From the sequence record PQ561394: a DNA stretch of 42,423 bases. One strand, given 5' to 3'. Below the pieces are notes generated by a model, which made no database searches, was not told where the DNA came from, and was given only the letters and a program-made list of their open reading frames with translations. Positions 1 through 42,423 of the stretch are shown piece by piece; positions within the stretch are counted from its first letter, which is position 1, and each line of letters begins with the position of its first letter. This stretch comes from Escherichia phage Ec1-ASingh. The position numbers and the translations under genes were made by a program.

Positions 1-900
1 ATGACCGCATCTGTATTGAACCGCATGAACTCCATCGTCGAACAGTATGTTGACGAGGAAGAACTTGACTTTAACGAAGCCACGTCTGGCGGTGGTAAGC
101 TGCTGCCGGAAGGTAAGGCACTGGCGCGACTGGTTGGCTACATTGAAGTGGGGCCGAGCGTGACCAAGCAGGCACCGGACAAACCGCCAGTCAATAAGTT
201 CTTCCTCCAGTTCGCGCTGTGGGGCAAGGCCAAGAACGGCGAGACTTACCATGAAGTTGTCAATGGTAAGATGGTGCCGGGCAAGGTGCGCACGCAGTTC
301 ATCGCTGTGAAGAAAGACCTGAACAGCAAGTCCGGCGCTTACAAACTGTTCAAGCGTATGAACCCGGACAAGACTGCGAAGCACTTCGCGCAGCTTCTGA
401 ACCACACCTTCATCGTTCCGATTATCCACAACGAATCGGGCGAGGGTGAGAACAAGAAGGTGTACGCCAACATCGACCTTGAGAACATCATGCTCGCGGT
501 TGACCCGGTGACTGACCAGCCGTACCCGGTGCCGGAGGTTGAGGACGAGACGCTGTTCAAGCTGTTCCTGTGGAACCGTCCGACCAAAGAGGACTGGGAA
601 TCCCTGTACATCGAAGGCAAGAACGACGATGGCAAATCCAAGAACTGGATTCAGGACAAGCTGCTGGAATCTCCTGAGTTCCCCGGCTCTCCGCTTGACC
701 TGCTGCTGAACGGCGCTGGTGCTGGCTCGGCAATCGCTGAGCTGCCAGAGCTGGGCGACGTGGGCCAGCCGGAGGAAGTGGCTGAGGTTAAGCAGGAAGT
801 GCAGGAGCTGGCAACGGCTGGCGCGGCTGACAAGTCGGCAGCATCCAAGCCTGAGCCGGACGTGACTGGCGATGCTGACTTCGGCCTGCCGAGTCTGTAA
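1..900 (+). CDS. hypothetical replication-module protein with acidic C-terminal tail (possible ssDNA-binding protein, speculative)
   Basis: 299-aa ORF starting at ATG position 1; coding-like composition; acidic C-terminus ending ...GDADFGLPSL; immediately follows DNA polymerase if the genome is circularised. Confidence 0.55.
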   Translation: MTASVLNRMNSIVEQYVDEEELDFNEATSGGGKLLPEGKALARLVGYIEVGPSVTKQAPDKPPVNKFFLQFALWGKAKNGETYHEVVNGKMVPGKVRTQFIAVKKDLNSKSGAYKLFKRMNPDKTAKHFAQLLNHTFIVPIIHNESGEGENKKVYANIDLENIMLAVDPVTDQPYPVPEVEDETLFKLFLWNRPTKEDWESLYIEGKNDDGKSKNWIQDKLLESPEFPGSPLDLLLNGAGAGSAIAELPELGDVGQPEEVAEVKQEVQELATAGAADKSAASKPEPDVTGDADFGLPSL

Positions 901-935
901 CTGACAATGGCACAGGGATGTGCCGTGGAGGATAC

Positions 936-1133
936 ATGCGAGAGTTAGAGCCGGGCGAGGTTATCGTTTACGACGAGCCTCGCGACATGTGCATGGTAAT
1001 CAAAAGCCGCAGCGAGAGAGTTGAAATGAGCTACGACATGTTCTTCACTTTGAAGAAGATGATTGAGAACATGCTGATGGAGAGAGTGAATGAGCAGATT
1101 GAAACGCTTGCTTCACAATGCCGAGGAACTTGA
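936..1133 (+). CDS. hypothetical small protein
   Basis: 65-aa ORF with GGAGGA 5 nt upstream of ATG 936; overlaps start of the exonuclease ORF, so uncertain. Confidence 0.25.
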   Translation: MRELEPGEVIVYDEPRDMCMVIKSRSERVEMSYDMFFTLKKMIENMLMERVNEQIETLASQCRGT

Positions 1134-2064
1134 TGACCAGTTTGATGGTTACGTGTCTGGTCGTATTCTGCTGTGTGATGCTGACTCGACAGTCTACGTC
1201 GCGGCAGCAACCACGAAGAACATCGAGACGGCGAAGACACGATTCTGTTCCGGGGTACTGACTGCCAAGTTCCTCGCCAATGCTCAGTCAGTTCGTATCG
1301 AGTTGACCGCTGCGGAGTGTACGAAAGCTGGACGGTACAAGCTGCGCGGGGCCAAGCTGTACCAAGGCAACCGAGACAAAGACCGCAAGCCCGGTCTGGT
1401 CGAGCCGTTGCGTAAAGCAATTGGCCGGAACATGTTCAACGTTCCTGATGGTGAGGACTGGTACGTTCACCTGAACTTTGAGTTCGAGGCTGACGACACC
1501 TTAATCATGGACGCGTGGACGATTGGCATTAACGATGCAGTAATCTACAGCGCGGATAAAGACCTGCGCTGCTGGCCGGGCAGGTTCCTCGACCCGTACG
1601 ACAACAAGGTACTGGAGCCGTGCAAAGGTGTTGGCCGTCTGTGGTGGCACGAGACCAAGAGTGACAAGTCGCTGATTGGTCATGGGCCTATCTTCTTTTG
1701 GGCGCAGATGCTGATGGGCGATAGTGCCGACAACATCGCTGGTGTCAAGAAGATTGGTAAGCAGACAGCTTACGATATGCTGGTCGATTATCAGGAGACT
1801 GATGACGAGTCGGCTGTGGCTGAGTTCGTGCTTCGTGAATACATGGTGCGCGACCAGAACCCATGGCCAGAAGCAGTGGCGTTGTGGCTGTACCGCACGC
1901 CGACCTACTCATTCGCAGCCCACCTCAATACGCTGACCTTGAGCAAGGAGCTGCGTGTCTGGCTGCATAAGAAATTGAATGAGGAATGGTATGCGGAAAG
2001 TGACTGGCGCGACCTTGTTGCAGATGCGGAAGAATGCGATGGGCTGTCCTTGCCCACTCTGTAA
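1090..2064 (+). CDS. 5'-3' exonuclease (FEN / T7 gp6-like)
   Basis: N-terminal ILLCDADS acidic cluster and H3TH-like motif GDSADNIAGVKKIGKQTA typical of 5'-3' exonucleases; start codon uncertain. Confidence 0.75.
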   Translation: MSRLKRLLHNAEELDDQFDGYVSGRILLCDADSTVYVAAATTKNIETAKTRFCSGVLTAKFLANAQSVRIELTAAECTKAGRYKLRGAKLYQGNRDKDRKPGLVEPLRKAIGRNMFNVPDGEDWYVHLNFEFEADDTLIMDAWTIGINDAVIYSADKDLRCWPGRFLDPYDNKVLEPCKGVGRLWWHETKSDKSLIGHGPIFFWAQMLMGDSADNIAGVKKIGKQTAYDMLVDYQETDDESAVAEFVLREYMVRDQNPWPEAVALWLYRTPTYSFAAHLNTLTLSKELRVWLHKKLNEEWYAESDWRDLVADAEECDGLSLPTL

Positions 2065-2371
2065 CGAGCCGATGGTAGACCTCAAGCTCATGGTGGTTGA
2101 CCACGACCATGTGAGTGGGGAGATTCGCGGTGTCATCTGTCGCTGGTGTAATGCTCAGCTCGGCAAGGTAGAGAACTCTGCCAACCGAGCGAAGCGCCAG
2201 CGCACAGTTGATGACTGGCTGGACAGCGCCATCGAGTGGCGACGTAAGCAACACACTGGTCTGATGTACCCAACGCACAAGACCGAGGCAGAGAAGAAAG
2301 CGGCGACAGCCGAGAGACGTAAGAAGGCGGCAGCCGCGAAAGCGCGAGCCTTAATCACTAAGGGGAAATGA
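2039..2371 (+). CDS. endonuclease VII-like junction-resolving nuclease
   Basis: Motif CPCPLC...DHDHVSGEIRGVICRWCNAQLG matches Endonuclease_7 signature; GGAAG RBS 6 nt upstream of ATG 2039; overlaps exonuclease 3' end. Confidence 0.75.
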   Translation: MGCPCPLCNEPMVDLKLMVVDHDHVSGEIRGVICRWCNAQLGKVENSANRAKRQRTVDDWLDSAIEWRRKQHTGLMYPTHKTEAEKKAATAERRKKAAAAKARALITKGK

Positions 2372-3495
2372 TGACCAAGTTAACTAATCACCAACTCAAA
2401 GAAGACATTGCCGAAGGGCTTGGCACCAAGGCCATTGCTGAGAAGCATGACATGACCGAGAGCGCCATTCGATACCGGAAGCGCCAGCTTGCCAAGAGCG
2501 GCTGGAGTCCTGAGCACGACATGACGAAGGAAGTGCCGGAGCCATATGCGGTGAAGGGTACGTCCACGCTGTACGATAAGGACGGCAACGTTGTCATGCA
2601 GTGGGTGAAGACTGCACTCGACCGTGAGCAGGAGCTGGCGCTGCTGCAAGAAGCTGTCGATGCAATTAGCGAGAGCATCACCCCGGAAGCTGCCAGACCG
2701 TACGCCGGGGGCGCGGCACCTGCCGAGCTGCTGAACCTGTTCGTGCTGACTGACTACCACCTCGGTATGCTGGCGTGGGCAGAGGAAACTGGTGACGACT
2801 GGGATATGAAGATTGCGGAAGACCTGCTGGTCAAGTGGTTCTCGGCAGCGATTGCCAGTGCGCCGCCAGCGCAGGTTGCTATCTTCGGCCAGCTCGGTGA
2901 CTTCCTACACTGGGATGGGTTGGATGCAGTAACGCCATCGAGTGGGCATGTGCTTGATGCTGACACGCGATTCCAGAAACTGGTGCGTGTGGCTATCAGG
3001 GCGCAGCGCCGCATCATTGGTATGCTGCTGGATAAGTTCCCGCAGGTTCACGTAGTGTGTGCCGAGGGCAACCACGACATGGCCAGCTCAATCTGGATGC
3101 GTGAGCTGCTGCATGTACTGTACGCCGACGAGCCGCGTGTCACTGTTGACCGCAGCCCTGACCCGTACTACTGCTATGAGCATGGCGAGACGGCGCTGTT
3201 CTTCCACCATGGTCACAAGCGTAAGGCAGAACAACTGGAGACTGTACTGGTCGCCAAGTTCCGCGAAGTGTATGGCCGAACCAAACATGCGTATGCACAC
3301 GTTGGCCACCTGCATCACAAGAAGGTGCTGGAGTCTGGTGTCATGATTGTCGAGCAGCACCGTACGCTGGCGGCGAAGGATGCCTATGCCTCCCGTGGTG
3401 GTTGGCTGAGTGAGCGCAGCGCGAGCGTGATTACTTATCATGCCCGGTACGGTGAGGTCGCACGATTCACCATTAGCCCGGAGATGTTGGAGTGA
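2368..3495 (+). CDS. HTH domain fused to calcineurin-like metallophosphoesterase (putative DNA exonuclease)
   Basis: N-terminal HTH-like segment (MTESAIRYRKRQLAKSG); C-terminal motifs DYHLG, GDFLHWD, GNHD, HHGH characteristic of metallophosphoesterases. Confidence 0.6.
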   Translation: MMTKLTNHQLKEDIAEGLGTKAIAEKHDMTESAIRYRKRQLAKSGWSPEHDMTKEVPEPYAVKGTSTLYDKDGNVVMQWVKTALDREQELALLQEAVDAISESITPEAARPYAGGAAPAELLNLFVLTDYHLGMLAWAEETGDDWDMKIAEDLLVKWFSAAIASAPPAQVAIFGQLGDFLHWDGLDAVTPSSGHVLDADTRFQKLVRVAIRAQRRIIGMLLDKFPQVHVVCAEGNHDMASSIWMRELLHVLYADEPRVTVDRSPDPYYCYEHGETALFFHHGHKRKAEQLETVLVAKFREVYGRTKHAYAHVGHLHHKKVLESGVMIVEQHRTLAAKDAYASRGGWLSERSASVITYHARYGEVARFTISPEMLE

Positions 3496-3716
3496 CGAGA
3501 ACACTGTACCAAGAAGATGTGGTGCAGCTCAAAGAGGATGGCCTCTCCATTGAGTGGGAGGCCAACACTCAGGTCGAGCTGTATAAGGATGGCACCGTCT
3601 GCATTTCGCAGGACGGTGAGGAAGTCTGGTTGCCTTGGGCATATGTCCGAGATATTATTTTCGCTCTTGAGGAAGCACACGATGCACATGAAAGACACCG
3701 TAGTAGTAGACCTTGA
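3492..3716 (+). CDS. hypothetical protein
   Basis: 74-aa ORF, GTG start preceded by GGAG; overlaps neighbours on both sides. Confidence 0.4.
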   Translation: MTRTLYQEDVVQLKEDGLSIEWEANTQVELYKDGTVCISQDGEEVWLPWAYVRDIIFALEEAHDAHERHRSSRP

Positions 3717-4209
3717 CGGCACGCTGGCCGATGGCCGTTGGCGTTTACACCTGCTGCCTCCACCGGAGCGTCGGCACCTTGATGAAGCGTGGGCCGAGTT
3801 CAACTTGGCTGGCGCTGACGACCCTGCGTTTCAGGACACGATTGATATTGTGAACGCTCTGGCCCTCACGTATCGCATTATCATCCTGACCGGACGCGGA
3901 GCCGTGGCCCGTGAAGTAACCGAGCAGTGGCTCGACGAAGCTGGTGTGGTTTACGACAAGCTAATCATGAGAGAGATTGGCGACTGCCGTAAAGACACAG
4001 AGATGAAGCTGGCGGCGCTGGAGGACATTGGCATTGAGAACATCGTGTGTGCTTTCGACGACCTGCCGCACATCGTTGACTTCATGCGTGGCCTCGGCAT
4101 CACGGTTTATGAAGTGACCCGGTACGAGGACAATCATGAGTATGTTCATGCCAATGCTAAATACGATGGCGCTGATTCTAAGGTCGATGGAGGTAAGGCG
4201 AATGGGTAA
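3682..4209 (+). CDS. HAD-superfamily phosphatase-like protein
   Basis: Begins MHMKDTVVVDLDGTLADG (DxDGT motif I of HAD hydrolases); GAGGA RBS upstream of ATG 3682. Confidence 0.55.
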   Translation: MHMKDTVVVDLDGTLADGRWRLHLLPPPERRHLDEAWAEFNLAGADDPAFQDTIDIVNALALTYRIIILTGRGAVAREVTEQWLDEAGVVYDKLIMREIGDCRKDTEMKLAALEDIGIENIVCAFDDLPHIVDFMRGLGITVYEVTRYEDNHEYVHANAKYDGADSKVDGGKANG

Positions 4210-4780
4210 GAAAGGTCAGAAGTTTATCTTAGACCCGGCACGCAACTGGGGTACTGGCACGCTGCTGAGCGACATTGCTGAGCAAGGTATCATCCTGACG
4301 TACGACGAACCGTACGATGTGCCGAATGACAGCCGCGATTACTACACCTGCGTGAAGGATGGCAAGACCCACACGCTGGTACTGGAGCCGTTCGAGGTGA
4401 AAGAAGTCGAGACTGCGTTCATCCCGGTTGACCCGTACGACCCGGCCAGTGATGTTGAGGTGGCCGTGGCCAAGAGTGCTGGGCCGGGCGGCATGAAGTT
4501 TGACGGCGGCAAGCCCCGCATGTCACTGCTGTTCGATGGCTGCCCGAATGCACTGGAGGCTGTAGCCAGCGTGCTCACCTTCGGCGCTGAGAAGTATGCA
4601 GCCCACTCGTGGCAGACTGTACCGGAAGGTGAGGAACGCTATAAGTCAGCGCTGCTCCGGCACCTGACGGCGGTGGGCAAGGGTGAGGAACTGGATAGCG
4701 AATCCAACCTGCACCATCTGGCGCACGCTGCGTGCAATGCGCTGTTCATTCTGGAACTCGAATTAAGGAAACGCAAATGA
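4202..4780 (+). CDS. hypothetical protein; C-terminal half resembles phage dATP/dGTP pyrophosphohydrolase N-domain (low confidence)
   Basis: GGAGGT RBS before ATG 4202; C-terminal pattern GGKPRMSLL...LTFGAEKYA...W...ALLRHL...HLAHAACNALFILE recalled as typical of phage nucleotide pyrophosphohydrolase-associated domain. Confidence 0.5.
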   Translation: MGKKGQKFILDPARNWGTGTLLSDIAEQGIILTYDEPYDVPNDSRDYYTCVKDGKTHTLVLEPFEVKEVETAFIPVDPYDPASDVEVAVAKSAGPGGMKFDGGKPRMSLLFDGCPNALEAVASVLTFGAEKYAAHSWQTVPEGEERYKSALLRHLTAVGKGEELDSESNLHHLAHAACNALFILELELRKRK

Positions 4781-4953
4781 GTGTTTTACTTTGGATTGTA
4801 GCTGTGGTATGGTTTGCCCTGTTCTCTGTTGTCTGTCTGGCTGCGTGCGACCAGTACAACAAGACACATGTTGACAGGTCTGGTGCAGCAGGCTTTATCC
4901 TGTGGGTATTCTTGGCTGTCATCCCTGCTATTCTGTTTGCCTGTCTTGCGTAG
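4777..4953 (+). CDS. small two-TM membrane protein
   Basis: 58 aa, AAGGAAA RBS, ATGA overlap with upstream stop; two hydrophobic helices (LLWIVAVVWFALFSVVCLAA / FILWVFLAVIPAILFACLA). Confidence 0.5.
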   Translation: MSVLLWIVAVVWFALFSVVCLAACDQYNKTHVDRSGAAGFILWVFLAVIPAILFACLA

Positions 4954-4961
4954 GAGATTGT

Positions 4962-5276
4962 ATGAGTCGTTATCAAAGAGCCATTGACGACACGGTGGTT
5001 GACCATAAAGTGTGCGGTGCCTGCATGGGTAGCGGCACCTATCGTGGCATGTTGATTGGTGGGCAGGTAGTCCTGATGGATTGTGAAGCCTGCGGCGGTA
5101 CGGGTACGAATGACCCGACACTGCAACATTCTGTACTGAGTGACTTAGGCCAGCGCAAACAAGCGCAGCCGGGATATGACGAGCCGGGCAAGCCATCATA
5201 CGGTGTAGGTCTCGTTGAGCAGTACGCCGAAGACGGCAAGCTGATTGAGCACCTGAGCAAACAAGTTAAGGAGTAG
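4962..5276 (+). CDS. small DnaJ-type zinc-finger protein
   Basis: AGGAG RBS 7 nt upstream; two CxxCxGxG repeats (CGACMGSG, CEACGGTG). Confidence 0.55.
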   Translation: MSRYQRAIDDTVVDHKVCGACMGSGTYRGMLIGGQVVLMDCEACGGTGTNDPTLQHSVLSDLGQRKQAQPGYDEPGKPSYGVGLVEQYAEDGKLIEHLSKQVKE

Positions 5277-5278
5277 TC

Positions 5279-7711
5279 GTGGATTTACTTGCAGAGCAGA
5301 TTCGACTTGAAGAAGAAGCGCGAGCCAGACACCGCGAGGGCTGGCTGGATAATATCAAAGAGGCGATGGCCAGTGGCCGCGCCGGGTCGGTGCCGTTGCT
5401 CCAGCGTATGATGGTTGAGGCTTATCCTCTGGTCGAAGCTGCGATGCAAGAAACCCTGAGCGAAACGACCCGTGGGTATGGTGCGCAGTACCGGACGTAC
5501 ATGCGTGAGATTGGCACCAAAGCGTGTGCCTCTCTCGCACTGAGCATGGCGGTGTCCGGTGCTGCGTCGGAGCAGGCGGTACTGAGTCTGCTCAAGAGCA
5601 TGGGCAAGGCACTGATGGCTGAGGTGGTGTATCTCCGGGCGAAGCAGACCGGGCCACAGCAGGCGGCGTACATGGAGCGCGTTAAGCAAGACGTGAAGAA
5701 GTCTCGCTCGAAGTCAGCGAACCACGTCTACAATAAAGCGCGTGCGTCGGCGGCGAACGTTGGGGTAGAGATTGATGTGCTGCCGCAGCGTGCGCTGATT
5801 ACCATCGGCAAGCTGATGATGAAGTGCGTCGAGCCAACTGGTCTGGTGTCCACGATTCGCGTCGGCGGCAACCAGCGCCAGCGCGGTACGGCACACTTCG
5901 CCCTGCATGAAGATGTGCTGGCTACGATGAACGACTGGCTGGACATGCCGCGTGCTGATGGCATGTGCTGCCCACCGCTGATTATCCCACCGAAGCAGAT
6001 TGCCCCGAACGGTCGCAGCGGCATGTGGCATTCCGATGGGCAGGCAGCGATGTACCGGGTCATGAGTCGCATGAACCACAAAGGGTATCGTGCATTGAAC
6101 GTTGACCCGACCCCCGTTATAGAGCCGTGTATGATGCTCAGCAGCGTTCCGTACCGAGTTAACCCAATGGTACTGGAGTTCCTGCGAACGAACCGTACAG
6201 GCGTTATGGGGCTGCCTGTGCCACCTCGTGAGCCTACACTTCCGTTCACCATCCCCGCTGGTGTGAGCTTTGCACAGTACATCAGCAAGTTCCCACCAGA
6301 GATGCAGCAGCAGATGGATGCCGAAGCTCATGAGTACAAGGTGAAGACTCGCTTGTATTACAATGAGTTGCGTAAGTTCACGTCGCAGATGCTGGCGTTG
6401 AATGGTGCAGTCAAAGAGGCAGAAAGGTATGCGCAGTACGATAGGATTTATCTCCCGACTTACGCCGATACGCGGGGCCGAATTTATTATTCTTCGACCC
6501 TTAACCCTCAGTCTATCGACGCAGTGCGAGCGCTGCTTGAACTTGCGGAACCAGTGGCTCTCGGAACTGAGGGGCTGTTCTGGCTCAAGGTTCATGTTGC
6601 GAATTGTTTCGGCTACGACGCAACAGACTTCGACGACCGGGCGGCGTGGACGGACAAGACACTCCCCCGACTACGTGAGGCGTGCCGTCTTCCAGAGGCA
6701 TTTGATTCGTTCTGGTCAGAAGCCGATAGCCCTATCAGCGCGTGGGCTGCCTCTGTTGAACTCATTCGCGCTATCGACTCAGGAAGTCCTGAGACTTATC
6801 CCTGCCGAGTGGTTACGCAATGGGACGCTACCTGTTCAGGATTACAGCACCTCAGTGCGATGCTACGAGATGAAGTTGGCGGTGCTGCTGTCAATCTTAT
6901 CAATAGCGTGGGAAGAAAAGCAGACATATATCTCAAGACGGCAGCAGCGGCGATGCAGGCTCTTGAAGATAGTGAAGCGCAGTCACCGACGCAGATGGGT
7001 ACGTGGCTTGTTTCAATCGGTATTGTCCGGGCGATGGCTAAGAAGCCAGTGATGACCTACGTGTACGGGGCAACCCGGCACGGTATGGTGGACTACTACT
7101 GCCTGTATCTACGAGAGAACCGGGTCAAGCTGCCGGACGGCAAGAGCCTGCTGGAGTGTGCGCAGTTCATCGCAGAGTTCATGTGGAATGCAATCCCTCG
7201 CGTTGTGCCGAAGGCGGCAGAGCTGATGGCATGGTTGCAGGCTATCGCGGTTGAAGCGGCAGCCAACGGCGAGTACGTGGAAATCATCGCACCGTCAGGG
7301 TTGCGGGTGGTTAATCTGTATCAAGCCAGCAAGGAGACGATGCTCAACAACATCAACCTCATGGGTATCCACAGCATTAAGCTGCGCGAGTATCTGGACA
7401 AGCCGGACGGCAGGAAGTGTGCCGCTGCGATTGCTCCGAATTTCGTACACGCCATGGATGCCAGCCACATGATGAAGGTGTTGTGGGAGATGTGGAATAA
7501 CGGGGTGTACATGGTGTCCATCCACGATTCGTTCGGGGTGGCGGCTGCACATGCCGGGTTACTCCACAAGGTCATTCGTGAAAAGTTCGTACAGATGTAT
7601 GAGCAACATGACCCAATTCAACAACTTGCTGTACGATACAATGCTGTTGCACCTGAACGGGGCAATCTGGATATCCAGCTTGTGAAACAATCAAGCAAGT
7701 TTTTCTGCTGA
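5279..7711 (+). CDS. single-subunit DNA-dependent RNA polymerase (T7-like)
   Basis: 810 aa; [26 protein letters not shown] matches T7 RNAP catalytic motif ([20 protein letters not shown]); HDSFG motif C present; GTG start after AAGGAG. Confidence 0.95.
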   Translation: [810 protein letters not shown]

Positions 7712-7739
7712 TAAATAGTGATATGTATCATTGACTTAA

Positions 7740-7760
7740 ATGAAAGTGTCTATAGTGATA
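7740..7760 (+). promoter_or_regulatory. conserved motif ATGAAAGTGTCTATAGTGATA (candidate phage-RNAP promoter for late genes)
   Basis: Located in the RNAP-structural intergenic region; followed by palindrome GTGATAGATATCAC; recurs at 8009, 35978 and inverted at 29428. Confidence 0.4.
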
Positions 7761-7821
7761 GATATCACGCTACCGGTAGCCCCGTCAGTGGCGGGGGTTG
7801 CTGCCACTAAGAGAGGATTGT

Positions 7822-8007
7822 ATGGGTAAAGAATCTCCACTTGAAAGAGTTCAGTTCACTAAAGCACAGTTAGCTCTACTGGAGAAGCACTTCGGTACAT
7901 GGTCTCAGGTAGGTAAGACAGTCACTCCCGACACTAACCTACCTCTGATTAACAGAGAGGCTGGTAAGCAAGACGTTCTGGATTTCATCAGAGAAAGAGT
8001 GATTTGA
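7822..8007 (+). CDS. hypothetical protein
   Basis: 61 aa; GAGAGGA RBS 4 nt upstream of ATG 7822. Confidence 0.45.
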   Translation: MGKESPLERVQFTKAQLALLEKHFGTWSQVGKTVTPDTNLPLINREAGKQDVLDFIRERVI

Positions 8008-8008
8008 A

Positions 8009-8428
8009 ATGAAAGTGTCTACTATGGGAAATACATCACACACGACGATGCCACTCGACATTCGCCGTGCTGTGGCCGAAGGCATTCAAGCTGAGCGGCC
8101 ATGGTCAGACCTATCTCCCGATGTGATTGTTGACAGCATGTACGAGGCCACCGCCTCCGGTTGCGTTGACGTTTACATCACTGCCGATGACGGCAGCCTC
8201 ATGGCTGTCGCTCACATCGGCAGGTTATTCGATATTCATGTGGGCGAGATGGTGGTCGTTATGGCCTCATACGTCTGGCCCCAGTACAGAAACCGTGGAG
8301 TGATGCGTGCCATCCTCCGTGTACTCAAAGACGTGGCCCGTTCAGCGGGTGTGCGTTGGTGCGGTTACTCCCATATGGTGCGGCCTTACGTTCAGGAGTA
8401 CCGCTTCATTGATTTGGAGAAACCGTAA
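8009..8428 (+). CDS. GNAT-like N-acetyltransferase (putative)
   Basis: 139 aa; segment VWPQYRNRGVMRAILRVLKDVARSAG resembles GNAT motif A (acetyl-CoA binding); start overlaps conserved ATGAAAGTGTCTA motif so true start may be ATG 8024. Confidence 0.45.
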   Translation: MKVSTMGNTSHTTMPLDIRRAVAEGIQAERPWSDLSPDVIVDSMYEATASGCVDVYITADDGSLMAVAHIGRLFDIHVGEMVVVMASYVWPQYRNRGVMRAILRVLKDVARSAGVRWCGYSHMVRPYVQEYRFIDLEKP

Positions 8429-8688
8429 TGGGTAGCGTAGGCAAAGTATTCAAGGGCATTGGCTCCGTCTTCGGACTGGGTAGCCAAAAGCCGCAGTACA
8501 CTATCAAGACTGACCCGGCGCAGGTCAAGGCAGAAACCATGCAGGCTAACCTTGCAGCCGACCTCGCTGGTGAGAACACCCCAACCATTCAGGCAGGTGG
8601 CCAAGTAAGCTCGGCCTCTGATACGCTGGGTGGTCGCCGCCGTCGCACCGGAACTGGTGTGGCAAGTAACCTCGGCATTGGGAGCTAA
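8428..8688 (+). CDS. hypothetical small Gly-rich protein (possible virion protein)
   Basis: 86 aa; TAATG overlap with upstream gene; position just before portal. Confidence 0.5.
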   Translation: MGSVGKVFKGIGSVFGLGSQKPQYTIKTDPAQVKAETMQANLAADLAGENTPTIQAGGQVSSASDTLGGRRRRTGTGVASNLGIGS

Positions 8689-8690
8689 GC

Positions 8691-10256
8691 ATGACTCAAG
8701 ACGCGCAGAACGTCAGCTATGAGTCTCTGTGGCAGAAGTACCGGGATAGCAACGTTGTCACGAAAGCGCGGGAGTACAGCCGCTACACACTGGCTAAGCT
8801 GGTGAGCGAGTACGACCGCAGTGACGTGGACGACATGAACCGCCAGCAGATTACTCGTGATTACCAGTCTGTCGGCGCTCTGCTCGTCAACAACCTGACC
8901 GCTCGGTTGGGTGAGTTCCTGTTCCCGGCTTCCGCACGATTCGTGAAGCTGAAATTAAACAAGGTGTCTGACCAACAGCGGCAGTCTATGTCGCAAGTGA
9001 ATCAGGCGCTTATCACTATTGAGAAGGCCATCGTAGACAAAGCCAAAGAGAATGGCGGCTACGCTGACCTGCTCCAGTGCATTGCCCAACAAGCTGTGAC
9101 CGGAAACGCCGCGCTGTACCGCGATATGGAAACTGGTTCGTACCGAGTGTACGGATTGGAATCCTTCGTGGTGCAGCGCGACGGTCGTGGCGTTGTGGTG
9201 GATGCTATTATCAAGGAGCGCATCCAGTGGGATTCTCTGCCGAAGGACTTTCAGAATGAACTGAACTCCAAAGGCTTCCGCTGTGGTGGGAACAAACGCG
9301 TGTGGCTGTACACCCGCGTCCTTCGCGTTCAGAAGGACAGTGGCAATTACGGCTACGAAGTAACGCAGCAGATTGGCAACTACCAAGGCTGCGTCTATAC
9401 CCCCGGTAAAGATTACTACCCTGAAAAAGTCTGCCCATGGTTATTCCCAGTGTGGTCTTTGAAGTCTGGCGAGCATTACGGTCGCGGGATTGTCGAAGAC
9501 CACGCTGGGGATTTCGCACGTCTGTCGCTCCTGTCTGAGCATTCTGCTCTGTACATGCAGGAAGCGCTGCGCGTGCTGTGGATGCTCACTGGCTCTGGCG
9601 GCAACGTCGATGACATTGAGAGCGCAGAGACTGGGCAGGTCATTCCACTCCAGAACGGCACCACGTTGTCGGGGCTGGAGGTCGGGGATTACCAGAAAGT
9701 TCAACAGGCCCGTGACGAAATCAACCAGATTGTGCAGCGACTGGCGCAAGCCTTCATGTACACTGGTGAGTTCCGTGACTCCGAACGTACCACCGCCACC
9801 GAAGTGCAGCAGGTAGCAACCAGCGCCGAGCGTGGGCTGGGTGGGCCGTACTCAATGCAGGCTAAGACCCTCCAGATTCCTCTGGCGTATGTCCTGCTCG
9901 CGGAGATTGACGAGTCCACCGTACCAGATATCGTCGGCAACATCCTGTCGCTTCAAGTCGAAGCTGGCTTGGATGCCCTCGGTCGAAGCATTGAAGCTGA
10001 GACGCTTATCAGAGCGCTCTCCGACTCGCAGGCAGCAATGGTTGCTGTCCAGAATATTAATGGCGTTGCTAACACCATCGACCCTCAGAAAGTCCTTGAG
10101 GTTATCTTTGCCTCCAATGGTGTTGCGCTGGACGACTATCGTAAGTCGCCACAAGACTTGGCCCAAGAAGGTCAGGCCATCGACAATGCAGCCGCTGCCG
10201 CCGCTGGCGTACAGCCGGGCGCAGTTGATGTAGCGCCTAACATCGCACAGATTTAA
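8691..10256 (+). CDS. portal (head-tail connector) protein
   Basis: 521 aa; GGGAG RBS; size and position upstream of scaffold/capsid as in T7 gp8 / phiKMV connector. Confidence 0.75.
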   Translation: MTQDAQNVSYESLWQKYRDSNVVTKAREYSRYTLAKLVSEYDRSDVDDMNRQQITRDYQSVGALLVNNLTARLGEFLFPASARFVKLKLNKVSDQQRQSMSQVNQALITIEKAIVDKAKENGGYADLLQCIAQQAVTGNAALYRDMETGSYRVYGLESFVVQRDGRGVVVDAIIKERIQWDSLPKDFQNELNSKGFRCGGNKRVWLYTRVLRVQKDSGNYGYEVTQQIGNYQGCVYTPGKDYYPEKVCPWLFPVWSLKSGEHYGRGIVEDHAGDFARLSLLSEHSALYMQEALRVLWMLTGSGGNVDDIESAETGQVIPLQNGTTLSGLEVGDYQKVQQARDEINQIVQRLAQAFMYTGEFRDSERTTATEVQQVATSAERGLGGPYSMQAKTLQIPLAYVLLAEIDESTVPDIVGNILSLQVEAGLDALGRSIEAETLIRALSDSQAAMVAVQNINGVANTIDPQKVLEVIFASNGVALDDYRKSPQDLAQEGQAIDNAAAAAAGVQPGAVDVAPNIAQI

Positions 10257-10266
10257 TGGAGAATAC

Positions 10267-11499
10267 ATGTTTGGTGAATCCCAACCTACTGCCGCACCCG
10301 CTCCCCAAAACGTACCCGCTGGCCCGACCTATACTCCCTCTGGTCACAGCGGTAATGATTATGGTGGAAGCCCACAGGTGGTACAGAACCCAGCGCTAGG
10401 CCGACTGGGTACGCCTATCGAGTTACCTCGTGGCGGCGCTACCCCGCAGCCAGTGCAGCCGTTCGGACAGCAGCCGGGCCTGATTCCTGCACAGGAGCAC
10501 AACCCGTATGCACAGCCCCAACAGGGAAACCCAAGTCCTTACGCACCCGTACCTCAGCAGAACCCGTATGGTGCTCCGCAGCAGACCTCTCCGTTTGCGG
10601 CACCACCAATTCCGGTTAATGGGTATCAGAATCCGGGCGCAACGCCTCCGGGCCAAGCGGCTCCGGCACAGCAGTTCCAGAACCCTGTAGCTCCACAGCC
10701 TTACGCTTTCGACCCGTACGGTCGTCAGCCGGGCCAGCCGCAGGCACCGCAACCTCAGCAGCAGCAGCCGCAACCTTTCCAACAGTTGCAGCCGCAGCAG
10801 CCGGGTCAACCGCCGCAGCAGTTCCAGAATCCCAACCTCACGGCTGATAAACTGGCGACTCAGGAAGGTGGCCTGACCGCAGAGCAGGTTGCTCAGATTT
10901 TCCCGGACGATACCAGTCGCGCCGTATTCCAAGGCATGGACACCATTGCCCGTGGCCAGAACATCGACCTGCTCGCAGCGTTCGGTTCTGCTTACGAGCG
11001 TCGTGACCCGTCTCTGGTGAACGACCGCTATCTGGCGCAGTTCGACCCACAGACTGTATCAATCCTCAAAGGTCAATTCGGCGCACTGGTTGCGGCTGGT
11101 CAGCAGCGCGACGCTGCAATCGAGCAGCAGGTTTACCAGATGGCTGGCGGCGAGGAACGATGGGGTCTGGCTGTACAGGCATTCAATACTGCTGCTGACA
11201 AGGGCACTATTGATGCTGTTGTCGCGGCTGTTAACTCCGGCGACCCTAATCAGGTACGTCTGGCAGTGAACACCATTCTCCAGTTCGCTGGTTCCGCAGG
11301 GAACTTGATTCAGCGCTCTGGACAAACTTTGACGCCTAATGGTGGCGGTCAAGCACCTCGTGAGGTTATGACCAACGAGGCATTCCGTCAGCATCTTGGC
11401 TGGCTTGAGCAGGCGCATCCTGTTGGTTCCCCGGAATACAACAAGCATTACGCCGTACTGGTAGAGCAGCGCCGTCAGGCTAAAGCTCAAGGTTACTAA
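10267..11499 (+). CDS. scaffolding protein with long Pro/Gln-rich low-complexity N-terminal half
   Basis: 410 aa between portal and capsid; residues ~1-190 dominated by P/Q/G repeats. Confidence 0.6.
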   Translation: MFGESQPTAAPAPQNVPAGPTYTPSGHSGNDYGGSPQVVQNPALGRLGTPIELPRGGATPQPVQPFGQQPGLIPAQEHNPYAQPQQGNPSPYAPVPQQNPYGAPQQTSPFAAPPIPVNGYQNPGATPPGQAAPAQQFQNPVAPQPYAFDPYGRQPGQPQAPQPQQQQPQPFQQLQPQQPGQPPQQFQNPNLTADKLATQEGGLTAEQVAQIFPDDTSRAVFQGMDTIARGQNIDLLAAFGSAYERRDPSLVNDRYLAQFDPQTVSILKGQFGALVAAGQQRDAAIEQQVYQMAGGEERWGLAVQAFNTAADKGTIDAVVAAVNSGDPNQVRLAVNTILQFAGSAGNLIQRSGQTLTPNGGGQAPREVMTNEAFRQHLGWLEQAHPVGSPEYNKHYAVLVEQRRQAKAQGY

Positions 11500-11519
11500 T
11501 TTCTTCGTAAGGATTTCTC

Positions 11520-12512
11520 ATGGCTGATAACGCTTATACCCCGAACCAGTTCCGTCCACACTGGGGTGGCGCGAACTCTGACAACGACATTCACCTTGAG
11601 GTGTATGACCGTGACGTGCAGACCCAGTTCATCTACAACTCCATCTTCCGTTCCGGTCTGACCAACTTCAAGTCTGTGGCTAACCAGTCCAACACTTGGC
11701 GTGGCGACCGTCTCGGCTCTGTGACCGTTAAAGGTCGTCGCTCTGGCGAGGCGCTGGACAACCAGCCTGTTCGCTCTGAGAAACTGATTGTCACTGTGGA
11801 TACCGTGTCTTACATCCGTATCCCGATTGACTATCAGGACGACTGGACTGCGCCGGACTTCCGTGCCGAGCTGACCCGTAACATGGGTACTGCTCAGGCT
11901 AAGGCGTTCGACCAAGCGCACGTCATCCAGCTCCAGAAGTCTGCTGACTTCGTGCCTCCGGCTTCTCTGGCTGGCGCGTTCAACGCAGGTATCAAGGAGC
12001 AGGTCACTCTGACTGGCACCGTGGCATCTGAGGAAGATGACGCGTCTGCGCTGGTACATGGCCACAAGAAAGCTATCGAGGCGTTCATTCGCCGCGACGC
12101 TGACCTTGGCCGTCTGGTTACGCTGATTGACCCGGCGTGGTTCAGCATTCTGCTGGAGCACAAGAAACTGATGAACGTTGAGTTCACTGGTGGCCGTGGT
12201 GTCAACGACTTTGCAATGCGTCGTGTGGCTTACGTGAACGGTATCCGTATCATCGAGAGCAACGCGTTCCCGCAGGCGGCAATCACTGACCACATCCTCG
12301 GCCCTGACTTCAACGTCACTGCCGACGAGATTCAGCGCAAGATGATTATCTTCGACCCGTCTCTGGCTCTGGTCACTGTCGAAGCCCAGCCGCTGTTCAA
12401 CCGCGTATGGGATGACGAACGTGAACTGACCAACGTTCTGGATAGCTTCCACATGTACACCGTGGGTCAGCGTCGTCCAGACGTGGTGGCAGTCGTCACT
12501 ACCGAGACCTAA
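11520..12512 (+). CDS. major capsid protein
   Basis: 330 aa, T7 gp10A-like size; followed by strong stem-loop; synteny. Confidence 0.8.
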   Translation: MADNAYTPNQFRPHWGGANSDNDIHLEVYDRDVQTQFIYNSIFRSGLTNFKSVANQSNTWRGDRLGSVTVKGRRSGEALDNQPVRSEKLIVTVDTVSYIRIPIDYQDDWTAPDFRAELTRNMGTAQAKAFDQAHVIQLQKSADFVPPASLAGAFNAGIKEQVTLTGTVASEEDDASALVHGHKKAIEAFIRRDADLGRLVTLIDPAWFSILLEHKKLMNVEFTGGRGVNDFAMRRVAYVNGIRIIESNAFPQAAITDHILGPDFNVTADEIQRKMIIFDPSLALVTVEAQPLFNRVWDDERELTNVLDSFHMYTVGQRRPDVVAVVTTET

Positions 12513-12522
12513 TGGTAAACTC

Positions 12523-12545
12523 GAAGCCCTTCTCTGAGGGGCTTC
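12523..12545 (+). terminator. stem-loop downstream of capsid gene (terminator-like; 10-bp stem with UUC/GAG closing pairs, triloop)
   Basis: GAAGCCC-TTC-tct-GAG-GGGCTTC; no clear U-tract, so may be a processing or stability element rather than an intrinsic terminator. Confidence 0.55.
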
Positions 12546-12568
12546 TATGATTATCACTGGGAGGTTTT

Positions 12569-13117
12569 ATGACTCTACTCGAAGCAGTAAACATTGTTCT
12601 TCGAGCATTGTCCGAACACACCGTATCTTCAACTGAGATTCGAAACCCGTCCGTTACCCTTGCACTTGACAAGATTGGTATCGCTCAGGAAGAAGTTCTC
12701 ACTGATGGTTGGTGGTTCAACAATATTCGAATCACCATCCCCCGCGAAACGGATGGTAGGGTTAAATATCCCGCCGACGCTCTGAGCTTCATCCCTGATG
12801 GGTTTGAGTGCATTGTGCGTGGCGGGTATCTTTACAACGCGCAATCCCAAACCTTTGTTTTTACAGAAGATGTTCCGGGATTGGTGACTTATGATTTAGG
12901 CTGGGAAGACCTGCCAAGTCCGGTGCAAAGACTCGTTGCTTATCAAGCAGCTATCTCTGCATACGCCGACGACATGGGAGACAACCCACCTGCCAGCGTG
13001 ACGGGCGGTTACGCTATGGCGCTCCAGCAGTGCCAGACCATTCATACCCGTCAGCGTCGATTCAATGCTCGCCAGCGTAAGAGCTGGTGGCGCTATGAGA
13101 GTGCTCGGAGAGGATAA
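12569..13117 (+). CDS. tail tubular protein A
   Basis: 182 aa; position after capsid, size like T7 gp11; synteny only. Confidence 0.65.
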   Translation: MTLLEAVNIVLRALSEHTVSSTEIRNPSVTLALDKIGIAQEEVLTDGWWFNNIRITIPRETDGRVKYPADALSFIPDGFECIVRGGYLYNAQSQTFVFTEDVPGLVTYDLGWEDLPSPVQRLVAYQAAISAYADDMGDNPPASVTGGYAMALQQCQTIHTRQRRFNARQRKSWWRYESARRG

Positions 13118-15561
13118 TGCCAGTATACCAAGGCGCTTATAAATCCATCCTCGGCGGCGTGAGCCAGCAGGTCTATACCGACCGACAGCTATCGCAGGTT
13201 GAGGAACAGGTCAACATGACCTCTGATACTGTTCGTGGCCTGCGTAAACGCCCCGGCACCCGACTGCACCGCACTGTGGATTCCACTAACGCGAACGTCT
13301 GGAGCCTTGGTAACTTTGGCCACTTACGCTTCTATACCACTAACCTCGGATGGGGCATTACCACGTTCATCGTCAACACGAAGACTGGTTACGTCACGTC
13401 CATCGTCGAGACTGAGACTGTCCAGTTCATGGGTCAGTCCAGCTATCTCGTCACGAACAACCCCGACGACATTGTATTCGCTACCGTGGGTAACACCATG
13501 TATGTTGCCAACTGCTCCAAGCTGCCCGTGCTTCTGGAGAACGAGACGCGTATGAATCCGGGTCGCCGGGGTTACTTCTTTGTGCTGGCTGGCGGCTACG
13601 GTAAGCAGTACACCGTCCGTATTGAGACCAGCGGCGGTGCTGTGTCTGCATCGTATACCACCCCGAACTCGGATGCAGGTGGGGCATCAGCACAGTCTAC
13701 CCCTGAATACATCATTGGTCAGTTGAAGACTCAGCTCGACGCTGCCATCGGCGGTGCGACTGGGCTTGAGGTTGTGCAGGTGGATGGCGCGTACATGTAC
13801 CTCCAGACCACTGCCGCGTACACTGACCTGAACGTATCCACCAACACTGGCTCCAGCTATGCGATTGCCTCGAACACGCATCGCGTCGATTTGACCACCA
13901 AACTCCCGGCACGTCTGCCGACTCAGGCTGGTGGCTTCATCATGACCGTTGGTGACGACAGCTTCGCTCAGTATTTCCAGTGGGATTACGCGAACTCGCG
14001 CTGGGTGGAGAAGGGTGCCTACGGCTCCCCGACCGGGATTAACCCAAGCACCATGCCGCTGATTTTCAGCACGACCTCGACCACGAACCAGCACACCTTT
14101 ACGCAGGGTACGTGGCCGGGCCGACTGGCTGGTGATGATAAGACCAACTCCATCCCAGCATTCACTGATGCTGATGGTGTGGGCATTACTGGACTGGCCT
14201 CCTTCCAAGGTCGCCTGATTGTATTCTCCGGGCCGTACATTACCATGGGTTCCAGCAACAAGGAAGACCGCAACAACTTCTTCCGTACGACTGTGACGCA
14301 GGTACTGGACGACGACCGTATCGAGTTCACTGCATCCAGCTTCGCCGGGGCATCGTTCCGGTACGGTATCCCGTTCAACTCTGACCTGATTCTGGCCAGT
14401 GAAGAACACCAAGCCGTTATCCCCGGACGTAACCAAATCCTCACGCCGAATAACGCCACCGCTGTGTTGACCTCGACGTACCAGATGGACACTGGCGTAG
14501 CACCGACCACCTCTGGACGCAGCCTGTATTATGCGTACCCGCGCTCGAACAGCTCGTTCTCCATCAAGGAGATGCTGCCGTCCGGCTACACGGATTTGCA
14601 GTACGTGAGTCAGGATGTGACTGACCACCTGCCGACCTATCTGGAAGGGGCCAACTCGTACATCTCTGCCAGCACCACGAACAACATCGTCGTGTTCGGC
14701 TCGACGACTGAGAAGTCCACGCTGTACGTGAACGAGTACCTCTGGTCTGGTGACGAGAAGGTTCTGTCCTCGTGGCACCGCTGGGAAATCTACGGCACCG
14801 TGCAGGCTGCATGGTTCGTCCGTGAGGTTCTGGTTGTGCTGGCTGAGCAGCAGGGCCACATGAACTTGCTCACGCTGTCCATGCGAGACTCCCCTGACCC
14901 GACTGACCCGGCGCGATTCCTCCCGGCCATTGACTACGCCCAGTTGATGACTGTGACGAACCCGGCCACGGACAGCTCGTACATCCAGTTCGCCGCGACA
15001 GGCGAGCAGAAGGCGCTGTGGGATATCATCCAGTACCGCTACCAGACTGAGGGCAACTGGGATTTCATGACGAACGTAGTGCCGTCCGGCAACTACATCG
15101 GGGCTGAGGTGGGTATCAAGTCCATCGACACCACGAACCGCCGTGTCTATCTCCAGCCATCATATGGCAGCACCTCACTGTACGTGGGCCTGCGATTCAA
15201 AGCAGTGTTCAGCCCTACGCCGCCGCGAGTGTTCAATCAGGACGGCTCGTACATGGATGTGAACAAGATGGTCATCATGCACTACAACTTCACGTTGCGG
15301 TACACGAGCCTGTTCAACATCACAGCGAGCGACCGGGGCGCGTACTCGGCGCTGAACATTATCAGCAGCCCTATCCGGTACACCAGTCAGGAGTTAGGTC
15401 TGGAGTCAGCGACGCTGGCTAAGCGTGCGCACTTGAAAGTTCGCATGGGTCTTGAGGTGGAATCCAGCAGCATGGTTGTGGACTCGTCCACGGCTGGCGA
15501 CCTGAACATTCAGGGGCTGGGTTACTTCATCAAGTTCTACAACAAAGTTCGGAGAATCTAA
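13117..15561 (+). CDS. tail tubular protein B
   Basis: 814 aa; size like T7 gp12; ATG overlaps upstream stop; synteny. Confidence 0.7.
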   Translation: MPVYQGAYKSILGGVSQQVYTDRQLSQVEEQVNMTSDTVRGLRKRPGTRLHRTVDSTNANVWSLGNFGHLRFYTTNLGWGITTFIVNTKTGYVTSIVETETVQFMGQSSYLVTNNPDDIVFATVGNTMYVANCSKLPVLLENETRMNPGRRGYFFVLAGGYGKQYTVRIETSGGAVSASYTTPNSDAGGASAQSTPEYIIGQLKTQLDAAIGGATGLEVVQVDGAYMYLQTTAAYTDLNVSTNTGSSYAIASNTHRVDLTTKLPARLPTQAGGFIMTVGDDSFAQYFQWDYANSRWVEKGAYGSPTGINPSTMPLIFSTTSTTNQHTFTQGTWPGRLAGDDKTNSIPAFTDADGVGITGLASFQGRLIVFSGPYITMGSSNKEDRNNFFRTTVTQVLDDDRIEFTASSFAGASFRYGIPFNSDLILASEEHQAVIPGRNQILTPNNATAVLTSTYQMDTGVAPTTSGRSLYYAYPRSNSSFSIKEMLPSGYTDLQYVSQDVTDHLPTYLEGANSYISASTTNNIVVFGSTTEKSTLYVNEYLWSGDEKVLSSWHRWEIYGTVQAAWFVREVLVVLAEQQGHMNLLTLSMRDSPDPTDPARFLPAIDYAQLMTVTNPATDSSYIQFAATGEQKALWDIIQYRYQTEGNWDFMTNVVPSGNYIGAEVGIKSIDTTNRRVYLQPSYGSTSLYVGLRFKAVFSPTPPRVFNQDGSYMDVNKMVIMHYNFTLRYTSLFNITASDRGAYSALNIISSPIRYTSQELGLESATLAKRAHLKVRMGLEVESSSMVVDSSTAGDLNIQGLGYFIKFYNKVRRI

Positions 15562-15562
15562 T

Positions 15563-16303
15563 ATGGGTTGGGCAGCTTTTGCTAAAGCTGGTGCCGACGC
15601 TACGAACTCCTTCATCACCACCTACGCTCAAGGACGAGCGGAACGTGCGCAGATGAAGGCTGTGCAGGCAGAGAACGAACGCCTGAACAAGCAGACGTGG
15701 CAGGCAATGGGCCAGCGCATCAACACCGTGAATCTCCAGCGTGGCCTGCTCCGGCAGCAGACTGGCACCGACCTATACAATATCAACAAGGAAGCTAACC
15801 GGGCATCCGGCGCGAGCATTAACAACGCAGCCGCTGCCGGGATTGAAGGTGCCTCTGTGGACGAGGCGGTCACGGATATCAGCCGTCAGAATCAGGAAAG
15901 CCAAGCGCAGACCCGGTTCAACGAGCAGATTCAGGAGATGAACCTCGATACCAGCATCAACGATATCATCGACACAGCAGTCGCAGCTCAGCGTTATTCG
16001 CAGAAGCCAGCGAGCAACAGCATGATTTTGGGCCGCGCCATTGGCGTATCCTCTATGCAGTTTGCTTCAAGCCTCGCGCAGACCAGCTTCGACTACATGC
16101 CGACCGAAGGTGCGAAAGGTACTGGCACGCAGAGTGGCAGTGCAGGCGCTACAGCGTCAACGTTCAGTAACCTCGGCTCCACTACAGCGAGTTATGGAAC
16201 AACTAACTGGATGCAAAAGGCTGGGGAATTTAACCCAGTTCCGGCGCAGTATCAATCAAATCGTTACATGGGCTACGGCTCAGGTTCAATCTTTGGGGGC
16301 TAA
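15563..16303 (+). CDS. internal virion protein (gp14-like position)
   Basis: 246 aa; synteny. Confidence 0.55.
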   Translation: MGWAAFAKAGADATNSFITTYAQGRAERAQMKAVQAENERLNKQTWQAMGQRINTVNLQRGLLRQQTGTDLYNINKEANRASGASINNAAAAGIEGASVDEAVTDISRQNQESQAQTRFNEQIQEMNLDTSINDIIDTAVAAQRYSQKPASNSMILGRAIGVSSMQFASSLAQTSFDYMPTEGAKGTGTQSGSAGATASTFSNLGSTTASYGTTNWMQKAGEFNPVPAQYQSNRYMGYGSGSIFGG

Positions 16304-16305
16304 TC

Positions 16306-19002
16306 ATGGCTACTATGCGTGACCAGCGTGGCGCTAACCTTAATGCTGCGCAGCAGGGATTACCAAGTGTGCAGCAGGCGCAGACTCCGTTCAGTCTCGC
16401 AGGCCGCGATACTCGCATTGACACGTTTCCTACCGAGTCCATTCAGCGCGTACTGAACATGGCCAGCCAATTGGCTGGTCGTGTCACTGAGCGTGCGAAC
16501 GAGGAAGAATACCTCAAGGGTGCCAACGCCGCCGCGAGCGGCAAGGCTGTTGAGGATTTGGATTCGAACTGGCTCACTGCCCAGTTCCAGAAGGCTGGTT
16601 ACAACGACCAGTACAAGCGTATGCAGATGGCGAAAGTCGCCTCTGATATCTCGGCTAACATGCCGCAGTACGCGAAAATGAGTCCTGACGAGTTCTTGAA
16701 GGTGGTGGACGAGAAGACCACTGGCCTGTTCGAGAACACTGATGGCATGACGCTGAATGGTCGTAAGGCTCTGCTGGAGAACCAGCTCACGTTCAGCAAT
16801 ACCCTTATCCGTACGCAGGCTGCCCAGCATGGTAAGTATCTGGTTGAGCAGCGTGCGGCGATGTACAACTCGCAGGGTAACACTCTCGTTACTCTGGCGG
16901 CTCAGGCCAAAGCAACTGGTGACGGCGGCGCGTACGCTAACGCCACGGCTGCGACCATGGCATGGGCCAAGTCCATTCTGGCAGACGAGAAGCTGCCACT
17001 GGAAACTCGCCGGACTCAGGTAACGTCCATGATGGGGCTGATGCTCCAGCAGGATTTGCGTACTCCGGTCGAGACTGCTGTGAACTCAGGGCTGTTCAAC
17101 GAGCTGCCTGCGGAAGACTTGGCCAAGCTGCAAGGTCAGATTCGTGAATCCAAATCTCGTACCGAGGTTCAGGACAACATGGGTCTGCTGGCACAGAAAG
17201 GTCAACTCGACGCACGACAAGCAGTGTTCGGTGACGTTACGCCGGAGCAGTACACTCAGACGCTCCAGCAGATGGTGGACAACAAACTGATTAGCGCCAG
17301 CGGTTTTAGCTCGGCTATCGAGTCCTTCTACAAGGACTACGCCAAGCAAGCCAAGGCCAGCCAGCTCGGTCAGGCTTACGCTACCGGGAACCAGACGTAT
17401 ATGCTCCAGCAGGGCGCGAGCGAGCAGGATGGTGCTGACGCATTCATCAAGGCTCGCATGAAGCAACCGGGCGCGACGGCAAGCTCCGTGGCATTCGACC
17501 TGCTGCAAGTTGGCGCACAGACTGGTTTCCCTTCCGCGTATAAGTCTGCCGCGAAACTGATTGAACCATCCCTGTCGAACTTCGGCACCGTGGATGAAAT
17601 GAACCCTGATGCAGCCGCTACCGTAACCGGGCTGATTGACCGCGTAACCGTGGCCGAGAATCAGGGTGACAAGACCGCGTGGACTAAACTCCTGTCCGGT
17701 CTGTCCGAGGAAAACCAAGAGAAGATGGTGTACATGCGCGAGCAGATTAAGGCCGGGCGCACCATCGACCAAGCTGGTCAGGGTTACATCAAACAGCAGC
17801 AGGACTATGCTGGCTTAACCCCGGCACAGAAATCTCAAATTCTCACGCAGCGTCAATCTGACGTTAACAATGTGGTGAACTCCCTTGAGGCTCAGGGCTT
17901 CTTCTCCCGCACTTGGCAGGGGCTGGCTGGTCTGTTCTCAGACACTCAGCAGAACCTGTTCCAAGCTCGCGTCGCATCTGGTGACATTACTGCCGCGCAG
18001 GAAATGTCGGAGGTGGCTGCCGCGTACCGCGAGGAACTGCAAGCTGTTGTCCTCAAGAACCCTAACATCACGAAGGATGGTATGGAAGCTCTGGCCTCTG
18101 CGAAGCTGGCCAACCGTGTCCTCCGCGTTGGGGAAACCACATTCAGCCCCGGCTCTGTGCTTATCGCACCGAGAGGCCAAACTGTTCAGTCTATGCTCGG
18201 CTTGCCTGCTGACGTAGCCCCCGACCGTATTGGTCGCGCTATCGCCGCACTTGACCAGACCAAGGCACCAGAAGGCTTCGAGTCGTCCTACTCCTTTATG
18301 CCAGATGGCTCCCTGAACGTTCAGTTCTTCAACAAGCAAGGTGACGTTTCTCCGAACTCGGTACGCATTCTGCCGCAGGTCGTGCAGGAACGCATCCGTG
18401 AAGATGACCGTGCAGCGGCCACTGCCAATAACGAAGTCTATGGCGACGGGAAACTCTTTGTTGATAAGACCAGTAACGTGGGTATCCGCGTGAACGGCGT
18501 GAATACTGCTGGGGTAGACGAGCAGCGTATGCTTGTTGCCCGTGGCAAACTGATTGACTTCGAAGGTATCCGCAGCACCACTTACCGTGACAGCACTGGC
18601 GTGCAGACGAACGGGGTCGGTATCTCCGACCGCAGCCCGTACTTTGCTGAGGGTCAGGCTTCCGGTATGAAAGGCGGTACTGAATGGTCTCCGCGAACTA
18701 TCCACGATACGTTCGTGGCACACACCAACATGGTAGCCCGGCAGATGCCCGGCACTGCTGCTGCACTGGGGTGGAGTCGTGACAACGATGCCCAGTTCCA
18801 GTTCATGATGCAGATGGGTTATCAGGCAGGTTCAAGCTGGTACCGTACCGATGGTGCGTACAGCAAACTGGCTGATGCAATCCGTGTTGGCGACCGAGAG
18901 AAAGCTGTTCAGGCTCTGGCTGCGACCCCGGCTTACAAGCTGTCGCAGGACGAGCGTAAGCAGTATTACGTCCAAACTCTACTCGCAGGTATGCAGGAAT
19001 GA
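16306..19002 (+). CDS. internal virion protein (gp15-like position)
   Basis: 898 aa; synteny; 4-nt overlap with next gene. Confidence 0.6.
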   Translation: MATMRDQRGANLNAAQQGLPSVQQAQTPFSLAGRDTRIDTFPTESIQRVLNMASQLAGRVTERANEEEYLKGANAAASGKAVEDLDSNWLTAQFQKAGYNDQYKRMQMAKVASDISANMPQYAKMSPDEFLKVVDEKTTGLFENTDGMTLNGRKALLENQLTFSNTLIRTQAAQHGKYLVEQRAAMYNSQGNTLVTLAAQAKATGDGGAYANATAATMAWAKSILADEKLPLETRRTQVTSMMGLMLQQDLRTPVETAVNSGLFNELPAEDLAKLQGQIRESKSRTEVQDNMGLLAQKGQLDARQAVFGDVTPEQYTQTLQQMVDNKLISASGFSSAIESFYKDYAKQAKASQLGQAYATGNQTYMLQQGASEQDGADAFIKARMKQPGATASSVAFDLLQVGAQTGFPSAYKSAAKLIEPSLSNFGTVDEMNPDAAATVTGLIDRVTVAENQGDKTAWTKLLSGLSEENQEKMVYMREQIKAGRTIDQAGQGYIKQQQDYAGLTPAQKSQILTQRQSDVNNVVNSLEAQGFFSRTWQGLAGLFSDTQQNLFQARVASGDITAAQEMSEVAAAYREELQAVVLKNPNITKDGMEALASAKLANRVLRVGETTFSPGSVLIAPRGQTVQSMLGLPADVAPDRIGRAIAALDQTKAPEGFESSYSFMPDGSLNVQFFNKQGDVSPNSVRILPQVVQERIREDDRAAATANNEVYGDGKLFVDKTSNVGIRVNGVNTAGVDEQRMLVARGKLIDFEGIRSTTYRDSTGVQTNGVGISDRSPYFAEGQASGMKGGTEWSPRTIHDTFVAHTNMVARQMPGTAAALGWSRDNDAQFQFMMQMGYQAGSSWYRTDGAYSKLADAIRVGDREKAVQALAATPAYKLSQDERKQYYVQTLLAGMQE

Positions 19003-22000
19003 TTACACAAGAATCGCTCGACAAGTTCATGGCTCCCAAGCAGGGGGCCAATGCCCCTACGCTGGTGATTCCAGCTCCCGTAAAGACTGCTGACCTCAGC
19101 ACTCCGCTGCAAGATGCCACTCGTCAGGGTGCTGTCGAGCAGTTCGATAAGATGCAGGAACTGGAAGCGACTCCGATGGCCACGGCGTTGAGCGCTTCTG
19201 TGAAGAACTGGGATACCACTCAGCTCTTTGATGCCGCCTTCAACAAGCCTACCTTTCAGGCTGACCCGGACTTCAAGCCCAACGAGGCGTTGCAGCAGGT
19301 TCAGTTCCCGATTGGTGAAGACGACAGAACTTTCCTGTTTAAATCCAAATCTATGGACGAGTTCAACTGGCGTACGCAGCAGCTCCAAGAGATGCGCGAG
19401 CGTACCCAGTTGGCTCACACTGCTCCGGTGATGAACGCGGTTCTGCAATTCGCTGACCCGCTGTACCTCGCCACCGACCTGCTCTCGATGGGAGCAGGCA
19501 CTGCCCTGAAACTAGGTCGCCTCGGAACCTCCGCTGTCGGTGCAGCTTCAACTGCTGCCACTATGACAGCGGTGGGTAATGAAGCACGCCCAGTGTCTCA
19601 GAACGAAATCATCTTTGCGGCTGCCCTGCACGGGGCGGCCACCACTGCATTCTATCGTCCGGCTCCGGTACAGCGGTCGCTGGCCGACCTGTCGCCAGAG
19701 GAATTTGCAGCAGAGATGCAGCGTCGTAACGGCATTGACCCGAACAACCCTCCGCAGTTCGACCCGAACAACGCTATGTCACCACTGGCCATGTCCTTGG
19801 GCTTTGGTGGTCGTGGCGCTACTGTGGTTGACGAGGTGCCAGAATCCATCCGTGCCACTGCGCAGCGCGGTCTCGACCTCGCCCGTCGCGGTGAGCAGAC
19901 CAACCCTAAGCGTCCGTTCCTCGAATGGTCGCTGTTCAAATCATTCAGCCAACATTCTGACGAGGCCAGTGCTCTCGCCGGGCGACTGCTGGATGACCCA
20001 CTGAATCCGAACATGACCTCCGCTGCATCAATCCAGCGCGAGACTCAGGCTCGGTTTGGTGTGCTGCTGAACCAGTATGAGGACACCCTGCGTAACGCAC
20101 TGAACACTGACGGCTGGACTAACATCCGTCGCTTCCGTGACCCAGTGGGCTATCGCCGGGCGCAGCAGGAGTTCGAAGCTGCTGTCCGTTTCGAGCTGGA
20201 CAAGCGCATGATTGACAAAGAGTTCCGTGGTGCCAATGCTAACGTGGCCGCTGCCGCCGACCGACTGGGGGAATACTCCCGCGCCGTGGGCCGCGAGCTG
20301 GAAGCGAAGGGCATGGTGGAACCGGGCTTCGTAGACAAGAACCCGTACTACTACCCGCGCCGGATGAACGTGACCAAGATTGAGCAGGCTGAGCAGTTGC
20401 TCGGCAAGAAGCCATTCATGAAGCAGATGACGACCGCTGTGCAGCGCGGTATCGGTACTGACCGTCCGACTGCCAACGTCATTGCCCATGCCATGGTTGA
20501 GCGTGCTCGTCGTAAGGGTTACGGTATTGACAACTCCGGTATGATTATCAACAAGGAAGGTCGCGATGAATTGCTCGAAATCATTGAGAACGCGAAAGGT
20601 CTCGACGAGGCTGCCAAGGCCCGTGCTTCCGCACTCCTTCGTGAGTCTGGCTCGGACGCTGGCCGACCGCCGATGCTCAAGAGCCGCATCAACATCGACA
20701 TGATGCACCAGCTCGGCCCTAACTTGCAGGTGCGTGACCTGTTCGACGACAGCATCACCAGTATGATGGACAGCTATAACCGCCGCATTACCGGGCGACT
20801 GGCTCTGCATGAAGCTGGACTGGGTACTGATGCTGAACGCGCCGCCGCTCGCGAGGCGCTGGCCAAATCCATCCCGGATAGCACGGCACGCCGTAAGGCT
20901 CTCGACCAATACGACAACATCATGGCTTACTACCAAGGTGCTCCTGTTGGTGAGGAAATGCCGGAGTTCATGCGCCAGCTTTCAGCGCTGACTCAGGCCA
21001 CTGGTCTGGCTGCATCTGGCCTGTGGCAGTTGGTAGAATACGGCACGATGATGCAACGTTTCGGGGCAGTCAATACGTTTCGCGCCATGATGCGTACAAT
21101 TCCCGAAGCACGCGCACTATTTAAGCAAATGAGGGTGTCTACTAAGGAAGGTCGTCAATTGGCTCTGGATGCCGAGGAAGCGCTGACTGCGGCTGTAGCG
21201 AGTGATATTCGTATGCGCCCAATCATGCAGCACTATGACGACATGTTCTCTGCGGATAAGTCTCCGTGGGTCATGCGTATGGAACACCTGCGCGATGCCA
21301 CGATGTTCATCAACATGCAGAAATACATCCACTTCCACCAGACTCGAACCAATGCTGCGCTCGTGATGCAGACGCTGCGTAAGGCAGCCGAAGGTGATGC
21401 CAAGGCTATTGCAGCCATGAAAACCTACGGTGCCAATGACGTGCTGCTGGCTGACATTCGCAAGCAGGTTGGTACTCATGGCACCAAGCCTGATGCTTGG
21501 GATGAAGGGGTGTTCAATCGCTCTCGCATTGTCATGATGAATGCCATGGATGACGCTATTGTTCGCGCTCGCGTAGGTGAGCTGCCTGCATTTGCTGAGT
21601 TCAGTACGCTGGGTAAGTTCCTGTTTACGTTCCGTCGATTCGTCGCGGCAACGCACAACAAGACTCTGGTTGGTACTTGGAATCGTGAGGGTGCCCGTGG
21701 GCTGGCAACGCTGATGGCGTACCAGTATCCGCTGGCGATGATGGCCACTGCTGCCAATAACGTGATTTCCGGTAAGGCATTCTCTGACCCGGATACCATG
21801 GCTCCGAACAAACTGGCTGGTCAGGCACTGAACTATCTCGGTGCTATCGGCTTTGCCTCTGAGTTCACTGGAGTTCTGACCGGGCAGCAGCGCAGCTTTG
21901 GTGCGCCGGGCCTGTTGTTCCTCGACCGCCTGTACGGTGTTGCTGGTGCCACCTCTGCTACGGCAGGTAGTCTGGCCACTGGTGATTTTGACCAAGCCGG

Positions 22001-22103
22001 ACATAACGCTCGCAAGGCAGCCGGGAACATCATTCAGGCTCTCCCACTAATCTCCATTGTGCCGGGTGTCCGAGCACTCAACGAAGCAGTTAAGGGTGAA
22101 TAA
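18999..22103 (+). CDS. internal virion / ejection protein (gp16-like position)
   Basis: 1034 aa; synteny; ATGA overlap with upstream gene. Confidence 0.6.
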   Translation: MITQESLDKFMAPKQGANAPTLVIPAPVKTADLSTPLQDATRQGAVEQFDKMQELEATPMATALSASVKNWDTTQLFDAAFNKPTFQADPDFKPNEALQQVQFPIGEDDRTFLFKSKSMDEFNWRTQQLQEMRERTQLAHTAPVMNAVLQFADPLYLATDLLSMGAGTALKLGRLGTSAVGAASTAATMTAVGNEARPVSQNEIIFAAALHGAATTAFYRPAPVQRSLADLSPEEFAAEMQRRNGIDPNNPPQFDPNNAMSPLAMSLGFGGRGATVVDEVPESIRATAQRGLDLARRGEQTNPKRPFLEWSLFKSFSQHSDEASALAGRLLDDPLNPNMTSAASIQRETQARFGVLLNQYEDTLRNALNTDGWTNIRRFRDPVGYRRAQQEFEAAVRFELDKRMIDKEFRGANANVAAAADRLGEYSRAVGRELEAKGMVEPGFVDKNPYYYPRRMNVTKIEQAEQLLGKKPFMKQMTTAVQRGIGTDRPTANVIAHAMVERARRKGYGIDNSGMIINKEGRDELLEIIENAKGLDEAAKARASALLRESGSDAGRPPMLKSRINIDMMHQLGPNLQVRDLFDDSITSMMDSYNRRITGRLALHEAGLGTDAERAAAREALAKSIPDSTARRKALDQYDNIMAYYQGAPVGEEMPEFMRQLSALTQATGLAASGLWQLVEYGTMMQRFGAVNTFRAMMRTIPEARALFKQMRVSTKEGRQLALDAEEALTAAVASDIRMRPIMQHYDDMFSADKSPWVMRMEHLRDATMFINMQKYIHFHQTRTNAALVMQTLRKAAEGDAKAIAAMKTYGANDVLLADIRKQVGTHGTKPDAWDEGVFNRSRIVMMNAMDDAIVRARVGELPAFAEFSTLGKFLFTFRRFVAATHNKTLVGTWNREGARGLATLMAYQYPLAMMATAANNVISGKAFSDPDTMAPNKLAGQALNYLGAIGFASEFTGVLTGQQRSFGAPGLLFLDRLYGVAGATSATAGSLATGDFDQAGHNARKAAGNIIQALPLISIVPGVRALNEAVKGE

Positions 22104-24487
22104 TGGCGAACAGCTATAATGCTTACGTGGCGAACGGTTCACAGACCGCATTCCTCGTCACGTTCGAGCAGCGCGTGTTCACTGAGATTCAGGTGTACCT
22201 CAACTCCGAACTCCAGACGAGCGGGTACACCTACAACTCTGTGACCAAACAGATTATCTTTGACACCGCCCCGCTCGCCGGGGTGATTGTCCGACTCCAA
22301 CGCTACACCTCTGAGGTTCTGCTGAACAAGTTCGGCCAAGACGCTGCCTTCACCGGGCAGAACCTTGACGAGAACTTCGAGCAGATTCTGTTCAAGGCTG
22401 AGGAAACTCAGGAAGCATGGCTCGCGCCGCTTGACCGCGCCGTCCGTGTTCCGAACTCCGAGGTCTCAATCAACGCACTACCGAACGTCGCTGGCCGCCG
22501 CAACAAGGCGTTGGGCTTTGACAGCAATGGCCAGCCGTTCATGATTCCTCTGGTTGATATCCCGGACTCCGCTCTGGCGATTGCTCTGGCGATGGCTGAC
22601 GGCGGTAAGTGGATTGGTACTCTTGGCGGCGGCACGTTCCTCGACCGACAGGATACAGTCTGCCTGTCTGAGTTCACCAACAACACCGGGTACGCTTCTG
22701 TCGCCGCTGCGGTACAGGCTTGCTTCGATTATGCCAAGGCCAACAACAAGGTTGTGGATGCCCGTGGCTGGGAAGGTACTGTCAGCTCTACTGTCCTGAT
22801 GGACGGCATTGAGGTTGTTGGCGGTACGTGGAACGGTACGGCTGACATTCGCCTGCTGAACGCCACGTTCCGCAACTTCTCAGCATCGAAGGTTCGTGTC
22901 TGCTACTGGGGCGGTAATGTACGCATTGCTGACTACGAGTTTACTGACCACCCATCGGCATCGAAAGTTGCCAGCATCCTGTTCCAAGGTAACGTCGCCG
23001 GAGGCAGCTACGTCATTGAGAACGGCGTACACCGCAACGGTTACTTCGGTATTCTCCAACAGGGTACTGGTGAGGCCATTGATAACGGCGTGATTCGCAA
23101 CATCGCGCTCATGGATATGGCTGGCGACGGCATTGAGATGAACGTAATCAACAAGCACTATGATGGTGGCCTGCTGATTGAGAACATCTACCTCGAAAAT
23201 ATCGACGGTATCAACCCAACCTCCAACCCATCCTTCATCTCCAACTGGGGTATCGGTATCGGTTTGGCAGGTCAAGGCCCATTCGGGTGGGATGCTGCTG
23301 AGACGCAGTACGCGAAGAACATCACAGTGCGTGGTGTACATGCTCCGCGTGGTGTGCGTCAGGTTATCCACTTCGAAGTGTCCAAGAACTGTACGGTATA
23401 CGATGTACACGCCAACCCTGACCTGACTGTTTCCAACGGTACGGGTCTGACCGCCGCTGGCGTTATCACCTACGGCTGCAAGGACATGGTTATCGACGGG
23501 GTATACGGCGAGCCTATCGTCGGCAGCACTGGTACTGACCCGGCTGCGGTACGCCTTGTCATGTGCGAGTGGGGTGCTAACCAAGCGGGTGCTGGCGGTA
23601 CTCCGGGTGCATCTAACCCATCGTTTAACATGACACTGCGCAACATCTACACCAAGACTGGTCGTGTGTATGCTGGTGTTGGCTCGGATGACGAGAACAC
23701 CAACGTATACCACCTTGAGAATATCCACTGCTACCGACTCAGCCTGTTCGGGGTAGCCACTATTCTGAACATGACCAACGTGACGGGTGTTGACTTCGAC
23801 TGCGTAGGCGACGACTCCAGCGGCGGTACGTCCTCCAATGGTGTGTACCCGCGTAAGAAGACCGTCCTCAACATGGTGAACGTGAACTTCTACGGCCCCG
23901 GCAATACTGAGGGTGCGCTGTACAGTAAAGCTCGCTATTCGGATATCAGTACGCTGAACTCCAACGTGCGTGCTATCCCGTACACCAACATCCGAGGTAA
24001 CGTGGGTGTCATCCTGTCTCCGGTCAACCGCATGTACACGCTGCCGAACGACCTCGCTACCCTTGACGGTAATGAGTTCCCTACCGGGAAAGAGTTCTGC
24101 GAAGGTACTGTGCTGTTCAAGACCGATGGCTCAGGTGGCAATTTCATCGTGACCCGGTTCGGTGCGTATATCCCGGATGACGGCAACAACTTCAAGGTGC
24201 GTGCTGCTGCCGCTGGCCAGACGTATCTGGAGCAGAACCTGACTCCGGCTGGTACTCAGGCATCCACCTCGTGGCTTTACCATAAGCCAATCTCTGCTGG
24301 TACTCGACTAAACATTCCGGGTGCCGGGCCGGGCGGCGGTACGCTCACTGTAACGGTGGTGCGTGCCCCGTATCAGGTGGACAACAACATCGGAAACCCG
24401 GTGCGAATCGACATTACACCGCCCCTTGTGACGGCAATCCCTGCGGGAACGCAGCTCGCCGCTACCTACCCGGTGGCTTACATCTAA
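22103..24487 (+). CDS. tail fibre / tailspike protein with T7 gp17-like N-terminal anchor
   Basis: 794 aa; N-terminal ~120 aa resembles T7 gp17 N-domain pattern (...VTFEQRVFTEIQVYLN...LQRYTSEV...FGQDAAFTGQNLDENFEQILFKAEE); remainder Gly/Asn/Thr-rich, consistent with a beta-helix. Confidence 0.75.
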   Translation: MANSYNAYVANGSQTAFLVTFEQRVFTEIQVYLNSELQTSGYTYNSVTKQIIFDTAPLAGVIVRLQRYTSEVLLNKFGQDAAFTGQNLDENFEQILFKAEETQEAWLAPLDRAVRVPNSEVSINALPNVAGRRNKALGFDSNGQPFMIPLVDIPDSALAIALAMADGGKWIGTLGGGTFLDRQDTVCLSEFTNNTGYASVAAAVQACFDYAKANNKVVDARGWEGTVSSTVLMDGIEVVGGTWNGTADIRLLNATFRNFSASKVRVCYWGGNVRIADYEFTDHPSASKVASILFQGNVAGGSYVIENGVHRNGYFGILQQGTGEAIDNGVIRNIALMDMAGDGIEMNVINKHYDGGLLIENIYLENIDGINPTSNPSFISNWGIGIGLAGQGPFGWDAAETQYAKNITVRGVHAPRGVRQVIHFEVSKNCTVYDVHANPDLTVSNGTGLTAAGVITYGCKDMVIDGVYGEPIVGSTGTDPAAVRLVMCEWGANQAGAGGTPGASNPSFNMTLRNIYTKTGRVYAGVGSDDENTNVYHLENIHCYRLSLFGVATILNMTNVTGVDFDCVGDDSSGGTSSNGVYPRKKTVLNMVNVNFYGPGNTEGALYSKARYSDISTLNSNVRAIPYTNIRGNVGVILSPVNRMYTLPNDLATLDGNEFPTGKEFCEGTVLFKTDGSGGNFIVTRFGAYIPDDGNNFKVRAAAAGQTYLEQNLTPAGTQASTSWLYHKPISAGTRLNIPGAGPGGGTLTVTVVRAPYQVDNNIGNPVRIDITPPLVTAIPAGTQLAATYPVAYI

Positions 24488-24498
24488 GGAGAAACCAC

Positions 24499-24804
24499 AT
24501 GGCATCCGTGAATAAGCAGCTAGACGGGCTGCACCGGATGCTGGTGGAGTATCTGTCCGACCGCTTGGCCGACGCTCGTAGGAAAGATGAACACGGTAAT
24601 ATCATCGAACCTATGGCGGCGGCTGAGCTGTCCGTACTTCGCCAGTTCCTGAAAGATAACGGTATTCAGGCTGATAAAGACCACGCCGACGATTTACTCG
24701 CGCTGCAAGAGCAGCTCAACAACGAGAAAACGGAAGCAGGTCGTAAAGATATCATGTCTGCTGCCATCAACTCAATCGCAGAAGATAGCGGGATGATGCA
24801 CTAA
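24499..24804 (+). CDS. terminase small subunit (T7 gp18-like position)
   Basis: 101 aa immediately upstream of terminase large subunit, ATGA-type overlap; AAGGAG RBS. Confidence 0.6.
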   Translation: MASVNKQLDGLHRMLVEYLSDRLADARRKDEHGNIIEPMAAAELSVLRQFLKDNGIQADKDHADDLLALQEQLNNEKTEAGRKDIMSAAINSIAEDSGMMH

Positions 24805-26564
24805 TGGATTTACAACGCCGCATGGTGATGGCAGGAATCGTTCGCGCTCACTACGAGAACAACTTCCCGCTGTTCCTGCATGACTACTTCGCATGGCTGG
24901 GCTTTGACCTCACTGAAATGCAGCTCGACATTGGCCGCTACATGGCCGACAGGACGCTCAAGAACAAGTGCGTCATGGCGCAGCGTGGTGAGGCAAAGTC
25001 CACCATCGGTATTGCTCGCGCTCTGTACGAATTTGTGCAGATGCCGAACGCCACTGTCCTGCTTGTGTCCGGTTCCGACGACTATGCTGGTACGCTGTCG
25101 CACGCTATCGTGTCGGCTATCATGCAATGGGAACGTCTGGAATGGCTCAAGCCTGAGACTCGCGCTGGCGCACGTACGTCATTTACTGACGGCTTCGACG
25201 TGCATCACGCGTTCCGTATCCCTGACAAACAGCCCTCTGTAAAAGCGGTCGGTATCTTCGGCCAGCTACAGGGGAACCACGTATCGCTGTTGATTGCCGA
25301 TGACGTGGAGACTACCAGCAACGGTAGCTCTCCTGCCAACCGCGCCCGTATCAACACCCTGACCAAAGAGTTCGCGGCTATCGCCAACGATGGTGCAGAG
25401 ATTCTGTACCTCGGCACGCCACAGACTCAAGACTCCATCTACAACACGCTCCCGCAGCGTGGCTTCGACGTTCGCATCTGGCCCGGTCGTTTCCCAACGG
25501 TTGAGGAAGAAGAACGCTACGGCGGCTGTCTGGCCCCGTGGATTAAGCAGAAGATGGAAGGCCACCCTGAGCTGCGTACCGGACACGGTATCCTTGGGAA
25601 CCGTGGCGCACAGACTGACCCGCAACGCTACTCCGAAGAAAAGCAGTTGCAGAACGAACGAGACTACCAGCAGGCAGGCTTCCAGTTGCAGTTTATGCTG
25701 GATACGTCGCTGTCGGATGCGCTCAAACAAACGTTACATCTCAAAGACTTAATCTTCTTCCACGGCTCTACGCAGTCTGCGCCGGAGGTTCTGCATTGGT
25801 CGAACCACCCGCGTCATGCCGCCGAGCTGCCACTGGATTTCCCACTGGCTCGTGCTCAGCTATTCTTGGCTGCTGATTTCTCGGACACTTATGTACCATT
25901 CGAAAATACCTCGGCGTTTCTTGACCCTGCTGGTGGTGGGTCGGACGAATCAGTTATCATTGCCACCGCTTCTGTCGGCCCGTTTATCCACGTCATCGGT
26001 ATGCACGTCTACCACGGCGGCCAGACGGAGGAAAACATCAAGGCGGCGGTAGAGTGGCTCGCTGAAACCGGGGTCAAACGGCTGGTCATTGAGGATAACA
26101 TGGGCCACGGCACCGTGACCAACATGTACCGAGGTGAGATTAAGCGCCAGAGCTTGACGATTGGCTGTGAAGGCGTGTACTCGTCCGGCCAGAAAGAGGT
26201 GCGTATCATCAACCGCCTTGGCCCAATCATGCAGCGCCACCGTGTCGTCGTACACTGGTGCGTTGTTGAAGAAGACCTGCGGCTGTGTCGCGGGATGAAC
26301 AACGGTGGTCGAGAGTTCAGCCTGTTCTGGCAGCTCCAGAACCTGACACAAGACCGTCAATCCATCCCACACGATGACCGTATCGAAACCCTATCTGCTG
26401 CCGTGTACCTGCACGCTGAGGTGCTACAGCAGGACGAACATGAAGAAGCTGCCAAGCGCGAGACGGCTGCCGCACGCGAGTTCCTTGCCAACCCAATGGG
26501 TTACGATGACTCGAAGTGGCGTAGCCATAAACCTGTGCGCGGCACGCGACGGAGAATCAAATAA
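24804..26564 (+). CDS. terminase large subunit
   Basis: 586 aa; ATPase-like segments (QRGEAKST Walker A-like, LLIADDVETT Walker B-like); synteny. Confidence 0.8.
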   Translation: MDLQRRMVMAGIVRAHYENNFPLFLHDYFAWLGFDLTEMQLDIGRYMADRTLKNKCVMAQRGEAKSTIGIARALYEFVQMPNATVLLVSGSDDYAGTLSHAIVSAIMQWERLEWLKPETRAGARTSFTDGFDVHHAFRIPDKQPSVKAVGIFGQLQGNHVSLLIADDVETTSNGSSPANRARINTLTKEFAAIANDGAEILYLGTPQTQDSIYNTLPQRGFDVRIWPGRFPTVEEEERYGGCLAPWIKQKMEGHPELRTGHGILGNRGAQTDPQRYSEEKQLQNERDYQQAGFQLQFMLDTSLSDALKQTLHLKDLIFFHGSTQSAPEVLHWSNHPRHAAELPLDFPLARAQLFLAADFSDTYVPFENTSAFLDPAGGGSDESVIIATASVGPFIHVIGMHVYHGGQTEENIKAAVEWLAETGVKRLVIEDNMGHGTVTNMYRGEIKRQSLTIGCEGVYSSGQKEVRIINRLGPIMQRHRVVVHWCVVEEDLRLCRGMNNGGREFSLFWQLQNLTQDRQSIPHDDRIETLSAAVYLHAEVLQQDEHEEAAKRETAAAREFLANPMGYDDSKWRSHKPVRGTRRRIK

Positions 26565-27244
26565 TGTCCATCATCACCATCACTGATGCACAGCGTTACG
26601 AGCTTGGCTATCGCTGCGGTATCGCAGCTAATGTGACTCAACGCTTTATCAATGATACCCGTACAGTGACGGCAGCTCAGGCTGCTGATATTGAAACGGC
26701 TATCACCAATCTGGTGGCGGCACTTGAGGCGGCTGGCTATGCTGGTACGCCGGAAGGTTCCGCTCTGCTGGCTGACGGCGCTACTGTTTCCGTGGTTAAC
26801 TCCGCAGGTAACGACTCGCACAGCGCCACTGCCAACGTTACTGGCACCACGCTGGATAACGTGCAGCTCGTCCTGTCTACCGCAGCTATGGTAGACCACA
26901 CTGACTCAACTGAGATTCGTCGCTTCGACGGCTCTATCCTTGGCATCACCACTGCTACCGCCCGTGTAGCTGACGGTCTGCTGAGTAATGTGCGGCTCCC
27001 GGCTAACGCCGACGCAGTGCTTAACGGTTCGACTTACTCCGTCCGTAACTCTGCTGGTGCTGACGGCCATAACGCCACCGCTGTCGTGGCAAGCAACGGT
27101 GCCCTCACTGGCTTCAACCTCGCCGCTACTGTGGCCATGGTGGATAACGGTGATGCACTGACTATCCCGGTCACTGGCACGTACACTGACACCGTGACCT
27201 TCGCTATTTCCGCTGGTGCAATCACTGGCATCACACTCTCTTAA
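26564..27244 (+). CDS. hypothetical protein with internal tandem ~65-aa repeat
   Basis: 226 aa; two related segments (VSVVNSAGNDSHSATANVTG...AAMVDHTDS and YSVRNSAGADGHNATAVVAS...VAMVDNGDA). Confidence 0.5.
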   Translation: MSIITITDAQRYELGYRCGIAANVTQRFINDTRTVTAAQAADIETAITNLVAALEAAGYAGTPEGSALLADGATVSVVNSAGNDSHSATANVTGTTLDNVQLVLSTAAMVDHTDSTEIRRFDGSILGITTATARVADGLLSNVRLPANADAVLNGSTYSVRNSAGADGHNATAVVASNGALTGFNLAATVAMVDNGDALTIPVTGTYTDTVTFAISAGAITGITLS

Positions 27245-27255
27245 GGAGAATCTTT

Positions 27256-27450
27256 ATGGCACTTGTTGACTCTACCGCTGCTGAACGTGCGGAGTTCGTG
27301 GCAGCCTGTAATATGGCGGCCAAGTATCTGAACGTTTGGACGGAAGACTACTTCTTCGATACCACCAACACTGAGCTGGTGGCGTATTACCAAGAGTTCG
27401 TGACCCGTGTTCAAACGGCGCTCACTAACCTGACGAACGCCGCAGCGTAA
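27256..27450 (+). CDS. hypothetical protein
   Basis: 64 aa; AAGGAG RBS; soluble. Confidence 0.45.
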   Translation: MALVDSTAAERAEFVAACNMAAKYLNVWTEDYFFDTTNTELVAYYQEFVTRVQTALTNLTNAAA

Positions 27451-27460
27451 GGGGTATCTC

Positions 27461-27949
27461 ATGAAACTGTCTCGGCTAATGGCCGGGGCAGTCCTATCAG
27501 CGTCGCTGACTCTGACGGGCTGCTCCGCAACTAGCGCACTGTCTGCTGTAACTTCGGCTGTATCTCCCAACAAGCCGGAACTGACGGCTCAGGTAGGTGC
27601 AGAAAATACGAAGCAAGGTATCGGTGTGACTGCGAAACAGTCCGATGAAACCGAAGTCGGTGATGTATCTGGCAACGCGAAAGTGGATACCGCTAAGCAG
27701 GGTTCGAATGGCACATCCATCAAGGACGTCTCAGGAGGCTCTGTAAACGCTTCTAAGCAGGGGTCGCAAATGACCCAAGGAAACGTACAGGCTCGCACGG
27801 TTATCGTCTCTCAGAGCGACCCACGCAGCCTCCTATGGGCTTTCGGCATGGGCCTTACGTGTATCCTTGGTTTAGTCATGTGGTTTGTACCATCTCCGTG
27901 GAAAAGGAAAGTGAAAGATGACGGAAGCAAAGAAGGAGCCATCTCCTAA
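27461..27949 (+). CDS. lipoprotein with C-terminal TM helix (unimolecular-spanin-like architecture)
   Basis: Signal peptide with lipobox LTLTGC at N-terminus; Gly/Ser/Thr/Gln-rich middle; C-terminal hydrophobic helix LLWAFGMGLTCILGLVMWFV. Confidence 0.5.
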   Translation: MKLSRLMAGAVLSASLTLTGCSATSALSAVTSAVSPNKPELTAQVGAENTKQGIGVTAKQSDETEVGDVSGNAKVDTAKQGSNGTSIKDVSGGSVNASKQGSQMTQGNVQARTVIVSQSDPRSLLWAFGMGLTCILGLVMWFVPSPWKRKVKDDGSKEGAIS

Positions 27950-28301
27950 CATCCACTCGCGTATGGGTGCAGTGGAGGCTCGTATGCAGACCGTAGAACT
28001 TCGACTTGACAAGCACGAGGTACAAATCGCCACTCTTGAAAAGGGCGATGCTGCAATGATTTCCAAGCTGGCTGAGAACGACCTCCGCTGGCAGACGGTT
28101 CAACAGCAGCTCCTTGTGGTTGAGCAAATTCAGGACATTCAAAAGACTATGAGCCATATCGGTAAGTTGTTTACGGCGGCGGCTCACGCTGTCAAATGGT
28201 GTCTCTTAACTGCATCCCTGTGTAGCGGTATCTACTTAGCAATCAAGGCTGGTGACTTAAGCTCACTGCAAGCCTTCATCACTACACTACTGGGGATGTA
28301 A
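27918..28301 (+). CDS. coiled-coil protein with single C-terminal TM helix (holin candidate, non-canonical)
   Basis: 127 aa; N-terminal heptad-like region; C-terminal hydrophobic segment VKWCLLTASLCSGIYLAI; located immediately upstream of endolysin. Confidence 0.4.
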   Translation: MTEAKKEPSPNIHSRMGAVEARMQTVELRLDKHEVQIATLEKGDAAMISKLAENDLRWQTVQQQLLVVEQIQDIQKTMSHIGKLFTAAAHAVKWCLLTASLCSGIYLAIKAGDLSSLQAFITTLLGM

Positions 28302-28837
28302 TGACTAACTTTGAAATCTGTATGCGGTTCACCGGGCTGGCAGAAGGTGGTTATACCAAGCTGCCCGGCGATACCGGAGGGGAAACGAATCATGGAATTA
28401 GCGACGCTCGTGATGGCAAACTGGATGGCCGAGCTTGTGGTGTCCCTACTGGGCTTGGCGGCACTATTTGCGTGCCTATCAAAGACCTCACCAAAGCACA
28501 AGCCGAAGCAATCTATCGACGGGATTACTACGCCCCCATCCGAGGTGACGAGCTTCACCCTGCGATTGCATGTGCCGTGTTTGACTACGGTGTCAACTCC
28601 GGTGTCTCCCGTGCGGCGAAAGCTCTACAGCGGGTATGCGGCGTTGCACAAGACGGGATTATTGGCCCTGCTACCGTGGCAGCAGCCAAACGTCTGGAAC
28701 CTCACTCCGCAGCAGCAGCCATCTGTGACCTTCGTATTGCGTTCCTAAAGGCTTCTACAGCCCCGACAGTGGTTCGCTATAGGGATGCCTTGGTTGCTCG
28801 TGCAAAACGCTGTAGCGCTTACTGTGCGACGCTGTAG
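28301..28837 (+). CDS. endolysin, GH108-like N-terminal domain plus peptidoglycan-binding domain
   Basis: N-terminal FTGLAEGGYTKLPGDTGGETNHGI (GH108 EGGY signature) and FDYGVNSGVSRAAKALQRVCGVAQDGIIGPATVAAAKRL (PG_binding_3-like); no N-terminal SAR/TM segment. Confidence 0.75.
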   Translation: MTNFEICMRFTGLAEGGYTKLPGDTGGETNHGISDARDGKLDGRACGVPTGLGGTICVPIKDLTKAQAEAIYRRDYYAPIRGDELHPAIACAVFDYGVNSGVSRAAKALQRVCGVAQDGIIGPATVAAAKRLEPHSAAAAICDLRIAFLKASTAPTVVRYRDALVARAKRCSAYCATL

Positions 28838-29040
28838 GGGTATCCAAAAGCTGAGGCAATGAACAGGCCGTGGGTGCAATACCCCGGCTTGAAAATTGCA
28901 CGTTTATGCTTGCCCCTCCCTCGACCCAAATGACCGCGCGTGCCCCCATAGCGTGTGCGCGGATTAGCCTCGCGACGTGCGCGATATTTGCTCGCGTGCG
29001 CTGCGCGGCGCGTCAAGAGGATTGCCTGCGTGCGGTATAG

Positions 29041-29400
29041 CTCGTGCGTGTCGCGTTCCATCGTCTGCCGTGTGGCGTGCTGTGCGCTGTCCTGCTGGCT
29101 GTGCTGTGCGGTGCTGTCCTATGGGGACGCTCTGCGCTGGCTGTGCTGTGCTGTGTGGTGCGCGTGGTCGTGCGGGTATCTGTCTCTTTTCGTCGTGCGG
29201 CGTGGTGCTGTGTGGTGGTGTGGTGGCGGTGGTGCTGCCGTGGTGCTGTCCTGTCTGCTGGTCTACTCTCTGCGCCGCCAGCTCTGCGCGTCGTGCTCTG
29301 CTACCTGCTGTTACTGTCCTACTGCGTTCACTGTCTGCCGCCTGTCATCCTGTCGGATTCCATCCGTTGACGTTCCGCGCTCGCTTGTTTCGGCTGCGCC
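29041..29400. other. adenine-depleted low-complexity tract (putative terminal-repeat / genome-end region)
   Basis: About 14 A in 360 nt on + strand (~4%), G/T/C-rich with CTG/GTG/GCG iterations; ORFs called here are composition artefacts. Confidence 0.6.
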
Positions 29401-29570
29401 GCGCTCGCTCTGCGTATCTAGCGATACTATATCACTATAGACACTTTCATAATTATCTATTGATATCAGTAACTTATGACCTATCTGATAACGGTATTCT
29501 ATCCAGTGTTGTGATTATCTAATCAAACTTTAATCCTAATGATTACAGTAACTTATCACTTTTCTTGAAA
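29401..29570. other. AT-rich block with GATA-type palindromes and T7-like CACTATAG core
   Basis: TATCACTATAGACACTTTCAT at 29428-29449; TGATATCA and related palindromes at 29454-29500. Confidence 0.5.
29438..29450 (-). promoter_or_regulatory. inverted copy of conserved ATGAAAGTGTCTA motif (candidate phage-RNAP promoter element)
   Basis: Reverse complement of 29428-29448 is identical to 7740-7760 (21/21). Confidence 0.4.
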
Positions 29571-29577
29571 ATAATAC

Positions 29578-29608
29578 TTGCAAACTGTTTTGGTTATGTG
29601 CTGTAATT
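29578..29608 (+). promoter_or_regulatory. sigma70-like early promoter P1 (weaker)
   Basis: TTGCAA ... TGcTGTAAT with 19-bp spacer; extended -10 TG present. Confidence 0.35.
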
Positions 29609-29767
29609 CATCACGTCGAAAGGCACTAGCCAAGTAGACAGTTTAACGCGGTTGTGTCGCAACATGGGCATGACGGGGCATAAGTCCGATATACTGTGCA
29701 GCCAAACAGACGGCATGAGTGACAAGCCAACCGCATTAAACATTGCTCTTTAACAATCTGGAGTGTA

Positions 29768-29796
29768 TTGACAAGGCAAGCTCACTATGCTGTAAT
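29768..29796 (+). promoter_or_regulatory. sigma70-like early promoter P2
   Basis: TTGACA - 17 bp - TGTAAT with extended TG (TGcTGTAAT). Confidence 0.55.
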
Positions 29797-29905
29797 GCTT
29801 CCACGTCAGCCAGACAAGCCGAATAGTGATGGATAAACACGTTAACACCCGCGCAGGCTAACTGGTACGGTTTAATTAACTCTGAATGGGCGCTGATTAA
29901 ATCGG

Positions 29906-29934
29906 TTGACAGGATGAAACGAGTATGCTGTAAT
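29906..29934 (+). promoter_or_regulatory. sigma70-like early promoter P3
   Basis: TTGACA - 17 bp - TGTAAT with extended TG (TGcTGTAAT). Confidence 0.55.
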
Positions 29935-29985
29935 ACGCTCCAGATTGACAGGGCAGCAAGCCAGTCAGTCAGAAGTAAAAAGTAG

Positions 29986-30014
29986 TTGACAAGCTGAATA
30001 CACTGTGTTGTAAT
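29986..30014 (+). promoter_or_regulatory. sigma70-like early promoter P4
   Basis: TTGACA - 17 bp - TGTAAT with upstream TG (TGtTGTAAT). Confidence 0.55.
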
Positions 30015-30487
30015 CAGCACCGAGTTGAAAGGTTGCAAAACAACCTGCTCTGAGTGAACGTAAACAGGCCACGTAGTGTCTCGGCCTCATGGGTATCCGG
30101 CGCAGCTAGGAACTGGTGAGGGCACCGCCGAAAGGCAATAGGGGTAGCGCCCGGTGCAAGGTAACAGAGAAGCGCGATAGACGCAGCGCAGTATCAGCAC
30201 AATACCGAACGTCTTATAAGCATTGTAGACAGTAGGGGACGTAGCAAAACACACTCGACTTTGAGCTGGCGCGTAGCAGGTTGCGCAGGGTATGACTGAG
30301 TGTTGAGCGGAGTCGCTGAAAGATACTTAAACCCGATGATATATGCCGGGTCATGCGAAATGGGCGGGGCGATTTTTCAGGGTAGTGAATCCGACAAGCC
30401 AATCAATGCCACTGAGTGCAGACTGTACGGCGCGTCACAATGGGTTCACTATCCACCTGAAAATAGCCAACAACTGGAGAAATAACT

Positions 30488-30877
30488 ATGTACCGTATCT
30501 ATGCAAGCGCATACCGCCAGAACAATGCTGAGTGTGTTAATCTGGCGCTTCATTGCAAGGCACTGCGAACGGTGCAGGATATGTTCGGAGTGATTCCGGT
30601 CACACTGACAGGCAAGTTCGACAATGCGTATGAGTTAAGCATGGTCTTTCCTGTCGATGGAATCTACGAAATCAGACAGGCTGTTAAGCTGTTCTGTAAA
30701 GCCTTTGAACAGGACTGCATCATGGTAGTGACCGATGACAATGATGCAATCTTCATGGATTCACCGTATCCGGGCAAGCCTGCTGGCAAGCTGGTCAGCA
30801 AAACAGGCGAGCAGATGGAAGCCGGGCAGCATACCGCTTGGACTTATGACGGTGAACTGTTTTGGGTAGTGGAGTAA
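30488..30877 (+). CDS. early hypothetical protein (first early gene)
   Basis: 129 aa; GGAGAAA RBS; first ORF downstream of the promoter cluster. Confidence 0.6.
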   Translation: MYRIYASAYRQNNAECVNLALHCKALRTVQDMFGVIPVTLTGKFDNAYELSMVFPVDGIYEIRQAVKLFCKAFEQDCIMVVTDDNDAIFMDSPYPGKPAGKLVSKTGEQMEAGQHTAWTYDGELFWVVE

Positions 30878-30883
30878 GGGGGC

Positions 30884-30964
30884 ATGACTATGTTCACTGC
30901 ACTGTGTGTTATAGCAGCGGCCTGCTGGGTCATTGACCAGCGCCTGAGCCGTCGCCGTGGCTGA
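30884..30964 (+). CDS. possible 26-aa hydrophobic peptide
   Basis: MTMFTALCVIAAACWVIDQRLSRRRG; GGAG/GGGGG upstream; below the ORF-track length cutoff; low confidence. Confidence 0.25.
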   Translation: MTMFTALCVIAAACWVIDQRLSRRRG

Positions 30965-30970
30965 TAGCCT

Positions 30971-30992
30971 ATAGCGTCTTGCGAGGCGCTAT
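30971..30992 (+). promoter_or_regulatory. intergenic stem-loop
   Basis: ATAGCG-tcttgcgagg-CGCTAT. Confidence 0.35.
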
Positions 30993-31025
30993 GTGAAATC
31001 AACCAACCTGACAAGGGGTACTACC

Positions 31026-31553
31026 ATGCAATTCAAATACACTAGCTTCAAAAACGTTGTCCAGCTCGACAAGGCTATCGCTGAGTCAATCAGCAGCGCT
31101 AAAACACTGCGTGAAGGTATTCAGGACGTGGCTGTAGGCATTCTGATGCACGCTTACAAACACGGTGACTACACTCGTGCTGAGCATTACGTTAATGGAC
31201 TGGGAACAGGCGTTCGCCAGAAAGCTCTGGTTGACTGGTTCGTCCAGTTCGGCGGCCTGACCATCGGTACTCGCAGCAACGGCAACGTTGGCTTCGTGGG
31301 CTGGAAAGGCGCTGAGCACATCAAAGCTAACTTTGACAAGGCCAAAGAGACTGGCTGGTGGACTTGCAAGCCTGAATCTGCGTTTGAAGGATTCGACCTG
31401 CAAGCTGCGCTCGAAAAGCTGATTGTCAAAGCTGAGAAGGCGCTGAACAAGGCGAACGAACTGCGTCACGAAGGCAAGGACGAAGACGCGAACAAGGTCG
31501 TAGTGCCTCAGAACGTGCTCGACCTGCTGCGCAAGGCTAAACAAGCTGCGTGA
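31026..31553 (+). CDS. early hypothetical protein
   Basis: 175 aa from ATG 31026 (AAGGGG RBS); ORF-track N-terminal extension probably not translated. Confidence 0.6.
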   Translation: MQFKYTSFKNVVQLDKAIAESISSAKTLREGIQDVAVGILMHAYKHGDYTRAEHYVNGLGTGVRQKALVDWFVQFGGLTIGTRSNGNVGFVGWKGAEHIKANFDKAKETGWWTCKPESAFEGFDLQAALEKLIVKAEKALNKANELRHEGKDEDANKVVVPQNVLDLLRKAKQAA

Positions 31554-31560
31554 TTACTGA

Positions 31561-31583
31561 CAGGCCATTCACTGAGTGGCCTG
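31561..31583 (+). promoter_or_regulatory. intergenic stem-loop (UUC-nnn-GAG triloop family)
   Basis: CAGGCCA-TTC-act-GAG-TGGCCTG. Confidence 0.5.
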
Positions 31584-31618
31584 AATTGTAACCACACATC
31601 AACCTCAAGGGGTATAGC

Positions 31619-31897
31619 ATGACTTTTAAAGCTGTTGACACTCGCATCAAACCGAAAGCTGGTTCCGTTCCTGCCATTATCATGGAAGCCCAGCCTACTG
31701 GCCGCATCGTCGCCACGATTGACGACACTGGCCGCCTGAATATTCAGGAAGGCGCGGAGCAACTGCCGCACTTCAAGCAAAGCCGTGAACTGCTGGAAGA
31801 ATCCGGCGACTTCCTCTGGCTGCTGGATGATGACAACGACACGCCGTACGATGGCACGGTGCGCTGGGGTCGTCAGGAAGATTTCGAAGTGGCGTAA
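31619..31897 (+). CDS. small acidic early protein
   Basis: 92 aa; AAGGGG RBS; acidic C-terminus. Confidence 0.6.
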   Translation: MTFKAVDTRIKPKAGSVPAIIMEAQPTGRIVATIDDTGRLNIQEGAEQLPHFKQSRELLEESGDFLWLLDDDNDTPYDGTVRWGRQEDFEVA

Positions 31898-31911
31898 GCC
31901 GGGATTGACTC

Positions 31912-31950
31912 AAGCCAGTGTCAAGGCGCTGGCTTTATGGCAATTCTGCC
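31912..31950 (+). promoter_or_regulatory. cassette leader 1: hairpin plus GGCAATTCTGCC box
   Basis: AAGCCAG-tgtcaaggcg-CTGGCTT followed by tatGGCAATTCTGCC, then AGGAG and ATG 31973. Confidence 0.5.
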
Positions 31951-31972
31951 CCAACCATTTAGGAGCTTCACC

Positions 31973-32254
31973 ATGTCTATCAAAACTGTAACTGCTTTCA
32001 TCACCAAACGTGACGGCGAACTGTATGGCTTCGCTGTATCTCTGAACGAAGGCCAGTACCTGCACCACGTCCGTGAAGACGGCGAACCGACTGACAACGC
32101 TGGCATTCTGGAAACGCTGGCTGGTATCCCGCTGCCGCATGAGTTCATCATCATGCTCGCTGAGCAGGACGAAGACGAGCTGAAAGCGCGTCACGGTAGC
32201 GGCCTGACGCTGGAAGAAATCGGCACCTTCGAAGCCGAGGTTGACGACGAGTAA
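31973..32254 (+). CDS. small acidic early protein (cassette 1)
   Basis: 93 aa, strongly acidic (about 21 D/E versus 6 K/R); AGGAG RBS. Confidence 0.6.
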   Translation: MSIKTVTAFITKRDGELYGFAVSLNEGQYLHHVREDGEPTDNAGILETLAGIPLPHEFIIMLAEQDEDELKARHGSGLTLEEIGTFEAEVDDE

Positions 32255-32265
32255 GCGTTGTCCTG

Positions 32266-32303
32266 CTGCGCCTTCAACGAGGGCGCAGCGTGGCAATAAT
32301 GCC
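32266..32303 (+). promoter_or_regulatory. cassette leader 2: hairpin plus GGCAATAATGCC box
   Basis: CTGCGCC-TTC-aac-GAG-GGCGCAG followed by cgtGGCAATAATGCC, then GAGGG and ATG 32326. Confidence 0.5.
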
Positions 32304-32325
32304 TTACTCAATCGAGGGTTTTACT

Positions 32326-32667
32326 ATGACTATCAAACTGGTTCTGCTGTCCAACATCGCTGCCTCTGCTTTCGGCGCAGGCGTTCCGGCTGACGCTATC
32401 ACCAGCGAGTGGGTTGGCTTCACTCAGGACGACGAGCGTTACCTGATTGCAGGCCGCAACCGCGACGGCGATTCGCCTGACGAAATCGTGGCGCACTTCG
32501 ATAACGACACCAGCTTCGCAGAGTTCCGCGAGTCTGGCTTCCCGCTGGAACTGTTCGCTCTCATGGGCGGCCACTCCTACATCGACACCGAAACACTGGG
32601 TGAAGGTGTGGTTATCAACGTGCTCAAAGAGTACGACGCGGAAGACGATATCGACTTCGACGCGTGA
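32326..32667 (+). CDS. small acidic early protein (cassette 2)
   Basis: 113 aa; acidic C-terminus ...EYDAEDDIDFDA. Confidence 0.6.
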   Translation: MTIKLVLLSNIAASAFGAGVPADAITSEWVGFTQDDERYLIAGRNRDGDSPDEIVAHFDNDTSFAEFRESGFPLELFALMGGHSYIDTETLGEGVVINVLKEYDAEDDIDFDA

Positions 32668-32673
32668 TGCCTT

Positions 32674-32711
32674 GTTGCCTCCTTGCGAGGGGGCAATGCG
32701 GCAATCATGCC
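32674..32711 (+). promoter_or_regulatory. cassette leader 3: hairpin plus GGCAATCATGCC box
   Basis: TTGCCTCC-ttgcga-GGGGGCAA followed by tgcGGCAATCATGCC, then GAGGA and ATG 32733. Confidence 0.5.
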
Positions 32712-32732
32712 TTAACCTATCGAGGATTTATT

Positions 32733-33008
32733 ATGTCCACTATCAATGTGTTTGCACTGAACAACGGCGGTCTGGCTTTCATCGTAGGCGAGACCAAAGA
32801 TAACGCACCGTCGCTGGGCGTGCAGCCGAAGCCGGACGCAAGCCACGATGAAGTAATCGGTGAAGTGCGCGAGGCGCTGGAAGACCTCGGCGGTATGCTG
32901 ATTGCCATTCAGGGTGGCAAGCTCTCCGTCGAGAAGCTGAACGAACTGGAGCCGCGCTTCATCACCAGCTTCGAAGCCGACAACGTAGACGCGGCTGACT
33001 TCGAGTAA
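32733..33008 (+). CDS. small acidic early protein (cassette 3)
   Basis: 91 aa; acidic C-terminus ...EADNVDAADFE. Confidence 0.6.
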   Translation: MSTINVFALNNGGLAFIVGETKDNAPSLGVQPKPDASHDEVIGEVREALEDLGGMLIAIQGGKLSVEKLNELEPRFITSFEADNVDAADFE

Positions 33009-33036
33009 CCCACAACCAACAACAGGAGTACAAAGC

Positions 33037-33267
33037 ATGGCTAAGTTTGAACTGGTACGCTTCATCGACCCGAACGATGGCGAAGTAACCTTCGCACAGT
33101 TTGCCAATGACCGCGAGCTGGTCGCCATCTACAACACTGAGCGCACGGCGCGGCGCTGGTTCAAGGAAGACGAGGACATGGACAGCATTGAAGATGCGCT
33201 GGCTATGCCGGGCTACGCTGAGGCTGTCGAGGCAGCACTGAAAGGCGAAGTCGTAGCGACTGCGTGA
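33037..33267 (+). CDS. small acidic early protein
   Basis: 76 aa; AGGAG RBS; lacks the hairpin/box leader. Confidence 0.55.
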   Translation: MAKFELVRFIDPNDGEVTFAQFANDRELVAIYNTERTARRWFKEDEDMDSIEDALAMPGYAEAVEAALKGEVVATA

Positions 33268-33274
33268 TTTCTGT

Positions 33275-33313
33275 CAGCCCATCCATAGCGGTGGGCTGTA
33301 GGGCAATCATGCC
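33275..33313 (+). promoter_or_regulatory. cassette leader 4: hairpin plus GGCAATCATGCC box
   Basis: CAGCCCA-tccatagcgg-TGGGCTG followed by tagGGCAATCATGCC, then GAGGG and ATG 33336. Confidence 0.5.
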
Positions 33314-33335
33314 ACAACTAACTGAGGGTTTTACC

Positions 33336-33620
33336 ATGGCTAAAGTAACTGCATACTACTCCGCTTCTGAAAAAGATATCGTTGCAATCGTGGGCGATGG
33401 CTTCGAAGAAGGCAACATGGCGCTGTGTATCTCCGGCTGCAAAGACGTACCGGAACTGAACACGGTTGAAGATGCGAAGGCTGCGCTGCCGTCGCTGGAA
33501 TCTGACATCAGCCGCATGGGTGAGCTGGCGTTCCTGCTGAACGGCGGCACCTTGAATGAGGGCGCGGCTGTGAACATGCCTGCCAAGGGCTACGAAGCGA
33601 TTGGTAGCTTCGAGGTCTAA
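33336..33620 (+). CDS. small acidic early protein (cassette 4)
   Basis: 94 aa; GAGGG RBS. Confidence 0.6.
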   Translation: MAKVTAYYSASEKDIVAIVGDGFEEGNMALCISGCKDVPELNTVEDAKAALPSLESDISRMGELAFLLNGGTLNEGAAVNMPAKGYEAIGSFEV

Positions 33621-33622
33621 GC

Positions 33623-33958
33623 ATGGCGCTGCATCCGGTCAAGGTATTCCGTGGGCCTGACATTACGGATGGGCAAGACGTGGCGGTACTGCTGTACCGC
33701 CTGCCCGATGGTCAGGAAGGGCTGGTCGTTATCGACCAGATTGAAATCTTAGGTCAGCAGATGCTGACGAGCGAGGCGACCGACGAGCAAATCATCGACC
33801 GCTTCAAAGCGTACGCCGGACGCAGGCCATTCATCATTGACCTGCTGAACGAGCAACATCATAGCGCCGCGCCGCTGGCTGTCCAGACGTGGCTCAAGAT
33901 ACTGACTCCCATCTACGAAGGGCAGATGTATCTCTTTGGTATCGACAACGAGGTGTAA
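33623..33958 (+). CDS. early hypothetical protein
   Basis: 111 aa; GAGGT RBS. Confidence 0.55.
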   Translation: MALHPVKVFRGPDITDGQDVAVLLYRLPDGQEGLVVIDQIEILGQQMLTSEATDEQIIDRFKAYAGRRPFIIDLLNEQHHSAAPLAVQTWLKILTPIYEGQMYLFGIDNEV

Positions 33959-33960
33959 TC

Positions 33961-34227
33961 ATGGCGCACTATCTTGCGAGAGTTCGTGTAATGGTCAATG
34001 GTCTGGAGCACATCGAGCGCGAGGTGGTGCAGGCTATCGACTACGAGGCAGCAGAGCAAAAGGTTGACGCACTGCTGCGGGGTGGCTGGTTCACTCACGA
34101 CACATTCAGTTGGTTCGACAGTGACACCAACTGGTACAACTTCCAAGGCGAGAACGAAGCAGCTCGCATTGAAAGTATCGACGGCATCCCAACTGAGGAT
34201 GCTCTTGTTCTCCAAAAATATATCTGA
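33961..34227 (+). CDS. early hypothetical protein
   Basis: 88 aa from ATG 33961 (GAGGTG RBS). Confidence 0.55.
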   Translation: MAHYLARVRVMVNGLEHIEREVVQAIDYEAAEQKVDALLRGGWFTHDTFSWFDSDTNWYNFQGENEAARIESIDGIPTEDALVLQKYI

Positions 34228-34237
34228 GGTACACAAC

Positions 34238-34480
34238 ATGGCACGTTCAATTCTGATTCGCATCATCGGTCACACTTCCCAGCCTGCACATTTATCTGGT
34301 GCAGTACGTGACACCACCATCGGCAAAGAGTATGACGCACTGCTGGTTGAGGCTGGCGAAGAAACGCCGGACGGTTACGAGACTGACGAGCAGGGTGTAT
34401 TCTTCGTTGACGATGTGGGTGACGAGTGCTTCGCATTCACTGCCGCACACGTTGGTCACACCATCGAAATCGTCGAGTGA
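34238..34480 (+). CDS. small acidic early protein
   Basis: 80 aa from ATG 34238 (GAGGT RBS); ORF-track extension upstream unlikely. Confidence 0.55.
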   Translation: MARSILIRIIGHTSQPAHLSGAVRDTTIGKEYDALLVEAGEETPDGYETDEQGVFFVDDVGDECFAFTAAHVGHTIEIVE

Positions 34481-34487
34481 TAAGCTA

Positions 34488-34509
34488 CAGCCTCTGCTTG
34501 CGGGGGCTG
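34488..34509 (+). promoter_or_regulatory. intergenic stem-loop
   Basis: CAGCCTC-tgcttgc-GGGGGCTG (one G-U wobble); stem and loop similar to the 32674 hairpin. Confidence 0.4.
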
Positions 34510-34536
34510 TGTCATTATCAAACGAGCGAGGTCACT

Positions 34537-34689
34537 ATGAGTGGGAGCACATACAATGCCCACGCCAACCAGATATCATACGCTGGTTACTGTGCGCTGG
34601 GCGGGGCGAGCAACCCTAACCTAATGAGCCGGGCGGTATACCTCGGCGGTCACTACATGCACCATGAATATTATTTAATCCGGGGGTAG
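34537..34689 (+). CDS. hypothetical small protein
   Basis: 50 aa; GAGG RBS 9 nt upstream. Confidence 0.35.
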   Translation: MSGSTYNAHANQISYAGYCALGGASNPNLMSRAVYLGGHYMHHEYYLIRG

Positions 34690-34691
34690 TT

Positions 34692-34976
34692 ATGGTACTG
34701 GCATCTGAATCACTTATCGAACAAGCTGGCGCAATTCGTGAGGCTGAGCATCTGCGTGGGGTAGCCGCAACGCTCGGTCATTGTGCTGGTAACGGCGGCC
34801 TGCGTGGGCACTCGGTCGGCGGCGTATTCCCCTGCGTAATTTTCTCGCGGGGCAACCCACATGAACACCTCGACTGGTGCTTCCTCGCACCGAACGGCGA
34901 CGAGTTCGACGGCTTCATCAGTTATGAAGATGCGTATGCAGCCGCGCAACAATGGCTGGAAGAAAGAGAGGTGTGA
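34692..34976 (+). CDS. early hypothetical protein
   Basis: 94 aa; GGGGGT RBS. Confidence 0.55.
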   Translation: MVLASESLIEQAGAIREAEHLRGVAATLGHCAGNGGLRGHSVGGVFPCVIFSRGNPHEHLDWCFLAPNGDEFDGFISYEDAYAAAQQWLEEREV

Positions 34977-34978
34977 CT

Positions 34979-35278
34979 ATGAGTAAGTGGAGTGAGAACG
35001 TAGCCAAGCTACAGCGTTGGTTGGTGGATGCCTTTGGCGCACCGCCAGCACCTGTGCATGACGACTCGCCGTTCCAGTACGTCGAGAAGAAAACGCAGGA
35101 GCTTAAGCTGGGCGACTACGTGGTAGCATACGGCGGGTACATCCAGCGCATCGGTGCCGTGGAATATGACGGCAGCCGACTGGTCGTTACCAAACTGGGG
35201 CATGGCCCTGAGCGTGAGTGGCAAGCGTACGAGGACGACGAGTTCACCGTGCGCGTTCTGAAAGAGGATAGCAAATGA
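34979..35278 (+). CDS. early hypothetical protein
   Basis: 99 aa from ATG 34979 (AGAGAGGTG RBS). Confidence 0.55.
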   Translation: MSKWSENVAKLQRWLVDAFGAPPAPVHDDSPFQYVEKKTQELKLGDYVVAYGGYIQRIGAVEYDGSRLVVTKLGHGPEREWQAYEDDEFTVRVLKEDSK

Positions 35279-35787
35279 TTGACTTCAAAACATTTAACCC
35301 TAAGCAGTTGGAAGTAATCAAGCTGCTGGCTGAGCACATCGACAGCGAGCCGATGCTCAGTGAAATCATTGAGTACAAGGGCGGGTACATGCCGAAGCAA
35401 AGTTACATCGGCGCGGTGCGTGCTGGTAAAGAGGCGGCGCTGGATATTATTCCGGCCACTCGTACTGGTGCGCTGCTGGCTCGCAACGTCAGCGTCATCA
35501 TCGGCATGAACATGCGGGTGGCGCAGGCTGCTGGCGACGAGGAAGCACAGGTCGAGCTGCGTCTGGCTGGCAAGCTGGCGGCGCAAGCCATGTCGAGCAA
35601 GGATATTGCTGAGCAGTATCACGACTGGTACATGGCGTGCGCCAACGTGCCGAAGGATATCAGCGAGACTGCGCTGGGTCTGCTGTTCGTGGGTGAGTTC
35701 ATTGACGCAACGATTCGTACCCTCAAGGGTAACGTTGAAGAAATGATTCGTGCAATGCTGGAGTCGAAGAATGCAACGCGACACTAA
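35275..35787 (+). CDS. hypothetical protein
   Basis: 170 aa; ATGA overlap with upstream gene. Confidence 0.6.
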   Translation: MIDFKTFNPKQLEVIKLLAEHIDSEPMLSEIIEYKGGYMPKQSYIGAVRAGKEAALDIIPATRTGALLARNVSVIIGMNMRVAQAAGDEEAQVELRLAGKLAAQAMSSKDIAEQYHDWYMACANVPKDISETALGLLFVGEFIDATIRTLKGNVEEMIRAMLESKNATRH

Positions 35788-35941
35788 GCTGGCCGTAATC
35801 AAATCACCCACCGGATTATTCTGGTGGGTTGTTAATAAACTCCAGCCGAATAAACCTTTGGCTGTACGTGATACAAAGTGGGAGGCCGAGAGTAAACTCG
35901 AAGACCTGCAACGTATAGTGCGTAATGTTATTCCGGCGTAG
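35771..35941 (+). CDS. hypothetical small basic protein
   Basis: 56 aa; GGAG RBS 8 nt upstream; overlaps 3' end of previous gene. Confidence 0.35.
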   Translation: MQRDTKLAVIKSPTGLFWWVVNKLQPNKPLAVRDTKWEAESKLEDLQRIVRNVIPA

Positions 35942-35977
35942 TCATCTACTCATGCCTGTTATTATTTAGCAGGCATT

Positions 35978-35990
35978 ATGAAGGTGTCTA
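35978..35990 (+). promoter_or_regulatory. conserved motif ATGAAGGTGTCTA (third + strand copy), preceded by hairpin
   Basis: Follows hairpin ATGCCTG-ttattatttag-CAGGCAT (35952-35976); 23 nt upstream of the 36014 start codon. Confidence 0.35.
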
Positions 35991-36013
35991 TATTGGCCAA
36001 CGTGAGGTGAACT

Positions 36014-36217
36014 ATGTTCAAAGTAATATTGTTGTTCCTGCTTCTGGTAATTATTTGGGGAGCATTATGGGTGGGTCTTGCATCATTGGTGCTTATCCCT
36101 GCTGTCGGTGAGTCAGCCACTTCAACACTGGGCACGCTGCTCGGTATGCTGGTGGGCTGGGGTCTGATGCAGTTGAGCCTGAGTGTAGGCCAGAGCCGGA
36201 GGTGGATTAAATGGTGA
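36014..36217 (+). CDS. small two-TM membrane protein
   Basis: 67 aa; GAGGTG RBS; two hydrophobic helices. Confidence 0.5.
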   Translation: MFKVILLFLLLVIIWGALWVGLASLVLIPAVGESATSTLGTLLGMLVGWGLMQLSLSVGQSRRWIKW

Positions 36218-36651
36218 AGCCAAAGTATAAAGTAGGGGATGAAATCGTAGGCGACGATGGTACTGGCACCCGGTCGGGTAAGCTGGGTATCATCGCGTGG
36301 GTTAACCCTGACCGCCGAGCGTGGGAACGTAGCGGGGAGACTCGTTACATCGTGAGCTGGATTGGTGAGCGCCTCAATGCGCAGCCGGATATCAGCCACT
36401 ACAAATCTGATTGGCTGGAGGACAACACCAGTCTGGTCAGCACGCCAGCAGAGAAGCGTGGTCGGTTCATGTGTCTACTTGAAGGTGGCAGCACGCCGCC
36501 GAAGATTGAACACATCACCGAGCGTGAAGCGCGTGATGAAGCTGAACGTTTGGCCGAGCGCCACGGTGGTACTGTCCGTGTGCTGCAAGTTGTGGCCAGC
36601 GTGAAGATGAAGAAGAAGATTCAGTACATACCGGACTGGGATAACGAATGA
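36211..36651 (+). CDS. hypothetical protein
   Basis: 146 aa; overlapping start/stop with neighbours. Confidence 0.55.
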   Translation: MVKPKYKVGDEIVGDDGTGTRSGKLGIIAWVNPDRRAWERSGETRYIVSWIGERLNAQPDISHYKSDWLEDNTSLVSTPAEKRGRFMCLLEGGSTPPKIEHITEREARDEAERLAERHGGTVRVLQVVASVKMKKKIQYIPDWDNE

Positions 36652-37358
36652 TGAAATCAGTGAGCAACGACGAGTGGCCGGAGCTGGCGAAGCGTCTGCC
36701 TGTAGGACAAAAGCGAAGGACGTTTCACAGTTGCTCGCGGTCATTCAACAAGACCAACTTCGAGTACGGTCGTGCGCCGGATTACATCTGGTGCAAGTGC
36801 CACCGCTGCGGGTACAGCCGCAAGCATGACTTAACCCATGCTGTGTATGTGCCGCCAGCGGAGGTGCAAGTGAAGGTGCCAACGGATGTGGTGCCTATCA
36901 CTGAGGTGATTGCCAAGCAGCCGCGCTTGCTGCTGCCAGTGCTGGAGCGGGAGAACCTGATGCCGCACCTGTCTATCCTGACTGCAAGCCCAACGTATGG
37001 CAGGCTGTATCTGCCGGACGACACGGGCAGTTACTGTGGTCTGGACTACACGGGCAGGCAGTTCATCCCGTGGCGCTCGCCGCACAAGCACAGCTTGGCA
37101 ATGAAGGTCAGCCCTCGCGGTAATGCTGAGACCAACTGCCTCTGGATTTATGGTGAGGTGGACGAGTATCTCCAGCAGGTACGCGACGGCGGCAACTGCG
37201 CGTTCGTTCCCAACGTGGACGACTCAACGTTGCAGGCGCTGGTCAGTGTGACGCTGGCGTATGGATACAACCTCGTGGTTATCTGCCACCACCCAAGTGC
37301 TCAGCGCATACGCCGGGAGCTGCGTGTCGTTGGGCGTGTGCAAATCGTAGGAGAGTGA
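36648..37358 (+). CDS. DNA primase (zinc-ribbon containing)
   Basis: 236 aa; Cys/His cluster HSCS...CKCHRCG near N-terminus; position immediately upstream of helicase. Confidence 0.6.
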   Translation: MMKSVSNDEWPELAKRLPVGQKRRTFHSCSRSFNKTNFEYGRAPDYIWCKCHRCGYSRKHDLTHAVYVPPAEVQVKVPTDVVPITEVIAKQPRLLLPVLERENLMPHLSILTASPTYGRLYLPDDTGSYCGLDYTGRQFIPWRSPHKHSLAMKVSPRGNAETNCLWIYGEVDEYLQQVRDGGNCAFVPNVDDSTLQALVSVTLAYGYNLVVICHHPSAQRIRRELRVVGRVQIVGE

Positions 37359-37359
37359 T

Positions 37360-38625
37360 GTGCTTGACAAGCTGTTGTTAACGGTGATGCGCGAGCGCGG
37401 GAAGTATAACTCCCTGCGACACGCCATCCCGGAAGATACAATGAGCCAGACCACGGGCTATATGCTGCGTGCTTACGGCTCATACTTTGACGCGTTCCCG
37501 GACAGTGACTTCATTGACATTGAGACACTGGGTACGCACGTTCGTTTAAAGACAGGCAGCACGCCTGAACAGATGGCAGCCTTCGATTCATTGTGCGCTC
37601 AGCTCAAAGAGTATCAGCCCACGAAGGAACAGAAGGAAGGCATCCTTGACCAGCTCGTAGAGTTGGACACCGCTGGCCGTGCGAACCTGCTGATGCAGAG
37701 GTACGACAATGGTGAAGAACTGGATATTATCTATGAGCTTGGCCGTCTGGCTGAGGGCGCACGCCGCAGTCGGGGCCAATCATCAGTTACCGATTACGTC
37801 GATGACGATGTGGTTGACATTATTAATCGCACTGATGATGACCAAGGTTTTAAGTTCGGTCTCATGTGTCTGCAAGATAGCGTACGCGTACTGCTTCCCG
37901 GCGACTCCGTTGCAATCGCTGCCCGACCTGACAGTGGGAAGACCAGCTTCATCGCGTTTAACCTTACGCGAATGGCGGCGACAGCGGCGAAGCTGTATCC
38001 GGGCAGACCAATCCTGTGGTTCAACAACGAAGGGCAGGGCATCAACATCATCCCGCGCATCTATCAGGCGGCGCTCAACTGTACGCTCCCGGAACTGAAA
38101 GAGCTGGGCGAGGACAGGAGCAAGCTGCACGCTGCGTACGCCAAAGCACTGGGTGCGCCAGCCAACGTGATTCGTGTGAAGGATATGCACGGCGCGACGC
38201 TGGCGAAAGCTGAGCAGGTTATCGAAGCGATGAACCCGTGCATCGTGGTGTGGGATATGCTTGCCAACTTCAAGCTGTCTGTGTCTGACCCGTCGAGCAA
38301 CAAGGCGAGTCAGGTTGAGCAGCTATGGCAGGAGGTACGTGAGCTGGCAGTGCGACACAACTTCGTGTCACTGGCTACGGTTCAGGTATCAGCCGATGGT
38401 GCCGACGATATGTTCCCGGCGCTTGACGCATTGAAGGATTCCAAGACTGGTATCCAAGGGGCGACTGATGTTATCGTGATGCTCGGCAGCGTGGATGACC
38501 CATCGCTGGCGGCGCGGCGCGGTGTCAGTACGCCGAAGAACAAACGCCAGATTGCTGGGCGTCCAAGCAACGTGCGGTCACAGGTACACTTCTTTGCTGA
38601 CCGCTGCCAATATGAGGATATGTAA
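37360..38625 (+). CDS. replicative DNA helicase (DnaB / T7 gp4 helicase-like)
   Basis: 421 aa; Walker A-like AARPDSGKTSF; GTG start after AGGAGAG. Confidence 0.75.
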   Translation: MLDKLLLTVMRERGKYNSLRHAIPEDTMSQTTGYMLRAYGSYFDAFPDSDFIDIETLGTHVRLKTGSTPEQMAAFDSLCAQLKEYQPTKEQKEGILDQLVELDTAGRANLLMQRYDNGEELDIIYELGRLAEGARRSRGQSSVTDYVDDDVVDIINRTDDDQGFKFGLMCLQDSVRVLLPGDSVAIAARPDSGKTSFIAFNLTRMAATAAKLYPGRPILWFNNEGQGINIIPRIYQAALNCTLPELKELGEDRSKLHAAYAKALGAPANVIRVKDMHGATLAKAEQVIEAMNPCIVVWDMLANFKLSVSDPSSNKASQVEQLWQEVRELAVRHNFVSLATVQVSADGADDMFPALDALKDSKTGIQGATDVIVMLGSVDDPSLAARRGVSTPKNKRQIAGRPSNVRSQVHFFADRCQYEDM

Positions 38626-38966
38626 TGAGCAGACTGAAAGTAGGCGACCGCGTAGTAAACGTAGATAAGGGCAGTTTGCATTACGGTGCGACTGGCACCA
38701 TCGTGGATGTGAGCGACCGCTACATCAGCATCAGCCGTGATGATGGTGCGCGGGGTTCCGGTGTCGGCGGCTCATGGACTGCGCGGCCCAAGTCTTGGCA
38801 GCTCGCAGAGGTAGCTGAGCCAGTACAACCTGTCGAGGACTGGAGCTATGCAGAAGCTGAACGACTGTATCAGGCAGCGTGTGATGCCATGTCGGTATAC
38901 AATCAGTACGTCGAGCGCAAGCCTACGACCAACTACCTTCCCGGTTCCACGCCGAGTAAGTGGTGA
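38625..38966 (+). CDS. hypothetical protein
   Basis: 113 aa; ATGA overlap with helicase stop. Confidence 0.55.
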   Translation: MSRLKVGDRVVNVDKGSLHYGATGTIVDVSDRYISISRDDGARGSGVGGSWTARPKSWQLAEVAEPVQPVEDWSYAEAERLYQAACDAMSVYNQYVERKPTTNYLPGSTPSKW

Positions 38967-39130
38967 AGGGGCGCAGCTATCGCCGTTGCTCTTGCGGCGG
39001 CAGCCTGCTGACTGAGCAGGTAAAGGGCAAGGCCACTGGCAAAGTGCTGGTGATTTATGAATGTGAAAAGTGTGGAGTAAAGCAGTATGGAAGAACGCAC
39101 GTATCGAGCGGCACCCTTAAACCAACGTGA
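38963..39130 (+). CDS. possible small zinc-ribbon protein
   Basis: 55-aa GTG-initiated ORF with CSCGG ... CEKCG (two Cys pairs); overlaps the 39087 ORF in another frame. Confidence 0.3.
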   Translation: MKGRSYRRCSCGGSLLTEQVKGKATGKVLVIYECEKCGVKQYGRTHVSSGTLKPT

Positions 39131-39278
39131 GCAGGCTACCATCCGGGCGCAGTACCGGAAGGGTGATGCGTTCCGTGGTGCTGAGGCGCTGGCTGAGCGA
39201 TTCAATGTGCCGCCTGCTGATGTGGTGGCAGTAGTGAACTTCACTTATCGTAAGGGGAAACAGAAGCATGACAAGTAA
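39087..39278 (+). CDS. small HTH (sigma-70 region-4-like) DNA-binding protein
   Basis: 63 aa; GGAG RBS; LNQREQATIRAQYRKGDAFRGAEALAERFNVPPADVVAVV resembles region-4/LuxR-type HTH. Confidence 0.45.
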   Translation: MEERTYRAAPLNQREQATIRAQYRKGDAFRGAEALAERFNVPPADVVAVVNFTYRKGKQKHDK

Positions 39279-39951
39279 TGCCGAAGTCAAGCGCGTGTGG
39301 GCAGAAGATATCTGCCGTCTGCTGCAATCCGAAGAACTGAACTTCGTGGTTGCCGGGGGAGGGGCAAGGGATACCGCGCTGGGTGTTGAGCCGAAGGACT
39401 ATGACATTGTGGTCTTCGGTTGGGGTAGCGACATAAGCCGTGTGGTTGGCCGACTGGACTGGCTGGACTCCAGACTGGAGGACTATGCCAAGCAGCACAA
39501 CCTGCCGTACGAGTTCATGCCAAGCTACCACGACGCGAGCGAAGGCGGCGACTTCGGTTCCCGTCTGTATGGTGTGTTCAAGTTAGGCCCGGTCGATATC
39601 ATCGTGAGCAAGTGTGGCTGCTGGTCACAGGTGCTGGGTGAGTTCGACTTCAACCTGAACCAGTTCTACTTCCCGTCCAGTATCCCGCGATACTCCGGGC
39701 AGTACAGCCGAGACCCCGGCGAGTTCATGGCTTACCCGTATGAGCCGAAGCTGACCGCCGACGATGTGCAGTGGTATCCGGCGCTGGCCAGTCTGGTTGG
39801 AAGCTACGACGACCTGCTGACGCTCCGTGTCTGCCGACCGGATGCCAGCCTGAGTCGCATGGCCTACATGCTGGAGAAGCATGAGAAGCTGCTGCCGTCT
39901 ATTCAGGAGTACGTGAACAGTAAGCCTGACCACTTAGGTGGCCAAGCATAG
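39268..39951 (+). CDS. Pol-beta superfamily nucleotidyltransferase, CCA-adding/poly(A)-polymerase head-domain-like
   Basis: VVAGGGARDTALGVEPKDYDIVVFG matches the GGxVRD...DxD head-domain signature; EFDFNLNQ resembles the RRDLTINA motif but lacks the Arg pair; 227 aa, head-only. Confidence 0.6.
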   Translation: MTSNAEVKRVWAEDICRLLQSEELNFVVAGGGARDTALGVEPKDYDIVVFGWGSDISRVVGRLDWLDSRLEDYAKQHNLPYEFMPSYHDASEGGDFGSRLYGVFKLGPVDIIVSKCGCWSQVLGEFDFNLNQFYFPSSIPRYSGQYSRDPGEFMAYPYEPKLTADDVQWYPALASLVGSYDDLLTLRVCRPDASLSRMAYMLEKHEKLLPSIQEYVNSKPDHLGGQA

Positions 39952-39961
39952 CGGAGGACTG

Positions 39962-42423
39962 ATGGCAATTCGAGCACAGGTGATTGACGTTGAGACCGAG
40001 AACCACGAGTGGTATGGGGAGCTGGCATCGCCGCGCTGCCCGGATAACTACGTGGTGATGCAGGGCCAGCGTGACTGTGTGCTGACCAAGGATGGCTGGG
40101 TGTTCTACGAGCGCGAGGAATACCGGTACAGTTCGAGGGAGGATTGGTTGCAGAACAAGAGCCTGCACCTGCATCCCGACACGAACATTCTGGTAGCCCA
40201 CAACGCGCCGTATGAATTGAGTTGGTGGTTCGAGCATTACGGTGACGAGTTCATCGCCTTCCTCAAACGAGGTGGCCGTGTATTCTGTACGGCGTATGCT
40301 GAGTATCTGCTGACGCACCAACAATCCCAGTACCCATCCTTGAACGAGACAGCACCGAAGTATGGTGGTACTCACAAGGTGGATGCAGTCAAGGCAATGT
40401 GGGAGTCGGGATACCTGACCAGCCAGATTGACCCTGAGCTGCTGAGCGAATATCTGTCCGGGCCGTCCGGCGATATAGAGAACACGACCAAGCTGTTCGT
40501 TGGTCAGTGGGCTGAGCTGACGAAGCAGGGCATGTTGCCAATGGCACTGACCCGGTTCGAAGGTATGCTCATGTGGGCGTACATGATGCACGCTGGTCTG
40601 CACGTTGACCGCGAGGTTGCCGAGCGCAACCGCCGTGAGTTGCAGGATGCAATCAGTGGGCTGACTGATACGCTGCTGAGTTACCTGCCAGCCGACATGC
40701 CACAGGAAGCGCGTGACCAGTTCAAGTTCACGTCAGCTTACCACATGAGTGCGTTCGTGTTCGGCGGCGTGATGAAGTACAAGGCGCGAGTCGAGCGCCG
40801 GGATGGGGATGGCAATCTCATTTACGTCAAGGTGGATGCACCACTGTTCAAGCGTGGCAAGGACAAGTGGGTCAAGCATACCAACGAGTGCGAGTGGGAT
40901 GCCGAGACCGGGCTATGGTATGACCCGGTTGAGAAGGTACACCAGACCATCTACACCAGTGGGAAGAACAAGGGTGCGCCCAAGTTCGAGAAGCTGGCAA
41001 CGGATGAAGTGGATACCAAGTGGGGTGAGGTGCTGTTCCGAATGCCGGGCCTCCTGCGTGTGCAGGACAAACGAGCGAAGGAGATTGCAGACAACCTCGA
41101 ATGGGAAGACCCGAAGCGACCGGGTGAATACCTGCGGCGCACGGGTGACTGGGTTGGTAAGCGCAGGCTTGCCGATGGCAGTCCGGTATTCAGTACGGCG
41201 GGTGAGGTGCTGGACATTCTGGCAGCTCGTAAGATTCCCGGCGTGGTGGAGATTGCCGACCGAGCCAAGGCACAGAAAGACCTCGGCACTTACTACCTGA
41301 GCGAGACGTTCGATGAAGAAGGGAACGTGACTGGCCAGTCGGGGATGATGCAGTTCATCCAGCCGGACAGTATCGTACACCACACCATCAACATGACCGC
41401 GACGGAGACGACGCGCCTATCATCGGCGCGACCTAACAGTCAGAACTTGCCACGTAAAGGCACGAGTAAAGTTAAGCAGATGTTCACCTCCCGCTTTGGT
41501 GAGGGTGGCCGCATCGTTGAGGCTGACTACTCGGCACTGGAAGTGGTGGGGCTGGCAGGGTTCAGCAAGGATAAGAACCTGATTCGTGCATTGCTCGACG
41601 GTATCGACATGCACTGTATGCGTCTGTCAGCTCAGCTCAACGAGCCATACGAGGACGTGCTTAAGAAGTGCAAGGATGAATCCCATCCTGACCATGCACG
41701 ATACAGTCAGATGCGTACTGACATTAAGCCGAAGGCGTTCTCATACCAGTATGGTGCAACAGCGCGAGGCATTGCGTACTCGACTGGTTGCTCTGAGGAA
41801 GAAGCTCAAGCGTTCATCGACAACGAGAAGGGTCTGTTCCCGGAAGTTGAAGAATGGTTCGACTCGGTTATCTTCCCAGCCGTAGAGAAAAGTGGACAGA
41901 GCAATGTGTTCAAGGAGCAGGACGAGAACGGAAGATGGCAGGTGTATCGCCGTGGTCACTTCCGGTCGCCGGGTGGAACTTGTTATTCATTCCGTCAGTA
42001 CGAGAAATGGAACAAGGCGGCGCGTGCTCACCTGATGGAATACAAACCAACTCAGATGCGTAACTATCCGATTCAGGGTGAGACCGCATTTTGGGTACAG
42101 GGAATCGGTGGCCTGCTGTTCCGCTGGCTGCTATCGAACGACTTCTTTGGTGGGCGTGTGGTTCCCATCAACCAAGTGCATGACGCATTCTATTTCGACA
42201 TTGCGCCTGACTGCCCTCACGAGTTCTTCGTTGGACTCAAGGCAATCATGGAGAGCATCCCGGAATACTATAACCACGTATGGCCAGAGTATAACCTGAC
42301 AGTGCCGTTCCCGGCAGAGGTGGAAGCAGGGCCAAGCATGTACGAGAAGCACCACGTAGAGACGACAGCCGATGAAGTGCTGGAGTTTAAGAGACAATTC
42401 CTGACGAGTAAGGGTATCGCAAT
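39962..42423 (+). CDS. DNA polymerase, family A (T7 gp5-like); 3' end runs off the window
   Basis: Open frame from ATG 39962 to window end; motifs DYSALEV (motif A), KAFSYQYGA (motif B), VHDAFYFD (motif C); appears to terminate via ATA-TGA spanning the window end into positions 1-4. Confidence 0.9.
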   Translation, partial: MAIRAQVIDVETENHEWYGELASPRCPDNYVVMQGQRDCVLTKDGWVFYEREEYRYSSREDWLQNKSLHLHPDTNILVAHNAPYELSWWFEHYGDEFIAFLKRGGRVFCTAYAEYLLTHQQSQYPSLNETAPKYGGTHKVDAVKAMWESGYLTSQIDPELLSEYLSGPSGDIENTTKLFVGQWAELTKQGMLPMALTRFEGMLMWAYMMHAGLHVDREVAERNRRELQDAISGLTDTLLSYLPADMPQEARDQFKFTSAYHMSAFVFGGVMKYKARVERRDGDGNLIYVKVDAPLFKRGKDKWVKHTNECEWDAETGLWYDPVEKVHQTIYTSGKNKGAPKFEKLATDEVDTKWGEVLFRMPGLLRVQDKRAKEIADNLEWEDPKRPGEYLRRTGDWVGKRRLADGSPVFSTAGEVLDILAARKIPGVVEIADRAKAQKDLGTYYLSETFDEEGNVTGQSGMMQFIQPDSIVHHTINMTATETTRLSSARPNSQNLPRKGTSKVKQMFTSRFGEGGRIVEADYSALEVVGLAGFSKDKNLIRALLDGIDMHCMRLSAQLNEPYEDVLKKCKDESHPDHARYSQMRTDIKPKAFSYQYGATARGIAYSTGCSEEEAQAFIDNEKGLFPEVEEWFDSVIFPAVEKSGQSNVFKEQDENGRWQVYRRGHFRSPGGTCYSFRQYEKWNKAARAHLMEYKPTQMRNYPIQGETAFWVQGIGGLLFRWLLSNDFFGGRVVPINQVHDAFYFDIAPDCPHEFFVGLKAIMESIPEYYNHVWPEYNLTVPFPAEVEAGPSMYEKHHVETTADEVLEFKRQFLTSKGIA

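Follow-up and report, generated by a model that had tools for sequence, protein, structure and literature searches.

The DUF5664 (dGTP_diPhyd_N) family owes its name to MazZ, a protein of Z-genome phages. In Acinetobacter phage SH-Ab 15497, MazZ is a dATP/dGTP diphosphohydrolase in which an N-terminal DUF5664 domain is followed by DUF550 (PF04447), and its gene adjoins those for PurZ and DatZ. The conversion of dNTP to dNMP and PPi is known for the whole fusion protein (PMC12884076). In 2026, the same reaction was reported for a stand-alone DUF5664 protein, gp51 of Arthrobacter phage Wayne (ALY10775.1), which acts on dATP, dUTP, and dGTP in this order of preference, with a Km of 20 μM and a kcat of 0.48 s-1 for dATP (PMC12884076). 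Wayne gp51 lies beside PurZ0, in a Z-genome (2-aminoadenine) pathway. Among HAD phosphatases, T4 polynucleotide kinase/phosphatase (Pnk, PseT; 1ltq and 5uj0) and Pnkp1 of the bacterial Pnkp1-Rnl-Hen1 complex (4xrp; PMC4411300) are RNA-repair enzymes with solved structures. Pnkp1 carries a kinase domain and is part of a heterohexamer that also contains a ligase and a methyltransferase. Depletion of a nucleotide by a phage dNTP pyrophosphatase together with dNMP phosphatases also has a precedent (PMC12697855).

The stretch of DNA analyzed here, called the window, is the 42,423-nucleotide sequence of Escherichia phage Ec1-ASingh (PQ561394). The window is assigned to Bonnellvirus (Autographiviridae), as a phiKMV-like, T7-like coliphage. 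The megetsur genome is 98% identical to it, and Enterobacter phage BHUENT7 is 100% identical at this locus. The original prediction placed two adjacent genes at 3682-4780. Both are found there, on the + strand, and annotations for both already exist in relatives. The genes are ordered as 5'-3' exonuclease, endonuclease VII, metallophosphoesterase, HAD phosphatase, DUF5664 protein, and RNA polymerase (Table 1). Smaller reading frames lie in between. The 74-aa ORF overlapping the HAD gene has no PHROG family match, and its sole Pfam match is a marginal one to IN_DBD_C (22 bits). Family searches with the 58-aa hydrophobic protein gave no match, and the segment encoding it differs between relatives. 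The 104-aa CXXC protein matches DnaJ_CXXCXGXG with an E-value of 0.0012, under the Pfam cut-off. A promoter and terminator scan of positions 1-8500 gave signal no better than that of shuffled sequence.

Table 1. Positions in the window of the two genes, their domains and motifs, and the flanking genes.
Feature	Position	Strand	Basis or remark
HTH and metallophosphoesterase "DNA repair exonuclease" gene	2368..3495	+	phrog_704, E 2.1e-146; Pfam Metallophos match weak
74-aa ORF that overlaps the metallophosphoesterase gene at one end and the HAD gene at the other	3492..3716	+	ORF list; annotated in megetsur
HAD phosphatase gene, 175 aa	3682..4209	+	Pfam HAD_PNKP, phrog_415
HAD motif I, DLDGT, aa 10-14	3709..3723	+	Sequence reading; aligns with DVDGT of T4 Pnk
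DUF5664 protein gene, 192 aa, two domains	4202..4780	+	PF18909, phrog_19680, phrog_801
N-terminal ~90-aa beta-rich SH3-like barrel (predicted) and linker	4202..4486	+	
DUF5664/dGTP_diPhyd_N domain, helical bundle, proposed catalytic	4487..4777	+	PF18909
Hydrophobic small protein, 58 aa	4777..4953	+	Its start and the DUF5664 gene stop overlap in ATGA
CXXC zinc-finger protein, 104 aa	4962..5276	+	phrog_6060 "anti-termination protein Q-like", E 1e-14
Phage RNA polymerase gene	5279..7711		Just downstream of the CXXC zinc-finger gene

The HAD gene starts with ATG at 3682, with GAGGAAG at 3669-3675, 6 nt 5' of the start, and stops with TAA at 4207-4209. Its reading as a DxDGT HAD phosphatase was borne out by profile searches, in which the protein matched Pfam HAD_PNKP (PF25109) with 55 bits (E 1.2e-14; cut-off 27.6 bits) and phrog_415 with an E-value of 8.8e-55. 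All four motifs of the HAD superfamily are present. Motif I, DxDx(T/V), is D10-L-D12-G-T14, with Asp10 as the predicted nucleophile and Asp12 as the predicted acid/base; motifs II to IV are T70 (in T-G-R72), K109, and D126-D127. Among 33 HAD homologues, D10, D12, G13, and T14 show no variation, T70, R72, K109, and D126 are likewise invariant, and D127 is kept in at least 90%. The family profile searched against the PDB matched Pnkp1 best (4xrp, E 9e-18), followed by T4 Pnk (5uj0, E 2e-11; 1ltq, E 6e-10). In the profile alignment, the DxDGT motif is in register with D165/D167 of T4 Pnk, T70-G-R72 with S211-G-R213, R103-K-D105...K109 with R252-K-D254...K258, and D126-D127 with D277-D278, where the T4 residue numbers are counted off the alignment. 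In the 33 homologues, these positions, R103-K-D105 included, vary little or not at all. The functional roles given to the T4 residues are those of the T4 Pnk literature. The window protein falls in the same HAD_PNKP sub-family, and its expected chemistry is that of T4 Pnk, Mg2+-dependent removal of 3'-phosphate via an acyl-phosphate on the first Asp.

Unlike T4 Pnk, the window protein has no N-terminal P-loop 5'-kinase domain; its Pfam matches are of HAD type only. The same is seen in the best 120 of its 260 homologues, which are 149-264 aa long and contain only HAD-type Pfam domains. To judge from its sequence, the gene encodes a stand-alone, kinase-less phosphatase of the T4 Pnk/Pnkp1 type with intact catalytic motifs. 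Since the protein is only 175 aa long and has no kinase domain, the label "polynucleotide kinase" is wrong for it. No functional study of HAD-only phage phosphatases turned up in the literature searched.

For the downstream gene, the longest ORF begins at 4136, but it is the ATG at 4202 that has a ribosome-binding site (GGAGGT at 4189-4194, 7-nt spacer) and is taken as the true start. The stop is TGA at 4778-4780. The near-identical megetsur carries an identical gene call. The start overlaps the end of the HAD gene by 8 nt. The C-terminal half, at aa ~97-192, matches PF18909 with 113.3 bits (E 5.5e-33; gathering cut-off 27 bits), as had been proposed from the sequence, and the isolated domain matches it with an E-value of 8e-34. 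The whole protein matches phrog_19680 (E 2.8e-79) and phrog_801, "dATP/dGTP pyrophosphohydrolase" (E 4.8e-47). Pfam and PHROG scores are far above chance for both this protein and the HAD protein, and hundreds of homologues exist for each. The two proteins are assigned above the Pfam cut-offs to the kinds of families that the original prediction had named.

The AlphaFold2 model of the 192-aa protein has a mean pLDDT of 87, and that of the DUF5664 domain alone has a pLDDT of 93 and a pTM of 0.82. Klebsiella phage relatives consist of the DUF5664 domain with nearly no N-terminal extension, indicating that the domain is autonomous. The N-terminal SH3-like region is a fast-evolving, exchangeable cassette. 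A Foldseek search of the full model against the PDB gave weak SH3/KOW matches to this N-terminal domain only. All PDB chains were searched with the protein and with a profile of 42 family sequences, without a meaningful match; there is no solved structure of the DUF5664 domain. The all-alpha NTP pyrophosphohydrolases (MazG, HisE, and dimeric dUTPase), a superfamily with a four-helix MazG-HisE fold and an acidic metal-binding motif, may be its wider kin; MazG-type enzymes are dimers or tetramers. An alignment of the window protein, Wayne gp51, SH-Ab 15497 MazZ, and 11 other family members contains 12 invariant positions (G128, K131, Y132, W137, A150, R153, H154, G161, E162, D165, E167, and H172).

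The window protein shares all 12 of these positions with both Wayne gp51 and SH-Ab 15497 MazZ. It resembles Wayne gp51 in its PF18909 score (110.8 bits for Wayne) and in its layout, with an N-terminal region of ~97 aa before the DUF5664 domain. In contrast, the two proteins are 43% identical over only 77 aa (E 1e-10), their N-terminal regions are unrelated, and the K-x-D-x-G-K-x-R motif at the domain start, strongly conserved in the clade of the window protein, is missing from Wayne gp51. Because of this low identity, and because Wayne is a Z-genome phage, the substrate preference may differ from that of Wayne gp51. The DUF5664 domain of SH-Ab 15497 MazZ is 37% identical (E 2e-12), including G-x-K-F-D, but the Pfam search found no PF04447 in the window protein, and hhalign detected no relationship between the DUF5664 profile and the DUF550 half of MazZ. 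The proposal of a "dNTP pyrophosphohydrolase-like" protein has gained strength, as a stand-alone DUF5664 homologue has that activity (PMC12884076). By analogy with this homologue, the 192-aa protein is a predicted dNTP pyrophosphohydrolase.

The HAD protein ends in "KYDG...DGGK", which is similar to the way the DUF5664 domain begins. A duplication scar was considered and dropped, as a K-[YH]-[DG]-x-DK tail is an ordinary HAD C-terminus in relatives.

The two genes are found together in 10 of the 80 loci selected by DUF5664 and in 18 of the 80 selected by HAD. Their adjacency is limited to syntenic phiKMV-like phages. DUF5664 occurs in 820 phage records and 20,416 protein clusters, with HAD nearby in a minority of the loci examined, and HAD is found without DUF5664 in ~60 of 80 loci, chiefly in Webervirus. 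Among HAD loci that bear an RNA polymerase gene, 16 of 17 contain the pair in the same order, and Ralstonia phage Reminis also carries it. One metagenomic relative, P0148, has a fused HAD-DUF5664 ORF of 267 aa at the syntenic position. It is a singleton, from one contig in one sample, read set SRR7122376, and there is no other fusion among the best 120 matches. Recurrent fusion as Rosetta-stone evidence was dropped, P0148 being the only case. The gene most widely conserved next to HAD is that of the metallophosphoesterase, which lies directly upstream in 42 of the 80 HAD-selected loci, including those of Webervirus siphophages (~40% identity). Webervirus phages have a dNMP kinase gene after those for the metallophosphoesterase and the HAD protein, in keeping with a nucleotide-salvage or pool setting. 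The evidence for coupling of the HAD and DUF5664 genes is weak. This distribution, with the pair limited to syntenic phiKMV-like phages and each gene abundant alone, does not support the joint nucleotide-pool or end-repair module of the original prediction. Even so, the 8-nt overlap, the conservation in 16 of 17 loci, the Reminis pair, and the fused ORF leave room for real cooperation.

The explanation that we consider probable is that they are two separate enzymes in a conserved DNA-metabolism gene block of this Bonnellvirus phage. Cotranscription of the genes is probable, and translational coupling may occur, but the products would not be obligate partners. By homology, the HAD enzyme would be Mg2+-dependent, with an aspartyl-phosphate intermediate on Asp10 and no 5'-kinase activity. 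We infer that it strips 3'-phosphates off DNA (or RNA) ends and 3'-nucleotides. The resulting 3'-OH ends could serve polymerase and exonucleases in host-DNA breakdown, recombination, and replication. The DUF5664 enzyme would split the alpha-beta phosphate linkage of (d)NTPs, giving dNMP and PPi, with E162, D165, E167, H154, H172, K131, and R153 as likely metal or phosphate ligands. Its role would be to trim or clean the dNTP pool, with dATP, dUTP, and dGTP as candidate substrates by analogy with the tested homologue. The SH3-like N-domain would be an exchangeable accessory module outside the catalytic core.

Several other readings bring the two proteins together. Sequential or complexed destruction of one nucleotide, with the DUF5664 enzyme turning a (d)NTP into (d)NMP and PPi and the HAD enzyme turning the (d)NMP into a nucleoside, is unlikely. 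An unwanted, damaged, or defense-generated nucleotide would be the one destroyed, and the variable N-domain would tune the targeting. The gene overlap, the kept order in the RNA-polymerase-bearing loci and Reminis, the fused protein at the syntenic position, and the precedent of a phage dNTP pyrophosphatase working with dNMP phosphatases (PMC12697855) are consistent with it. However, the fusion is a singleton, and as the two genes overlap, one indel would be enough to produce it. The adjacency may reflect shared descent only, as a single syntenic lineage holds the pair. The majority of DUF5664 genes have no HAD neighbor, and the branch in which the HAD protein falls is that of polynucleotide 3'-phosphatases, not one of the 5'-nucleotidase branches. 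It is more doubtful still that the two are physical or functional partners, as the one fused ORF hints, eliminating a (d)NTP that is defense-generated or non-canonical, or else a 5'-triphosphate end, with the swapped SH3-like cassette adapting to host or defense factors. If such a partnership were true, it would be a new counter-defense or pool-editing module, widespread in phiKMV-like phages. As for 5'-triphosphate ends in particular, the DUF5664 enzyme would convert them to 5'-monophosphates with release of PPi, and the 3'-phosphatase would complete 5'-P/3'-OH ends as T4 Pnk does. The adjacent 3'-end-healing enzyme, the one fused ORF, and the same alpha-beta cleavage are circumstantial points in favor, but the tested homologue cleaves free dNTPs with a micromolar Km, DUF5664 proteins belong to clear nucleotide-pool pathways in Z-genome phages, and the gene after HAD in Webervirus encodes a dNMP kinase, not a polynucleotide kinase. 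This makes action on such ends highly improbable.

The original prediction also offered an RNA/nucleotide repair or anti-defense toolkit that includes the nucleotidyltransferase at 39268. In an RNA or tRNA form of it, the HAD enzyme would heal the 2',3'-cyclic phosphate or 3'-phosphate ends that anticodon nucleases of the host produce, the nucleotidyltransferase would rebuild 3' ends, and the DUF5664 protein would be in support. Among proteins of solved structure, those closest to the HAD protein, T4 Pnk and Pnkp1 (PMC4411300), are indeed RNA-repair enzymes. The nucleotidyltransferase gene is real (phrog_1614, E 3.5e-43), and its product weakly resembles the head domain of CCA-adding enzyme or poly(A) polymerase, but nothing ties it specifically to the HAD and DUF5664 genes. 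It lies ~6.8 kb away around the permuted genome, and the genes in between include those for DNA polymerase, exonuclease, endonuclease VII, and the metallophosphoesterase. PDB sequence searches with the nucleotidyltransferase and the metallophosphoesterase were empty. A crude regex scan of + strand ORFs of at least 80 aa, which a highly divergent ligase could escape, gave no KxDGxR ligase motif and one genuine Walker A motif, that of the helicase; another Walker A match, within the 1..897 ORF, looks accidental. Neither a ligase nor Hen1 is annotated in close relatives, the 98%-identical megetsur included. These searches gave no partner RNA ligase of the T4 type in the window and none of the partners of Pnkp1. 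The steady neighbor of the HAD gene is a DNA-type metallophosphoesterase nuclease gene, joined by the dNMP kinase gene in Webervirus. PADLOC and NCBIfam scans gave nothing informative; PADLOC, whose library consists of defense proteins, not anti-defense proteins, had no match, which says little about an anti-defense role, and no other analysis pointed to such a role. T4-like healing and sealing of RNA from phage genes alone is not supported, as no polynucleotide kinase or ligase was found in the window, and the toolkit as a whole is very unlikely. A modified-base pathway for the DUF5664 protein (2-aminoadenine or similar), suggested by the origin of the family name and by the position of Wayne gp51 next to PurZ0, is hardly credible. 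Tblastn of PurZ, PurZ0, DatZ, DmtZ-DutZ, and the DUF550 region against the whole window gave nothing at E < 0.1 other than the DUF5664 domain itself, full-length MazZ matched positions 4490-4744 alone, and the protein has no PF04447. With PurZ missing, Z-DNA synthesis by this phage is not supported either.

Both genes are real but unremarkable in phages of this group, with nothing to show that they form a joint repair or anti-defense kit. As it stands, the finding is a routine annotation of a sequenced phage lineage with some curation value. The product labeled "polynucleotide kinase" across hundreds of phage genomes would be a phosphatase only. The labels "phosphodiesterase", "hypothetical", and even "endolysin" are attached to a gene of a family with a demonstrated dNTP pyrophosphohydrolase member.

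A lytic phage needs dNTPs, yet the DUF5664 enzyme is predicted to hydrolyze dATP and dGTP, which is an odd fit. Why many lytic phages with ordinary DNA would encode an enzyme destroying dATP, dGTP, and dUTP is a question raised by this locus, and the free exchange of the N-terminal appendage of DUF5664 proteins is a related one. The E. coli K-12 phages mellemsur and megetsur would be a convenient genetic system for both.

The C-terminal 96 residues of the protein encoded downstream of the HAD gene match PF18909 (dGTP_diPhyd_N, formerly DUF5664) with 113 bits, and the HAD protein itself matches Pfam HAD_PNKP with 55 bits (cut-off 27.6) and phrog_415 with an E-value of 8.8e-55. The original prediction of a HAD phosphatase followed by a protein with a dGTP_diPhyd-type C-terminal half was correct, as an observation and in its domain-level reading. 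The most likely account is that these are two independent enzymes inside a conserved DNA-metabolism block.

The HAD family profile for comparison with PDB was built from 33 homologues. It detected the Pnkp1 structure 4xrp (9e-18) and the phosphatase domain of T4 Pnk (5uj0, 2e-11; 1ltq, 6e-10). In the alignment with T4 Pnk, DLDGT corresponds to DVDGT, T70-G-R72 to S211-G-R213, R103-K-D105...K109 to R252-K-D254...K258, and D126-D127 to D277-D278. The 33 homologues show little or no variation at these positions. The best 120 of 260 homologues are 149-264 aa in length and consist of HAD-type domains alone, and the only genuine Walker A motif in the window is in the helicase. Since the motifs are kept, the best 120 homologues are HAD-only and a genuine Walker A motif is absent outside the helicase, the protein is, judged from its sequence, an intact Pnk-type phosphatase without kinase. 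The catalytic phosphatase motifs are common to the HAD protein and T4 Pnk; of these two, only T4 Pnk has the kinase domain. The records of related phages name the gene "polynucleotide 5'-kinase/3'-phosphatase-like protein", in which "kinase" is a misnomer, and name the second gene "putative phosphodiestherase". The HAD protein would function as a 3'-phosphatase, cleaning 3'-phosphate ends or 3'-nucleotides.

The Pfam name of DUF5664 goes back to MazZ of Acinetobacter phage SH-Ab 15497, in which the domain is an N-terminal appendage and DUF550 comes next; the window protein has no DUF550. This absence mattered until 2026. In that year gp51 of Arthrobacter phage Wayne, in which DUF5664 stands alone, was purified and shown to convert dATP, dUTP and dGTP to dNMPs (for dATP, Km 20 uM and kcat 0.48 s-1; PMC12884076). 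Its layout is that of the window protein, with a ~97-residue N-terminal region preceding DUF5664. Identity of the window domain is 43% with Wayne gp51 (E 1e-10) and 37% with the N-domain of MazZ (E 2e-12). Twelve positions (G128, K131, Y132, W137, A150, R153, H154, G161, E162, D165, E167 and H172) do not vary in a set made up of the window protein, the two tested proteins and 11 further members. It is likely that the second protein is a DUF5664 dNTP pyrophosphohydrolase carrying an exchangeable SH3-like appendage. The family is very large, with 20,416 clusters when grouped at 50% identity, and it occurs in 820 phage records. Its members are mostly small proteins, chiefly of phiKMV-like podophages with ordinary DNA. 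Why canonical-DNA lytic phages carry a dNTP-destroying enzyme is of interest. PHROG families 5033 and 2252, labelled "endolysin; inhibits RNA polymerase", include DUF5664 proteins. The label has passed into many records of Vibrio and Pseudomonas phages, where the gene is called "endolysin"; this looks like a propagated mis-annotation.

The confident AlphaFold2 model of the second protein (pLDDT 87) contains two domains: a beta-rich N-domain and a helical C-domain, connected by a disordered linker (94-97). The C-domain modelled alone reached pLDDT 93 and pTM 0.82. The N-domain weakly resembles SH3-like barrels (KOW, NdhS, L21e). Foldseek against PDB gave no match below E 0.09. The top 60 structure matches included no MazG, HisE or dUTPase chain. 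The PDB sequence-profile search with the DUF5664 family and the hhalign comparison between DUF5664 and DUF550 gave no match. To our knowledge, there is no solved structure of the DUF5664 domain, which adds to the interest of the protein, as does its domain swapping.

The N-terminal domain is common to just 12 of the 120 nearest homologues, in which it shows 45-97% identity, while identity of the C-domain is 86-100%. A further 31 of the 120 show at least 80% identity in the C-domain and have unrelated N-extensions of 7-143 residues; the extension is nearly absent in Klebsiella phage relatives. DNA homology to three related phages breaks at 4125-4169, shortly before the HAD stop codon, and returns at 4487-4490, the boundary of the N- and C-domains where DUF5664 starts. 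Because the N-extensions are unrelated or nearly absent and DNA homology breaks at the boundary, the catalytic domain is considered to be conserved and autonomous, and the appendage to be swapped by recombination. The segment 4170..4486, which takes in the tail of HAD together with the N-terminal domain encoded after it, behaves as an exchangeable cassette. The segment 4782..5280 is likewise variable among relatives.

Genes around the pair are densely packed on the + strand. Promoter and terminator sites in the scan were no more numerous than in shuffled sequence, so the genes of the block are probably co-transcribed. For the HAD gene, GAGGAAG ends six nt before the ATG. The longest ORF of the second gene begins at 4136, and the start equipped with a ribosome-binding site (GGAGGT, 4189-4194) is ATG 4202, overlapping the HAD stop codon region by 8 nt. 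The same call is made in megetsur (98% identity).

Features of the gene block and the distant nucleotidyltransferase gene
Feature	Coordinates	Strand	Family or remark
5'-3' exonuclease	1090..2064	+	
Endonuclease VII	1979..2371	+	
Metallophosphoesterase, 375 aa	2368..3495	+	phrog_704; N-terminal HTH
74-aa ORF	3492..3716	+	marginal IN_DBD_C (SH3-like) match only
HAD gene	3682..4209	+	HAD_PNKP, phrog_415
Second gene, DUF5664	4202..4780	+	PF18909
58-aa hydrophobic ORF	4777..4953	+	
Zinc-finger ORF, 104 aa	4962..5276	+	two CXXC pairs; phrog_6060
T7-type RNA polymerase	5279..7711	+	GTG start
Nucleotidyltransferase, 227 aa	39268..39951		phrog_1614, E 3.5e-43

The pair had been proposed to form one module. 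Pairing was examined in both directions, with 80 viral contigs picked by DUF5664 and 80 by the HAD protein. A HAD homologue lies within 5 kb in only 10 of the former, all close enterobacterial phiKMV-like phages. In 18 of the latter, DUF5664 follows directly downstream of HAD; a phage RNA polymerase gene flanks the locus in 17 contigs of this set, and 16 of these are among the 18. Gene order is identical in Ralstonia phage Reminis. Most of the remaining ~60 are Webervirus siphophages of ~50 kb that have HAD and lack DUF5664. Thus, by these sequence comparisons, the pairing is a lineage trait, inseparable here from shared descent, and the claim of a module is not upheld. In a metagenomic phiKMV-like contig (Logan SRR7122376), one 267-aa protein encoded at the syntenic position (6001..6804 of the contig) combines HAD and DUF5664; the 120 best homologues include no other fusion. 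Either the fusion is real or it reflects an indel, since the two genes overlap and a single indel could yield the fused ORF. Cooperation of the two proteins, a reading based on synteny and this one ORF, would be less likely than independent action.

The pairing of the metallophosphoesterase ("DNA repair exonuclease") with HAD is broader than that of HAD with DUF5664. Of the 80 HAD-picked loci, 42 have the metallophosphoesterase gene immediately before HAD, in both Autographiviridae/phiKMV-like podophages and Webervirus siphophages (~40% identity); sequence search found no solved homologue. In the Webervirus Klebsiella phage PKP126 (2628..4862 of its locus), metallophosphoesterase and HAD are followed by a gene of phrog_139 (E 1.5e-48) that encodes a dNMP kinase and takes the place of DUF5664. 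What these neighbours seem to share is a part in breaking down DNA, salvaging nucleotides and handling the pool, and not in the RNA repair originally suggested. T4-style heal-and-seal by phage genes alone is not supported, because a motif scan of + strand ORFs of 80 aa or more in the window found neither a kinase nor a ligase motif. The nucleotidyltransferase, proposed as part of the same toolkit, is weakly similar to the poly(A) polymerase/CCA-adding head domain (PolyA_pol/PcnB), and sequence search found no solved homologue. Its gene immediately precedes that of the DNA polymerase, on the far side from the pair, and has no specific link to the pair. The PADLOC scan, whose library holds defence proteins and not anti-defence proteins, gave no match. 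A Z-genome pathway is very unlikely, because tblastn (E below 0.1) found no PurZ, PurZ0, DatZ, DmtZ-DutZ or DUF550 in the window.

Both proteins are of known kinds, in a phage lineage already sequenced and annotated. The region 3400-5300 is 100% identical to Enterobacter phage BHUENT7, 99.5% to Escherichia phage mellemsur and 98% to megetsur, whose lineage is Autographiviridae, genus Bonnellvirus. The megetsur annotation lists no ligase, kinase or nucleotide-biosynthesis genes.

GTGA and ATGA overlaps couple translation of the 74-aa and 58-aa ORFs to that of adjacent genes. Neither protein matched a known family; the 58-aa protein probably has two transmembrane segments. The 104-aa protein has a DnaJ-type zinc finger, its PHROG family is labelled "anti-termination protein Q-like", and its gene ends 3 nt from the RNA polymerase start. 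A 299-aa protein (1..900), with no match in the Pfam search, belongs to phrog_862 (E 2.3e-76); its gene is flanked by those of the DNA polymerase and the 5'-3' exonuclease and is conserved within the DNA-metabolism block.

Follow-up and report, generated by a model that had tools for sequence, protein, structure and literature searches.

The genome of Escherichia phage Ec1-ASingh (sequence record PQ561394) carries a short motif at positions 7740-7760, just behind the RNA polymerase gene, that recurs elsewhere in the same DNA, and the question is which protein, if any, reads it. A preliminary description made from the letters of the DNA had proposed a promoter for the phage RNA polymerase, and had offered a packaging or replication element and the start of a leader peptide as alternatives. 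The whole stretch of 42,423 nucleotides, hereafter the window, was analyzed. The window represents a Bonnellvirus (J8-65-like Autographiviridae) with a gene order of the phiKMV type, and every gene in it lies on the plus strand. The two stretches compared, of 3.7 kb and 1.5 kb, were 100% identical to Enterobacter phage BHUENT7, whose record is unannotated, and the RNA polymerase region was 93-99% identical to those of Escherichia phages megetsur, mellemsur, HHU8, LF82-23, aldrigsur, and altidsur. The gene at 5279-7711 (+) encodes a single-subunit T7-type RNA polymerase of 810 amino acid residues (E = 2e-57 to T7 RNA polymerase structures). Its alignment to the T7 chains covered residues 6-781, including the IHDSFG catalytic motif, and its counterparts are annotated as RNA polymerase in the records of the relatives. 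This gene directly precedes the structural genes.

The 13-mer ATGAARGTGTCTA matched exactly at 7740-7752 (+), 8009-8021 (+), 35978-35990 (+), and 29438-29450 (-). In 100 dinucleotide-preserving shuffles of the window, the 13-mer never occurred, compared with the four copies observed, in line with the earlier judgment that its recurrence is far beyond chance. When the copies were aligned, the conserved element proved longer than the 13-mer, namely the 18-mer ATGARRGTGTCTAYWNWG, and a search for it with two or fewer mismatches gave exactly five matches in the window versus 0.1 expected. The four copies counted in the preliminary description correspond to the four exact 13-mer matches; it missed the fifth, ATGAGGGTGTCTACTAAG, at 21129-21146 (+) within the gene at 18999-22103. 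The reported 21-nt exact reverse complement of the copy 1 sequence, TATCACTATAGACACTTTCAT, is real and lies at 29430-29450, 2 nt from the originally given 29428-29448. Over the whole window, no weaker copies were found beyond the five at two or fewer mismatches to the 18-mer, and 13-mer matches with three mismatches occurred at chance level. A match at 27461 (ATGAAACTGTCTC) was considered as a further copy and dropped, as it showed no co-variation in the relatives. Four of the five copies are co-directional with the genes, and one is inverted.

Copy 1 (7740-7757, +; ATGAAAGTGTCTATAGTG) begins 29 nt past the stop codon of the RNA polymerase gene at 7711, and the next gene starts at 7822, which agrees with the placement first given, between the polymerase gene and the following block. 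The hexamer TTGACT at 7733, upstream of copy 1, was examined as part of a host sigma-70 promoter and rejected: no -10-like hexamer stands at the proper distance from it, the other copies have no TTGAC, and the promoter scan reported nothing at the motif. Copy 2 (8009-8026, +; ATGAAAGTGTCTACTATG) is followed by GGAAA and overlaps the annotated start codon of the gene at 8009-8428. Copy 5 (21129-21146, +) lies in frame within the internal virion protein gene, and the tailspike, terminase, and lysis genes follow approximately 960 nt downstream. Copy 3 (35978-35995, +; ATGAAGGTGTCTATATTG) stands ahead of the DNA-metabolism block, which runs from primase, helicase, and DNA polymerase on to the RNA polymerase gene. 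As had been noticed, this copy comes after a hairpin and its 13-mer ends 23 nt before a gene, which starts at ATG 36014. The hairpin (35952-35976, +; 10-bp stem, -17.2 kcal/mol, z = -3.3) is directly upstream and is probably where the early transcription unit ends. Copy 4 (29433-29450, -) reads ATGAAAGTGTCTATAGTG on the minus strand and is located between the terminal-repeat and GC-rich non-coding region on one side and the AT-rich early-promoter region on the other.

Eleven related genomes were scanned for the motif: megetsur, HHU8, aldrigsur, RZ4, ROV85, Kc261, usur, J8-65, smaasur, Lidtsur, and LIMEzero, the last a Pantoea phage reportedly described by Adriaenssens et al. in 2011. The five syntenic sites were present, four of them forward and one inverted as in the window, in nearly all 11 relatives, so that the check proposed in the preliminary description, a search for the motif at equivalent positions of related genomes, turned out in its favor. 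The forward sites are located past the hairpin that closes the early region and before the primase, helicase, and DNA polymerase genes; behind the RNA polymerase stop codon; at the start codon of the next-but-one gene; and inside the internal virion protein gene. The inverted site has the terminal repeat on one side and the early promoters on the other. The counterpart of copy 1, with its lineage-specific core, and the inverted counterpart of copy 4 were found in 11 of 11 relatives, and the copy in the virion protein gene was missing from J8-65 and smaasur.

Two parts of the motif, the upstream block ATGAARG and the downstream WG, were constant across the genomes. The core between them had five alleles over the 12 genomes, and each genome used one of them at its sites, apart from variants in J8-65 and Lidtsur. 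GTGTC was found in the window, megetsur, HHU8, and aldrigsur; GTGAC in RZ4 and ROV85; GCTAC in Kc261 and usur; GTAAC in J8-65 (with one GTATC copy), smaasur, and Lidtsur (with two GTATC copies and one GTGAC-like copy); and GCAAGC in LIMEzero. The core of copy 5 co-varied in Kc261, usur, RZ4, ROV85, Lidtsur, and LIMEzero, and the inverted copy, which is non-coding, co-varied like the coding copies. Since the syntenic copies co-vary, codons 3-4 of the protein encoded at 8009-8428 shift with the promoter allele (VS, VT, or AT), giving an N-terminus of MK-VS, MK-VT, or MK-AT. The virion protein likewise reads FKQMR-VS/VT/AT-TKEGRQ according to the allele, with the rest of the peptide invariant. 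The concerted change of the core thus persists despite the amino acid changes that it forces in two proteins. Parallel change at dispersed sites implies that one trans-acting reader serves all of them and that its specificity has changed between lineages.

These observations bear directly on the reading of the motif as the start of a short peptide (MKVS...) or as a translational element instead of a DNA signal. Every copy in the window does open with ATG, and in copy 2 this ATG is the annotated start codon of the gene. However, the open reading frames that begin at copies 1, 3, and 4 are 29, 10, and 7 codons long, respectively, are unrelated past the motif, and have no upstream Shine-Dalgarno sequence, and copy 5 is internal to an open reading frame of 1034 amino acid residues. 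LIMEzero has ATA or TTA in place of ATG at two sites. Conservation ends at a fixed DNA position whatever the reading frame, and coding and non-coding copies alike undergo concerted changes at the DNA level. The MKVS(I/T) leader-peptide alternative, with unrelated reading frames, three copies devoid of a ribosome-binding site, and a co-varying non-coding inverted copy, was abandoned; we regard its probability as close to nil.

A reader that changed its specificity between lineages should carry corresponding changes, and the RNA polymerases of the phages were compared in this respect. The window polymerase was mapped onto T7 RNA polymerase by phmmer alignment, and the mapping is approximate at the level of residues. 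Codons 687-699 (7337-7375, +) aligned to T7 residues 742-754 and correspond to a stretch of the specificity loop; T7 R746, N748, R756, and Q758 aligned to N691, N693, K701, and R703, respectively. The loop reads KETMLNNINLMGIHSIKLRE in the window group (GTGTC), KEIALNNINLMGIHGIKLRE in RZ4 (GTGAC), KESPM-HLHLMGVHQIKLRE in Kc261 and usur (GCTAC), KETTM-GIKLMGVHAIKLRE in J8-65 (GTAAC), and RETSM-RLNLLGVHAIQLRE in LIMEzero (GCAAGC). Between polymerases of the GTGTC and GCTAC types, 9 of the 13 loop residues differed, compared with 50 of 797 residues elsewhere (Fisher p = 1.8e-8). Between the GTGTC and GTGAC types, three loop substitutions accompanied one base change, a loop enrichment that is not significant alone (p = 0.08). 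Thus, the changes in the core track substitutions concentrated in the specificity loop, a covariation that is partly confounded by shared ancestry because the promoter groups coincide with clades. From these results, we infer that the RNA polymerase encoded at 5279-7711 is the reader of the motif.

The arrangement of the sites was compared with those of phages whose promoters are known. In LUZ19, a phiKMV-like Pseudomonas phage, ONT-cappable-seq mapped four phage-specific promoters, P001 and P007-P009, with a common 20-bp motif (Putzeys et al. 2024, PMC10914365). Two of them are directly downstream of the polymerase gene, one is in the structural region, and P001 is antisense at the left end, an arrangement kept in 15 other Phikmvvirus species (PMC10914365). 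The window resembles LUZ19 in having few promoters of about 20 bp, a single-subunit polymerase gene that closes the replication block, two promoters behind that gene (7740 and 8009, behind the stop codon at 7711), one in the structural region (21129, in the virion protein gene), and one antisense at the left end, with positions conserved near-perfectly across the genus. Copy 4 is the positional counterpart of P001. The window phage, unlike LUZ19, has an extra promoter before the replication genes, and the LUZ19 promoters were mapped experimentally, whereas those of the window are predicted from sequence. The LUZ19 sequence, GgtTATGTCACacACAnnGG, is unrelated apart from the 5' (T/A)ATG, and the polymerases are only about 32% identical.

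The Klebsiella phage KP34 has an experimentally defined strong promoter, T(A/G)ATGTTACAGGAGTA, which is found immediately after the polymerase gene, within the structural region, and at nt 475-490 (Lu et al. 2019, PMC6834552). The last of these, the left-end copy, is in forward orientation and is flanked by the terminal repeat (1-216) and an annotated host promoter (931-959). The match of the window layout to KP34 is partial: the two phages share the polymerase-gene, structural, and left-end sites, a 5' ATG element, and G at the start (that of KP34 being mapped), but in KP34 the left-end copy is forward, the promoter is shorter, the core is unrelated, and the polymerase is 31-32% identical to that of the window. 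The promoter of Cronobacter phage CD23823 also begins with (T/A)ATG, as do those of LUZ19, KP34, and the window, and beyond this element the four sequences are unrelated. A promoter that overlaps a start codon, as copy 2 does, or lies within a gene, as copy 5 does, is unusual; structural-region promoters have been mapped in LUZ19 and KP34 as well.

LIMEzero, whose polymerase is 70% identical to that of the window, is much closer. Its record (GenBank FR751545) holds two annotations of a "putative phage specific promoter", at 7294-7313 and 20330-20349. The former is syntenic with copy 3 and is likewise past a terminator and before the primase gene; the latter is syntenic with copy 1, after the polymerase gene. 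These sites have the same length and frame as those of the window, ATRAAGG-CAA-GCAC-TAWG, and differ in the core, where GCAAGC replaces GTGTCT. Three further unannotated sites were found in LIMEzero, at 20741+, 33867+, and 655-. The same record annotates a terminator at the place equivalent to the hairpin at 35952-35976, host promoters at the place equivalent to 29578-30014, and a terminator after the capsid gene, which may be compared with a strong hairpin after the major capsid gene of the window (12523-12545, +; -25.5 kcal/mol, z = -3.7). This hairpin is probably a late attenuator or terminator.

Concerted change reveals a shared trans-acting reader and not its identity, and the motif might in principle be bound by another phage protein, such as a replication initiator, the small terminase subunit, or a transcription factor, and serve replication or packaging instead of transcription. 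That one copy adjoins the terminal repeat and an AT-rich region would suit such a role. However, the hot spot of substitutions that a polymerase reader predicts was found in the polymerase specificity loop, four copies are co-directional and precede blocks of genes, the layout is that of the mapped promoters of LUZ19 and KP34, and packaging and origin sites are usually single and not spread over the genome. We therefore consider such a protein an improbable reader. A pure packaging or replication element, as had been suggested at first, fails to explain the co-directional copies before gene blocks, and a secondary role at the DNA level is possible for the inverted copy. The original proposal of a phage RNA polymerase promoter fared well: synteny in 11 relatives, the concerted core change tracking the loop, and the layout shared with LUZ19 and KP34 indicate that the single-subunit (T7-type) RNA polymerase encoded by the phage very probably uses the motif as its cognate promoter.

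The strand on which this promoter is to be read was then considered. The opposite strand of copies 1 and 4 contains CACTATAG, as the preliminary description had pointed out, and T7-family promoters carry a CACTATAG core (cf. KpnP and Ro45Iw), so that TATCACTATAGACAC could be taken as a T7/SP6-like promoter with the ATGAA reading being incidental. However, CACTATAG is present in only two of the five copies, and 13 of 100 shuffles reached two matches in 42 kb. Four of the five copies would then fire against every gene, the co-varying block would fall downstream of the start, where T7-type polymerases read no specificity, and the sequence upstream of the CACTATAG core varies between copies. The presence of CACTATAG opposite two copies was thus verified; its use as a promoter core, at chance level and directed against the genes, is very improbable, and we regard it as incidental. 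We conclude that the promoter is read on the ATGAA strand, which at four of the five sites runs in the direction of the genes.

On this strand, the promoter element would span about 18-20 bp and read WW-ATGARRG-TGT-CTA-YWNW-G. Position 18 of the motif is the sole position among 14-19 that has a purine (G) at every site in every genome, and sequence conservation stops directly past it; this invariant G is probably the transcription start, as judged from the sequence. Predicted starts are accordingly G7757 for copy 1, 65 nt before ATG 7822; G8026 for copy 2, which continues GGGAAA and resembles GGGAGA of T7; G35995 for copy 3, 19 nt before ATG 36014; and 29433 for copy 4, which would fire leftward to the left genome end. 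The mapped start in KP34 is 14 nt past the A of ATG (PMC6834552), and this spacing applied to the window would put +1 at position 15, not 18.

With the G at position 18 taken as +1, the lineage-variable bases fall at -10 to -8. The specificity loops of T7-family polymerases read the promoter at -10 to -8, as seen in T7 structures. By analogy with T7, the ATGAARG block (-17 to -11) would be the part bound as duplex, the triplet that varies between lineages (-10 to -8) would be recognized by the specificity loop, and the A/T-rich YWNW (-4 to -1) would be melted. Contacts between bases of the promoter core and particular loop residues are presumed from the same comparison. The likeness to T7 comprises the polymerase fold (structures 1cez and 1qln), a 17-nt upstream element, A/T-rich -4 to -1, G at the predicted +1, and, at about -8 to -10, bases that differ between lineages in step with the specificity loop. 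In contrast to T7, the promoter has no sequence identity to TAATACGACTCACTATAG and occurs in 5 copies versus 17-18, the window polymerase gene lies late in the replication block and not early, and the left-end promoter is inverted.

The left end of the genome was located by homology to J8-65, in which 259-bp terminal repeats are annotated. The direct terminal repeat would lie at 28921-29175, with an approximate right boundary; it is present once in the collapsed assembly, and the physical end on the left would fall at about 28921 (TCGACCC...). In J8-65, the inverted copy is at 531-548 (-), 272 nt past the repeat (1-259), and by homology to these annotated ends the inverted copy of the window is about 510-530 bp inside the left end, which upholds its earlier description as close to a genome end. 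To the right of the repeat, a GC-rich non-coding stretch, the inverted copy (29433-29450, -), a 125-bp AT-rich spacer, and four early promoters follow in this order before the first gene at 30488. The inverted copy is therefore found between the presumed repeat (~28921-29175) and the early promoters (29578-30014), as is P001 in LUZ19. The spacer (29451-29575, GC ~27-33%), between the inverted promoter and the first early promoter, holds two copies of an approximately 30-nt repeat, at 29457-29486 and 29536-29565.

The four tandem early promoters are of the host type (TTGACA/TTGCAA-N17-18-TGTAAT), were read directly from the sequence, and lie at 29578-29607, 29768-29796, 29906-29934, and 29986-30014 (+). 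The consensus scan reported no early host promoters because it needs A at position 2 of the -10 hexamer. A scan of 28200-30600 on both strands reported no minus-strand terminator-like sites. When folded, neither the copy 1 leader nor the RNA following the inverted copy exceeded the shuffled controls, and no family matched in an Rfam scan of the whole window.

The sites can be combined into a transcription program. Host polymerase, starting at the four early promoters, would transcribe up to the hairpin at 35952-35976. The phage polymerase would then initiate at 35995, past this hairpin, and transcribe the replication genes and its own gene, and driving the polymerase gene from the 35978 copy would constitute positive feedback. 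The starts at 7757 and 8026 would drive the structural genes, with the hairpin at 12523-12545 possibly attenuating, and the start at 21146, inside the virion protein gene, may boost the tailspike, terminase, and lysis genes. Transcription from the inverted promoter would run leftward from 29433 through about 510 nt of non-coding sequence and reach the genome end or, in concatemers, continue through the repeat and enter the lysis genes of the unit before it.

In our view, the inverted copy would most likely oppose late read-through into the early region from a neighboring genome unit. The authors of the LUZ19 study suggested that P001, whose antisense transcripts reach the last structural genes, hinders transcription entering the early genes on circularized DNA (PMC10914365). 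An alternative is that the inverted copy helps open the adjacent AT-rich DNA for replication.

In T7, the phage promoter phiOL occupies the space that separates the left terminal repeat from the early host promoters, and T7 promoters accompanied by an AT-rich region serve as origins. In the window, the AT-rich spacer adjoins the inverted promoter on its upstream side, not downstream as a comparison with T7-type origins would have it. The forward copies may be promoters, with the main task of the inverted copy lying on the DNA: forming a divergent pair with the early promoters, it would open the spacer by negative supercoiling, or it would send polymerase across the repeat for concatemer processing. 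A phage promoter placed between the repeat and the early promoters recurs across polymerases that are about 30% identical; it is inverted in Bonnellvirus, LIMEzero, and LUZ19-like phages but has the forward orientation in KP34, and this varying orientation argues against a purely anti-read-through role. The inverted copy also abuts the 125-bp, repeat-containing AT-rich spacer, and no conserved gene or Rfam RNA was found downstream of it. Against this stand the sole published interpretation, transcriptional interference (PMC10914365), and the orientation, which is strictly kept within Bonnellvirus and Phikmvvirus and may matter. Overall, we consider a main task of the inverted copy on the DNA possible and yet unlikely. 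That left-end phage promoters are in general DNA-level elements, by divergent transcription that unwinds the spacer as an origin or by polymerase sent across the repeat for concatemer processing, seems to us somewhat more doubtful still.

With the reading as phage polymerase promoters, the sites make up a full predicted promoter set for Bonnellvirus, the first for the genus in the searchable literature, in which no descriptions of Bonnellvirus promoters or transcription data were found; the papers on J8-65, Kc261, and the Danish-wastewater phages are silent on promoters. The motif sequence is specific to Bonnellvirus, and the architecture is already documented in phiKMV-like phages. The set also completes that of LIMEzero, with five sites found compared with two annotated, and extends the LUZ19 layout, including its puzzling antisense left-end promoter, to an enterobacterial lineage with a polymerase about 32% identical. 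The points of interest are this inverted left-end copy and the series of related polymerase/promoter specificities. The latter provides natural pairs in which polymerases about 90% identical go with promoters that differ by 1-3 bases (GTGTC, GTGAC, and GCTAC) and the polymerase changes fall largely within a 13-residue loop, a compact material for the study or engineering of orthogonal promoter specificity. As for annotation, two genes hold promoters inside their coding sequence, and the open reading frames called in the terminal non-coding region of the relatives are probably spurious.

The place of the left-end promoter is conserved across KP34, Bonnellvirus, LIMEzero, and LUZ19, but its orientation is not. 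In KP34, the left-end promoter (475-490), which was experimentally active (PMC6834552), reads forward and has the terminal repeat on one side and the host promoter on the other. Its counterpart in Bonnellvirus, LIMEzero, and LUZ19, on the other hand, is inverted. The inverted left-end motif copy of LIMEzero, located at 638-655 (-), is one of three additional copies of the LIMEzero promoter motif (ATGARGGCAAGCACTAAGG), the others being located at 20741-20758 (+) and 33867-33884 (+). The GenBank record of LIMEzero contains only two sites of this motif, and these three copies are unannotated. The site of the fifth, intragenic promoter was found in Lidtsur and LIMEzero and was missing in J8-65 and smaasur. 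At the syntenic sites of the latter two phages (32980 in J8-65 and 5006 in smaasur, counted on the reverse complement of MN850625), the motif was absent, and the sequence ATGCGAGCATCTAC was unlike the GTAACTG-type motif of these phages themselves.

A segment, ATAGTGATA(T/G)(G/A)TATCA, was observed at 7715-7730, 7752-7767, and 29421-29439 in the window. The segment at 7752-7767 comprises the 3′ portion of promoter copy 1 plus the bases predicted to be transcribed first, another occurs 37 nt upstream of it, and the third is located at the inverted promoter copy. In RZ4, the three copies of the corresponding segment are identical 15-mers. The segment contains the dyad GTGATA..TATCAC, and it might serve as an operator or a 5′ stem.

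Four tandem early promoters with the arrangement TTGACA/TTGCAA-N17-18-TGTAAT were located at 29578-30014. The consensus promoter scan reported none of these four promoters because it accepts only A as the second base of the −10 hexamer. The AT-rich spacer, which extends from the inverted phage promoter to the first early promoter, contains two copies of a repeat of about 30 nt (CTAWTGATWWCAGTAACTTAT...) at 29457-29486 and 29536-29565 with 80% identity, and relatives also keep both. These repeats could act as an upstream promoter element, help to unwind the DNA, or bind a protein.

The region 28975-29350, which spans both the inferred terminal repeat and, rightward of it, non-coding DNA, is made up of GTGCTGTG-like repeats, and its plus strand is nearly devoid of A (AT skew of −0.75 to −0.89 and GC content of about 64%). 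This skewed base composition probably accounts for the long ORFs at 28955-29440 and 28977-29522, which would then be artefacts, although the records of Kc261, HHU8, and Lidtsur list them as hypothetical proteins. Directly before the terminal repeat, a conserved block, GGGGCATTGAAAGCTNNGACATTGAACAGGCG...CCCGGCTTGAAAATTG, was found at 28850-28920 in the window, at 40656 in J8-65, and at 40836 in another related genome (L010). The block loosely resembles the promoter motif (TTGAAAGCT) but does not change in step with the promoter allele; it may serve in packaging or end recognition. Where the repeat is inferred to end on its right side, ATCTGTC is followed by a T-rich run (GGGTATCTGTCTCTTTT; 29174-29190), unchanged in megetsur, RZ4, and Kc261. 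This element differs by one base from a signal whose strict sequence specificity for T7 polymerase has been reported, and its orientation suits action on rightward (late read-through) transcription.

Follow-up and report, generated by a model that had tools for sequence, protein, structure and literature searches.

A Rac-family GNAT-fold gene between the RNA polymerase and portal genes of Escherichia phage Ec1-ASingh, with a putative phage promoter at its start codon

The window analysed here is the whole 42,423-nt stretch of Escherichia phage Ec1-ASingh DNA in record PQ561394. Across positions 7700-8700 it is 100% identical to Enterobacter phage BHUENT7 and has 99.6% nucleotide identity to Escherichia phage megetsur, a close relative in the genus Bonnellvirus, family Autographiviridae. 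Genes at the locus follow the order RNA polymerase (RNAP), intergenic region, 61-aa open reading frame (ORF), 139-aa ORF, 86-aa virion protein, portal, and then scaffold and capsid. The single-subunit phage RNAP gene (5279-7711, plus strand) is identified from the megetsur annotation, and its product is 26% identical to T7 RNAP (E 8e-65). The small 61-aa gene (7822-8007, plus strand) is the counterpart of LUZ19 gp27, to which it has weak similarity (E 0.015), and it matches phrog_6575 (E 3.8e-4). The 139-aa gene (8009-8428, plus strand), which encodes a GNAT-fold protein of the Rac family (phrog_3986), starts with ATG and stops with TAA at 8426-8428. It is followed by the first structural gene, for the 86-aa virion structural protein (8428-8688, plus strand; phrog_35536, E 4.9e-47; homologous to LUZ19 gp29, E 7e-7), and by the gene for the portal, or head-tail connector (8691-10256, plus strand), which is annotated in megetsur and whose product is 36% identical to LUZ19 gp30 (E 2e-89). 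The TGA of the 61-aa ORF lies one base ahead of the GNAT ATG (TGAAATG), and the GNAT stop codon overlaps the ATG of the virion protein gene (TAATG). An earlier, sequence-only reading had placed a GNAT-like acetyltransferase between RNAP and portal. The ORF, its span and the segment quoted from its product, VWPQYRNRGVMRAILRVLKDVARSAG (aa 89-114, nt 8273-8350), are exactly as that reading described them, and the interval between RNAP and portal also holds the 7822-8007 and 8428-8688 genes.

All Bonnellvirus and Waewaevirus records found contain the 139-aa protein, with identities of 54-100%, and pairwise dN/dS values among five orthologues are 0.06-0.17. These data show that ORF 8009-8428 is a protein-coding gene under purifying selection. 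Initiation at an internal methionine, Met6 or Met14, was considered and ruled out: residues 2-13 are conserved and are modelled with high confidence as strand beta1, and the PHROG match begins at residue 1. Met6 is, in addition, absent from the Lidtsur and J8-65 proteins.

The assignment to the GNAT family was proposed from a motif-A-like segment, with an HMM search and structure prediction as the suggested checks, and both support it. Pfam Acetyltransf_1 (PF00583) matches aa 31-115 with a score of 23.7 bits against a cut-off of 20.7 (E 6.4e-5). The VWPQYRNRGVMRAILRVLKDVARSAG segment lies inside the matched region, and the match ends at position 93 of the 116 in the profile. Acetyltransf_7 and Acetyltransf_9 also match the protein, below their cut-offs. 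An AlphaFold2 model built from an alignment of 18 orthologues has a pLDDT of 93.8 and a pTM of 0.86, and every Foldseek match to it in the PDB is a GNAT. The modelled elements are beta1 (residues 2-8), alpha1 (16-29), alpha2 (37-47), beta2 (52-58), beta3 (64-75), beta4 (79-89), alpha3 (98-112), beta5 (117-125) and beta6 (128-135). The GNAT core, a mixed sheet with the order beta1-alpha1-alpha2-beta2-beta3-beta4-alpha3-beta5, is present in this model, and the opposite outcome, no GNAT fold, was not observed. Helix alpha4 (motif B), which would be expected between beta5 and beta6, is absent from the AlphaFold2 model; alpha3 is followed by just 23 residues, and residues 117-135 form a beta hairpin. 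The absence of alpha4 means that part of the canonical CoA-binding surface is missing. A role as an aminoglycoside resistance enzyme was ruled out, since the NCBIfam AAC(6') models match below threshold, at 15-18 bits against cut-offs of 290-325. A PADLOC search with the protein gave no match.

Conservation within the family was assessed from an exhaustive profile search, which found 81 relatives, nearly all of 130-160 aa. The analysed set of 73 proteins consists of 70 of these relatives together with LUZ19 Rac, LKA1 ORF39 and T7 gp7. One match, a 3393-aa protein with 31 matching stretches (P0021), was rejected as a false positive: it is a tandem-repeat surface protein for which the score accumulates over the repeats. 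Alignments place GNAT motif A, comprising beta4 and the pyrophosphate-binding loop, at 8267-8308 (plus strand; S87-Y88-V89 through R94-N-R-G97-V-M99-R100). A PDB sequence search with a profile of the 18 orthologues returned thialysine and spermidine/spermine acetyltransferases, the best being a thialysine acetyltransferase (E 8.6e-4). This search also gave chance matches to uL14 and is of use only for the register of motif A: its alignment spans beta3-beta4-alpha3 and places R94-N-R-G97-V-M99 on the R-x-x-G-x-G loop. Motif A residues are widely shared among the 73 proteins (Y88 in 61, P91 in 66, R94 in 69 and G97 in 47). In terms of the Q/R-x-x-G-x-G/A loop, the protein has R94 and G97, with Met99 at the last position. 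Across the family (n=73), position 99 is Ala in 25 members, Gly in 12, Ser in 10 and Val in 6; it is Val in Rac. The best-conserved motif of the whole Rac/gp7 family is D75-I-H77-V-G79, in the beta3-beta4 turn (8231-8245, plus strand), with D75 in 72/73 members, H77 in 69/73, V78 in 69/73 and G79 in all 73. It is a candidate active-site element. All of the family-conserved residues (D75, H77, V78, G79, Y88, P91, R94, G97, H122, Y127, Y131 and R132) are kept in the Ec1-ASingh protein, which would consequently be expected to do whatever the family does.

The sequence-only reading had also noticed that the gene start coincides with a copy of a conserved motif. The motif, ATGAAAGTGTCTA, begins exactly at the ATG at 8009, and the analysis below indicates that the coincidence is not due to chance and that the motif is a phage promoter. 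Exact copies of this 13-mer are also found at 7740 (plus strand) and 29438-29450 (minus strand). When two R positions are allowed (ATGARRGTGTCTA), there are five copies in the window, compared with 0.02 expected from shuffled sequences. The copy in GNAT codons 1-8 (8009-8031, plus strand) has A8009 at position -17 and a predicted +1 at G8026 (GGGAAA). A second copy (7740-7762, plus strand) is intergenic, just after the RNAP gene, and the syntenic site in LIMEzero is annotated as a "putative phage specific promoter". A third (21129-21151, plus strand) lies inside the large internal-virion-protein gene (18999-22103), where it is read in frame as M-R-V-S-T-K. A fourth (35978-36000, plus strand) precedes the primase/helicase block, and the syntenic LIMEzero site (7294-7313) is annotated as a phage promoter. 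The fifth copy (29428-29450, minus strand) lies between the last late and the first early gene and points toward the left genome end. Its syntenic site in J8-65 is at 548 (minus strand), about 290 bp inside the 259-bp terminal repeat. Thus, two of the five LIMEzero copies are annotated as putative phage-specific promoters, while the seven complete genome records examined carry no promoter annotation at the GNAT start. In every one of the five copies in the window, the base exactly 17 nt downstream of the A of ATGA is a G. The motif is open in its ATG frame alone, since frames 2 and 3 are interrupted by TGA and TAA; this accounts for the use of the same frame by both coding copies. The possibility that the motif is a duplicated gene start was ruled out, as the intergenic copies in LIMEzero read ATA and TTA instead of ATG.

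Additional evidence for a promoter comes from related phages. For each of six complete genomes, 17-22 nt of sequence from the start of the GNAT gene were searched against that genome, and in each case the best matches were at the same four syntenic places. In all six, the five syntenic copies, including that at the GNAT start, share a core variant of their own. The window has the core GTGTCTA, Kc261 has GCTACTA, forsur GTGACTA and LIMEzero GGCAAGC, and in J8-65 and Lidtsur the core is of the GTA[AT]CTG type, with one-base variants. In a seventh lineage, L012, represented by a partial metagenomic contig, GTTACTA occurs after the RNAP gene as well as at the start of the GNAT gene, and the two copies match at 15/17 positions. 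GNAT residues 3-4 are fixed by the promoter as V-S, A-T or V-T, depending on the lineage. In two distant lineages (P0022 and P0020, short contigs with a single copy each), promoter-like strings occur a few codons into the GNAT gene.

The promoter core varies alongside the part of the phage RNAP that would be expected to read it. The specificity loop of T7 RNAP recognises promoter bases at about -11 to -8. Its equivalent in the Ec1-ASingh RNAP, aa 687-699 (TMLNNINLMGIHS; 7337-7375, plus strand), was located by alignment to T7 TRLNLMFLGQFRLQ. The RNAPs of Ec1-ASingh, Kc261 and forsur are 91-92% identical, and their most visible difference, judged by eye from the alignment, is at aa 687-699. Functional promoters are expected to change in concert with their polymerase, as the five copies do, whereas look-alikes lacking a function would be left behind. 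This implies that the GNAT gene opens with 17 nt that work as a promoter or at least bind the polymerase. From these sequence comparisons, we conclude that the ATGAAAGTGTCTA motif very probably represents the promoter of the phage RNAP, with the copy at 8009 acting as a promoter or, at a minimum, as a binding site for the polymerase.

The position of the 8009 copy suggests a model for expression of the locus. The GNAT-site sequence ACTAT/GGGAAA resembles T7 CACTATA/GGGAGA and T3 CACTAAA/GGGAGA, and by analogy with T7/T3 promoter architecture, transcription from the 8009 promoter would begin at or near G8026. With a +1 at G8026, neither Met1 (8009) nor Met6 (8024) would be encoded by the transcripts. 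Translation could next begin in frame at Met14 (8048), but this ATG is not preceded by a Shine-Dalgarno sequence, and a start there would delete beta1. The 8009 promoter would then lack the GNAT start codon on its transcripts and would add transcripts for the downstream structural genes only. GNAT itself would be made from transcripts initiated at the 7740 promoter or upstream of it, with its translation probably coupled to that of the 61-aa ORF, whose TGA lies a single base ahead of the ATG of GNAT. Under this model, the dose of the enzyme would be uncoupled from that of the virion proteins. A promoter whose transcripts carry an untranslated leader of ~400 nt is unusual, and this counts against the embedded-promoter model. 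A scan of 7400-8900 found no sigma-70-like promoter or intrinsic terminator. Predicted folding of the 5' leader (7757-7830) does not differ from that of shuffled sequences (z = -1.26), and no RNA structure is claimed.

The sequence-only reading pointed to an acetyltransferase, Rac, from Pseudomonas phage LUZ19 in a similar genomic neighbourhood, and this description is accurate. Rac is LUZ19 gp28, a predicted GNAT whose gene lies downstream of that for the phage RNAP and has an overlap with the first structural gene (PMC7552054). When Rac is expressed alone, the alpha subunit of Pseudomonas aeruginosa RNAP is cleaved at Gln244-Glu245, and bulk lysine acetylation increases (PMC7552054). The predicted acetyl-CoA pocket of Rac is written "QYV---------AR", and alanine substitution there abolishes the phenotype (PMC7552054). 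In the same study, no acetylated peptide was identified for Rac, no defined substrate was shown to be acetylated directly, and the protease behind the Rac-linked cleavage of alpha was not found (PMC7552054). Phage LKA1, which has a GNAT homologue at the same location, leaves alpha intact, leading the authors to term the cleavage genus-specific; LIMEzero ORF36 was named as a Rac homologue in the less-similar tail, next to LKA1 (PMC7552054).

Kinship between the Ec1-ASingh protein and Rac is supported by several comparisons. BLASTP aligns the two with 28% identity over 109 aa (E 8e-10), and overall estimates of identity to Rac are 25-28%. A profile-to-sequence comparison of the Ec1-ASingh family with Rac using hhalign gives 98% probability (E 1.8e-13, 108 columns). 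Both proteins match phrog_3986 along their entire length, the Ec1-ASingh protein with E 5.9e-37 (aa 1-137 against profile positions 1-138 of 148) and Rac with 2e-66. When S87-Y88-V89, nine residues and M99-R100 are aligned to the Rac pocket, the spacing is equal and three of the five residues (Y, V and R) are identical. The neighbourhood of RNAP, small ORF, GNAT, small virion protein and portal is common to LUZ19, LKA1, LIMEzero and Lidtsur. Judged from sequence and gene order, then, the Ec1-ASingh protein is a member of the Rac family and the positional counterpart of LUZ19 gp28, with homologous genes on either side.

The family extends as far as T7 gp7. Among the 73 proteins, 72 match phrog_3986, 57 match Pfam Acetyltransf_1 and 55 match phrog_2746, which is the family of T7 gene 7 and carries the label "host range". 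For the Ec1-ASingh protein, the best match is phrog_3986, and the match to phrog_2746 is partial (aa 48-118, E 2.3e-11). With T7 gp7 itself, hhalign gives a weak match (probability 67%, E 5e-5). The best structural matches in BFVD include T7-like entries named "host specificity protein A" and "host range protein", and K1F gp6.8. In T7 and K1F-like phages, too, the gene lies directly ahead of the small virion protein and portal genes. These data show that the mini-GNAT is a pan-Autographiviridae family, with T7 gp7 as a more distant relative. For T7 gp7, the searchable literature offered the "host range" label but no experimentally established function, and the adsorption phenotype documented for T7 belongs to gp7.3, not gp7. 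Within the family, a phenotype is known for the Phikmvvirus member only.

Taken as a whole, the data favour a reading, to which we assign a probability of roughly 0.6, in which the 139-aa protein is a minimal GNAT of the Rac family that lacks alpha4 and uses acetyl-CoA to modify one or a few proteins, and in which the start of its gene doubles as a promoter. Acetyl-CoA would be bound by strand beta4 (Y88-V89) and the R94-x-x-G97 loop, and, after the phage RNAP has become active, the acetyl group would be passed to an amino group on one protein or a small number of proteins. Host proteins are the more probable targets, rather than phage proteins. An alternative to acetyl transfer, which we consider quite improbable, is that the protein is a GNAT-fold pseudoenzyme serving as a binding module for a host or phage protein. 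Such a role would fit the lack of alpha4 in the model, the Met at the G/A position of the pyrophosphate loop, the weak Pfam and PDB sequence scores, and the failure to identify an acetylated peptide for Rac (PMC7552054). However, the family-conserved R-x-x-G loop, DxHVG motif, beta5 His and beta6 Tyr are located at GNAT active-site places, and most family members have A, G or S at position 99. Moreover, the Rac phenotype was lost on alanine substitution in the pocket, and bulk lysine acetylation rose with Rac (PMC7552054).

Two other alternatives concern the target and the outcome rather than the chemistry. The sequence-only reading had suggested a host-transcription shutoff factor, and the protein might indeed be a functional orthologue of Rac, with loss of the alpha C-terminal domain and shutoff of host transcription. 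The two proteins are homologues in the same PHROG, their genes occupy the same slot after the phage RNAP gene and overlap the first structural gene, and the predicted pocket that the Rac phenotype needs is retained at 3/5 residues with its spacing. Nevertheless, a shutoff role does not follow from this kinship: alpha is intact with the homologue of LKA1, so homology does not predict the Rac phenotype (PMC7552054). The Ec1-ASingh protein is just 25-28% identical to Rac and 54% identical to LIMEzero ORF36, which is listed beside LKA1 in the tail of Rac homologues (PMC7552054). Furthermore, its host is enterobacterial, not Pseudomonas, and a host protease was not found even for Rac. The family also reaches T7 gp7, and cleavage of alpha is not known from infections by T7. 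Host shutoff of the alpha-cleavage type is more likely wrong than right on present evidence, and functional orthology with Rac is unlikely. A role in morphogenesis or infectivity resembling that implied by the "host range" label of T7 gp7, in which the protein modifies or chaperones a neighbouring virion protein or an ejected protein, also has a low probability. The phrog_2746 match, the presence of that match in 55/73 family members and the BFVD matches to T7-like host specificity and host range entries are consistent with this role, as is the position of the gene, which always heads the structural module, before the small virion protein and portal, in phiKMV-, K1F- and T7-like phages. While these data link the protein to T7 gp7, the profile match to gp7 is weak, the label may be historical, gp7 has no experimental function in the searchable literature, the adsorption phenotype is that of gp7.3, and Rac, the sole family member studied experimentally, acts on the host.

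A broader proposal is tentative, and we regard it as possible but doubtful. The alpha4-less mini-GNAT encoded beside the portal throughout the Autographiviridae (Rac, LKA1 ORF39, LIMEzero ORF36, T7 gp7, K1F gp6.8 and the Ec1-ASingh protein) may have one conserved acetylation target, with alpha cleavage in Phikmvvirus being a lineage-specific consequence. In Bonnellvirus and Waewaevirus, the dose of the enzyme might be set by a promoter in its own first six codons, which would track every change in polymerase specificity, write N-terminal residues (V-S, A-T or V-T) and make late transcripts skip the enzyme.

As an annotation, the gene is ordinary: one Bonnellvirus orthologue is already called a GNAT in RefSeq, and the LIMEzero orthologue is already listed as a Rac homologue (PMC7552054). 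The interest of a Rac-family member in a phage that infects E. coli is that alpha cleavage, as a general function or as one of Pseudomonas phages, can be tested in the best-understood host. That Rac is linked to the family of T7 gene 7, itself uncharacterised, suggests that all T7-like phages share a conserved function encoded where their replication module meets the structural module. The promoter embedded in the GNAT start is, by itself, a minor finding, and a clear case of a coding-sequence N-terminus dictated by promoter specificity. In addition, RNAPs that are 91-92% identical and have the cores GTGTCTA, GCTACTA and GTGACTA constitute natural polymerase/promoter pairs, a possible source of orthogonal expression systems.

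There are clear parallels between the Ec1-ASingh gene and LUZ19 rac, which share PHROG 3986, GNAT-type sequence, gene order, the overlap of the GNAT 3' end with the first structural gene, and the beta4/P-loop spacing (SYV-9-MR in the Ec1-ASingh protein and QYV-9-VR in Rac). The two differ in length (139 aa compared with 157 aa for Rac, which has a C-terminal tail), in the pocket, where Q is changed to S and V to M, and in host, which is enterobacterial for Ec1-ASingh and Pseudomonas for LUZ19. Another difference is that no promoter copy is present at the start of the LUZ19 gene, based on visual inspection of one annotated LUZ19 promoter. LKA1 ORF39 (AV952_gp40, Stubburvirus) belongs to the same family, has the same position and is 42% identical over the C-terminal 60 aa (E 1e-13), but it is shorter, at 125 aa, and is the homologue that was tested and found not to be associated with alpha cleavage (PMC7552054). 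Close parallels, differing in nothing substantial, are found with LIMEzero ORF36 (Waewaevirus) and Lidtsur gp37 (Bonnellvirus; named "GNAT family N-acetyltransferase" in RefSeq), orthologues in the same position that are 54% and 78% identical, respectively, to the Ec1-ASingh protein. Both have the same arrangement of a promoter in the start codon, each with its own promoter sequence. T7 gp7 and K1F gp6.8 are similar in length (about 133 aa), predicted fold and position before the small virion protein and portal; T7 gp7 differs in belonging to a sister PHROG (phrog_2746) and in having no Pfam-level GNAT annotation in the scans run. As for the motif itself, it resembles promoters of the T7/T3/SP6 type in having a conserved block of ~17 nt followed by a G, and in the covariation of its specificity positions with the RNAP specificity loop. 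It also shares CTA(T/A)(A/T)-G(G) near the start with T3 CACTAAAGGGAGA and T7 CACTATAGGGAGA. It differs from promoters of the T7/T3/SP6 type in the placement of the Ec1-ASingh copies, of which one overlaps a start codon, one sits in a structural gene and one is on the minus strand near the genome end.

One of the five window copies of the predicted phage-RNA polymerase (RNAP) promoter motif lies on the strand opposite to all genes. This full copy (ATGAAAGTGTCTATAGT followed by GATATA; 29428-29450, minus strand) sits in the gap where the late genes end and the early genes begin, and minus-strand copies occupy the syntenic site in the related phages Kc261, forsur, Lidtsur, J8-65 and LIMEzero. 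The LIMEzero copy is at 655; that of J8-65, at 548, falls just within the 259-bp terminal repeat. Transcription from the window copy would run toward the left genome end, with roles in replication priming or packaging as possibilities. Compared with the J8-65 physical genome, the window shows a circular permutation. The early region of the window begins at ~29.5-30.5 kb; its genes for DNA metabolism wrap round to position 1.

A second copy (21129-21151, plus strand) falls within the large internal virion protein gene (18999-22103), ~960 nt upstream of its end, where it is read in frame as M-R-V-S-T-K. This internal copy is kept in Kc261, forsur, Lidtsur and LIMEzero, and it probably increases the transcription of genes for the tailspike, the terminase and lysis. 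A further match, ATGAAACTGTCTC (27461-27473, plus strand), at the start of the ORF at 27461-27949, has two mismatches to the motif and no conserved core; it probably arose by chance. In the scaffolding protein (10267-11499), the N-terminal half is a long Pro/Gln-rich low-complexity region; in the forsur record, the gene for this protein carries an annotated repeat region.

The exhaustive search with the profile for the 139-aa Rac-family GNAT ORF (8009-8428) also returned P0021, a 3393-aa database protein from outside the window, with an E value of 1.9e-38. This was rejected as a false positive: P0021 is a tandem-repeat surface protein whose score is the sum of 31 weak repeat matches.

The promoter just after the RNAP gene (7740-7762, plus strand) is bordered by short palindromes (7716-7770), with TGATATGTATCA upstream and GTGATAGATATCAC from the predicted +1 onward. 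TAGTGATA is present on both sides of this promoter, and a GTGATA element similar to the one beside it also follows the minus-strand copy at 29450.

The visibly most variable stretch among Bonnellvirus RNAPs, otherwise 91-92% identical, is aa 687-699 (7337-7375), which corresponds to the specificity loop of T7 RNAP. Its sequence is TMLNNINLMGIHS in the window, whereas Kc261 has SPM-HLHLMGVHQ and forsur has IALNNINLMGIHG; this variation parallels that of the promoter cores (GTGTCTA, GCTACTA and GTGACTA, respectively). The three RNAPs and their own promoter cores are predicted natural orthogonal polymerase/promoter pairs.

Follow-up and report, generated by a model that had tools for sequence, protein, structure and literature searches.

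Most of the G+C-rich hairpins that follow the capsid gene and separate the early genes of Escherichia phage Ec1-ASingh are read here as the upper stems of T7-type RNase III processing signals, an identification that is very probable for the six sites matched by a covariance model of T7 sites and is held with less confidence for the others, on the strength of sequence likeness and modelled RNA folds. The element is of a textbook kind, and its recognition in the Bonnellvirus group appears to be new: no RNase III sites in phiKMV-like, Bonnellvirus or LIMEzero phages turned up in a literature search, and RNase III, terminators and hairpins go unmentioned in the Bonnellvirus genome papers examined. 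The specificity of RNase III is degenerate, and sequence-based prediction of its sites is correspondingly imperfect.

The window analysed here is the whole 42,423-nt sequence of record PQ561394. It is 100% identical to Enterobacter phage BHUENT7, whose record is unannotated, and 80-99% identical to Bonnellvirus phages, including megetsur, LF82-23, altidsur, RZ4, Kc261 and J8-65; by sequence, the phage belongs to the genus Bonnellvirus (Autographivirales, Autoscriptoviridae, Stentvirinae). The assembly is circularly permuted with an arbitrary start point, and all genes lie on the + strand. The gene map, taken from annotated relatives, starts the early genes at the SAMase gene (30488) and ends them near 36.0 kb. 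DNA metabolism genes run on from 36 kb across the arbitrary start to 5.2 kb, followed by the phage RNA polymerase gene (5279-7711) and, between 8 and 27 kb, by structural genes, among them the major capsid gene (11520-12512, stop TAA 12510-12512) and the tail tubular protein A gene (ATG 12569), which lies 3′ of the putative capsid-gene processing site.

Four sigma70-like promoters on the + strand (29578..30014; TTGACA/TTGCAA, an N17-18 spacer bearing a TGn extension, TGTAAT) are the presumed source of the polycistronic early transcript on which the early sites lie. Their pattern has four matches on the + strand of the window and none on the - strand, and similar host promoters are annotated in the LIMEzero record; a consensus scan missed them because the -10 hexamer has G at position 2. 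A second repeated consensus, ATGAAAGTGTCTATAGTG, occurs in the window only at 7740, 8009 and 35978 on the + strand and at 29433 on the - strand, and the three + strand copies are likely promoters for the phage polymerase, with phage promoters annotated at corresponding places in LIMEzero.

A sequence-only reading of the window had proposed a family of hairpins with a UUC-nnn-GAG apex at gene boundaries. The three hairpins that it named do share a TTC-nnn-GAG apex on + strand stems of 10-12 bp: GAAGCCC-TTC-tct-GAG-GGGCTTC after the capsid gene (12523-12545), CAGGCCA-TTC-act-GAG-TGGCCTG in the early region (31561-31583), and TGCTGCGCC-TTC-aac-GAG-GGCGCAGCG (32264-32290), which exists where an early-region hairpin had been placed at 32266, with a stem that really begins at 32264 and has 12 bp. 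The apex TTCNNNGAG with at least seven further flanking pairs is found three times on the + strand of the window and not at all on the - strand, and the mean chance expectation from 300 dinucleotide shuffles is 0.02. Six related hairpins were also located on the + strand, each 0-2 nt from the start first given for it (30970-30993, 31912-31935, 32673-32698, 33275-33298, 34486-34511 and 35952-35976), with differing apexes (UGCG, CAAG, CUUG, CAUAGC and UUAUU loops), and a further hairpin, absent from that earlier list, lies at 35806-35829. The hairpins start 5-14 nt 3′ of a stop codon, in intercistronic spacers of 56-75 nt. As the definition of a family, the UUC-nnn-GAG apex proved too narrow, and its conservation in relatives is partial: the 12523 upper stem is invariant, and the apex of the 32264 orthologue is replaced by CCUUGCGAGG in five relatives (RZ4, Kc261, glasur, usur and altidsur).

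Folding places these 10-bp hairpins as the apical half of longer, irregular stem-loops of 45-65 nt in the + strand RNA. In minimum free energy folds of 80-100 nt segments, sequence around the stop codon of the upstream gene pairs with sequence on the 3′ side of the hairpin. The result is a lower stem (6-10 pairs), then an internal loop or bulge, and above it a G+C-rich upper stem (9-12 pairs) whose loop is stable. Totals of 17-27 pairs per site are reached at 12509, 31547, 31898, 32249, 32662, 33261, 34476 and 35938; this irregular design of about two helical turns is weak at 30970 and is not seen at 35806. Examples of the lower stem are CCUA-A-UGGUAA...UUAUCA-C-UGGG around 12523, GAGUAAG...CUUACUC around 32264, and GCGUGAUU...AAUCAUGC around 33275, and a conserved motif, GGCAATnATGCC, found 3′ of four early hairpins is the 3′ strand of their lower stems. 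The + strand RNA is 3-11 kcal/mol more stable than the - strand RNA in nine of the ten extended sites because the U.G pairs carry U on the 5′ arm, and the hairpins are therefore taken to be RNA elements of the transcribed strand.

In the folding-energy calculation suggested with the sequence-only reading, the extended sites fold 3 to 6.5 sd below shuffled sequences. The mean energy gain from the lower stem was -10.4 kcal/mol compared with -6.2 kcal/mol for shuffled flanks and was consistent across sites; it was modest site by site (p 0.003-0.25 against shuffled flanks), and a Fisher combination of the per-site values gives p ~1e-4, but these sites are paralogous. No such gain was found in 14 control hairpins inside genes. 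In some orthologues (RZ4 1713, Kc261 1755 and J8-65 24373), the single-sequence minimum free energy fold favors other local structures.

The strongest link to known processing signals comes from a covariance model, R1, built from seven T7 sites only and searched against both strands of the window with filters off. Its top six window matches are six of the listed hairpins, all on the + strand and at full length (E 2.5e-6 to 0.16). As a positive control, R1 recovered, at 39-59 bits, five of five stem-loops that the T3 RefSeq record labels "RNase III recognition site"; the annotated T3 record was chosen because RNase III sites are not among the features given for T7 in NC_001604 and V01146. With R1, scores reach 47.7 bits at sites in relatives, and the window sites score higher on the + strand. 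A second-round model, R2, returned no further sites elsewhere in the window, and Rfam had nothing at the gathering threshold in the window, with matches around the sites only at chance level (E up to 1).

For T7 itself, the cleavage coordinates used were those reportedly given by Dunn and Studier (1983): 890, 1468, 3138, 5887, 6448, 13892 and 36856. Folds around the early cleavage positions show the same hairpin design and share long identical stretches with the window, and no such structure appeared on folding at the positions taken for two further sites, R6.5 and R13. T7 R0.5 reads GUGAUAGACUC-[AAGGUCGCUC..GAGUGGCCUU]-UAUGAUUAUCACU, and the window site at 12509 reads GGUAAACUC-[GAAGCCCUUC-UCU-GAGGGGCUUC]-UAUGAUUAUCACU, with the same 3′ block. 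T7 R1.1, AAACUC-[AAGGUCAUUC-GCAA-GAGUGGCCUU]-UAUGAUUG, can be compared with CAGGCCAUUC-ACU-GAGUGGCCUG at 31561, and its GCAA loop recurs in the lidtsur capsid site. T7 R1, CAGGUCAUC-UGCG-GGUGGCCUG, is one base apart from an early hairpin of J8-65, CAGGCCAUC-UGCG-GGUGGCCUG. The T7/T3 sites (R0.3, R0.5, R1, R1.1, R1.3, R4.7 and R18.5) and the window sites are alike in being intercistronic and on the transcribed strand; in having a 9-12 bp upper stem, an internal loop and a lower stem; in the blocks ACUC...UAUGAU and the apexes CAUUC-loop-GAGUG (T7 R1.1) or CAUC-UGCG-GGUG; and in a U.G/U-A distal box at bp 8-9; A-U at bp 2 may be a further likeness. They differ in that the window phage is one of the Autoscriptoviridae with a phiKMV-type gene order whereas T7 and T3 are Studiervirinae, in that one window site follows the major capsid gene, a position taken in T7 by the terminator Tphi, and in that the hairpins at 32264, 32673 and 33275 have smaller internal loops and share a 3′ strand, GGCAATnATGCC, that T7 lacks.

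The best R1 match in the window is the signal between the capsid gene and tail tubular protein A (12509..12561, +; upper stem 12523-12545), with 36.3 bits and E 2.5e-6. Its internal loop is ACUC/UAUGA, and its lower stem is formed by UGGUAA/UUAUCA plus CCUA/UGGG. The signal at 31547..31599 (+), after an ORF ending at 31553 (TGA), has its upper stem at 31561-31583, lower stems UUAC/GUAA and GUG/CAC, and a likeness to T7 R1 and R1.1; it scores 29.3 bits (E 1.4e-4), and its lower stem covaries from UUAC/GUAA to UAAC/GUUA in paralogues of J8-65 and smaasur. At 31898..31951 (+), after an ORF ending at 31897, the internal loop ACUC/UAUG is as in T7, the upper stem (31912-31935) has U.G at bp 8, and the lower stem GGGAUUG/CAAUUCU is part of a GGCAATTCTGCC motif; R1 gives 24.7 bits and E 2.2e-3. 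The signal at the end of the early region (35938..35992, +; upper stem 35952-35976) again has the internal loop ACUC/UAUGA, with the canonical U.G/U-A at bp 8-9 and an R1 score of 27.6 bits (E 3.9e-4). The 3′ strand of its lower stem overlaps a putative phage promoter at 35978-35995, and in RZ4, Kc261 and usur promoter variants are accompanied by covariation in this lower stem.

The two remaining R1 matches are weaker. At 34476..34525 (+), with 20.1 bits and E 0.03, the lower stem UGAUAA/UUAUCA includes the stop codon, the upper stem (34486-34511) is capped by a G(CUUG)C loop, and 13 enclosing pairs form compared with 6.4 with shuffled flanks (p=0.003). At 33261..33314 (+), with 17.3 bits and E 0.16 for R1 and 41 bits for R2, the lower stem GCGUGAUU/AAUCAUGC includes the stop TGA 33265-33267, the internal loop is 2x2, and the upper stem (33275-33298) resembles T7 R1. 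This upper stem carries three compensatory pairs in LF82-23, and in the LIMEzero counterpart the stop is TAA in place of TGA, a change compensated in the 3′ strand by C to U.

Two further sites form more regular helices, and the R1 search of the window returned neither of them; structure and covariation are what suggest the membership of 32264 and 32673. The first (32249..32309, +) is a long, near-continuous helix of ~26 pairs with its upper stem at 32264-32290, a UUC-AAC-GAG apex, and a lower stem, GAGUAAG/CUUACUC, that takes in the stop codon TAA 32252-32254; RNAalifold gives a consensus of 26 pairs, R2 scores it at 16.5 bits (E 0.07), and it is a probable RNase III substrate of a more regular type. 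The second (32662..32710, +) is an extended helix of GCGUGAU/AUCAUGC, which includes the stop, followed by GCC/GGC and the upper stem 32673-32698, and its 3′ strand is a GGCAATCATGCC motif. RNAalifold finds a consensus with compensatory changes among 11 sequences from six phages, and the extension is worth -17.4 kcal/mol compared with -7.5 kcal/mol for shuffled flanks (p=0.003).

The hairpin at 30970-30993 belongs to a candidate site (30962..31001, +) with U.G at bp 8; the internal loop, AGCC/UGAA, is 4x4, and the lower stem is short, the stop pairing as UGAU/AUCA. It is a possible member of the family; neither R1 nor R2 matches it in the window. In KP34-like phages, with sequences taken from PMC4411677, the lower stem of this type of motif is kept and its sequence changed (AAUUAC/GUAAUU, GUAGCA/UGCAAC), and the KP34 match to the motif scores 18.3 bits. 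The strong hairpin at 35806..35829 (+), inside a doubtful small ORF, falls outside the family: its bp 8 is G.U and not U.G, its bp 2 is C-G, any lower stem falls short of significance (ddG p=0.70), and no match was returned there by R1.

The positions of particular pairs can be set against what is known of the enzyme. In T7 R1.1, the distal box UA/UG is a positive determinant whose U.G pair is stringently needed, G-C or C-G at proximal-box position 2 is an antideterminant that blocks binding, and a minimum helix of ~11 bp is needed from the cut to a loop of irrelevant sequence (Pertzev and Nicholson, PMC1540722). Internal loops restrict RNase III to one strand, leaving protective 3′ hairpins (PMC1540722, PMC3867540). 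By sequence, the U-G, U-A, C-G apex corresponds to the distal box UA/UG and a closing pair. The box lies at bp 8-9 of the 10-bp stem, as far from the internal loop as its R1.1 equivalent does. U.G with U on the 5′ arm occupies bp 8 at eight of ten window sites, compared with 5 of 64 background hairpins, and is present at 13 of 15 distinct sites of relatives. U-A follows at bp 9 in 12523, 31561 and 35952, and in the 12-bp stem at 32264 U.G/U-A lies at bp 10-11. Seven of the ten sites have A-U or U-A at bp 2, with the proximal box tentatively mapped onto the upper stem from residue numbers in PMC1540722. The UUC...GAG apex does not appear to be strictly required because the feature common to the sites is U.G at bp 8 together with the extended helix.

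Pairing is preserved across relatives by compensatory change, in the lower helix as well as the upper. For covariation, 15 distinct sites were taken from Bonnellvirus phages and LIMEzero and aligned to the T7 model; in this set 90.6% of cells are paired, compared with 68% for shuffled and 33-44% for slid partners, and changes on both sides occur in 17 of 20 pairs, including 8 of 10 in the lower helix. These pair counts are inflated by the fitting of the alignments (A2 and A5) to the model, and RNAalifold was also applied to plain MAFFT alignments because the 15-site alignment had been so fitted; there it predicts extended helices, lower stems included, for the GGCAAT-class sites. In the 32249 lower stem, RZ4 carries a synonymous GAG-to-GAA change that is offset by C to U (G-C to A-U), and Kc261 shows a G.U intermediate. 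Six distinct sequences of the capsid site come from phages in which identity between the tail tubular A proteins falls as low as 66%; among them the upper stem does not vary, the loop is free (UCU, UCAC, GCAA, UCAG and AUU), and two lower-stem pairs are compensatory.

A rival reading holds that the hairpins are passive stabilizers of the REP or malE-malF type, with no role for RNase III and with transcript ends generated by RNase E or by decay that starts downstream. Each hairpin does sit 3′ of a cistron on a stable upper stem with a stable loop (UGCG and CUUG, and UACG in relatives), and the thermodynamic signal of the lower stem is modest at single sites; yet this reading leaves unexplained the U.G/U-A distal box at a fixed position, the T7-like ACUC/UAUGA internal loops, the significant R1 matches, and the covariation of the lower helix, and it is very unlikely. 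In REP elements such as that of malE-malF, a stable hairpin 3′ of a cistron shields the upstream segment from 3′-5′ exonucleases. The window hairpins differ in being embedded in a longer helix with RNase III determinants, and because the hairpin sits in such an RNase III-type helix, the 3′ end is expected to come from a specific endonucleolytic cut and not from decay.

Termination was a further possibility, with host RNA polymerase stopping or pausing at the early hairpins and phage RNA polymerase at the one that follows the capsid gene. The hairpins are G+C-rich and lie directly 3′ of stop codons, and the one at 12523 occupies the position of T7 Tphi and has a moderately U-rich tail (UAUGAUUAU). 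At this position, KP34-like phages carry GCCCCTGGTGCC-TTCG-GGTGCCAGGGGC and then a run of T9-T10, and more distant IMG/VR relatives carry an ordinary hairpin-plus-U-tract terminator. The LIMEzero record labels the counterparts of 12523 and 35952 "putative factor-independent terminator", and the tails there are U-rich. The capsid-gene site resembles T7 Tphi and the KP34-like capsid-gene terminators as a G+C-rich hairpin at the same position after a highly expressed gene, but the window sites differ in having no U-run, in lacking the T-run of the KP34-like capsid-gene hairpin, and in having a covarying lower stem, which, with its stop codon, is foreign to terminators.

The absence of a clear U-tract, as the sequence-only reading had noticed, was borne out at every site: the tails (UAUGAUUA, AAUUGUAA, UGGCAAUA, CGGCAAUC, UAGGGCAA, UCAUUAUC and UAUGAAGG) hold none, and a scan for a hairpin followed by a T-run returned none of the hairpins. 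The class II signal ATCTGTT was found in the window only at 22248 and 37568, both on the - strand, and none lies near the sites. Eight of the nine listed hairpins are early, following the sigma70-like promoters and preceding the phage RNA polymerase gene by a wide margin, which counts against termination by the phage enzyme, and downstream early genes would fall silent behind eight or nine efficient terminators in a row. The homologous T7 and T3 elements are processing sites and not terminators, which also counts against this reading, and termination is very unlikely. Of the three alternatives first offered (pausing or termination by the phage RNA polymerase, processing by RNase III or RNase E, and stabilization of mRNA 3′ ends), the evidence favors RNase III processing with 3′ stabilization, and pausing or termination by the phage RNA polymerase is unsupported.

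A role at the DNA level, as phage-polymerase promoters or as recombination cassettes that shuffle early genes, is highly improbable. In favor of promoters, AGCCTATAGCGTCCTACGGGGCGCTATGTGAA, which corresponds to the window 30970 hairpin, is listed for KP34-like phages as a "phage promoter consensus", with reservations (PMC4411677), and in favor of recombination, breakpoints of homology between the window and relatives coincide with the cassettes, some of which are isolated islands of similarity in J8-65. Against both, the U.G pairs correspond to C-A mismatches on the opposite strand, and it is the + strand that folds and scores better. A better-placed phage promoter consensus, ATGAAAGTGTCTATAGTG, is available at 7740, 8009 and 35978 and is overlapped only by 35938-35992, with the 3′ strand of its lower stem. 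Compensatory stem changes, which occur even within the KP34-like motif (G-C to A-U), are not needed by a linear promoter. Conserved cassettes may recombine as a side effect, and such recombination does not conflict with the RNase III explanation.

Several smaller candidates were set aside. A sigma70 promoter assembled from the apex (TTCAAC or TTGCGA as -35) and GGCAATnATGCC (AATAAT as -10) would have inconsistent spacers of 14-18 nt and poor -35 matches; the promoter scan was blank there, and GGCAATnATGCC is the 3′ strand of the lower stem. A sigma54 reading of TGGCA-N-TGCC has a GG-to-GC spacing of 8, not 10. GGCA-AUnA-UGCC as an independent mini-hairpin has a stem that never covaries and is an alternative fold in some orthologues only. 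The U.G asymmetry is against a DNA cruciform, and anti-SD/SD pairing inside the hairpins (CCUCCU...GGGGG) was judged to be a by-product of G+C-rich stems with U.G pairs.

As RNase III signals, the sites would act on both classes of transcript. Host RNA polymerase would produce a polycistronic early transcript from the promoters at 29.58-30.01 kb, and late transcripts would pass through the capsid gene. A host RNase III dimer would bind the coaxial helix of about two turns, recognizing the U.G and U-A pairs of the distal box high in the upper stem and, at the base of that stem, the A-U-rich proximal pairs, and would cut the 3′ strand ~3 nt past the upper stem, at UAU^GA by T7 homology; the proposal is that only this strand is cut because of the internal loop. 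The cut at the capsid-gene site is predicted by the same homology between 12548 and 12549 (12548/9), and the others at 31586/7, 31938/9, 33301/2, 34514/5 and 35979/80. The upstream mRNA would then end in the upper hairpin, blocking 3′-5′ exonucleases, and the downstream mRNA would gain a new 5′ end 20-35 nt before a start codon. At 12509-12561 the Shine-Dalgarno sequence for tail tubular protein A is partly taken up by the lower stem, and cleavage there might free it and aid translation. For the regular helices at 32249-32309 and 32662-32710, cutting of both strands is a speculative possibility.

Exact mRNA ends are thereby predicted and can be checked, and Bonnellvirus phages would be expected to need host RNase III for mRNA stability and possibly for translation. 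The annotation would be corrected and completed in a phage group used for therapy and host-range work, in which the "terminators" of LIMEzero, and likewise the "phage promoter consensus" of KP34-like phages, are better read as RNase III processing signals. Synthetic genomes should keep the cassettes of 45-65 nt whole, including the stop-codon region.

The cassettes also recall a system in T4-type phages, in which, as Arbiol et al. reportedly found in 2010, PeSL cassettes combine a stem-loop with an early promoter. The likeness lies in repeated stem-loops between small early genes and in their coincidence with the borders of swapped modules; the difference is that the promoter scan detected none in the window cassettes, which have an RNase III-type helix instead. 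A tentative extension is that RNase III-site cassettes are modules exchangeable across distant Autographivirales (T7/T3, Bonnellvirus, LIMEzero and KP34) that double as recombination junctions for early genes, and that one of them replaced a Tphi-type terminator after the Bonnellvirus capsid gene, so that the 3′ end of the most abundant late mRNA would be made by processing and not by termination. T7-like RNase III sites would on this evidence reach beyond the T7 subfamily, with striking conservation of sequence: near-identical copies of the cassette are found in T7/T3, Bonnellvirus, LIMEzero and KP34.

Across 30400-36100, the points where homology between the window and its relatives breaks off are concentrated at the hairpin cassettes, for example at 31549-31598, 31885-31892, 34459-34478, and 30946-30967. 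In J8-65, another Bonnellvirus, some cassettes persist as lone similarity islands of 70-100 nt amid unrelated small genes. The cassettes look like junctions for the exchange of gene modules. An unannotated 26-codon ORF at 30885-30964 (MTMFTALCVIAAACWVIDQRLSRRRG), located immediately 3′ of the SAMase gene, has its own Shine-Dalgarno-like sequence, GGGGG, and ends 5 nt before the hairpin at 30970; its product could be a small membrane peptide.

The same cassettes are found beyond the genus. KP34, a Drulisvirus from a different subfamily, carries counterparts of the window cassettes at 30970-30993 (itself a possible member) and 33261-33314 at its own positions 2266-2319 and 2509-2559, taking the forms GCGUGAUUUCU-hairpin-GGGCAAUCAUGCC and AGCC-UAUAGCGUCC-loop-GGGCGCUAUG-UGAA. 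In KP34-like phages the AGCC...UGAA form, which is the motif of the 30970 hairpin, has appeared in print under the name "phage promoter consensus" (PMC4411677). In SP6, the RNase III-site model derived from T7 matched 8526-8585 (21 bits, E 0.007), which is the spacer between the primase/helicase gene and gp11; SP6-like phages may also have T7-type RNase III sites.

The window has further hairpins. Two of these, at 35806-35829 and 35843-35864, lie downstream of an ORF whose end is at 35787 and upstream of the site at 35938, where relatives have an annotated ORF of 56 aa. The hairpin at 35806-35829 is conserved and very stable (-17.4 kcal/mol), with neither RNase III features nor a U-tract, and the ORF drawn over it may not be a real gene. 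Two adjacent hairpins at 38982-39001 (GCCGUUGC-UCUU-GCGGCGGC) and 39003-39021 (GCCUGCU-GACUG-AGCAGGU) occupy a gap of ∼120 nt after a gene ending at 38966 and are kept in megetsur, altidsur, RZ4, and Kc261; neither was matched by the RNase III models.

An 18-mer, ATGAAAGTGTCTATAGTG, recurs in the window with 0-3 mismatches (chance expectation 0.02) and is probably the promoter of the phage RNA polymerase. Copies occur on the + strand at 7740-7757, 8009-8026, and, after the early region, 35978-35995, while a leftward-pointing copy on the - strand at 29433-29450, near the genome end, recalls phiOL/phiOR of T7. In Kc261 and usur the sequence of the post-early-region copy is ATGAAAGCTACTATA, with covarying changes in the 5′ strand of the lower stem of the RNase III-type site. 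Directly downstream of the putative promoter at 7740 are overlapping G+C-rich hairpins (7780-7808; CCCCGUC-AGU-GGCGGGG and AGUGGCGG-GGGUUG-CUGCCACU), which would be part of the late transcript's 5′ leader.

Host-type promoters are represented by four sigma70-like sequences at 29578-30014, each with a consensus -35 element, a TGn extension, and the unusual -10 hexamer TGTAAT. Position 2 of the sigma70 -10 hexamer is normally invariant, and here it is G. A standard promoter scan of the window did not pick up these four, and TGTAAT is common to them and to the annotated host promoters of the related phage LIMEzero. Between the endolysin gene and these early promoters, the non-coding stretch at 28900-29400 is very G/T-rich on the + strand, with numerous short repeats of the GTGCTGTG, CGCGTGC, and GGTGGTG types. 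Terminal repeats of 259 bp are annotated in J8-65, and 28900-29400 is probably the counterpart of the terminal-repeat region.

Follow-up and report, generated by a model that had tools for sequence, protein, structure and literature searches.

Which protein of Escherichia phage Ec1-ASingh serves as its holin? The last gene of the lysis locus in this phage (sequence record PQ561394) encodes an endolysin that carries neither a signal nor a SAR sequence and is therefore expected to depend on a holin. A hydropathy scan of the locus, in line with a preliminary description of this DNA, finds no holin with two or three TM segments among its ORFs. We analyzed this question in the window, meaning the whole stretch of 42,423 nucleotides. 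The cassette comprises three overlapping or abutting ORFs on the plus strand (Table 1), here called genes 1, 2, and 3. The preliminary description had presented them as a lipoprotein, a coiled-coil protein, and an endolysin, and all three are present where it placed them. Gene 2 shares 32 nt with the u-spanin gene at its start and a single nucleotide with the endolysin gene at its end, where its stop codon and the start of gene 3 fall together in the sequence TAATG as a start/stop-coupled junction.

In Bonnellvirus, a genus of phiKMV/LIMEzero-like podoviruses, these genes form the final gene block ahead of the right genome end. Because all three are kept in 18 phage records and have low dN/dS values (medians of 0.145 for the u-spanin, 0.115 for the 127-aa protein, and 0.129 for the endolysin), we consider them real genes and not chance ORFs. 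The cassette stretch of Enterobacter phage BHUENT7 is 100% identical. A scan of the cassette for sigma-70 promoters and terminators returned nothing above background, as expected for late genes driven by a phage RNA polymerase.

Table 1. Predicted features of the lysis cassette, in positions of the window.
Feature	Position	Strand	Basis
Gene 1, predicted u-spanin gene, T1 gp11 family, 162 aa	27461..27949	+	phrog_1804, BLASTP, dN/dS 0.145
Lipoprotein signal peptide with lipobox L-T-G-C; Cys21 codon at 27521-27523	27461..27523	+	read from translation
Predicted C-terminal inner-membrane TMD of u-spanin, residues ~123-144, then basic cytoplasmic tail	27827..27892	+	KD19, Hessa
Gene 2, 127-aa XhlA-like, C-terminally anchored coiled-coil protein, holin candidate	27918..28301	+	phrog_35530, alignments, AlphaFold2
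Conserved N-terminal motif region of gene 2, residues 9-44 (..SRMGAVEARMQTVELRLDKHEVQIATLEKGD)	27942..28049	+	XhlA family profile match
Internal GGAGG-N5-ATG (Met23), possible second start giving a 105-aa product	27974..27986	+	GTGGAGGCTCGTATG conservation
Weakly hydrophobic membrane segment of gene 2, residues 91-109, AVKWCLLTASLCSGIYLAI	28188..28244	+	KD19, Hessa
K-A-G-D turn and 14-residue amphipathic C-terminal tail of gene 2	28245..28298	+	alignment, AlphaFold2
Gene 3, predicted soluble endolysin, 178 aa	28301..28837	+	PF05838, PF09374, phrog_315, PDB 7DNP
GH108 muramidase-type domain of endolysin	28337-28603	+	PF05838
PG_binding_3-like domain of endolysin	28613-28747	+	PF09374

Gene 1 is predicted to encode a unimolecular spanin (u-spanin) of the T1 gp11 family and is thus of a known kind. 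In keeping with the u-spanin architecture that the preliminary description had recognized in its lipobox and C-terminal TM helix, the protein matches T1 gp11 over its full length (34% identity, E = 2e-16, BLASTP) as well as phrog_1804, annotated as "Rz-like spanin" (E = 6.9e-36), and homologs occur in 517 phage records. The lipobox, L18-T19-G20-C21 in the translation, is followed by Ser22; since the +2 residue is Ser and not Asp, sorting to the outer membrane is expected. This lipobox is also kept in the u-spanins of LIMEzero, PP90, BF25/12, and KpV48 (column conserved in 5 homologs). The C-terminal TMD is clearly hydrophobic (KD19 2.01, Hessa sum -1.18 kcal/mol) and is followed directly by KRKVK. 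As in the T1 gp11 family, a signal bearing the lipobox and a TMD at the C terminus flank a β-rich periplasmic domain, and the mature periplasmic part, residues 22-122, is free of Cys, a criterion taken from Kongari et al. 2018 (PMC6139136). The protein is longer than T1 gp11 (162 versus 133 aa) because a periplasmic unit of ~20-26 residues ("VKDVSG..NA.KQG") is repeated, with one copy in PP90, BF25/12, and KpV48, two in this u-spanin, and three in LIMEzero. It also differs from the rest of its family in its partner, which is a soluble endolysin and not a pinholin/SAR system. Kongari et al. 2018 had earlier assigned the orthologs of J8-65 and LIMEzero to the T1 u-spanin family and pointed to these two phages as its only ones without the pinholin/SAR endolysin pairing (PMC6139136).

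The product of gene 3 is, by its domain matches, an ordinary cytoplasmic endolysin of the GH108 type that probably also carries a peptidoglycan-binding domain, as had been described. It matches Glyco_hydro_108 (PF05838) at E = 8.8e-22 (77.9 bits, gathering cut-off 21.2), the phrog_315 endolysin family at E = 1.4e-40, and PDB entry 7DNP at E = 3.4e-23. The score against PG_binding_3 (PF09374), 24.0 bits, lies just under the cut-off of 24.6, and the 7DNP alignment spans this region. The translation contains the E15-G-G-Y motif, and the protein shares this region, its domain order, and its size with the GH108/PG_binding_3 endolysins 7DNP, 2IKB, 2IS5, and 2NR7; apart from a loop insertion of ~10 residues relative to 7DNP, nothing about it is unusual. 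Its N terminus has no hydrophobic segment, the best 19-mer scoring +9.0 kcal/mol on the Hessa scale.

We compared the locus with the cassettes of related phages. PP90, BF25/12, and KpV48 share the order TerL, hypothetical, small hypothetical, u-spanin, a variable gene, endolysin. The variable slot holds an annotated holin of 83-89 aa in these phages, whose endolysins have N-terminal hydrophobic, SAR-like segments, and KP34-type cassettes have been described as combining a pinholin with a SAR endolysin (PMC4411677). In Bonnellvirus and LIMEzero, the 127-aa protein takes this slot, and its partner is an endolysin of the soluble GH108 kind. The Bonnellvirus cassette thus resembles those of KP34, LIMElight, and PP90 in gene order, post-terminase position, homologous u-spanins, and similar gene overlaps, whereas the middle gene and the endolysin have both been swapped. 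The term "non-canonical," applied to the cassette in the preliminary description, is therefore too strong, since a u-spanin, a middle gene, and an endolysin following the terminase constitute the standard KP34-, PP90-, and BF25/12-type layout (PMC4411677).

The protein encoded by gene 2 belongs to phrog_35530, a family of "unknown function" (E = 2.5e-57), of which LIMEzero and each of the 18 Bonnellvirus records carry a member. Neither Pfam nor NCBIfam has a holin family that it matches, and across the family, NCBIfam returned only coiled-coil noise; one of 11 family members weakly matches phrog_1296, annotated as "holin" (E = 0.005). An AlphaFold2 model (pLDDT 81) consists of one long helix (residues 12-110) that breaks at residues 111-113 and is followed by a short helix (114-125). 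Hydropathy scales, the only predictors applied here, pick out only one hydrophobic segment, a weak one spanning residues 91-109 (KD19 1.58), so that the earlier picture of a coiled-coil protein with one C-terminal TM segment is well matched. The segment has a 16-residue core between Lys residues that is kept throughout the family, and its Hessa sum of +2.99 lies between those of SPP1 gp24.1 (+0.39) and the proven holin SPP1 gp26 (+4.17). Gene 2 is under purifying selection, and residues 86-127 are its most constrained part (dN/dS 0.079). Gly112 and Asp113 are invariant in the family alignment, and the C terminus, LSSLQAFITTLLGM, is an amphipathic, largely uncharged 14-mer and not the charged hydrophilic end typical of holins. 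A fold search with the model against BFVD gave no match at E ≤ 0.001, a result that is uninformative because the model is a single long helix. As is looked for in a holin, the protein is small, has one hydrophobic segment, and is encoded beside the endolysin.

Distant homologs of gene 2, at 20-30% identity, occur on T7-like metagenomic contigs (n = 8), found via six distinct family proteins. There, they lie directly upstream of a soluble lysozyme of the T4 type (PF00959) that has no N-terminal hydrophobic segment, with TAATG, TAGTATG, TAATATG, or TAATAATG at the junction. No other TM protein was found among the genes and ORFs checked on these contigs, which are partial, and further searches of viral and metagenome contigs with family queries yielded no additional loci.

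Profile comparisons link the gene 2 family to XhlA. Aligned with hhalign, the two family profiles match over 39 columns with a probability of 91.7% and E = 7.8e-7. The match spans the motif D-[KR]-H-[DE]-x-Q-I, with D31-K32-H33-E34-V35-Q36-I37 of the 127-aa protein aligned to D-R-H-D-Q-Q-I. The score of 40.9 compares with 10.6 ± 1.6 for shuffled profiles and 23.4 for a reversed control, the latter indicating that profile scores are somewhat inflated by coiled-coil composition. The Bonnellvirus/LIMEzero group (~80%) and the remote group (~78%) each match XhlA independently. Pfam XhlA (PF10779) is also the commonest match of individual members, being hit below threshold by 8 of 11 (best E = 0.0019); the 127-aa protein itself scores 13.0 bits against a gathering score of 34.7, and three of the 11 members match phrog_1193, "hemolysin." BLASTP found no pairwise match between the 127-aa protein and SPP1 gp24.1. 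Taken at the level of profiles, the gene 2 family is distantly similar to the holin component represented by XhlA and SPP1 gp24.1. Experiments have established both of these proteins as holin components with one TM segment (PMC6316719; PMC5589764), and those characterized, SPP1 gp24.1 and the XhlA of PBSX, require a two-TM partner holin (PMC6316719). We found no such partner (XhlB, gp26, or Phage_holin_1 type) in the cassette, in LIMEzero, or in the remote cassettes. The preliminary description had also stated that the 127-aa protein fits no standard holin class; that holds insofar as no described family matches it, but the layout of XhlA and SPP1 gp24.1 and the profile match supply a precedent. 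Overall, its anatomy of the locus is upheld, and this statement, the word "non-canonical," and the standing of the distant small membrane ORFs discussed below are the parts in need of qualification.

The likeness extends to architecture and position. Gene 2 shares with XhlA and SPP1 gp24.1 a predicted N-terminal cytoplasmic coiled coil bearing the D-[KR]-H-[DE]-x-Q-I motif, a single C-terminal TM segment, a location adjoining the endolysin gene, and a possible dual start. In contrast to XhlA, it is ~40 residues longer, with an extra helix separating the motif from the TM segment, and its TM segment is weaker and leads into a conserved G-D turn, after which comes an amphipathic tail. Its phage infects a Gram-negative host, unlike the Bacillus and Enterococcus phages that carry this holin component, and no XhlB- or gp26-type holin adjoins it. 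The other point of reference is T4 T, a class III holin with a single TMD, which likewise has one span, releases a soluble endolysin, and is the product of a late gene. T4 T has a short cytoplasmic N terminus and a large periplasmic C-terminal domain. In gene 2, by contrast, the large domain is N-terminal and would be cytoplasmic, and the periplasmic part would amount to ~15 residues, giving the opposite mass distribution; the two share no sequence similarity.

Within gene 2, GTGGAGGCTCGTATG is invariant in 14 of 14 Bonnellvirus loci, and the GGAGG-N5-ATG arrangement also occurs in LIMEzero. Dual-start holins and SPP1 gp24.1/24.1* offer an analogy for the speculation that Met23, with its conserved internal ribosome-binding site, may yield a shorter product that tunes timing. 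We rejected a dual start as a family-wide feature, as the remote homologs have no Met at position 23 but merely a hydrophobic position. The long form is real, because the N-terminal extension is itself conserved as protein sequence.

On this evidence, we predict with a probability of about 0.6 that gene 2 encodes a holin or an essential holin subunit and, jointly with this, that the region is a complete late lysis cassette, co-transcribed with the terminase genes and lying just before the right terminal repeat. Several observations argue for this reading. The content of the slot co-varies with the endolysin, a pinholin accompanying SAR enzymes and the 127-aa protein accompanying soluble GH108 enzymes; homologs independently adjoin a soluble lysozyme of another family; the family occurs throughout the Bonnellvirus records and in LIMEzero; and gene 2 is under purifying selection and linked by profile to XhlA. 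The literature searched, including PMC8402661 and PMC6139136, names no holin for the genus Bonnellvirus, and the spanin database supplements name none for J8-65 or LIMEzero. What weighs against the reading is the marginal segment, with its 16-residue core and Hessa value of ~+3 kcal/mol, together with the largely uncharged C terminus, the Pfam XhlA score below the gathering threshold, the lack of a BLASTP match to SPP1 gp24.1, the inflation of profile scores by coiled-coil composition, and the partner requirement of XhlA-type proteins (PMC6316719), no such partner adjoining gene 2. The XhlA-domain protein of Mannheimia phages and the pairing of XhlA with a canonical holin in Enterococcus phages, both taken up below, weigh on the same side. 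If the prediction is correct, the 127-aa protein would become tail-anchored in the inner membrane, leaving a cytoplasmic N terminus and a short periplasmic C-terminal tail, would oligomerize via its long cytoplasmic helix, and would build up during late infection. At a critical level, it would permeabilize the membrane, alone or as an essential holin subunit. The folded endolysin would then gain access to the peptidoglycan and degrade it. With the peptidoglycan gone, the u-spanin, tethered to the outer membrane by its lipid anchor and to the inner one by its TMD, would be free to disrupt the outer membrane. A more specific proposal, which we offer tentatively and think has perhaps a one-in-three claim to being right, is that phrog_35530 and its metagenomic relatives form a stand-alone class of tail-anchored holins in Gram-negative T7-like phages. 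Members of this class, derived from or convergent with XhlA, would by themselves form lesions that pass the endolysin, through a single C-terminal helix of weak hydrophobicity that a long cytoplasmic coiled coil would drive, with a dual start (127 and 105 aa) in Bonnellvirus and LIMEzero.

The precedent of XhlA also allows for an unlikely alternative, in which the 127-aa protein is an XhlA-type accessory, inactive alone, that sets timing, and the pore-former is one of the distant small membrane proteins encoded at 36014-36217 (67 aa) or 4777-4953 (58 aa). Both of these ORFs had been pointed out in the preliminary description, and both exist. In SPP1 and PBSX, each component alone is non-lethal and co-production kills, and the gene for the two-TM holin gp26 of SPP1 is transcribed early, gp24.1 being made late (PMC6316719); in the Enterococcus phages surveyed, XhlA always occurs with a canonical holin (PMC10630273). 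The 67-aa ORF is detectable in 18 of 18 Bonnellvirus records and is very hydrophobic (Hessa sum -4.71), but it lies in the early region, which counts against a universal holin role; the 58-aa ORF has two strong TM segments, but searches detected no copy of it in J8-65, smaasur, Lidtsur, or LF82-23. Neither matches a holin family in PHROGs or Pfam. LIMEzero, with the same 127-aa gene/endolysin pair, encodes no small two-TM protein, and no homolog of either ORF was detected in it; nor does a partner lie beside the pair in the remote cassettes, on their partial contigs. We rejected these ORFs, along with a third at 1118-1261, as a universal holin, all being patchy or early-region, with no holin-family match and no LIMEzero counterpart. 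We give still less weight to the idea that the 127-aa protein is a non-lysis, coiled-coil late protein, membrane-associated or soluble, such as a lysis-timing regulator or antiholin, a superinfection exclusion protein, or an assembly factor, the holin being an unrecognized gene. The marginal hydrophobic segment and the uninformative BFVD search are compatible with this idea, as is the XhlA-domain protein that Mannheimia lambdoid phages encode in an early operon outside the lysis cassette (PMC4553209), an example by which an XhlA domain alone is no proof of a role in lysis. However, the family recurs in distant phages in tight association with endolysins that belong to two unrelated families, it supplants the pinholin exactly where the endolysin turns from SAR-type to soluble, and no other candidate is common to Bonnellvirus and LIMEzero.

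It is highly improbable, finally, that the holin is hidden within the endolysin gene, whose +1 frame contains an ORF of 118 codons (28392-28748) that would encode one hydrophobic segment, MAELVVSLLGLAALFACLS, followed by the basic stretch KTSPKHKPKQ. A few Gram-positive phages are known to carry holin genes embedded in this manner. In favor of the idea, 14 of 14 Bonnellvirus genomes keep the frame open with an invariant VSLLGL core, synonymous-codon shuffling of the endolysin gene gave P = 0.019 for length and P = 0.002 for length and hydrophobicity combined, and the probability of encountering no +1 stop, given the protein sequence and codon usage, is 0.06. Against it, alternative-frame ORFs of 114-216 codons occur in five further genes of this genome, whose GC content is 55.6%. 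Within the segment, synonymous variability is not lowered, with variation at 7 of 16 codons there and at 56 of 138 gene-wide. Endolysin dS does fall toward the genome end (0.41, 0.24, 0.19, 0.10), but its minimum lies outside the ORF, and the non-coding DNA downstream of the gene is also conserved, so the low dS reflects a gradient running to the conserved end of the genome, as opposed to an overlap signature. In LIMEzero, charged residues interrupt the hydrophobic stretch and the frame ends sooner; the product matches no PHROG and has no equivalent in the remote cassettes. Judged by openness, shuffling, stop risk, synonymous diversity, and presence in LIMEzero and remote cassettes, the embedded ORF is probably due to chance.

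Of the three genes, gene 2 is the interesting part of the cassette, the spanin and the endolysin being ordinary. As a holin candidate, it is specific and testable, and it is a candidate also for the u-spanin phages that Kongari et al. 2018 singled out. Its family accompanies soluble endolysins of two unrelated folds and is linked to XhlA, which has so far been characterized in lysis cassettes only in Gram-positive phages and as a partner-dependent protein. Should the 127-aa protein work alone, it would represent a new holin topology, with a mass distribution opposite to that of T4 T, and a simple one-span system for studies of holin triggering. If the prediction is true, annotation pipelines could label a gene now called "hypothetical" in every deposited Bonnellvirus genome.

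In the metagenomic relatives, the T4-type lysozyme gene is adjoined by one for a cationic peptide of 41-42 aa, and no spanin occurs among the called genes. This arrangement is reminiscent of the spanin-less cassette of phiKT, which consists of an endolysin, the disruptin gp28, and a holin with four TMDs (bioRxiv 10.1101/515445). The phiKT holin, as a 4-TMD protein, is unrelated to gene 2, and in place of a cationic peptide, the Bonnellvirus cassette uses a u-spanin.

The 1.9-kb stretch around the cassette matches Enterobacter phage BHUENT7 at 100% identity and 17 other phage records at 83–99%, the matching records being Bonnellvirus phages (Autographivirales, Autoscriptoviridae, Stentvirinae). 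At 42,423 of ≈42,544 bases, the window covers nearly an entire genome, in circularly permuted form, and all its genes are on the plus strand; in J8-65, the three cassette genes are the final ones ahead of the annotated right terminal repeat. We found the three ORFs exactly where the preliminary description had placed them, with a 32-nt overlap between the spanin gene and gene 2 and a single base, within TAATG, shared by gene 2 and the endolysin gene. All three are under purifying selection across the genus (median dN/dS 0.145, 0.115, and 0.129 for genes 1, 2, and 3). The cassette had been called non-canonical; its three-gene anatomy holds, but its layout is the usual one in this part of the Autographivirales. 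PP90, BF25/12, and KpV48, which carry related u-spanins, have the common order TerL, hypothetical, small hypothetical, u-spanin, middle gene, endolysin. Their middle gene is an annotated holin of 83–89 aa and their endolysin has an N-terminal hydrophobic, SAR-like segment; KP34-type cassettes have been described as pinholin plus SAR endolysin (PMC4411677). In contrast to these three phages, Bonnellvirus and LIMEzero swap both the middle gene, for the 127-aa protein, and the endolysin, for a soluble enzyme.

Coordinates of the cassette and of related or competing features (L-numbered positions are on LIMEzero or metagenomic contig loci)
Feature	Position	Strand or frame	Description
Gene 1, u-spanin	27461-27949	+	162 aa; phrog_1804, T1 gp11 match
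u-spanin repeat region	27630-27790		residues ≈57-110; tandem periplasmic units
Gene 2, XhlA-like holin candidate	27918-28301	+	127 aa; phrog_35530
Gene 3, GH108 endolysin	28301-28837	+	178 aa; Glyco_hydro_108
Embedded ORF	28392-28748	+1 frame of endolysin gene	118 codons; TM-like segment MAELVVSLLGLAALFACLS and basic stretch
58-aa ORF	4777-4953		two TM segments
67-aa ORF	36014-36217		early region
226-aa protein	26564-27244		after terminase; phrog_9732
LIMEzero gp54	L006:2477-2872		gene 2 ortholog, as annotated
LIMEzero ORF35	L032:20583-20744		53 aa
Cationic peptide ORFs	L019:6869-6994; L022:3611-3736; L026:1430-1558		flanking the gene 2-family/lysozyme pair
Mini-versions of 226-aa protein	L019:5694-5987; L022:2612-2734		position equivalent to 226-aa gene

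The product of gene 1 proved to be the u-spanin-like lipoprotein that had been proposed. In its translation, a lipobox (L-T-G-C) has Ser at +2, and KRKVK comes directly after a strong hydrophobic segment at the C-terminal end. The protein matches the PHROGs family named "Rz-like spanin" (E = 6.9e-36), has homologs in 517 phage records, many of them annotated u-spanins, and aligns over its full length with the prototype, T1 gp11 (34% identity, E = 2e-16). Gene 1 is a T1 gp11-family u-spanin and already known as such: Kongari et al. (2018) included the J8-65 and LIMEzero orthologs in this family and termed them "unusually long," and these are its only u-spanins outside pinholin/SAR-endolysin cassettes (PMC6139136). 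The extra length consists of tandem copies of a periplasmic unit of ≈20–26 residues, VKDVSG..NA.KQG, present once in PP90, BF25/12, and KpV48, twice in the window u-spanin, and three times in LIMEzero.

Gene 3 encodes a soluble endolysin of the GH108 type that is ordinary in every respect. Its product matches Glyco_hydro_108 (E = 8.8e-22) and, near threshold, PG_binding_3, and it resembles solved GH108-type proteins (7DNP, E = 3.4e-23). The N-terminal hydrophobic segment is absent, in agreement with the earlier claim of an enzyme lacking a SAR or signal sequence. In line with what is established about holin–endolysin systems, its product, having no export signal, depends on a holin, whose holes must be big enough for a folded protein of ≈19 kDa.

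The single C-terminal TM segment claimed for the 127-aa product of gene 2 is likewise seen, as a hydrophobic segment. The predicted structure (mean pLDDT 81) is one long helix (residues 12–110), a break, and a short helix (114–125), with residues 91–109 as the sole hydrophobic segment. PHROGs lists its family as "unknown function." A word-indexed search returned only 33 clusters, at 68% identity or above, and tblastn against 50,697 phage records found gene 2 only in Bonnellvirus and as LIMEzero gp54 (54% identity). When 1.84 billion representatives were searched exhaustively with a profile, seven further full-length relatives came up (126–149 aa, E = 1e-12 to 2e-6), the remaining matches being partial coiled-coil ones; a second profile search recovered more members of the remote group. 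All family members have a common plan: an N-terminal motif, [YH]-R-x-h-G-x-h-E (SRMGAVEARM in the window protein); a long helix with a nearly invariant His; a hydrophobic core of 16 residues with Lys or Arg on both sides; and an invariant G-D turn followed by an amphipathic tail of 12–16 residues. Constraint within the protein is strongest in the TM segment and tail (dN/dS 0.079). Summed crudely on the Hessa scale, the hydrophobic segment comes to +3.0 kcal/mol, which places it between two SPP1 proteins: gp24.1, a one-TM holin component, is stronger (+0.4), and the best segment of gp26, a proven holin, is weaker (+4.2).

Conservation of the N-terminal 22 residues at the protein level shows that the 127-aa form is real. 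The annotations of LIMEzero gp54, J8-65 gp46, and the RZ4 ortholog begin at an internal start codon and are too short; because the N-terminal extension is conserved, their real start lies upstream, inside the spanin gene. Across 14 Bonnellvirus genomes, no base varies in GTGGAGGCTCGTATG, which comprises GGAGG, five bases, and the Met23 ATG, and the LIMEzero ortholog also has GGAGG-N5-ATG; the first start of gene 2, located inside the spanin gene, has a weaker ribosome-binding site. This combination makes a second, 105-aa product without the conserved N-terminal motif plausible in the Bonnellvirus/LIMEzero clade, by analogy with gp24.1/24.1*. In remote homologs, the internal Met is missing and there is a single strong start.

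In a Pfam scan of all 11 aligned family members, XhlA (PF10779) was the family that drew the most matches (8 of 11; best E 0.0019), all under the gathering score; against PHROGs, three members matched phrog_1193, "hemolysin." SPP1 gp24.1, a bona fide XhlA protein, gives E = 3.9e-14. When the 127-aa family was compared, profile to profile, with an alignment of 20 XhlA sequences, the probability was 91.7% (E = 7.8e-7) over 39 columns, with D-K-H-E-V-Q-I set against the invariant XhlA motif D-R-H-D-Q-Q-I. The score of 40.9 compares with 23.4 for a reversed alignment and 10.6 ± 1.6 (maximum 14.7) for 60 column shuffles, and the Bonnellvirus/LIMEzero (80%) and remote (78%) subgroups separately matched the same XhlA region. 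Pairwise BLASTP between the gene 2 protein and SPP1 gp24.1 gave no match. With the profile match well above its controls, BLASTP blank, and Pfam scores sub-threshold, the relationship is probably distant homology rather than family membership. In SPP1 and PBSX, neither the XhlA-type protein, with its one C-terminal TM segment, nor the two-TM holin (gp26 or XhlB) does harm singly, but the two together cause immediate death and lysis; in SPP1, gene 26 is transcribed early and 24.1, which has a dual start, late, and gp24.1 is thought to set timing (PMC6316719; PMC5589764). In surveyed Enterococcus phages, a canonical holin is always present beside XhlA (PMC10630273). A stand-alone XhlA-like holin would therefore be new.

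Three context observations point to a holin role for gene 2: the swapped slot, the endolysin coupling, and the absence of other TM proteins. Homologs on eight T7-like metagenomic contigs, found via six distinct family proteins, in every case follow the terminase and lie directly upstream of a soluble PF00959 T4-type lysozyme, with junctions of TAATG, TAGTATG, TAATATG, or TAATAATG. With GH108 as partner here and PF00959 there, members of the family are coupled to endolysins whose two folds are unrelated. An all-frame scan of the remote cassettes found no other TM ORF, and apart from the spanin, no other membrane protein was found conserved between Bonnellvirus and LIMEzero. Beside the directly observed identities, architecture, coupling, and conservation of the three genes, and the association of the gene 2 family with soluble endolysins, we hold at a probability of about 0.6 that gene 2 encodes the holin or an essential holin subunit. 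The 127-aa protein would insert tail-first into the inner membrane, its cytoplasmic helix would drive oligomerization, and at a critical concentration it would open the membrane to the endolysin; peptidoglycan breakdown would then free the u-spanin, which would disrupt the outer membrane. The new element is that the middle gene is recognized as a holin candidate, XhlA-like and anchored at its C terminus, in podophages of Gram-negative hosts; it apparently lacks a partner and is portable from one endolysin family to another. The literature searched names no holin for the genus Bonnellvirus, and this candidacy is open to direct test by standard lysis genetics.

Gene 2 might instead need a distant multi-TM partner, which we consider unlikely. 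The 58-aa and 67-aa ORFs are possible XhlB-like partners, and the latter is in all Bonnellvirus records, but it belongs to the early region and has no detectable LIMEzero counterpart; the 58-aa ORF was not detected in J8-65, smaasur, Lidtsur, LF82-23, or LIMEzero, and neither matches a holin family. Both are very hydrophobic, and no family assignment was found for either; the 58-aa ORF is patchily distributed and fast-evolving within the genus, with 47–51% identity in 8 of the 12 records having it. Lambdoid phages of Mannheimia encode an XhlA-domain protein in the early operon, outside the lysis cassette (PMC4553209), so the domain by itself is no proof of a lysis role; set against the genomic context of gene 2, a non-lysis role for it seems quite improbable.

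A hidden holin in the embedded ORF is very improbable. This ORF is open in 14 of 14 Bonnellvirus genomes, and codon shuffling makes its length plus hydrophobicity nominally unlikely (P = 0.002), but its openness depends on two codons (P = 0.06) and alternative-frame ORFs of 114–216 codons occur in five other genes of this 55.6% GC genome. We judge it probably a chance ORF on four further results: synonymous variation over it is not reduced, giving no sign that a second frame is under coding constraint; LIMEzero has the ORF disrupted; it is absent from the remote cassettes; and the endolysin gene owes its low dS to a gradient that runs toward the genome end and has its minimum outside the ORF.

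Synonymous divergence (pooled pS) declines steadily along the endolysin gene as the genome end is approached (0.41, 0.24, 0.19, 0.10; window ≈28301–29040), and the 200 nt of non-coding DNA past its stop are 92–96% identical in 7 of 9 comparable relatives and 75–76% in J8-65 and Lidtsur; the gene just upstream has a dS of about 1. The right genome terminus, beside the terminal repeat, has been either unusually well conserved or exchanged recently.

LIMEzero ORF35, just after the RNA polymerase gene, has a single C-terminal TM segment and no counterpart at the equivalent position of the window. In metagenomic relatives, a 41–42-aa highly cationic peptide (e.g., MVKKEGSKWVVRSTTGKKLGEHPTKAKANAQLRAIEANKHK) without a Pfam match above threshold flanks the gene 2-family/lysozyme pair, and no spanin was seen among the called genes; the peptide may be an outer-membrane "disruptin" like phiKT gp28. 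The 226-aa protein, of unknown function, has ends (N-terminal MS.IT.LT.AQ and C-terminal T.TF...AGAIT.I.LS) in common with 40–97-aa mini-versions on remote contigs, and because these keep both ends only, its middle appears to be a variable insert.

Follow-up and report, generated by a model that had tools for sequence, protein, structure and literature searches.

A hairpin and 12-nt box repeated ahead of small acidic early genes in a Bonnellvirus: a candidate RNA element shared with unrelated phages

Results

The early region and its small acidic genes

We have analysed a stretch of 42.4 kb (42,423 nt, sequence record PQ561394; hereafter the window) that belongs to a Bonnellvirus (Autographiviridae) with a phiKMV-type layout. 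The features of its early region are collected in Table 1. The -10 element of the putative promoter P0 (TGnTGTAAT) is identical to that of the three promoters below it (29768-30014), and the rrn boxA is exact both here and in 5 related phages. The array of four cassettes with which we are concerned is located 2-3.5 kb downstream of these tandem sigma-70 promoters, and the phage RNA polymerase gene (5279-7711, PF00940) is found ca. 18 kb downstream of the early promoters and the array, so that the array is most likely transcribed by the host polymerase. A SAM lyase gene adjoins the cassette region. Another repeated motif of this phage, ATGAARGTGTCTATAKTG, occurs at 7740 and 35978 and nowhere near the boxes described below, and the idea that the box is a promoter of the phage RNA polymerase was rejected on these grounds.

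Table 1. Promoters, leaders and genes of the early region (positions in the window).
Feature	Position	Strand	Remarks
Putative sigma-70-type promoter P0	29577..29606	+	TTGCAA-N18-TGTAAT, TG at -15/-14; read from sequence, putative function
rrn-type boxA, exact, TGCTCTTTAACAA	29744..29756	+	between P0 and P1; putative role
Three tandem sigma-70-type early promoters	29768-29796, 29906-29934, 29986-30014	+	repeat family D6; TTGACA-N17-TGTAAT, TG at -15/-14
Intercistronic hairpin without box	31561..31583	+	after gp02, ahead of gene 31619-31897
Leader 1	31899..31950	+	5' arm 31899-31909; upper hairpin 31912-31935; box GGCAATTCTGCC 31939-31950
Cassette gene 1	31973..32254	+	93 aa; net charge -15; N-terminus MSIKTV; SD AGGAG 31961-31965
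Leader 2	32255..32303	+	5' arm 32255-32263; upper hairpin 32263-32290; box GGCAATAATGCC 32292-32303
Cassette gene 2	32326..32667	+	113 aa; net charge -18; N-terminus MTIKLV; SD GAGGG 32314-32318
Leader 3	32662..32711	+	5' arm 32662-32671 (GCG + stop TGA + TGCC); upper hairpin 32673-32698 (UGCG loop); box GGCAATCATGCC 32700-32711
Cassette gene 3	32733..33008	+	91 aa; net charge -11; N-terminus MSTINV; paralogue of gene 33336-33620
Interposed small acidic gene	33037..33267	+	76 aa; no hairpin or box in the window
Leader 4	33262..33313	+	5' arm 33262-33272 (GCG + stop TGA + TTTCT); upper hairpin 33275-33298; box GGCAATCATGCC 33302-33313
Cassette gene 4	33336..33620	+	94 aa; net charge -9; N-terminus MAKVTA; matches phrog_32287 (unknown function)

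An earlier note on this DNA had described four consecutive small acidic genes, each behind a hairpin and a box, as likely duplicated paralogues. The four ORFs were confirmed with the starts and N-termini given there, and their products have a pI of 4.05-4.33 and a net charge of -9 to -18. They are not strictly consecutive, since the gene at 33037-33267 is interposed between the third and the fourth; it is preceded by a plain 28-nt spacer, and its homologue in phage J8-65 does have a hairpin-box leader. The paralogy is supported for the proteins starting at 32733 and 33336, a link made through intermediate sequences and seen as well in a profile-profile comparison (84% probability, P=7.5e-6). 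For those starting at 31973 and 32326 it is hinted at by weak profile signals (P about 5e-4 to 6e-3), and pairwise BLAST among the window proteins detected no mutual similarity. Homologues of cassette gene 1 were found in bonnellviruses only.

The strong acidity of these small early proteins agrees with the Ocr/ArdA type of DNA mimic, although this feature is not specific, and none of the four has a DNA-mimic match in Pfam or PHROG. A Foldseek search with the model of the gene 2 product (pLDDT 72) gave no PDB match at E<=1e-3 and, against BFVD, retrieved bonnellvirus orthologues only; the AlphaFold model for gene 3 was too poor for use (pLDDT 52). The anti-defence or DNA-mimic island proposed in the earlier note has the acidity and the neighbouring SAM lyase gene to point to it, and is not borne out by any Pfam, PHROG or fold match.

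Anatomy of the leaders

The box, GGCAATNNTGCC, has exactly 4 matches in the 42.4 kb, all on the plus strand and all at the leaders of Table 1, where 0.08 would be expected from dinucleotide shuffles (0 of 100 shuffles reach 4); the enrichment over shuffled sequence is real. Each copy follows a GC-rich hairpin by 3-4 nt and precedes an ATG by 21-22 nt. Several dimensions proposed before have to be revised. The upper stems comprise 9-12 bp rather than 6-8 bp, and 20-21 bp once the box is included; the Shine-Dalgarno sequence is ca. 10 nt and not 20 nt from the box; and the distances between successive boxes are 353, 408, and 602 nt. Besides, the hairpin at 31561-31583, the first in the range given before, precedes another gene and lacks a box.

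Leaders 2-4 are alike (ca. 60-80% identity over 44 nt, repeat family D2). None of the four hairpins was flagged in the terminator scan, and the bases after the stems (UUUAUGG, CGUGG, UGCGG, UAGGG) do not form the U-tract that directly follows the GC-rich stem-loop of an intrinsic terminator. The sigma-70 promoter scan of the window called nothing at the four leaders. The AATNNT that is invariant in the box also fits key positions of a -10 element.

Constant leaders and changing genes among relatives

The box was found exactly in ten relatives, with 2-4 copies in nine of them and a single one in ROV85, always in the same order of hairpin, box, 21-25 nt and ATG. The hairpin stems covary across these phages while the box stays exact, even between genomes that are merely 70-80% identical. 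Genes are shuffled at these leaders. In the window, J8-65, smaasur, and Lidtsur, the ORFs that follow the same leader are unrelated; the window and J8-65 differ by a precise 12-nt indel of the box; where the window has the boxless hairpin 31561-31583, J8-65 and Lidtsur carry the box as an insertion placed exactly behind AACCAC; and forsur has a truncated gene flanked by two intact leaders. Because the leaders are conserved and the ORFs differ, the leaders would also be portable junctions for the swapping, duplication and deletion of accessory genes. The Melnykvirinae relatives that have gp02 showed neither long spacers nor a box.

A two-tier hairpin that takes in the upstream stop codon

RNAalifold predicts for the orthologous leaders a structure of 20-21 pairs in two tiers. 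The box is the 3' strand of a basal helix, pairing with the end of the upstream ORF, namely its final sense codon and its stop, typically GCG-UGA/UAA-U...; above this helix stands the GC-rich upper stem, often with a UNCG-type loop. Upper stems of the orthologous leaders show 4-6 compensatory pairs, and the basal helix is compensatory at N7/N8 of the box (UGA-CA, UAA-UA, and CU-AG pairings). The stop codon is wholly paired with the box in 11 leaders, including those of the unrelated contigs L022 and L027. Taken as single sequences, the pairing of stop codon and box is only weakly significant against shuffled flanks (5-40 of 200 shuffles were equally good), and in leader 2 it is ambiguous, the basal helix being one of two competing folds. 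The G.U pairs of the stems and the UGCG loops point to RNA rather than DNA, and on the whole the evidence favours hairpin and box being a single RNA element.

The box alone as a mini-hairpin, in this and other phages

By itself the box is predicted to fold as a 4-bp mini-hairpin, GGCA[AUNN]UGCC (written as RNA, GGCAAUCAUGCC), with the general form NNN-A[AUNN]U-N'N'N'. Among bona fide paralogous leaders we found seven double substitutions in this stem, all seven of them compensatory (AGCAATTATGCT, CGCAATAGTGCG, GGGAATTGTCCC, GACAATTCTGTC, GCCAATGGTGGC, AGCAATGGTGCT, and GACAATGGTGTC), and one more variant that is a G.U change (CGTAATAGTGCG). The compensatory changes fall at positions 1:12, 2:11, and 3:10. 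The contigs had been picked for carrying two exact boxes, a choice that did not extend to the compensatory variants themselves; it does bias the motif frequencies, and it is with this bias that the A[AUNN]U class accounts for 43 of 126 candidate hairpins of 4 bp and 4-nt loop in leader position, the next class having 5.

At least 12 more lineages of viral contigs have such mini-hairpins, with compensatory stem variants, ahead of small ORFs, at a distance of 15-25 nt and in contigs with a GC content of 31% to 57%. One of these contigs is crAss-like and another phi29-like, a relative of Clostridium phages. Among cultured phages, the motif is absent in leader position from T7, from Clostridium phage CS229P1, and from the second half of phi14:2. 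The searches of Rfam, in which a 12-nt motif gives little power, returned no match at any box or hairpin of the window (E<=10) or in nine other box-bearing contigs (E<=1). A literal full-text search for the box strings retrieved nothing relevant, and the Bonnellvirus papers make no mention of the motif. The box thus precedes small genes in many unrelated phages and matches neither an Rfam family nor anything in the literature searched.

Several other identities for the box or its surroundings were considered and set aside. ARAGORN finds no tRNA genes beside the boxes of contig L021, where the upstream element is merely a tRNA-like minihelix by eye. Resemblances to sigma-54, sigma-28, Fur, IHF and NFI-like sites, judged by eye, misfit in spacing or at the variable positions. 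The "tripartite middle promoter" of crAss-like phages (preprint 10.1101/2020.03.07.982082) is not the box either, the promoters of phi14:2 reading TTGAC...TAnnTTTG.

Discussion

Punctuation of an early transcript

We regard the leaders as a real, selected and shared regulatory module of the T7-family early region, a view that the comparisons described above support. As to what they do, our preferred reading, to which we would give a probability of roughly 45%, is that the hairpin-plus-box units are cis-acting RNA elements on a polycistronic early transcript made by the host polymerase, where they would serve for transcript punctuation and stability and as portable cassette junctions. The elements would split the transcript into cistrons, each separately stable and translated. 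A host endonuclease may cut the two-tier hairpin, as RNase III does at the early sites of T7. The upstream mRNA would then keep a protective 3' hairpin, and the downstream mRNA would begin, or nearly so, with the mini-hairpin of the box, followed by a CA-rich unstructured leader and the Shine-Dalgarno sequence. A ribosome terminating at the embedded stop codon would open the basal helix and let the box flip to the mini-hairpin. In their second role, the leaders would be the junctions at which accessory early genes are exchanged, duplicated and lost.

Among known systems, the RNase III sites of the T7 early region (R0.3, R0.5, R1, R1.1, and R1.3) provide the best anatomical fit, the second of the two options in the earlier note, the likeness being one of position and predicted fold. 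Cleavage by RNase III at the T7 sites leaves a 3' hairpin on the upstream mRNA. Both belong to an Autographiviridae early region read by the host polymerase from tandem strong promoters, and in both an irregular intercistronic hairpin of ca. 20 bp, with two helices and an internal loop or bulge, comes just before the next RBS. The leaders lie between stop codons and Shine-Dalgarno sequences, downstream of the promoters at 29577-30014, and are irregular hairpins of about two turns whose two tiers both show compensatory changes, with the basal fold of leader 2 contested. They differ from the T7 sites in that the helix embeds the stop codon of the upstream gene and in that its basal 3' strand is an invariant, self-folding 12-mer, which elsewhere occurs without the long hairpin and of which the T7 genome itself has no copy in leader position.

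Small leader-start hairpins followed by an unstructured stretch and a Shine-Dalgarno sequence are also known as 5' stabilisers (the ompA 5' hairpin and the T7 gene 10 leader). However, these have no sequence common to genes or organisms, while the box keeps A-AU..U across phyla. A purely structural 5' hairpin would leave the invariance of A4, A5, U6, and U9 unexplained, which suggests a binding partner.

Alternative readings

This last point leads to the alternative that survives best, unlikely as we consider it: the mini-hairpin would be an RNA operator whose invariant A-AU..U is recognised by a phage protein or by some conserved component of the host, candidates being the ribosome platform, S1, RNA polymerase, and a Nus factor. 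It would thereby raise or time translation of the early accessory genes, or else serve to load a nut/boxB-like antitermination complex. The loop and closing pair are indeed invariant and the stem bases free to covary, and the motif keeps its distance of 15-25 nt to the start codon whether the phage infects Proteobacteria, Clostridia or Bacteroidetes-type hosts. There is a resemblance to the lambda nut (boxA + boxB) and rrn antitermination leaders, which also place a small hairpin with a sequence-specific loop on nascent early RNA, and the exact rrn boxA conserved upstream, at the head of the early region, is at least a sequence signal for host antitermination. However, the box is not beside boxA, it recurs before each gene with a constant spacing to the start codon, and its four copies are unexpected when one nut site is normally enough. 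Its AUNN loop and 4-bp stem are unlike boxB, and neither an MS2-type operator nor any Rfam family resembles it. No candidate binding protein was found, nor any regulator or other phage protein common to the window and the other contigs, whose loci are partial.

The next alternative, which we think quite unlikely, is a promoter at the DNA level, in effect a miniature of the promoter-early stem-loop (PeSL), the mobile regulatory cassette of T4-type phages (PMC2839356, PMC4122927). AATNNT would be a -10 hexamer between GC clamps, giving each cassette a weak or factor-dependent promoter after its stem-loop, or else a sigma-dependent pause site. PeSLs too are short composites with a stem-loop, repeated before small ORFan genes in a hyperplastic early region; the same motif stands beside different genes in related phages, with indels and replacements mapping to the motifs, as they do here, and PeSLs whose stem-loop overlaps the -10 box are known (PMC2839356). 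Read from the sequences, the invariant A5, T6, and T9 would correspond to -11A, -10T, and -7T, and N7 and N8 to the least conserved positions of a -10. In several contigs (L024, L021, and L057) the box comes after a true U-tract terminator, an arrangement that would call for a promoter, and -35-like hexamers are found 15-17 nt away in some AT-rich contigs (L055 TTTACA-N16-AATATT, L042 TTGACT-N15-AATCAT, and L057 TTGACC-N16-AATGTT).

Yet a PeSL is defined by a strong sigma-70 consensus promoter, absent at our leaders, and its stem-loops act as terminators, whereas the leader hairpins have no U-tracts and their conserved part is a 12-nt hairpin with covariation of the RNA type. The four leaders of the window have no usable -35 (the recurring TTGCGA loop is just 14 nt away) and no TG extension, position -12 being A; the scan finds nothing there, and overall the -35 scores 15-18 nt upstream of AATNNT are at background. 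A classical sigma-70 promoter at the box was rejected for the window on the promoter scan and these -35 statistics. Variants of the box with T9 changed to C also argue against the -10 role, since this change would kill a -10 element, and such a role would leave unexplained both the compensation at 1:12, 2:11, and 3:10 and the covariation of N7/N8 with the stop codon.

The partial dyad symmetry of the box (GGCA/TGCC) and its four copies within one co-expressed region had also suggested an operator in the DNA, bound by a dimeric regulator of the phage or of the host. We consider it very improbable. Conservation differs between the two halves of the box, with A5 and T6 fixed but N7 and N8 free to vary, the half-sites have only 4 bp and lie 8 bp apart, centre to centre, and they change jointly in compensatory pairs within single genomes (GGCA to GACA, AGCA, GGGA, or GCCA; contigs L031, L024, L021, and L027), yet one protein would have to read them all; besides, the phages that have the motif share no detectable regulator in the loci compared, which are partial for the other contigs. 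Least credible of all is that the leader has no function of its own and is left over from a recent tandem duplication, gene conversion having kept its copies uniform. Although the proteins of 32733 and 33336 are paralogous and leaders 2-4 resemble each other as described, the box is invariant where flanks and ORFs have diverged beyond recognition, is exact across 70-80%-identical genomes, and recurs in unrelated phages.

Wider significance

A bolder reading is unlikely as it stands, and we offer it tentatively. The 12-nt box would be the earliest known example of a widespread but so far undescribed class of leader RNA motifs in phages, NNN-A[AUNN]U-N'N'N' lying 15-25 nt ahead of the start codons of small genes, early or accessory, in phages whose hosts are Proteobacteria, Firmicutes and Bacteroidetes. 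Some universally conserved part of the host machinery (the ribosome platform, RNA polymerase, or a Nus factor) would read it as a tag by which the early messages of the phage are favoured. In bonnellviruses the pairing with the stop codon upstream would gate this tag, each cassette's translation switching on the tag of the cassette that follows.

The functions by which phages take over the host and evade its defences sit among the early accessory genes, and how these are expressed and exchanged is poorly understood beyond T4 and T7. The locus described here is a compact and testable module, with a hairpin in which a stop codon is embedded, a 12-nt mini-hairpin that may be switchable, and a Shine-Dalgarno sequence, in a coliphage-like system that can be grown on relatives of E. 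coli K-12. That the mini-hairpin turns up again in crAss-like, phi29-like, and other uncultured phages points to a cis-element of general use in phage gene expression. Should there be a host partner, these phages would have a vulnerability in common, and synthetic operon design would gain a useful part.

The leaders and their two-tier hairpin

The box, the 12-nt motif GGCAATNNTGCC, occurs four times in the window, always on the plus strand, against 0.08 expected. Each copy lies 3-4 nt past a GC-rich hairpin and is followed by ca. 10 nt rich in C and A, a GAGG-type Shine-Dalgarno (SD) and, at 21-22 nt, the ATG of a small acidic ORF. The N-termini, sizes and charges of these four ORFs agree with the earlier note; the genes are, however, not consecutive as it had them, as a fifth acidic gene (33037-33267), preceded by a plain spacer, intervenes. 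The hairpin at 31561, where the range given in the note begins, has no box, and the stems are longer than had been described.

These leaders form a two-tier RNA hairpin, in the base of which the end of one cistron pairs with the box that precedes the next. When each spacer of the window was folded from stop codon to start codon, the first 8-11 bases of the box paired with bases immediately 5' of the hairpin, so that its length reaches 17-21 bp, interrupted by a small bulge or internal loop. The same structure is the RNAalifold consensus for the orthologous leaders of all four types, with 4-6 pairs changed on both sides in the upper stems and compensatory pairs in the basal helix at the two "variable" box positions: the 5' arm GCG-UGA-U goes with box CA, GCG-UAA-U with UA and GCGCUAU with AG. 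Rarely, position 9 of the box is C, and a G.U of the basal helix then becomes G-C. In 11 leaders, among them numbers 3 and 4 of the window as well as leaders of two unrelated contigs (L022 and L027), the upstream stop codon is fully paired with box bases. Where the stop codon forms part of the following leader, the final codon is GCG (Ala), paired with the UGC of the box, which is why several of the upstream proteins end in alanine. In single sequences the basal-helix pairing exceeds that of shuffled flanks only modestly, and leader 2 has a competing fold beside the two-tier hairpin.

Features of the leaders and of the early region
Feature	Position	Strand	Basis or remark
Leaders 1-4	31899-31950, 32255-32303, 32662-32711, 33262-33313	+	5' arm, upper hairpin and box
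Acidic tails of cassette proteins	32240-32254, 32650-32667, 32975-33008, 33606-33620		
Boxless intercistronic hairpins	31561-31583, 34487-34510		after stop codons, each closed by an A/U-rich lower stem
Further hairpins	30972-30991, 35952-35976		located by sequence only
P0, fourth sigma-70-type promoter, same design as the next three	29577-29606	+	read from sequence
Three near-consensus sigma-70 promoters, TTGACA-N17-TGTAAT with TG extension	29768-29796, 29906-29934, 29986-30014	+	repeat family and sequence
S-adenosylmethionine (SAM) lyase, first early gene	30488-30877	+	PF23780, E=3e-26
gp02, second early gene	31026-31553	+	phrog_1448, widespread in phiKMV-like phages
Single-subunit RNA polymerase gene	5279-7711	+	PF00940
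ATGAARGTGTCTATAKTG motif	7740-7757, 35978-35995	+	
ATGAARGTGTCTATAKTG motif	8009-8026	+	3 mismatches
ATGAARGTGTCTATAKTG motif	29433-29450	-	

Conservation and gene exchange in Bonnellvirus

The 2.7 kb around the cassettes are 100% identical in the unannotated record of Enterobacter phage BHUENT7 and 75-95% identical in the Escherichia phages megetsur, altidsur, forsur, usur, J8-65 and Lidtsur, Kosakonia virus Kc261, Cronobacter phage RZ4 and Pantoea phage ROV85, all of them Autographiviridae of the genus Bonnellvirus. The box is exact in ten relatives (1-4 copies per genome), and the order is always hairpin, 3-12 nt, box, 21-25 nt, ATG. Hairpin stems vary among phages by paired changes, e.g., CTGCGCC/GGCGCAG vs. 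CTGCATCC/GGGTGCAG, and the sequence from box to SD drifts freely.

The leaders are junctions of gene exchange, with one leader type standing before different genes in different phages. Behind a leader of the type of leader 1 stand gene 1 in the window, a homologue of 33037-33267 in J8-65 and, in smaasur and Lidtsur, still other ORFs. Downstream of gp02, J8-65 and Lidtsur have a spacer that departs from that of the window by an indel of exactly the 12-nt box, and in forsur one cassette gene is cut to 26 codons between intact leaders. This is in line with a published statement (PMC7552041) that differences among bonnellviruses lie "primarily in small hypothetical genes". In J8-65, gp07 (4005-4418) is a fusion of ca. 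43 N-terminal residues from a gene-2-family protein with a homologue of window ORF 34692-34976, which points to a deletion that took out several cassettes.

The four proteins (1, 2, 3 and 5) have no pairwise BLAST similarity to one another, and the paralogy proposed for them stands only in part. Proteins 3 and 5 fall in one family once relatives are added (a protein of Lidtsur matches the two sides with 1e-9 and 3e-5) and match in profile-profile comparison (84% probability, P=7.5e-6), whereas proteins 1 and 2 reach only P of 5e-4 to 6e-3 against the others. A search of 5.8 billion proteins gave only 3-4 homologues per family. AlphaFold gave a usable model for protein 2 only (pLDDT 72, pTM 0.69), with the predicted order strand-strand-strand-helix...strand, resembling the poor model of protein 3. 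The anti-defence role suggested earlier gains no support from homology: Pfam gave no family, PHROG a single one of unknown function, and Foldseek with the protein 2 model no solved structure, the BFVD matches being bonnellvirus orthologues only. We consider it plausible because a SAM lyase gene adjoins and gene content is variable. The proteins end in acidic tails with F-E/D (TFEAEVDDE, DDIDFDA, SFEADNVDAADFE, GSFEV) that recall the C-terminal tips of SSB and T7 gp2.5.

The box outside the genus

Two IMG/VR scans, with two exact boxes 294-355 nt apart as query, recovered bonnellvirus-like contigs, some coding-sequence repeats and at least a dozen further contig lineages in which the box, often present in several copies, precedes the start codon of a small ORF by 15-25 nt. 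Box-bearing contigs range from 31% to 57% GC, and their leaders have strong SDs in some cases and none in others. Upstream of the box there is a plain hairpin, a U-tract terminator, a tRNA-like minihelix or nothing structured, and the proteins downstream are mutually unrelated and acidic only in part. One contig (L042) is crAss-like (terminase 42-44% identical to crAss-like phages) and another (L021) is a phi29-like relative of Clostridium phages (DNA polymerase 64.5% identical to that of CS229P1); L022 and L031 had no nucleotide match among cultured phages.

The box also has an alternative, independently conserved mini-hairpin fold. Paralogous leaders within contigs, recognised by phage-specific flanks, carry variants with two stem bases changed together (AGCAATTATGCT, CGCAATAGTGCG, GGGAATTGTCCC, GACAATTCTGTC, GCCAATGGTGGC, AGCAATGGTGCT, GACAATGGTGTC) and one G.U variant (CGTAATAGTGCG); positions 4-6 (AAT) are constant throughout, with T, or in rare cases C, at position 9. 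Among 126 potential hairpins of 4 bp and a 4-nt loop in leader position of the contigs, 43 belong to the class A[AUNN]U, the next class having 5. The box thus amounts to a small hairpin whose stem sequence is free and whose closing pair and half-loop are fixed. No Rfam family matched in the window and nine other box-bearing contigs, and a literal full-text search for box strings in the library of papers used found nothing.

On the reverse strand of L021 (about 270-700, 1000-1060 and 1420-1470) the boxes follow repeated tRNA-like minihelices, made of an acceptor-like stem and a GCAGG-TTCAACT-CCTGC T-arm, in which ARAGORN called no tRNA. Every box of L024 and L025 is preceded, at 4-5 nt and just past U-tract terminators, by another conserved block, CGCTACGCT(A/C)AGG, which may be a phage-specific promoter element.

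Transcription of the early region

The window is a circularly permuted genome with all genes on the plus strand and the early region starting at ca. 29.6 kb. Its four tandem sigma-70-type promoters, which share an unusual -10 (TGnTGTAAT), are analogous to T7 A1-A3. The cassette array lies 2-3.5 kb from them and the RNA polymerase gene ca. 18 kb downstream in genome order; from this order and the known behaviour of phiKMV-type phages, the host polymerase most likely transcribes the array before the phage enzyme exists. Between P0 and the three strong promoters, 13 nt match the rrn antiterminator boxA of E. coli exactly (TGCTCTTTAACAA, 29744-29756, +) and are identical in altidsur, forsur, usur, ROV85 and smaasur. 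This match suggests that at least the transcript from P0 is subject to Nus-factor antitermination, and this could bear on read-through of the hairpin array.

Just past the last early promoter (30030-30054, +), a 6-bp hairpin with a CAAAA loop (AGGTTG-CAAAA-CAACCT) is followed by GCTCTGAG, by eye a boxB-then-boxA-like layout. Just upstream of the promoters, near the presumed genome end, lies a strongly G/T-rich, strand-skewed tract of degenerate GTGCTGTG-type repeats (29049-29350, +), and the spacer between the SAM lyase gene and gp02 holds a hydrophobic/basic mini-ORF of 26 codons (MTMFTALCVIAAACWVIDQRLSRRRG, 30884-30964, +), found also in the relatives' spacers.

Possible roles of the leaders

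We favour, with a probability of roughly 45%, a role of the leaders in transcript processing and stability. They would divide the long early transcript, by cleavage or insulation, into units that each have a mini-hairpin at the 5' end and a hairpin at the 3' end, by analogy with the early RNase III sites of T7 and with 5'- and 3'-terminal protective hairpins, and terminating ribosomes would have to open the basal helix, thereby freeing the box. Their action would be most like that of the T7 sites, whose defining feature, cleavage, is one that we infer here. The organisation is similar to that of T4 PeSL cassettes, but the promoter feature that defines these is absent from the window leaders.

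It is rather unlikely that the box hairpin is instead an operator bound by a factor acting in trans. The invariant loop suggests a partner, which would be a conserved host machine, or else the loop would reflect a structural requirement; the symmetric operator for a dimeric regulator proposed earlier is contradicted by asymmetric conservation and by half-sites that covary within genomes. A promoter-type role of the box as DNA seems to us more doubtful still. Its invariant A5, T6 and T9 coincide with key -10 positions and three AT-rich contigs have a -35-like hexamer 15-17 nt upstream, so that a promoter or sigma-pause role is a live rival in some phages. At the window leaders a promoter scan found no classical sigma-70 promoter, and the recurring TTGCGA loop is at a distance of just 14 nt; overall, -35 scores upstream of AATNNT are at background level. 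Intrinsic terminators were rejected because the leader hairpins have no U-tract in a terminator scan, and little is left for any further reading.

As a promoter for the phage polymerase the box was also discarded, the repeated motif being a different one, ATGAARGTGTCTATAKTG, which resembles SP6/T7-type promoters and is probably the promoter of the phage enzyme; its leftward copy is near the genome end, and the one at 35978 is directly 3' of a hairpin.

We rate the locus as intercistronic punctuation combined with portable regulatory cassettes, both of kinds already known, in variant form. There is a real chance, however, that the 12-nt hairpin is a new and broadly distributed cis-element of phages.
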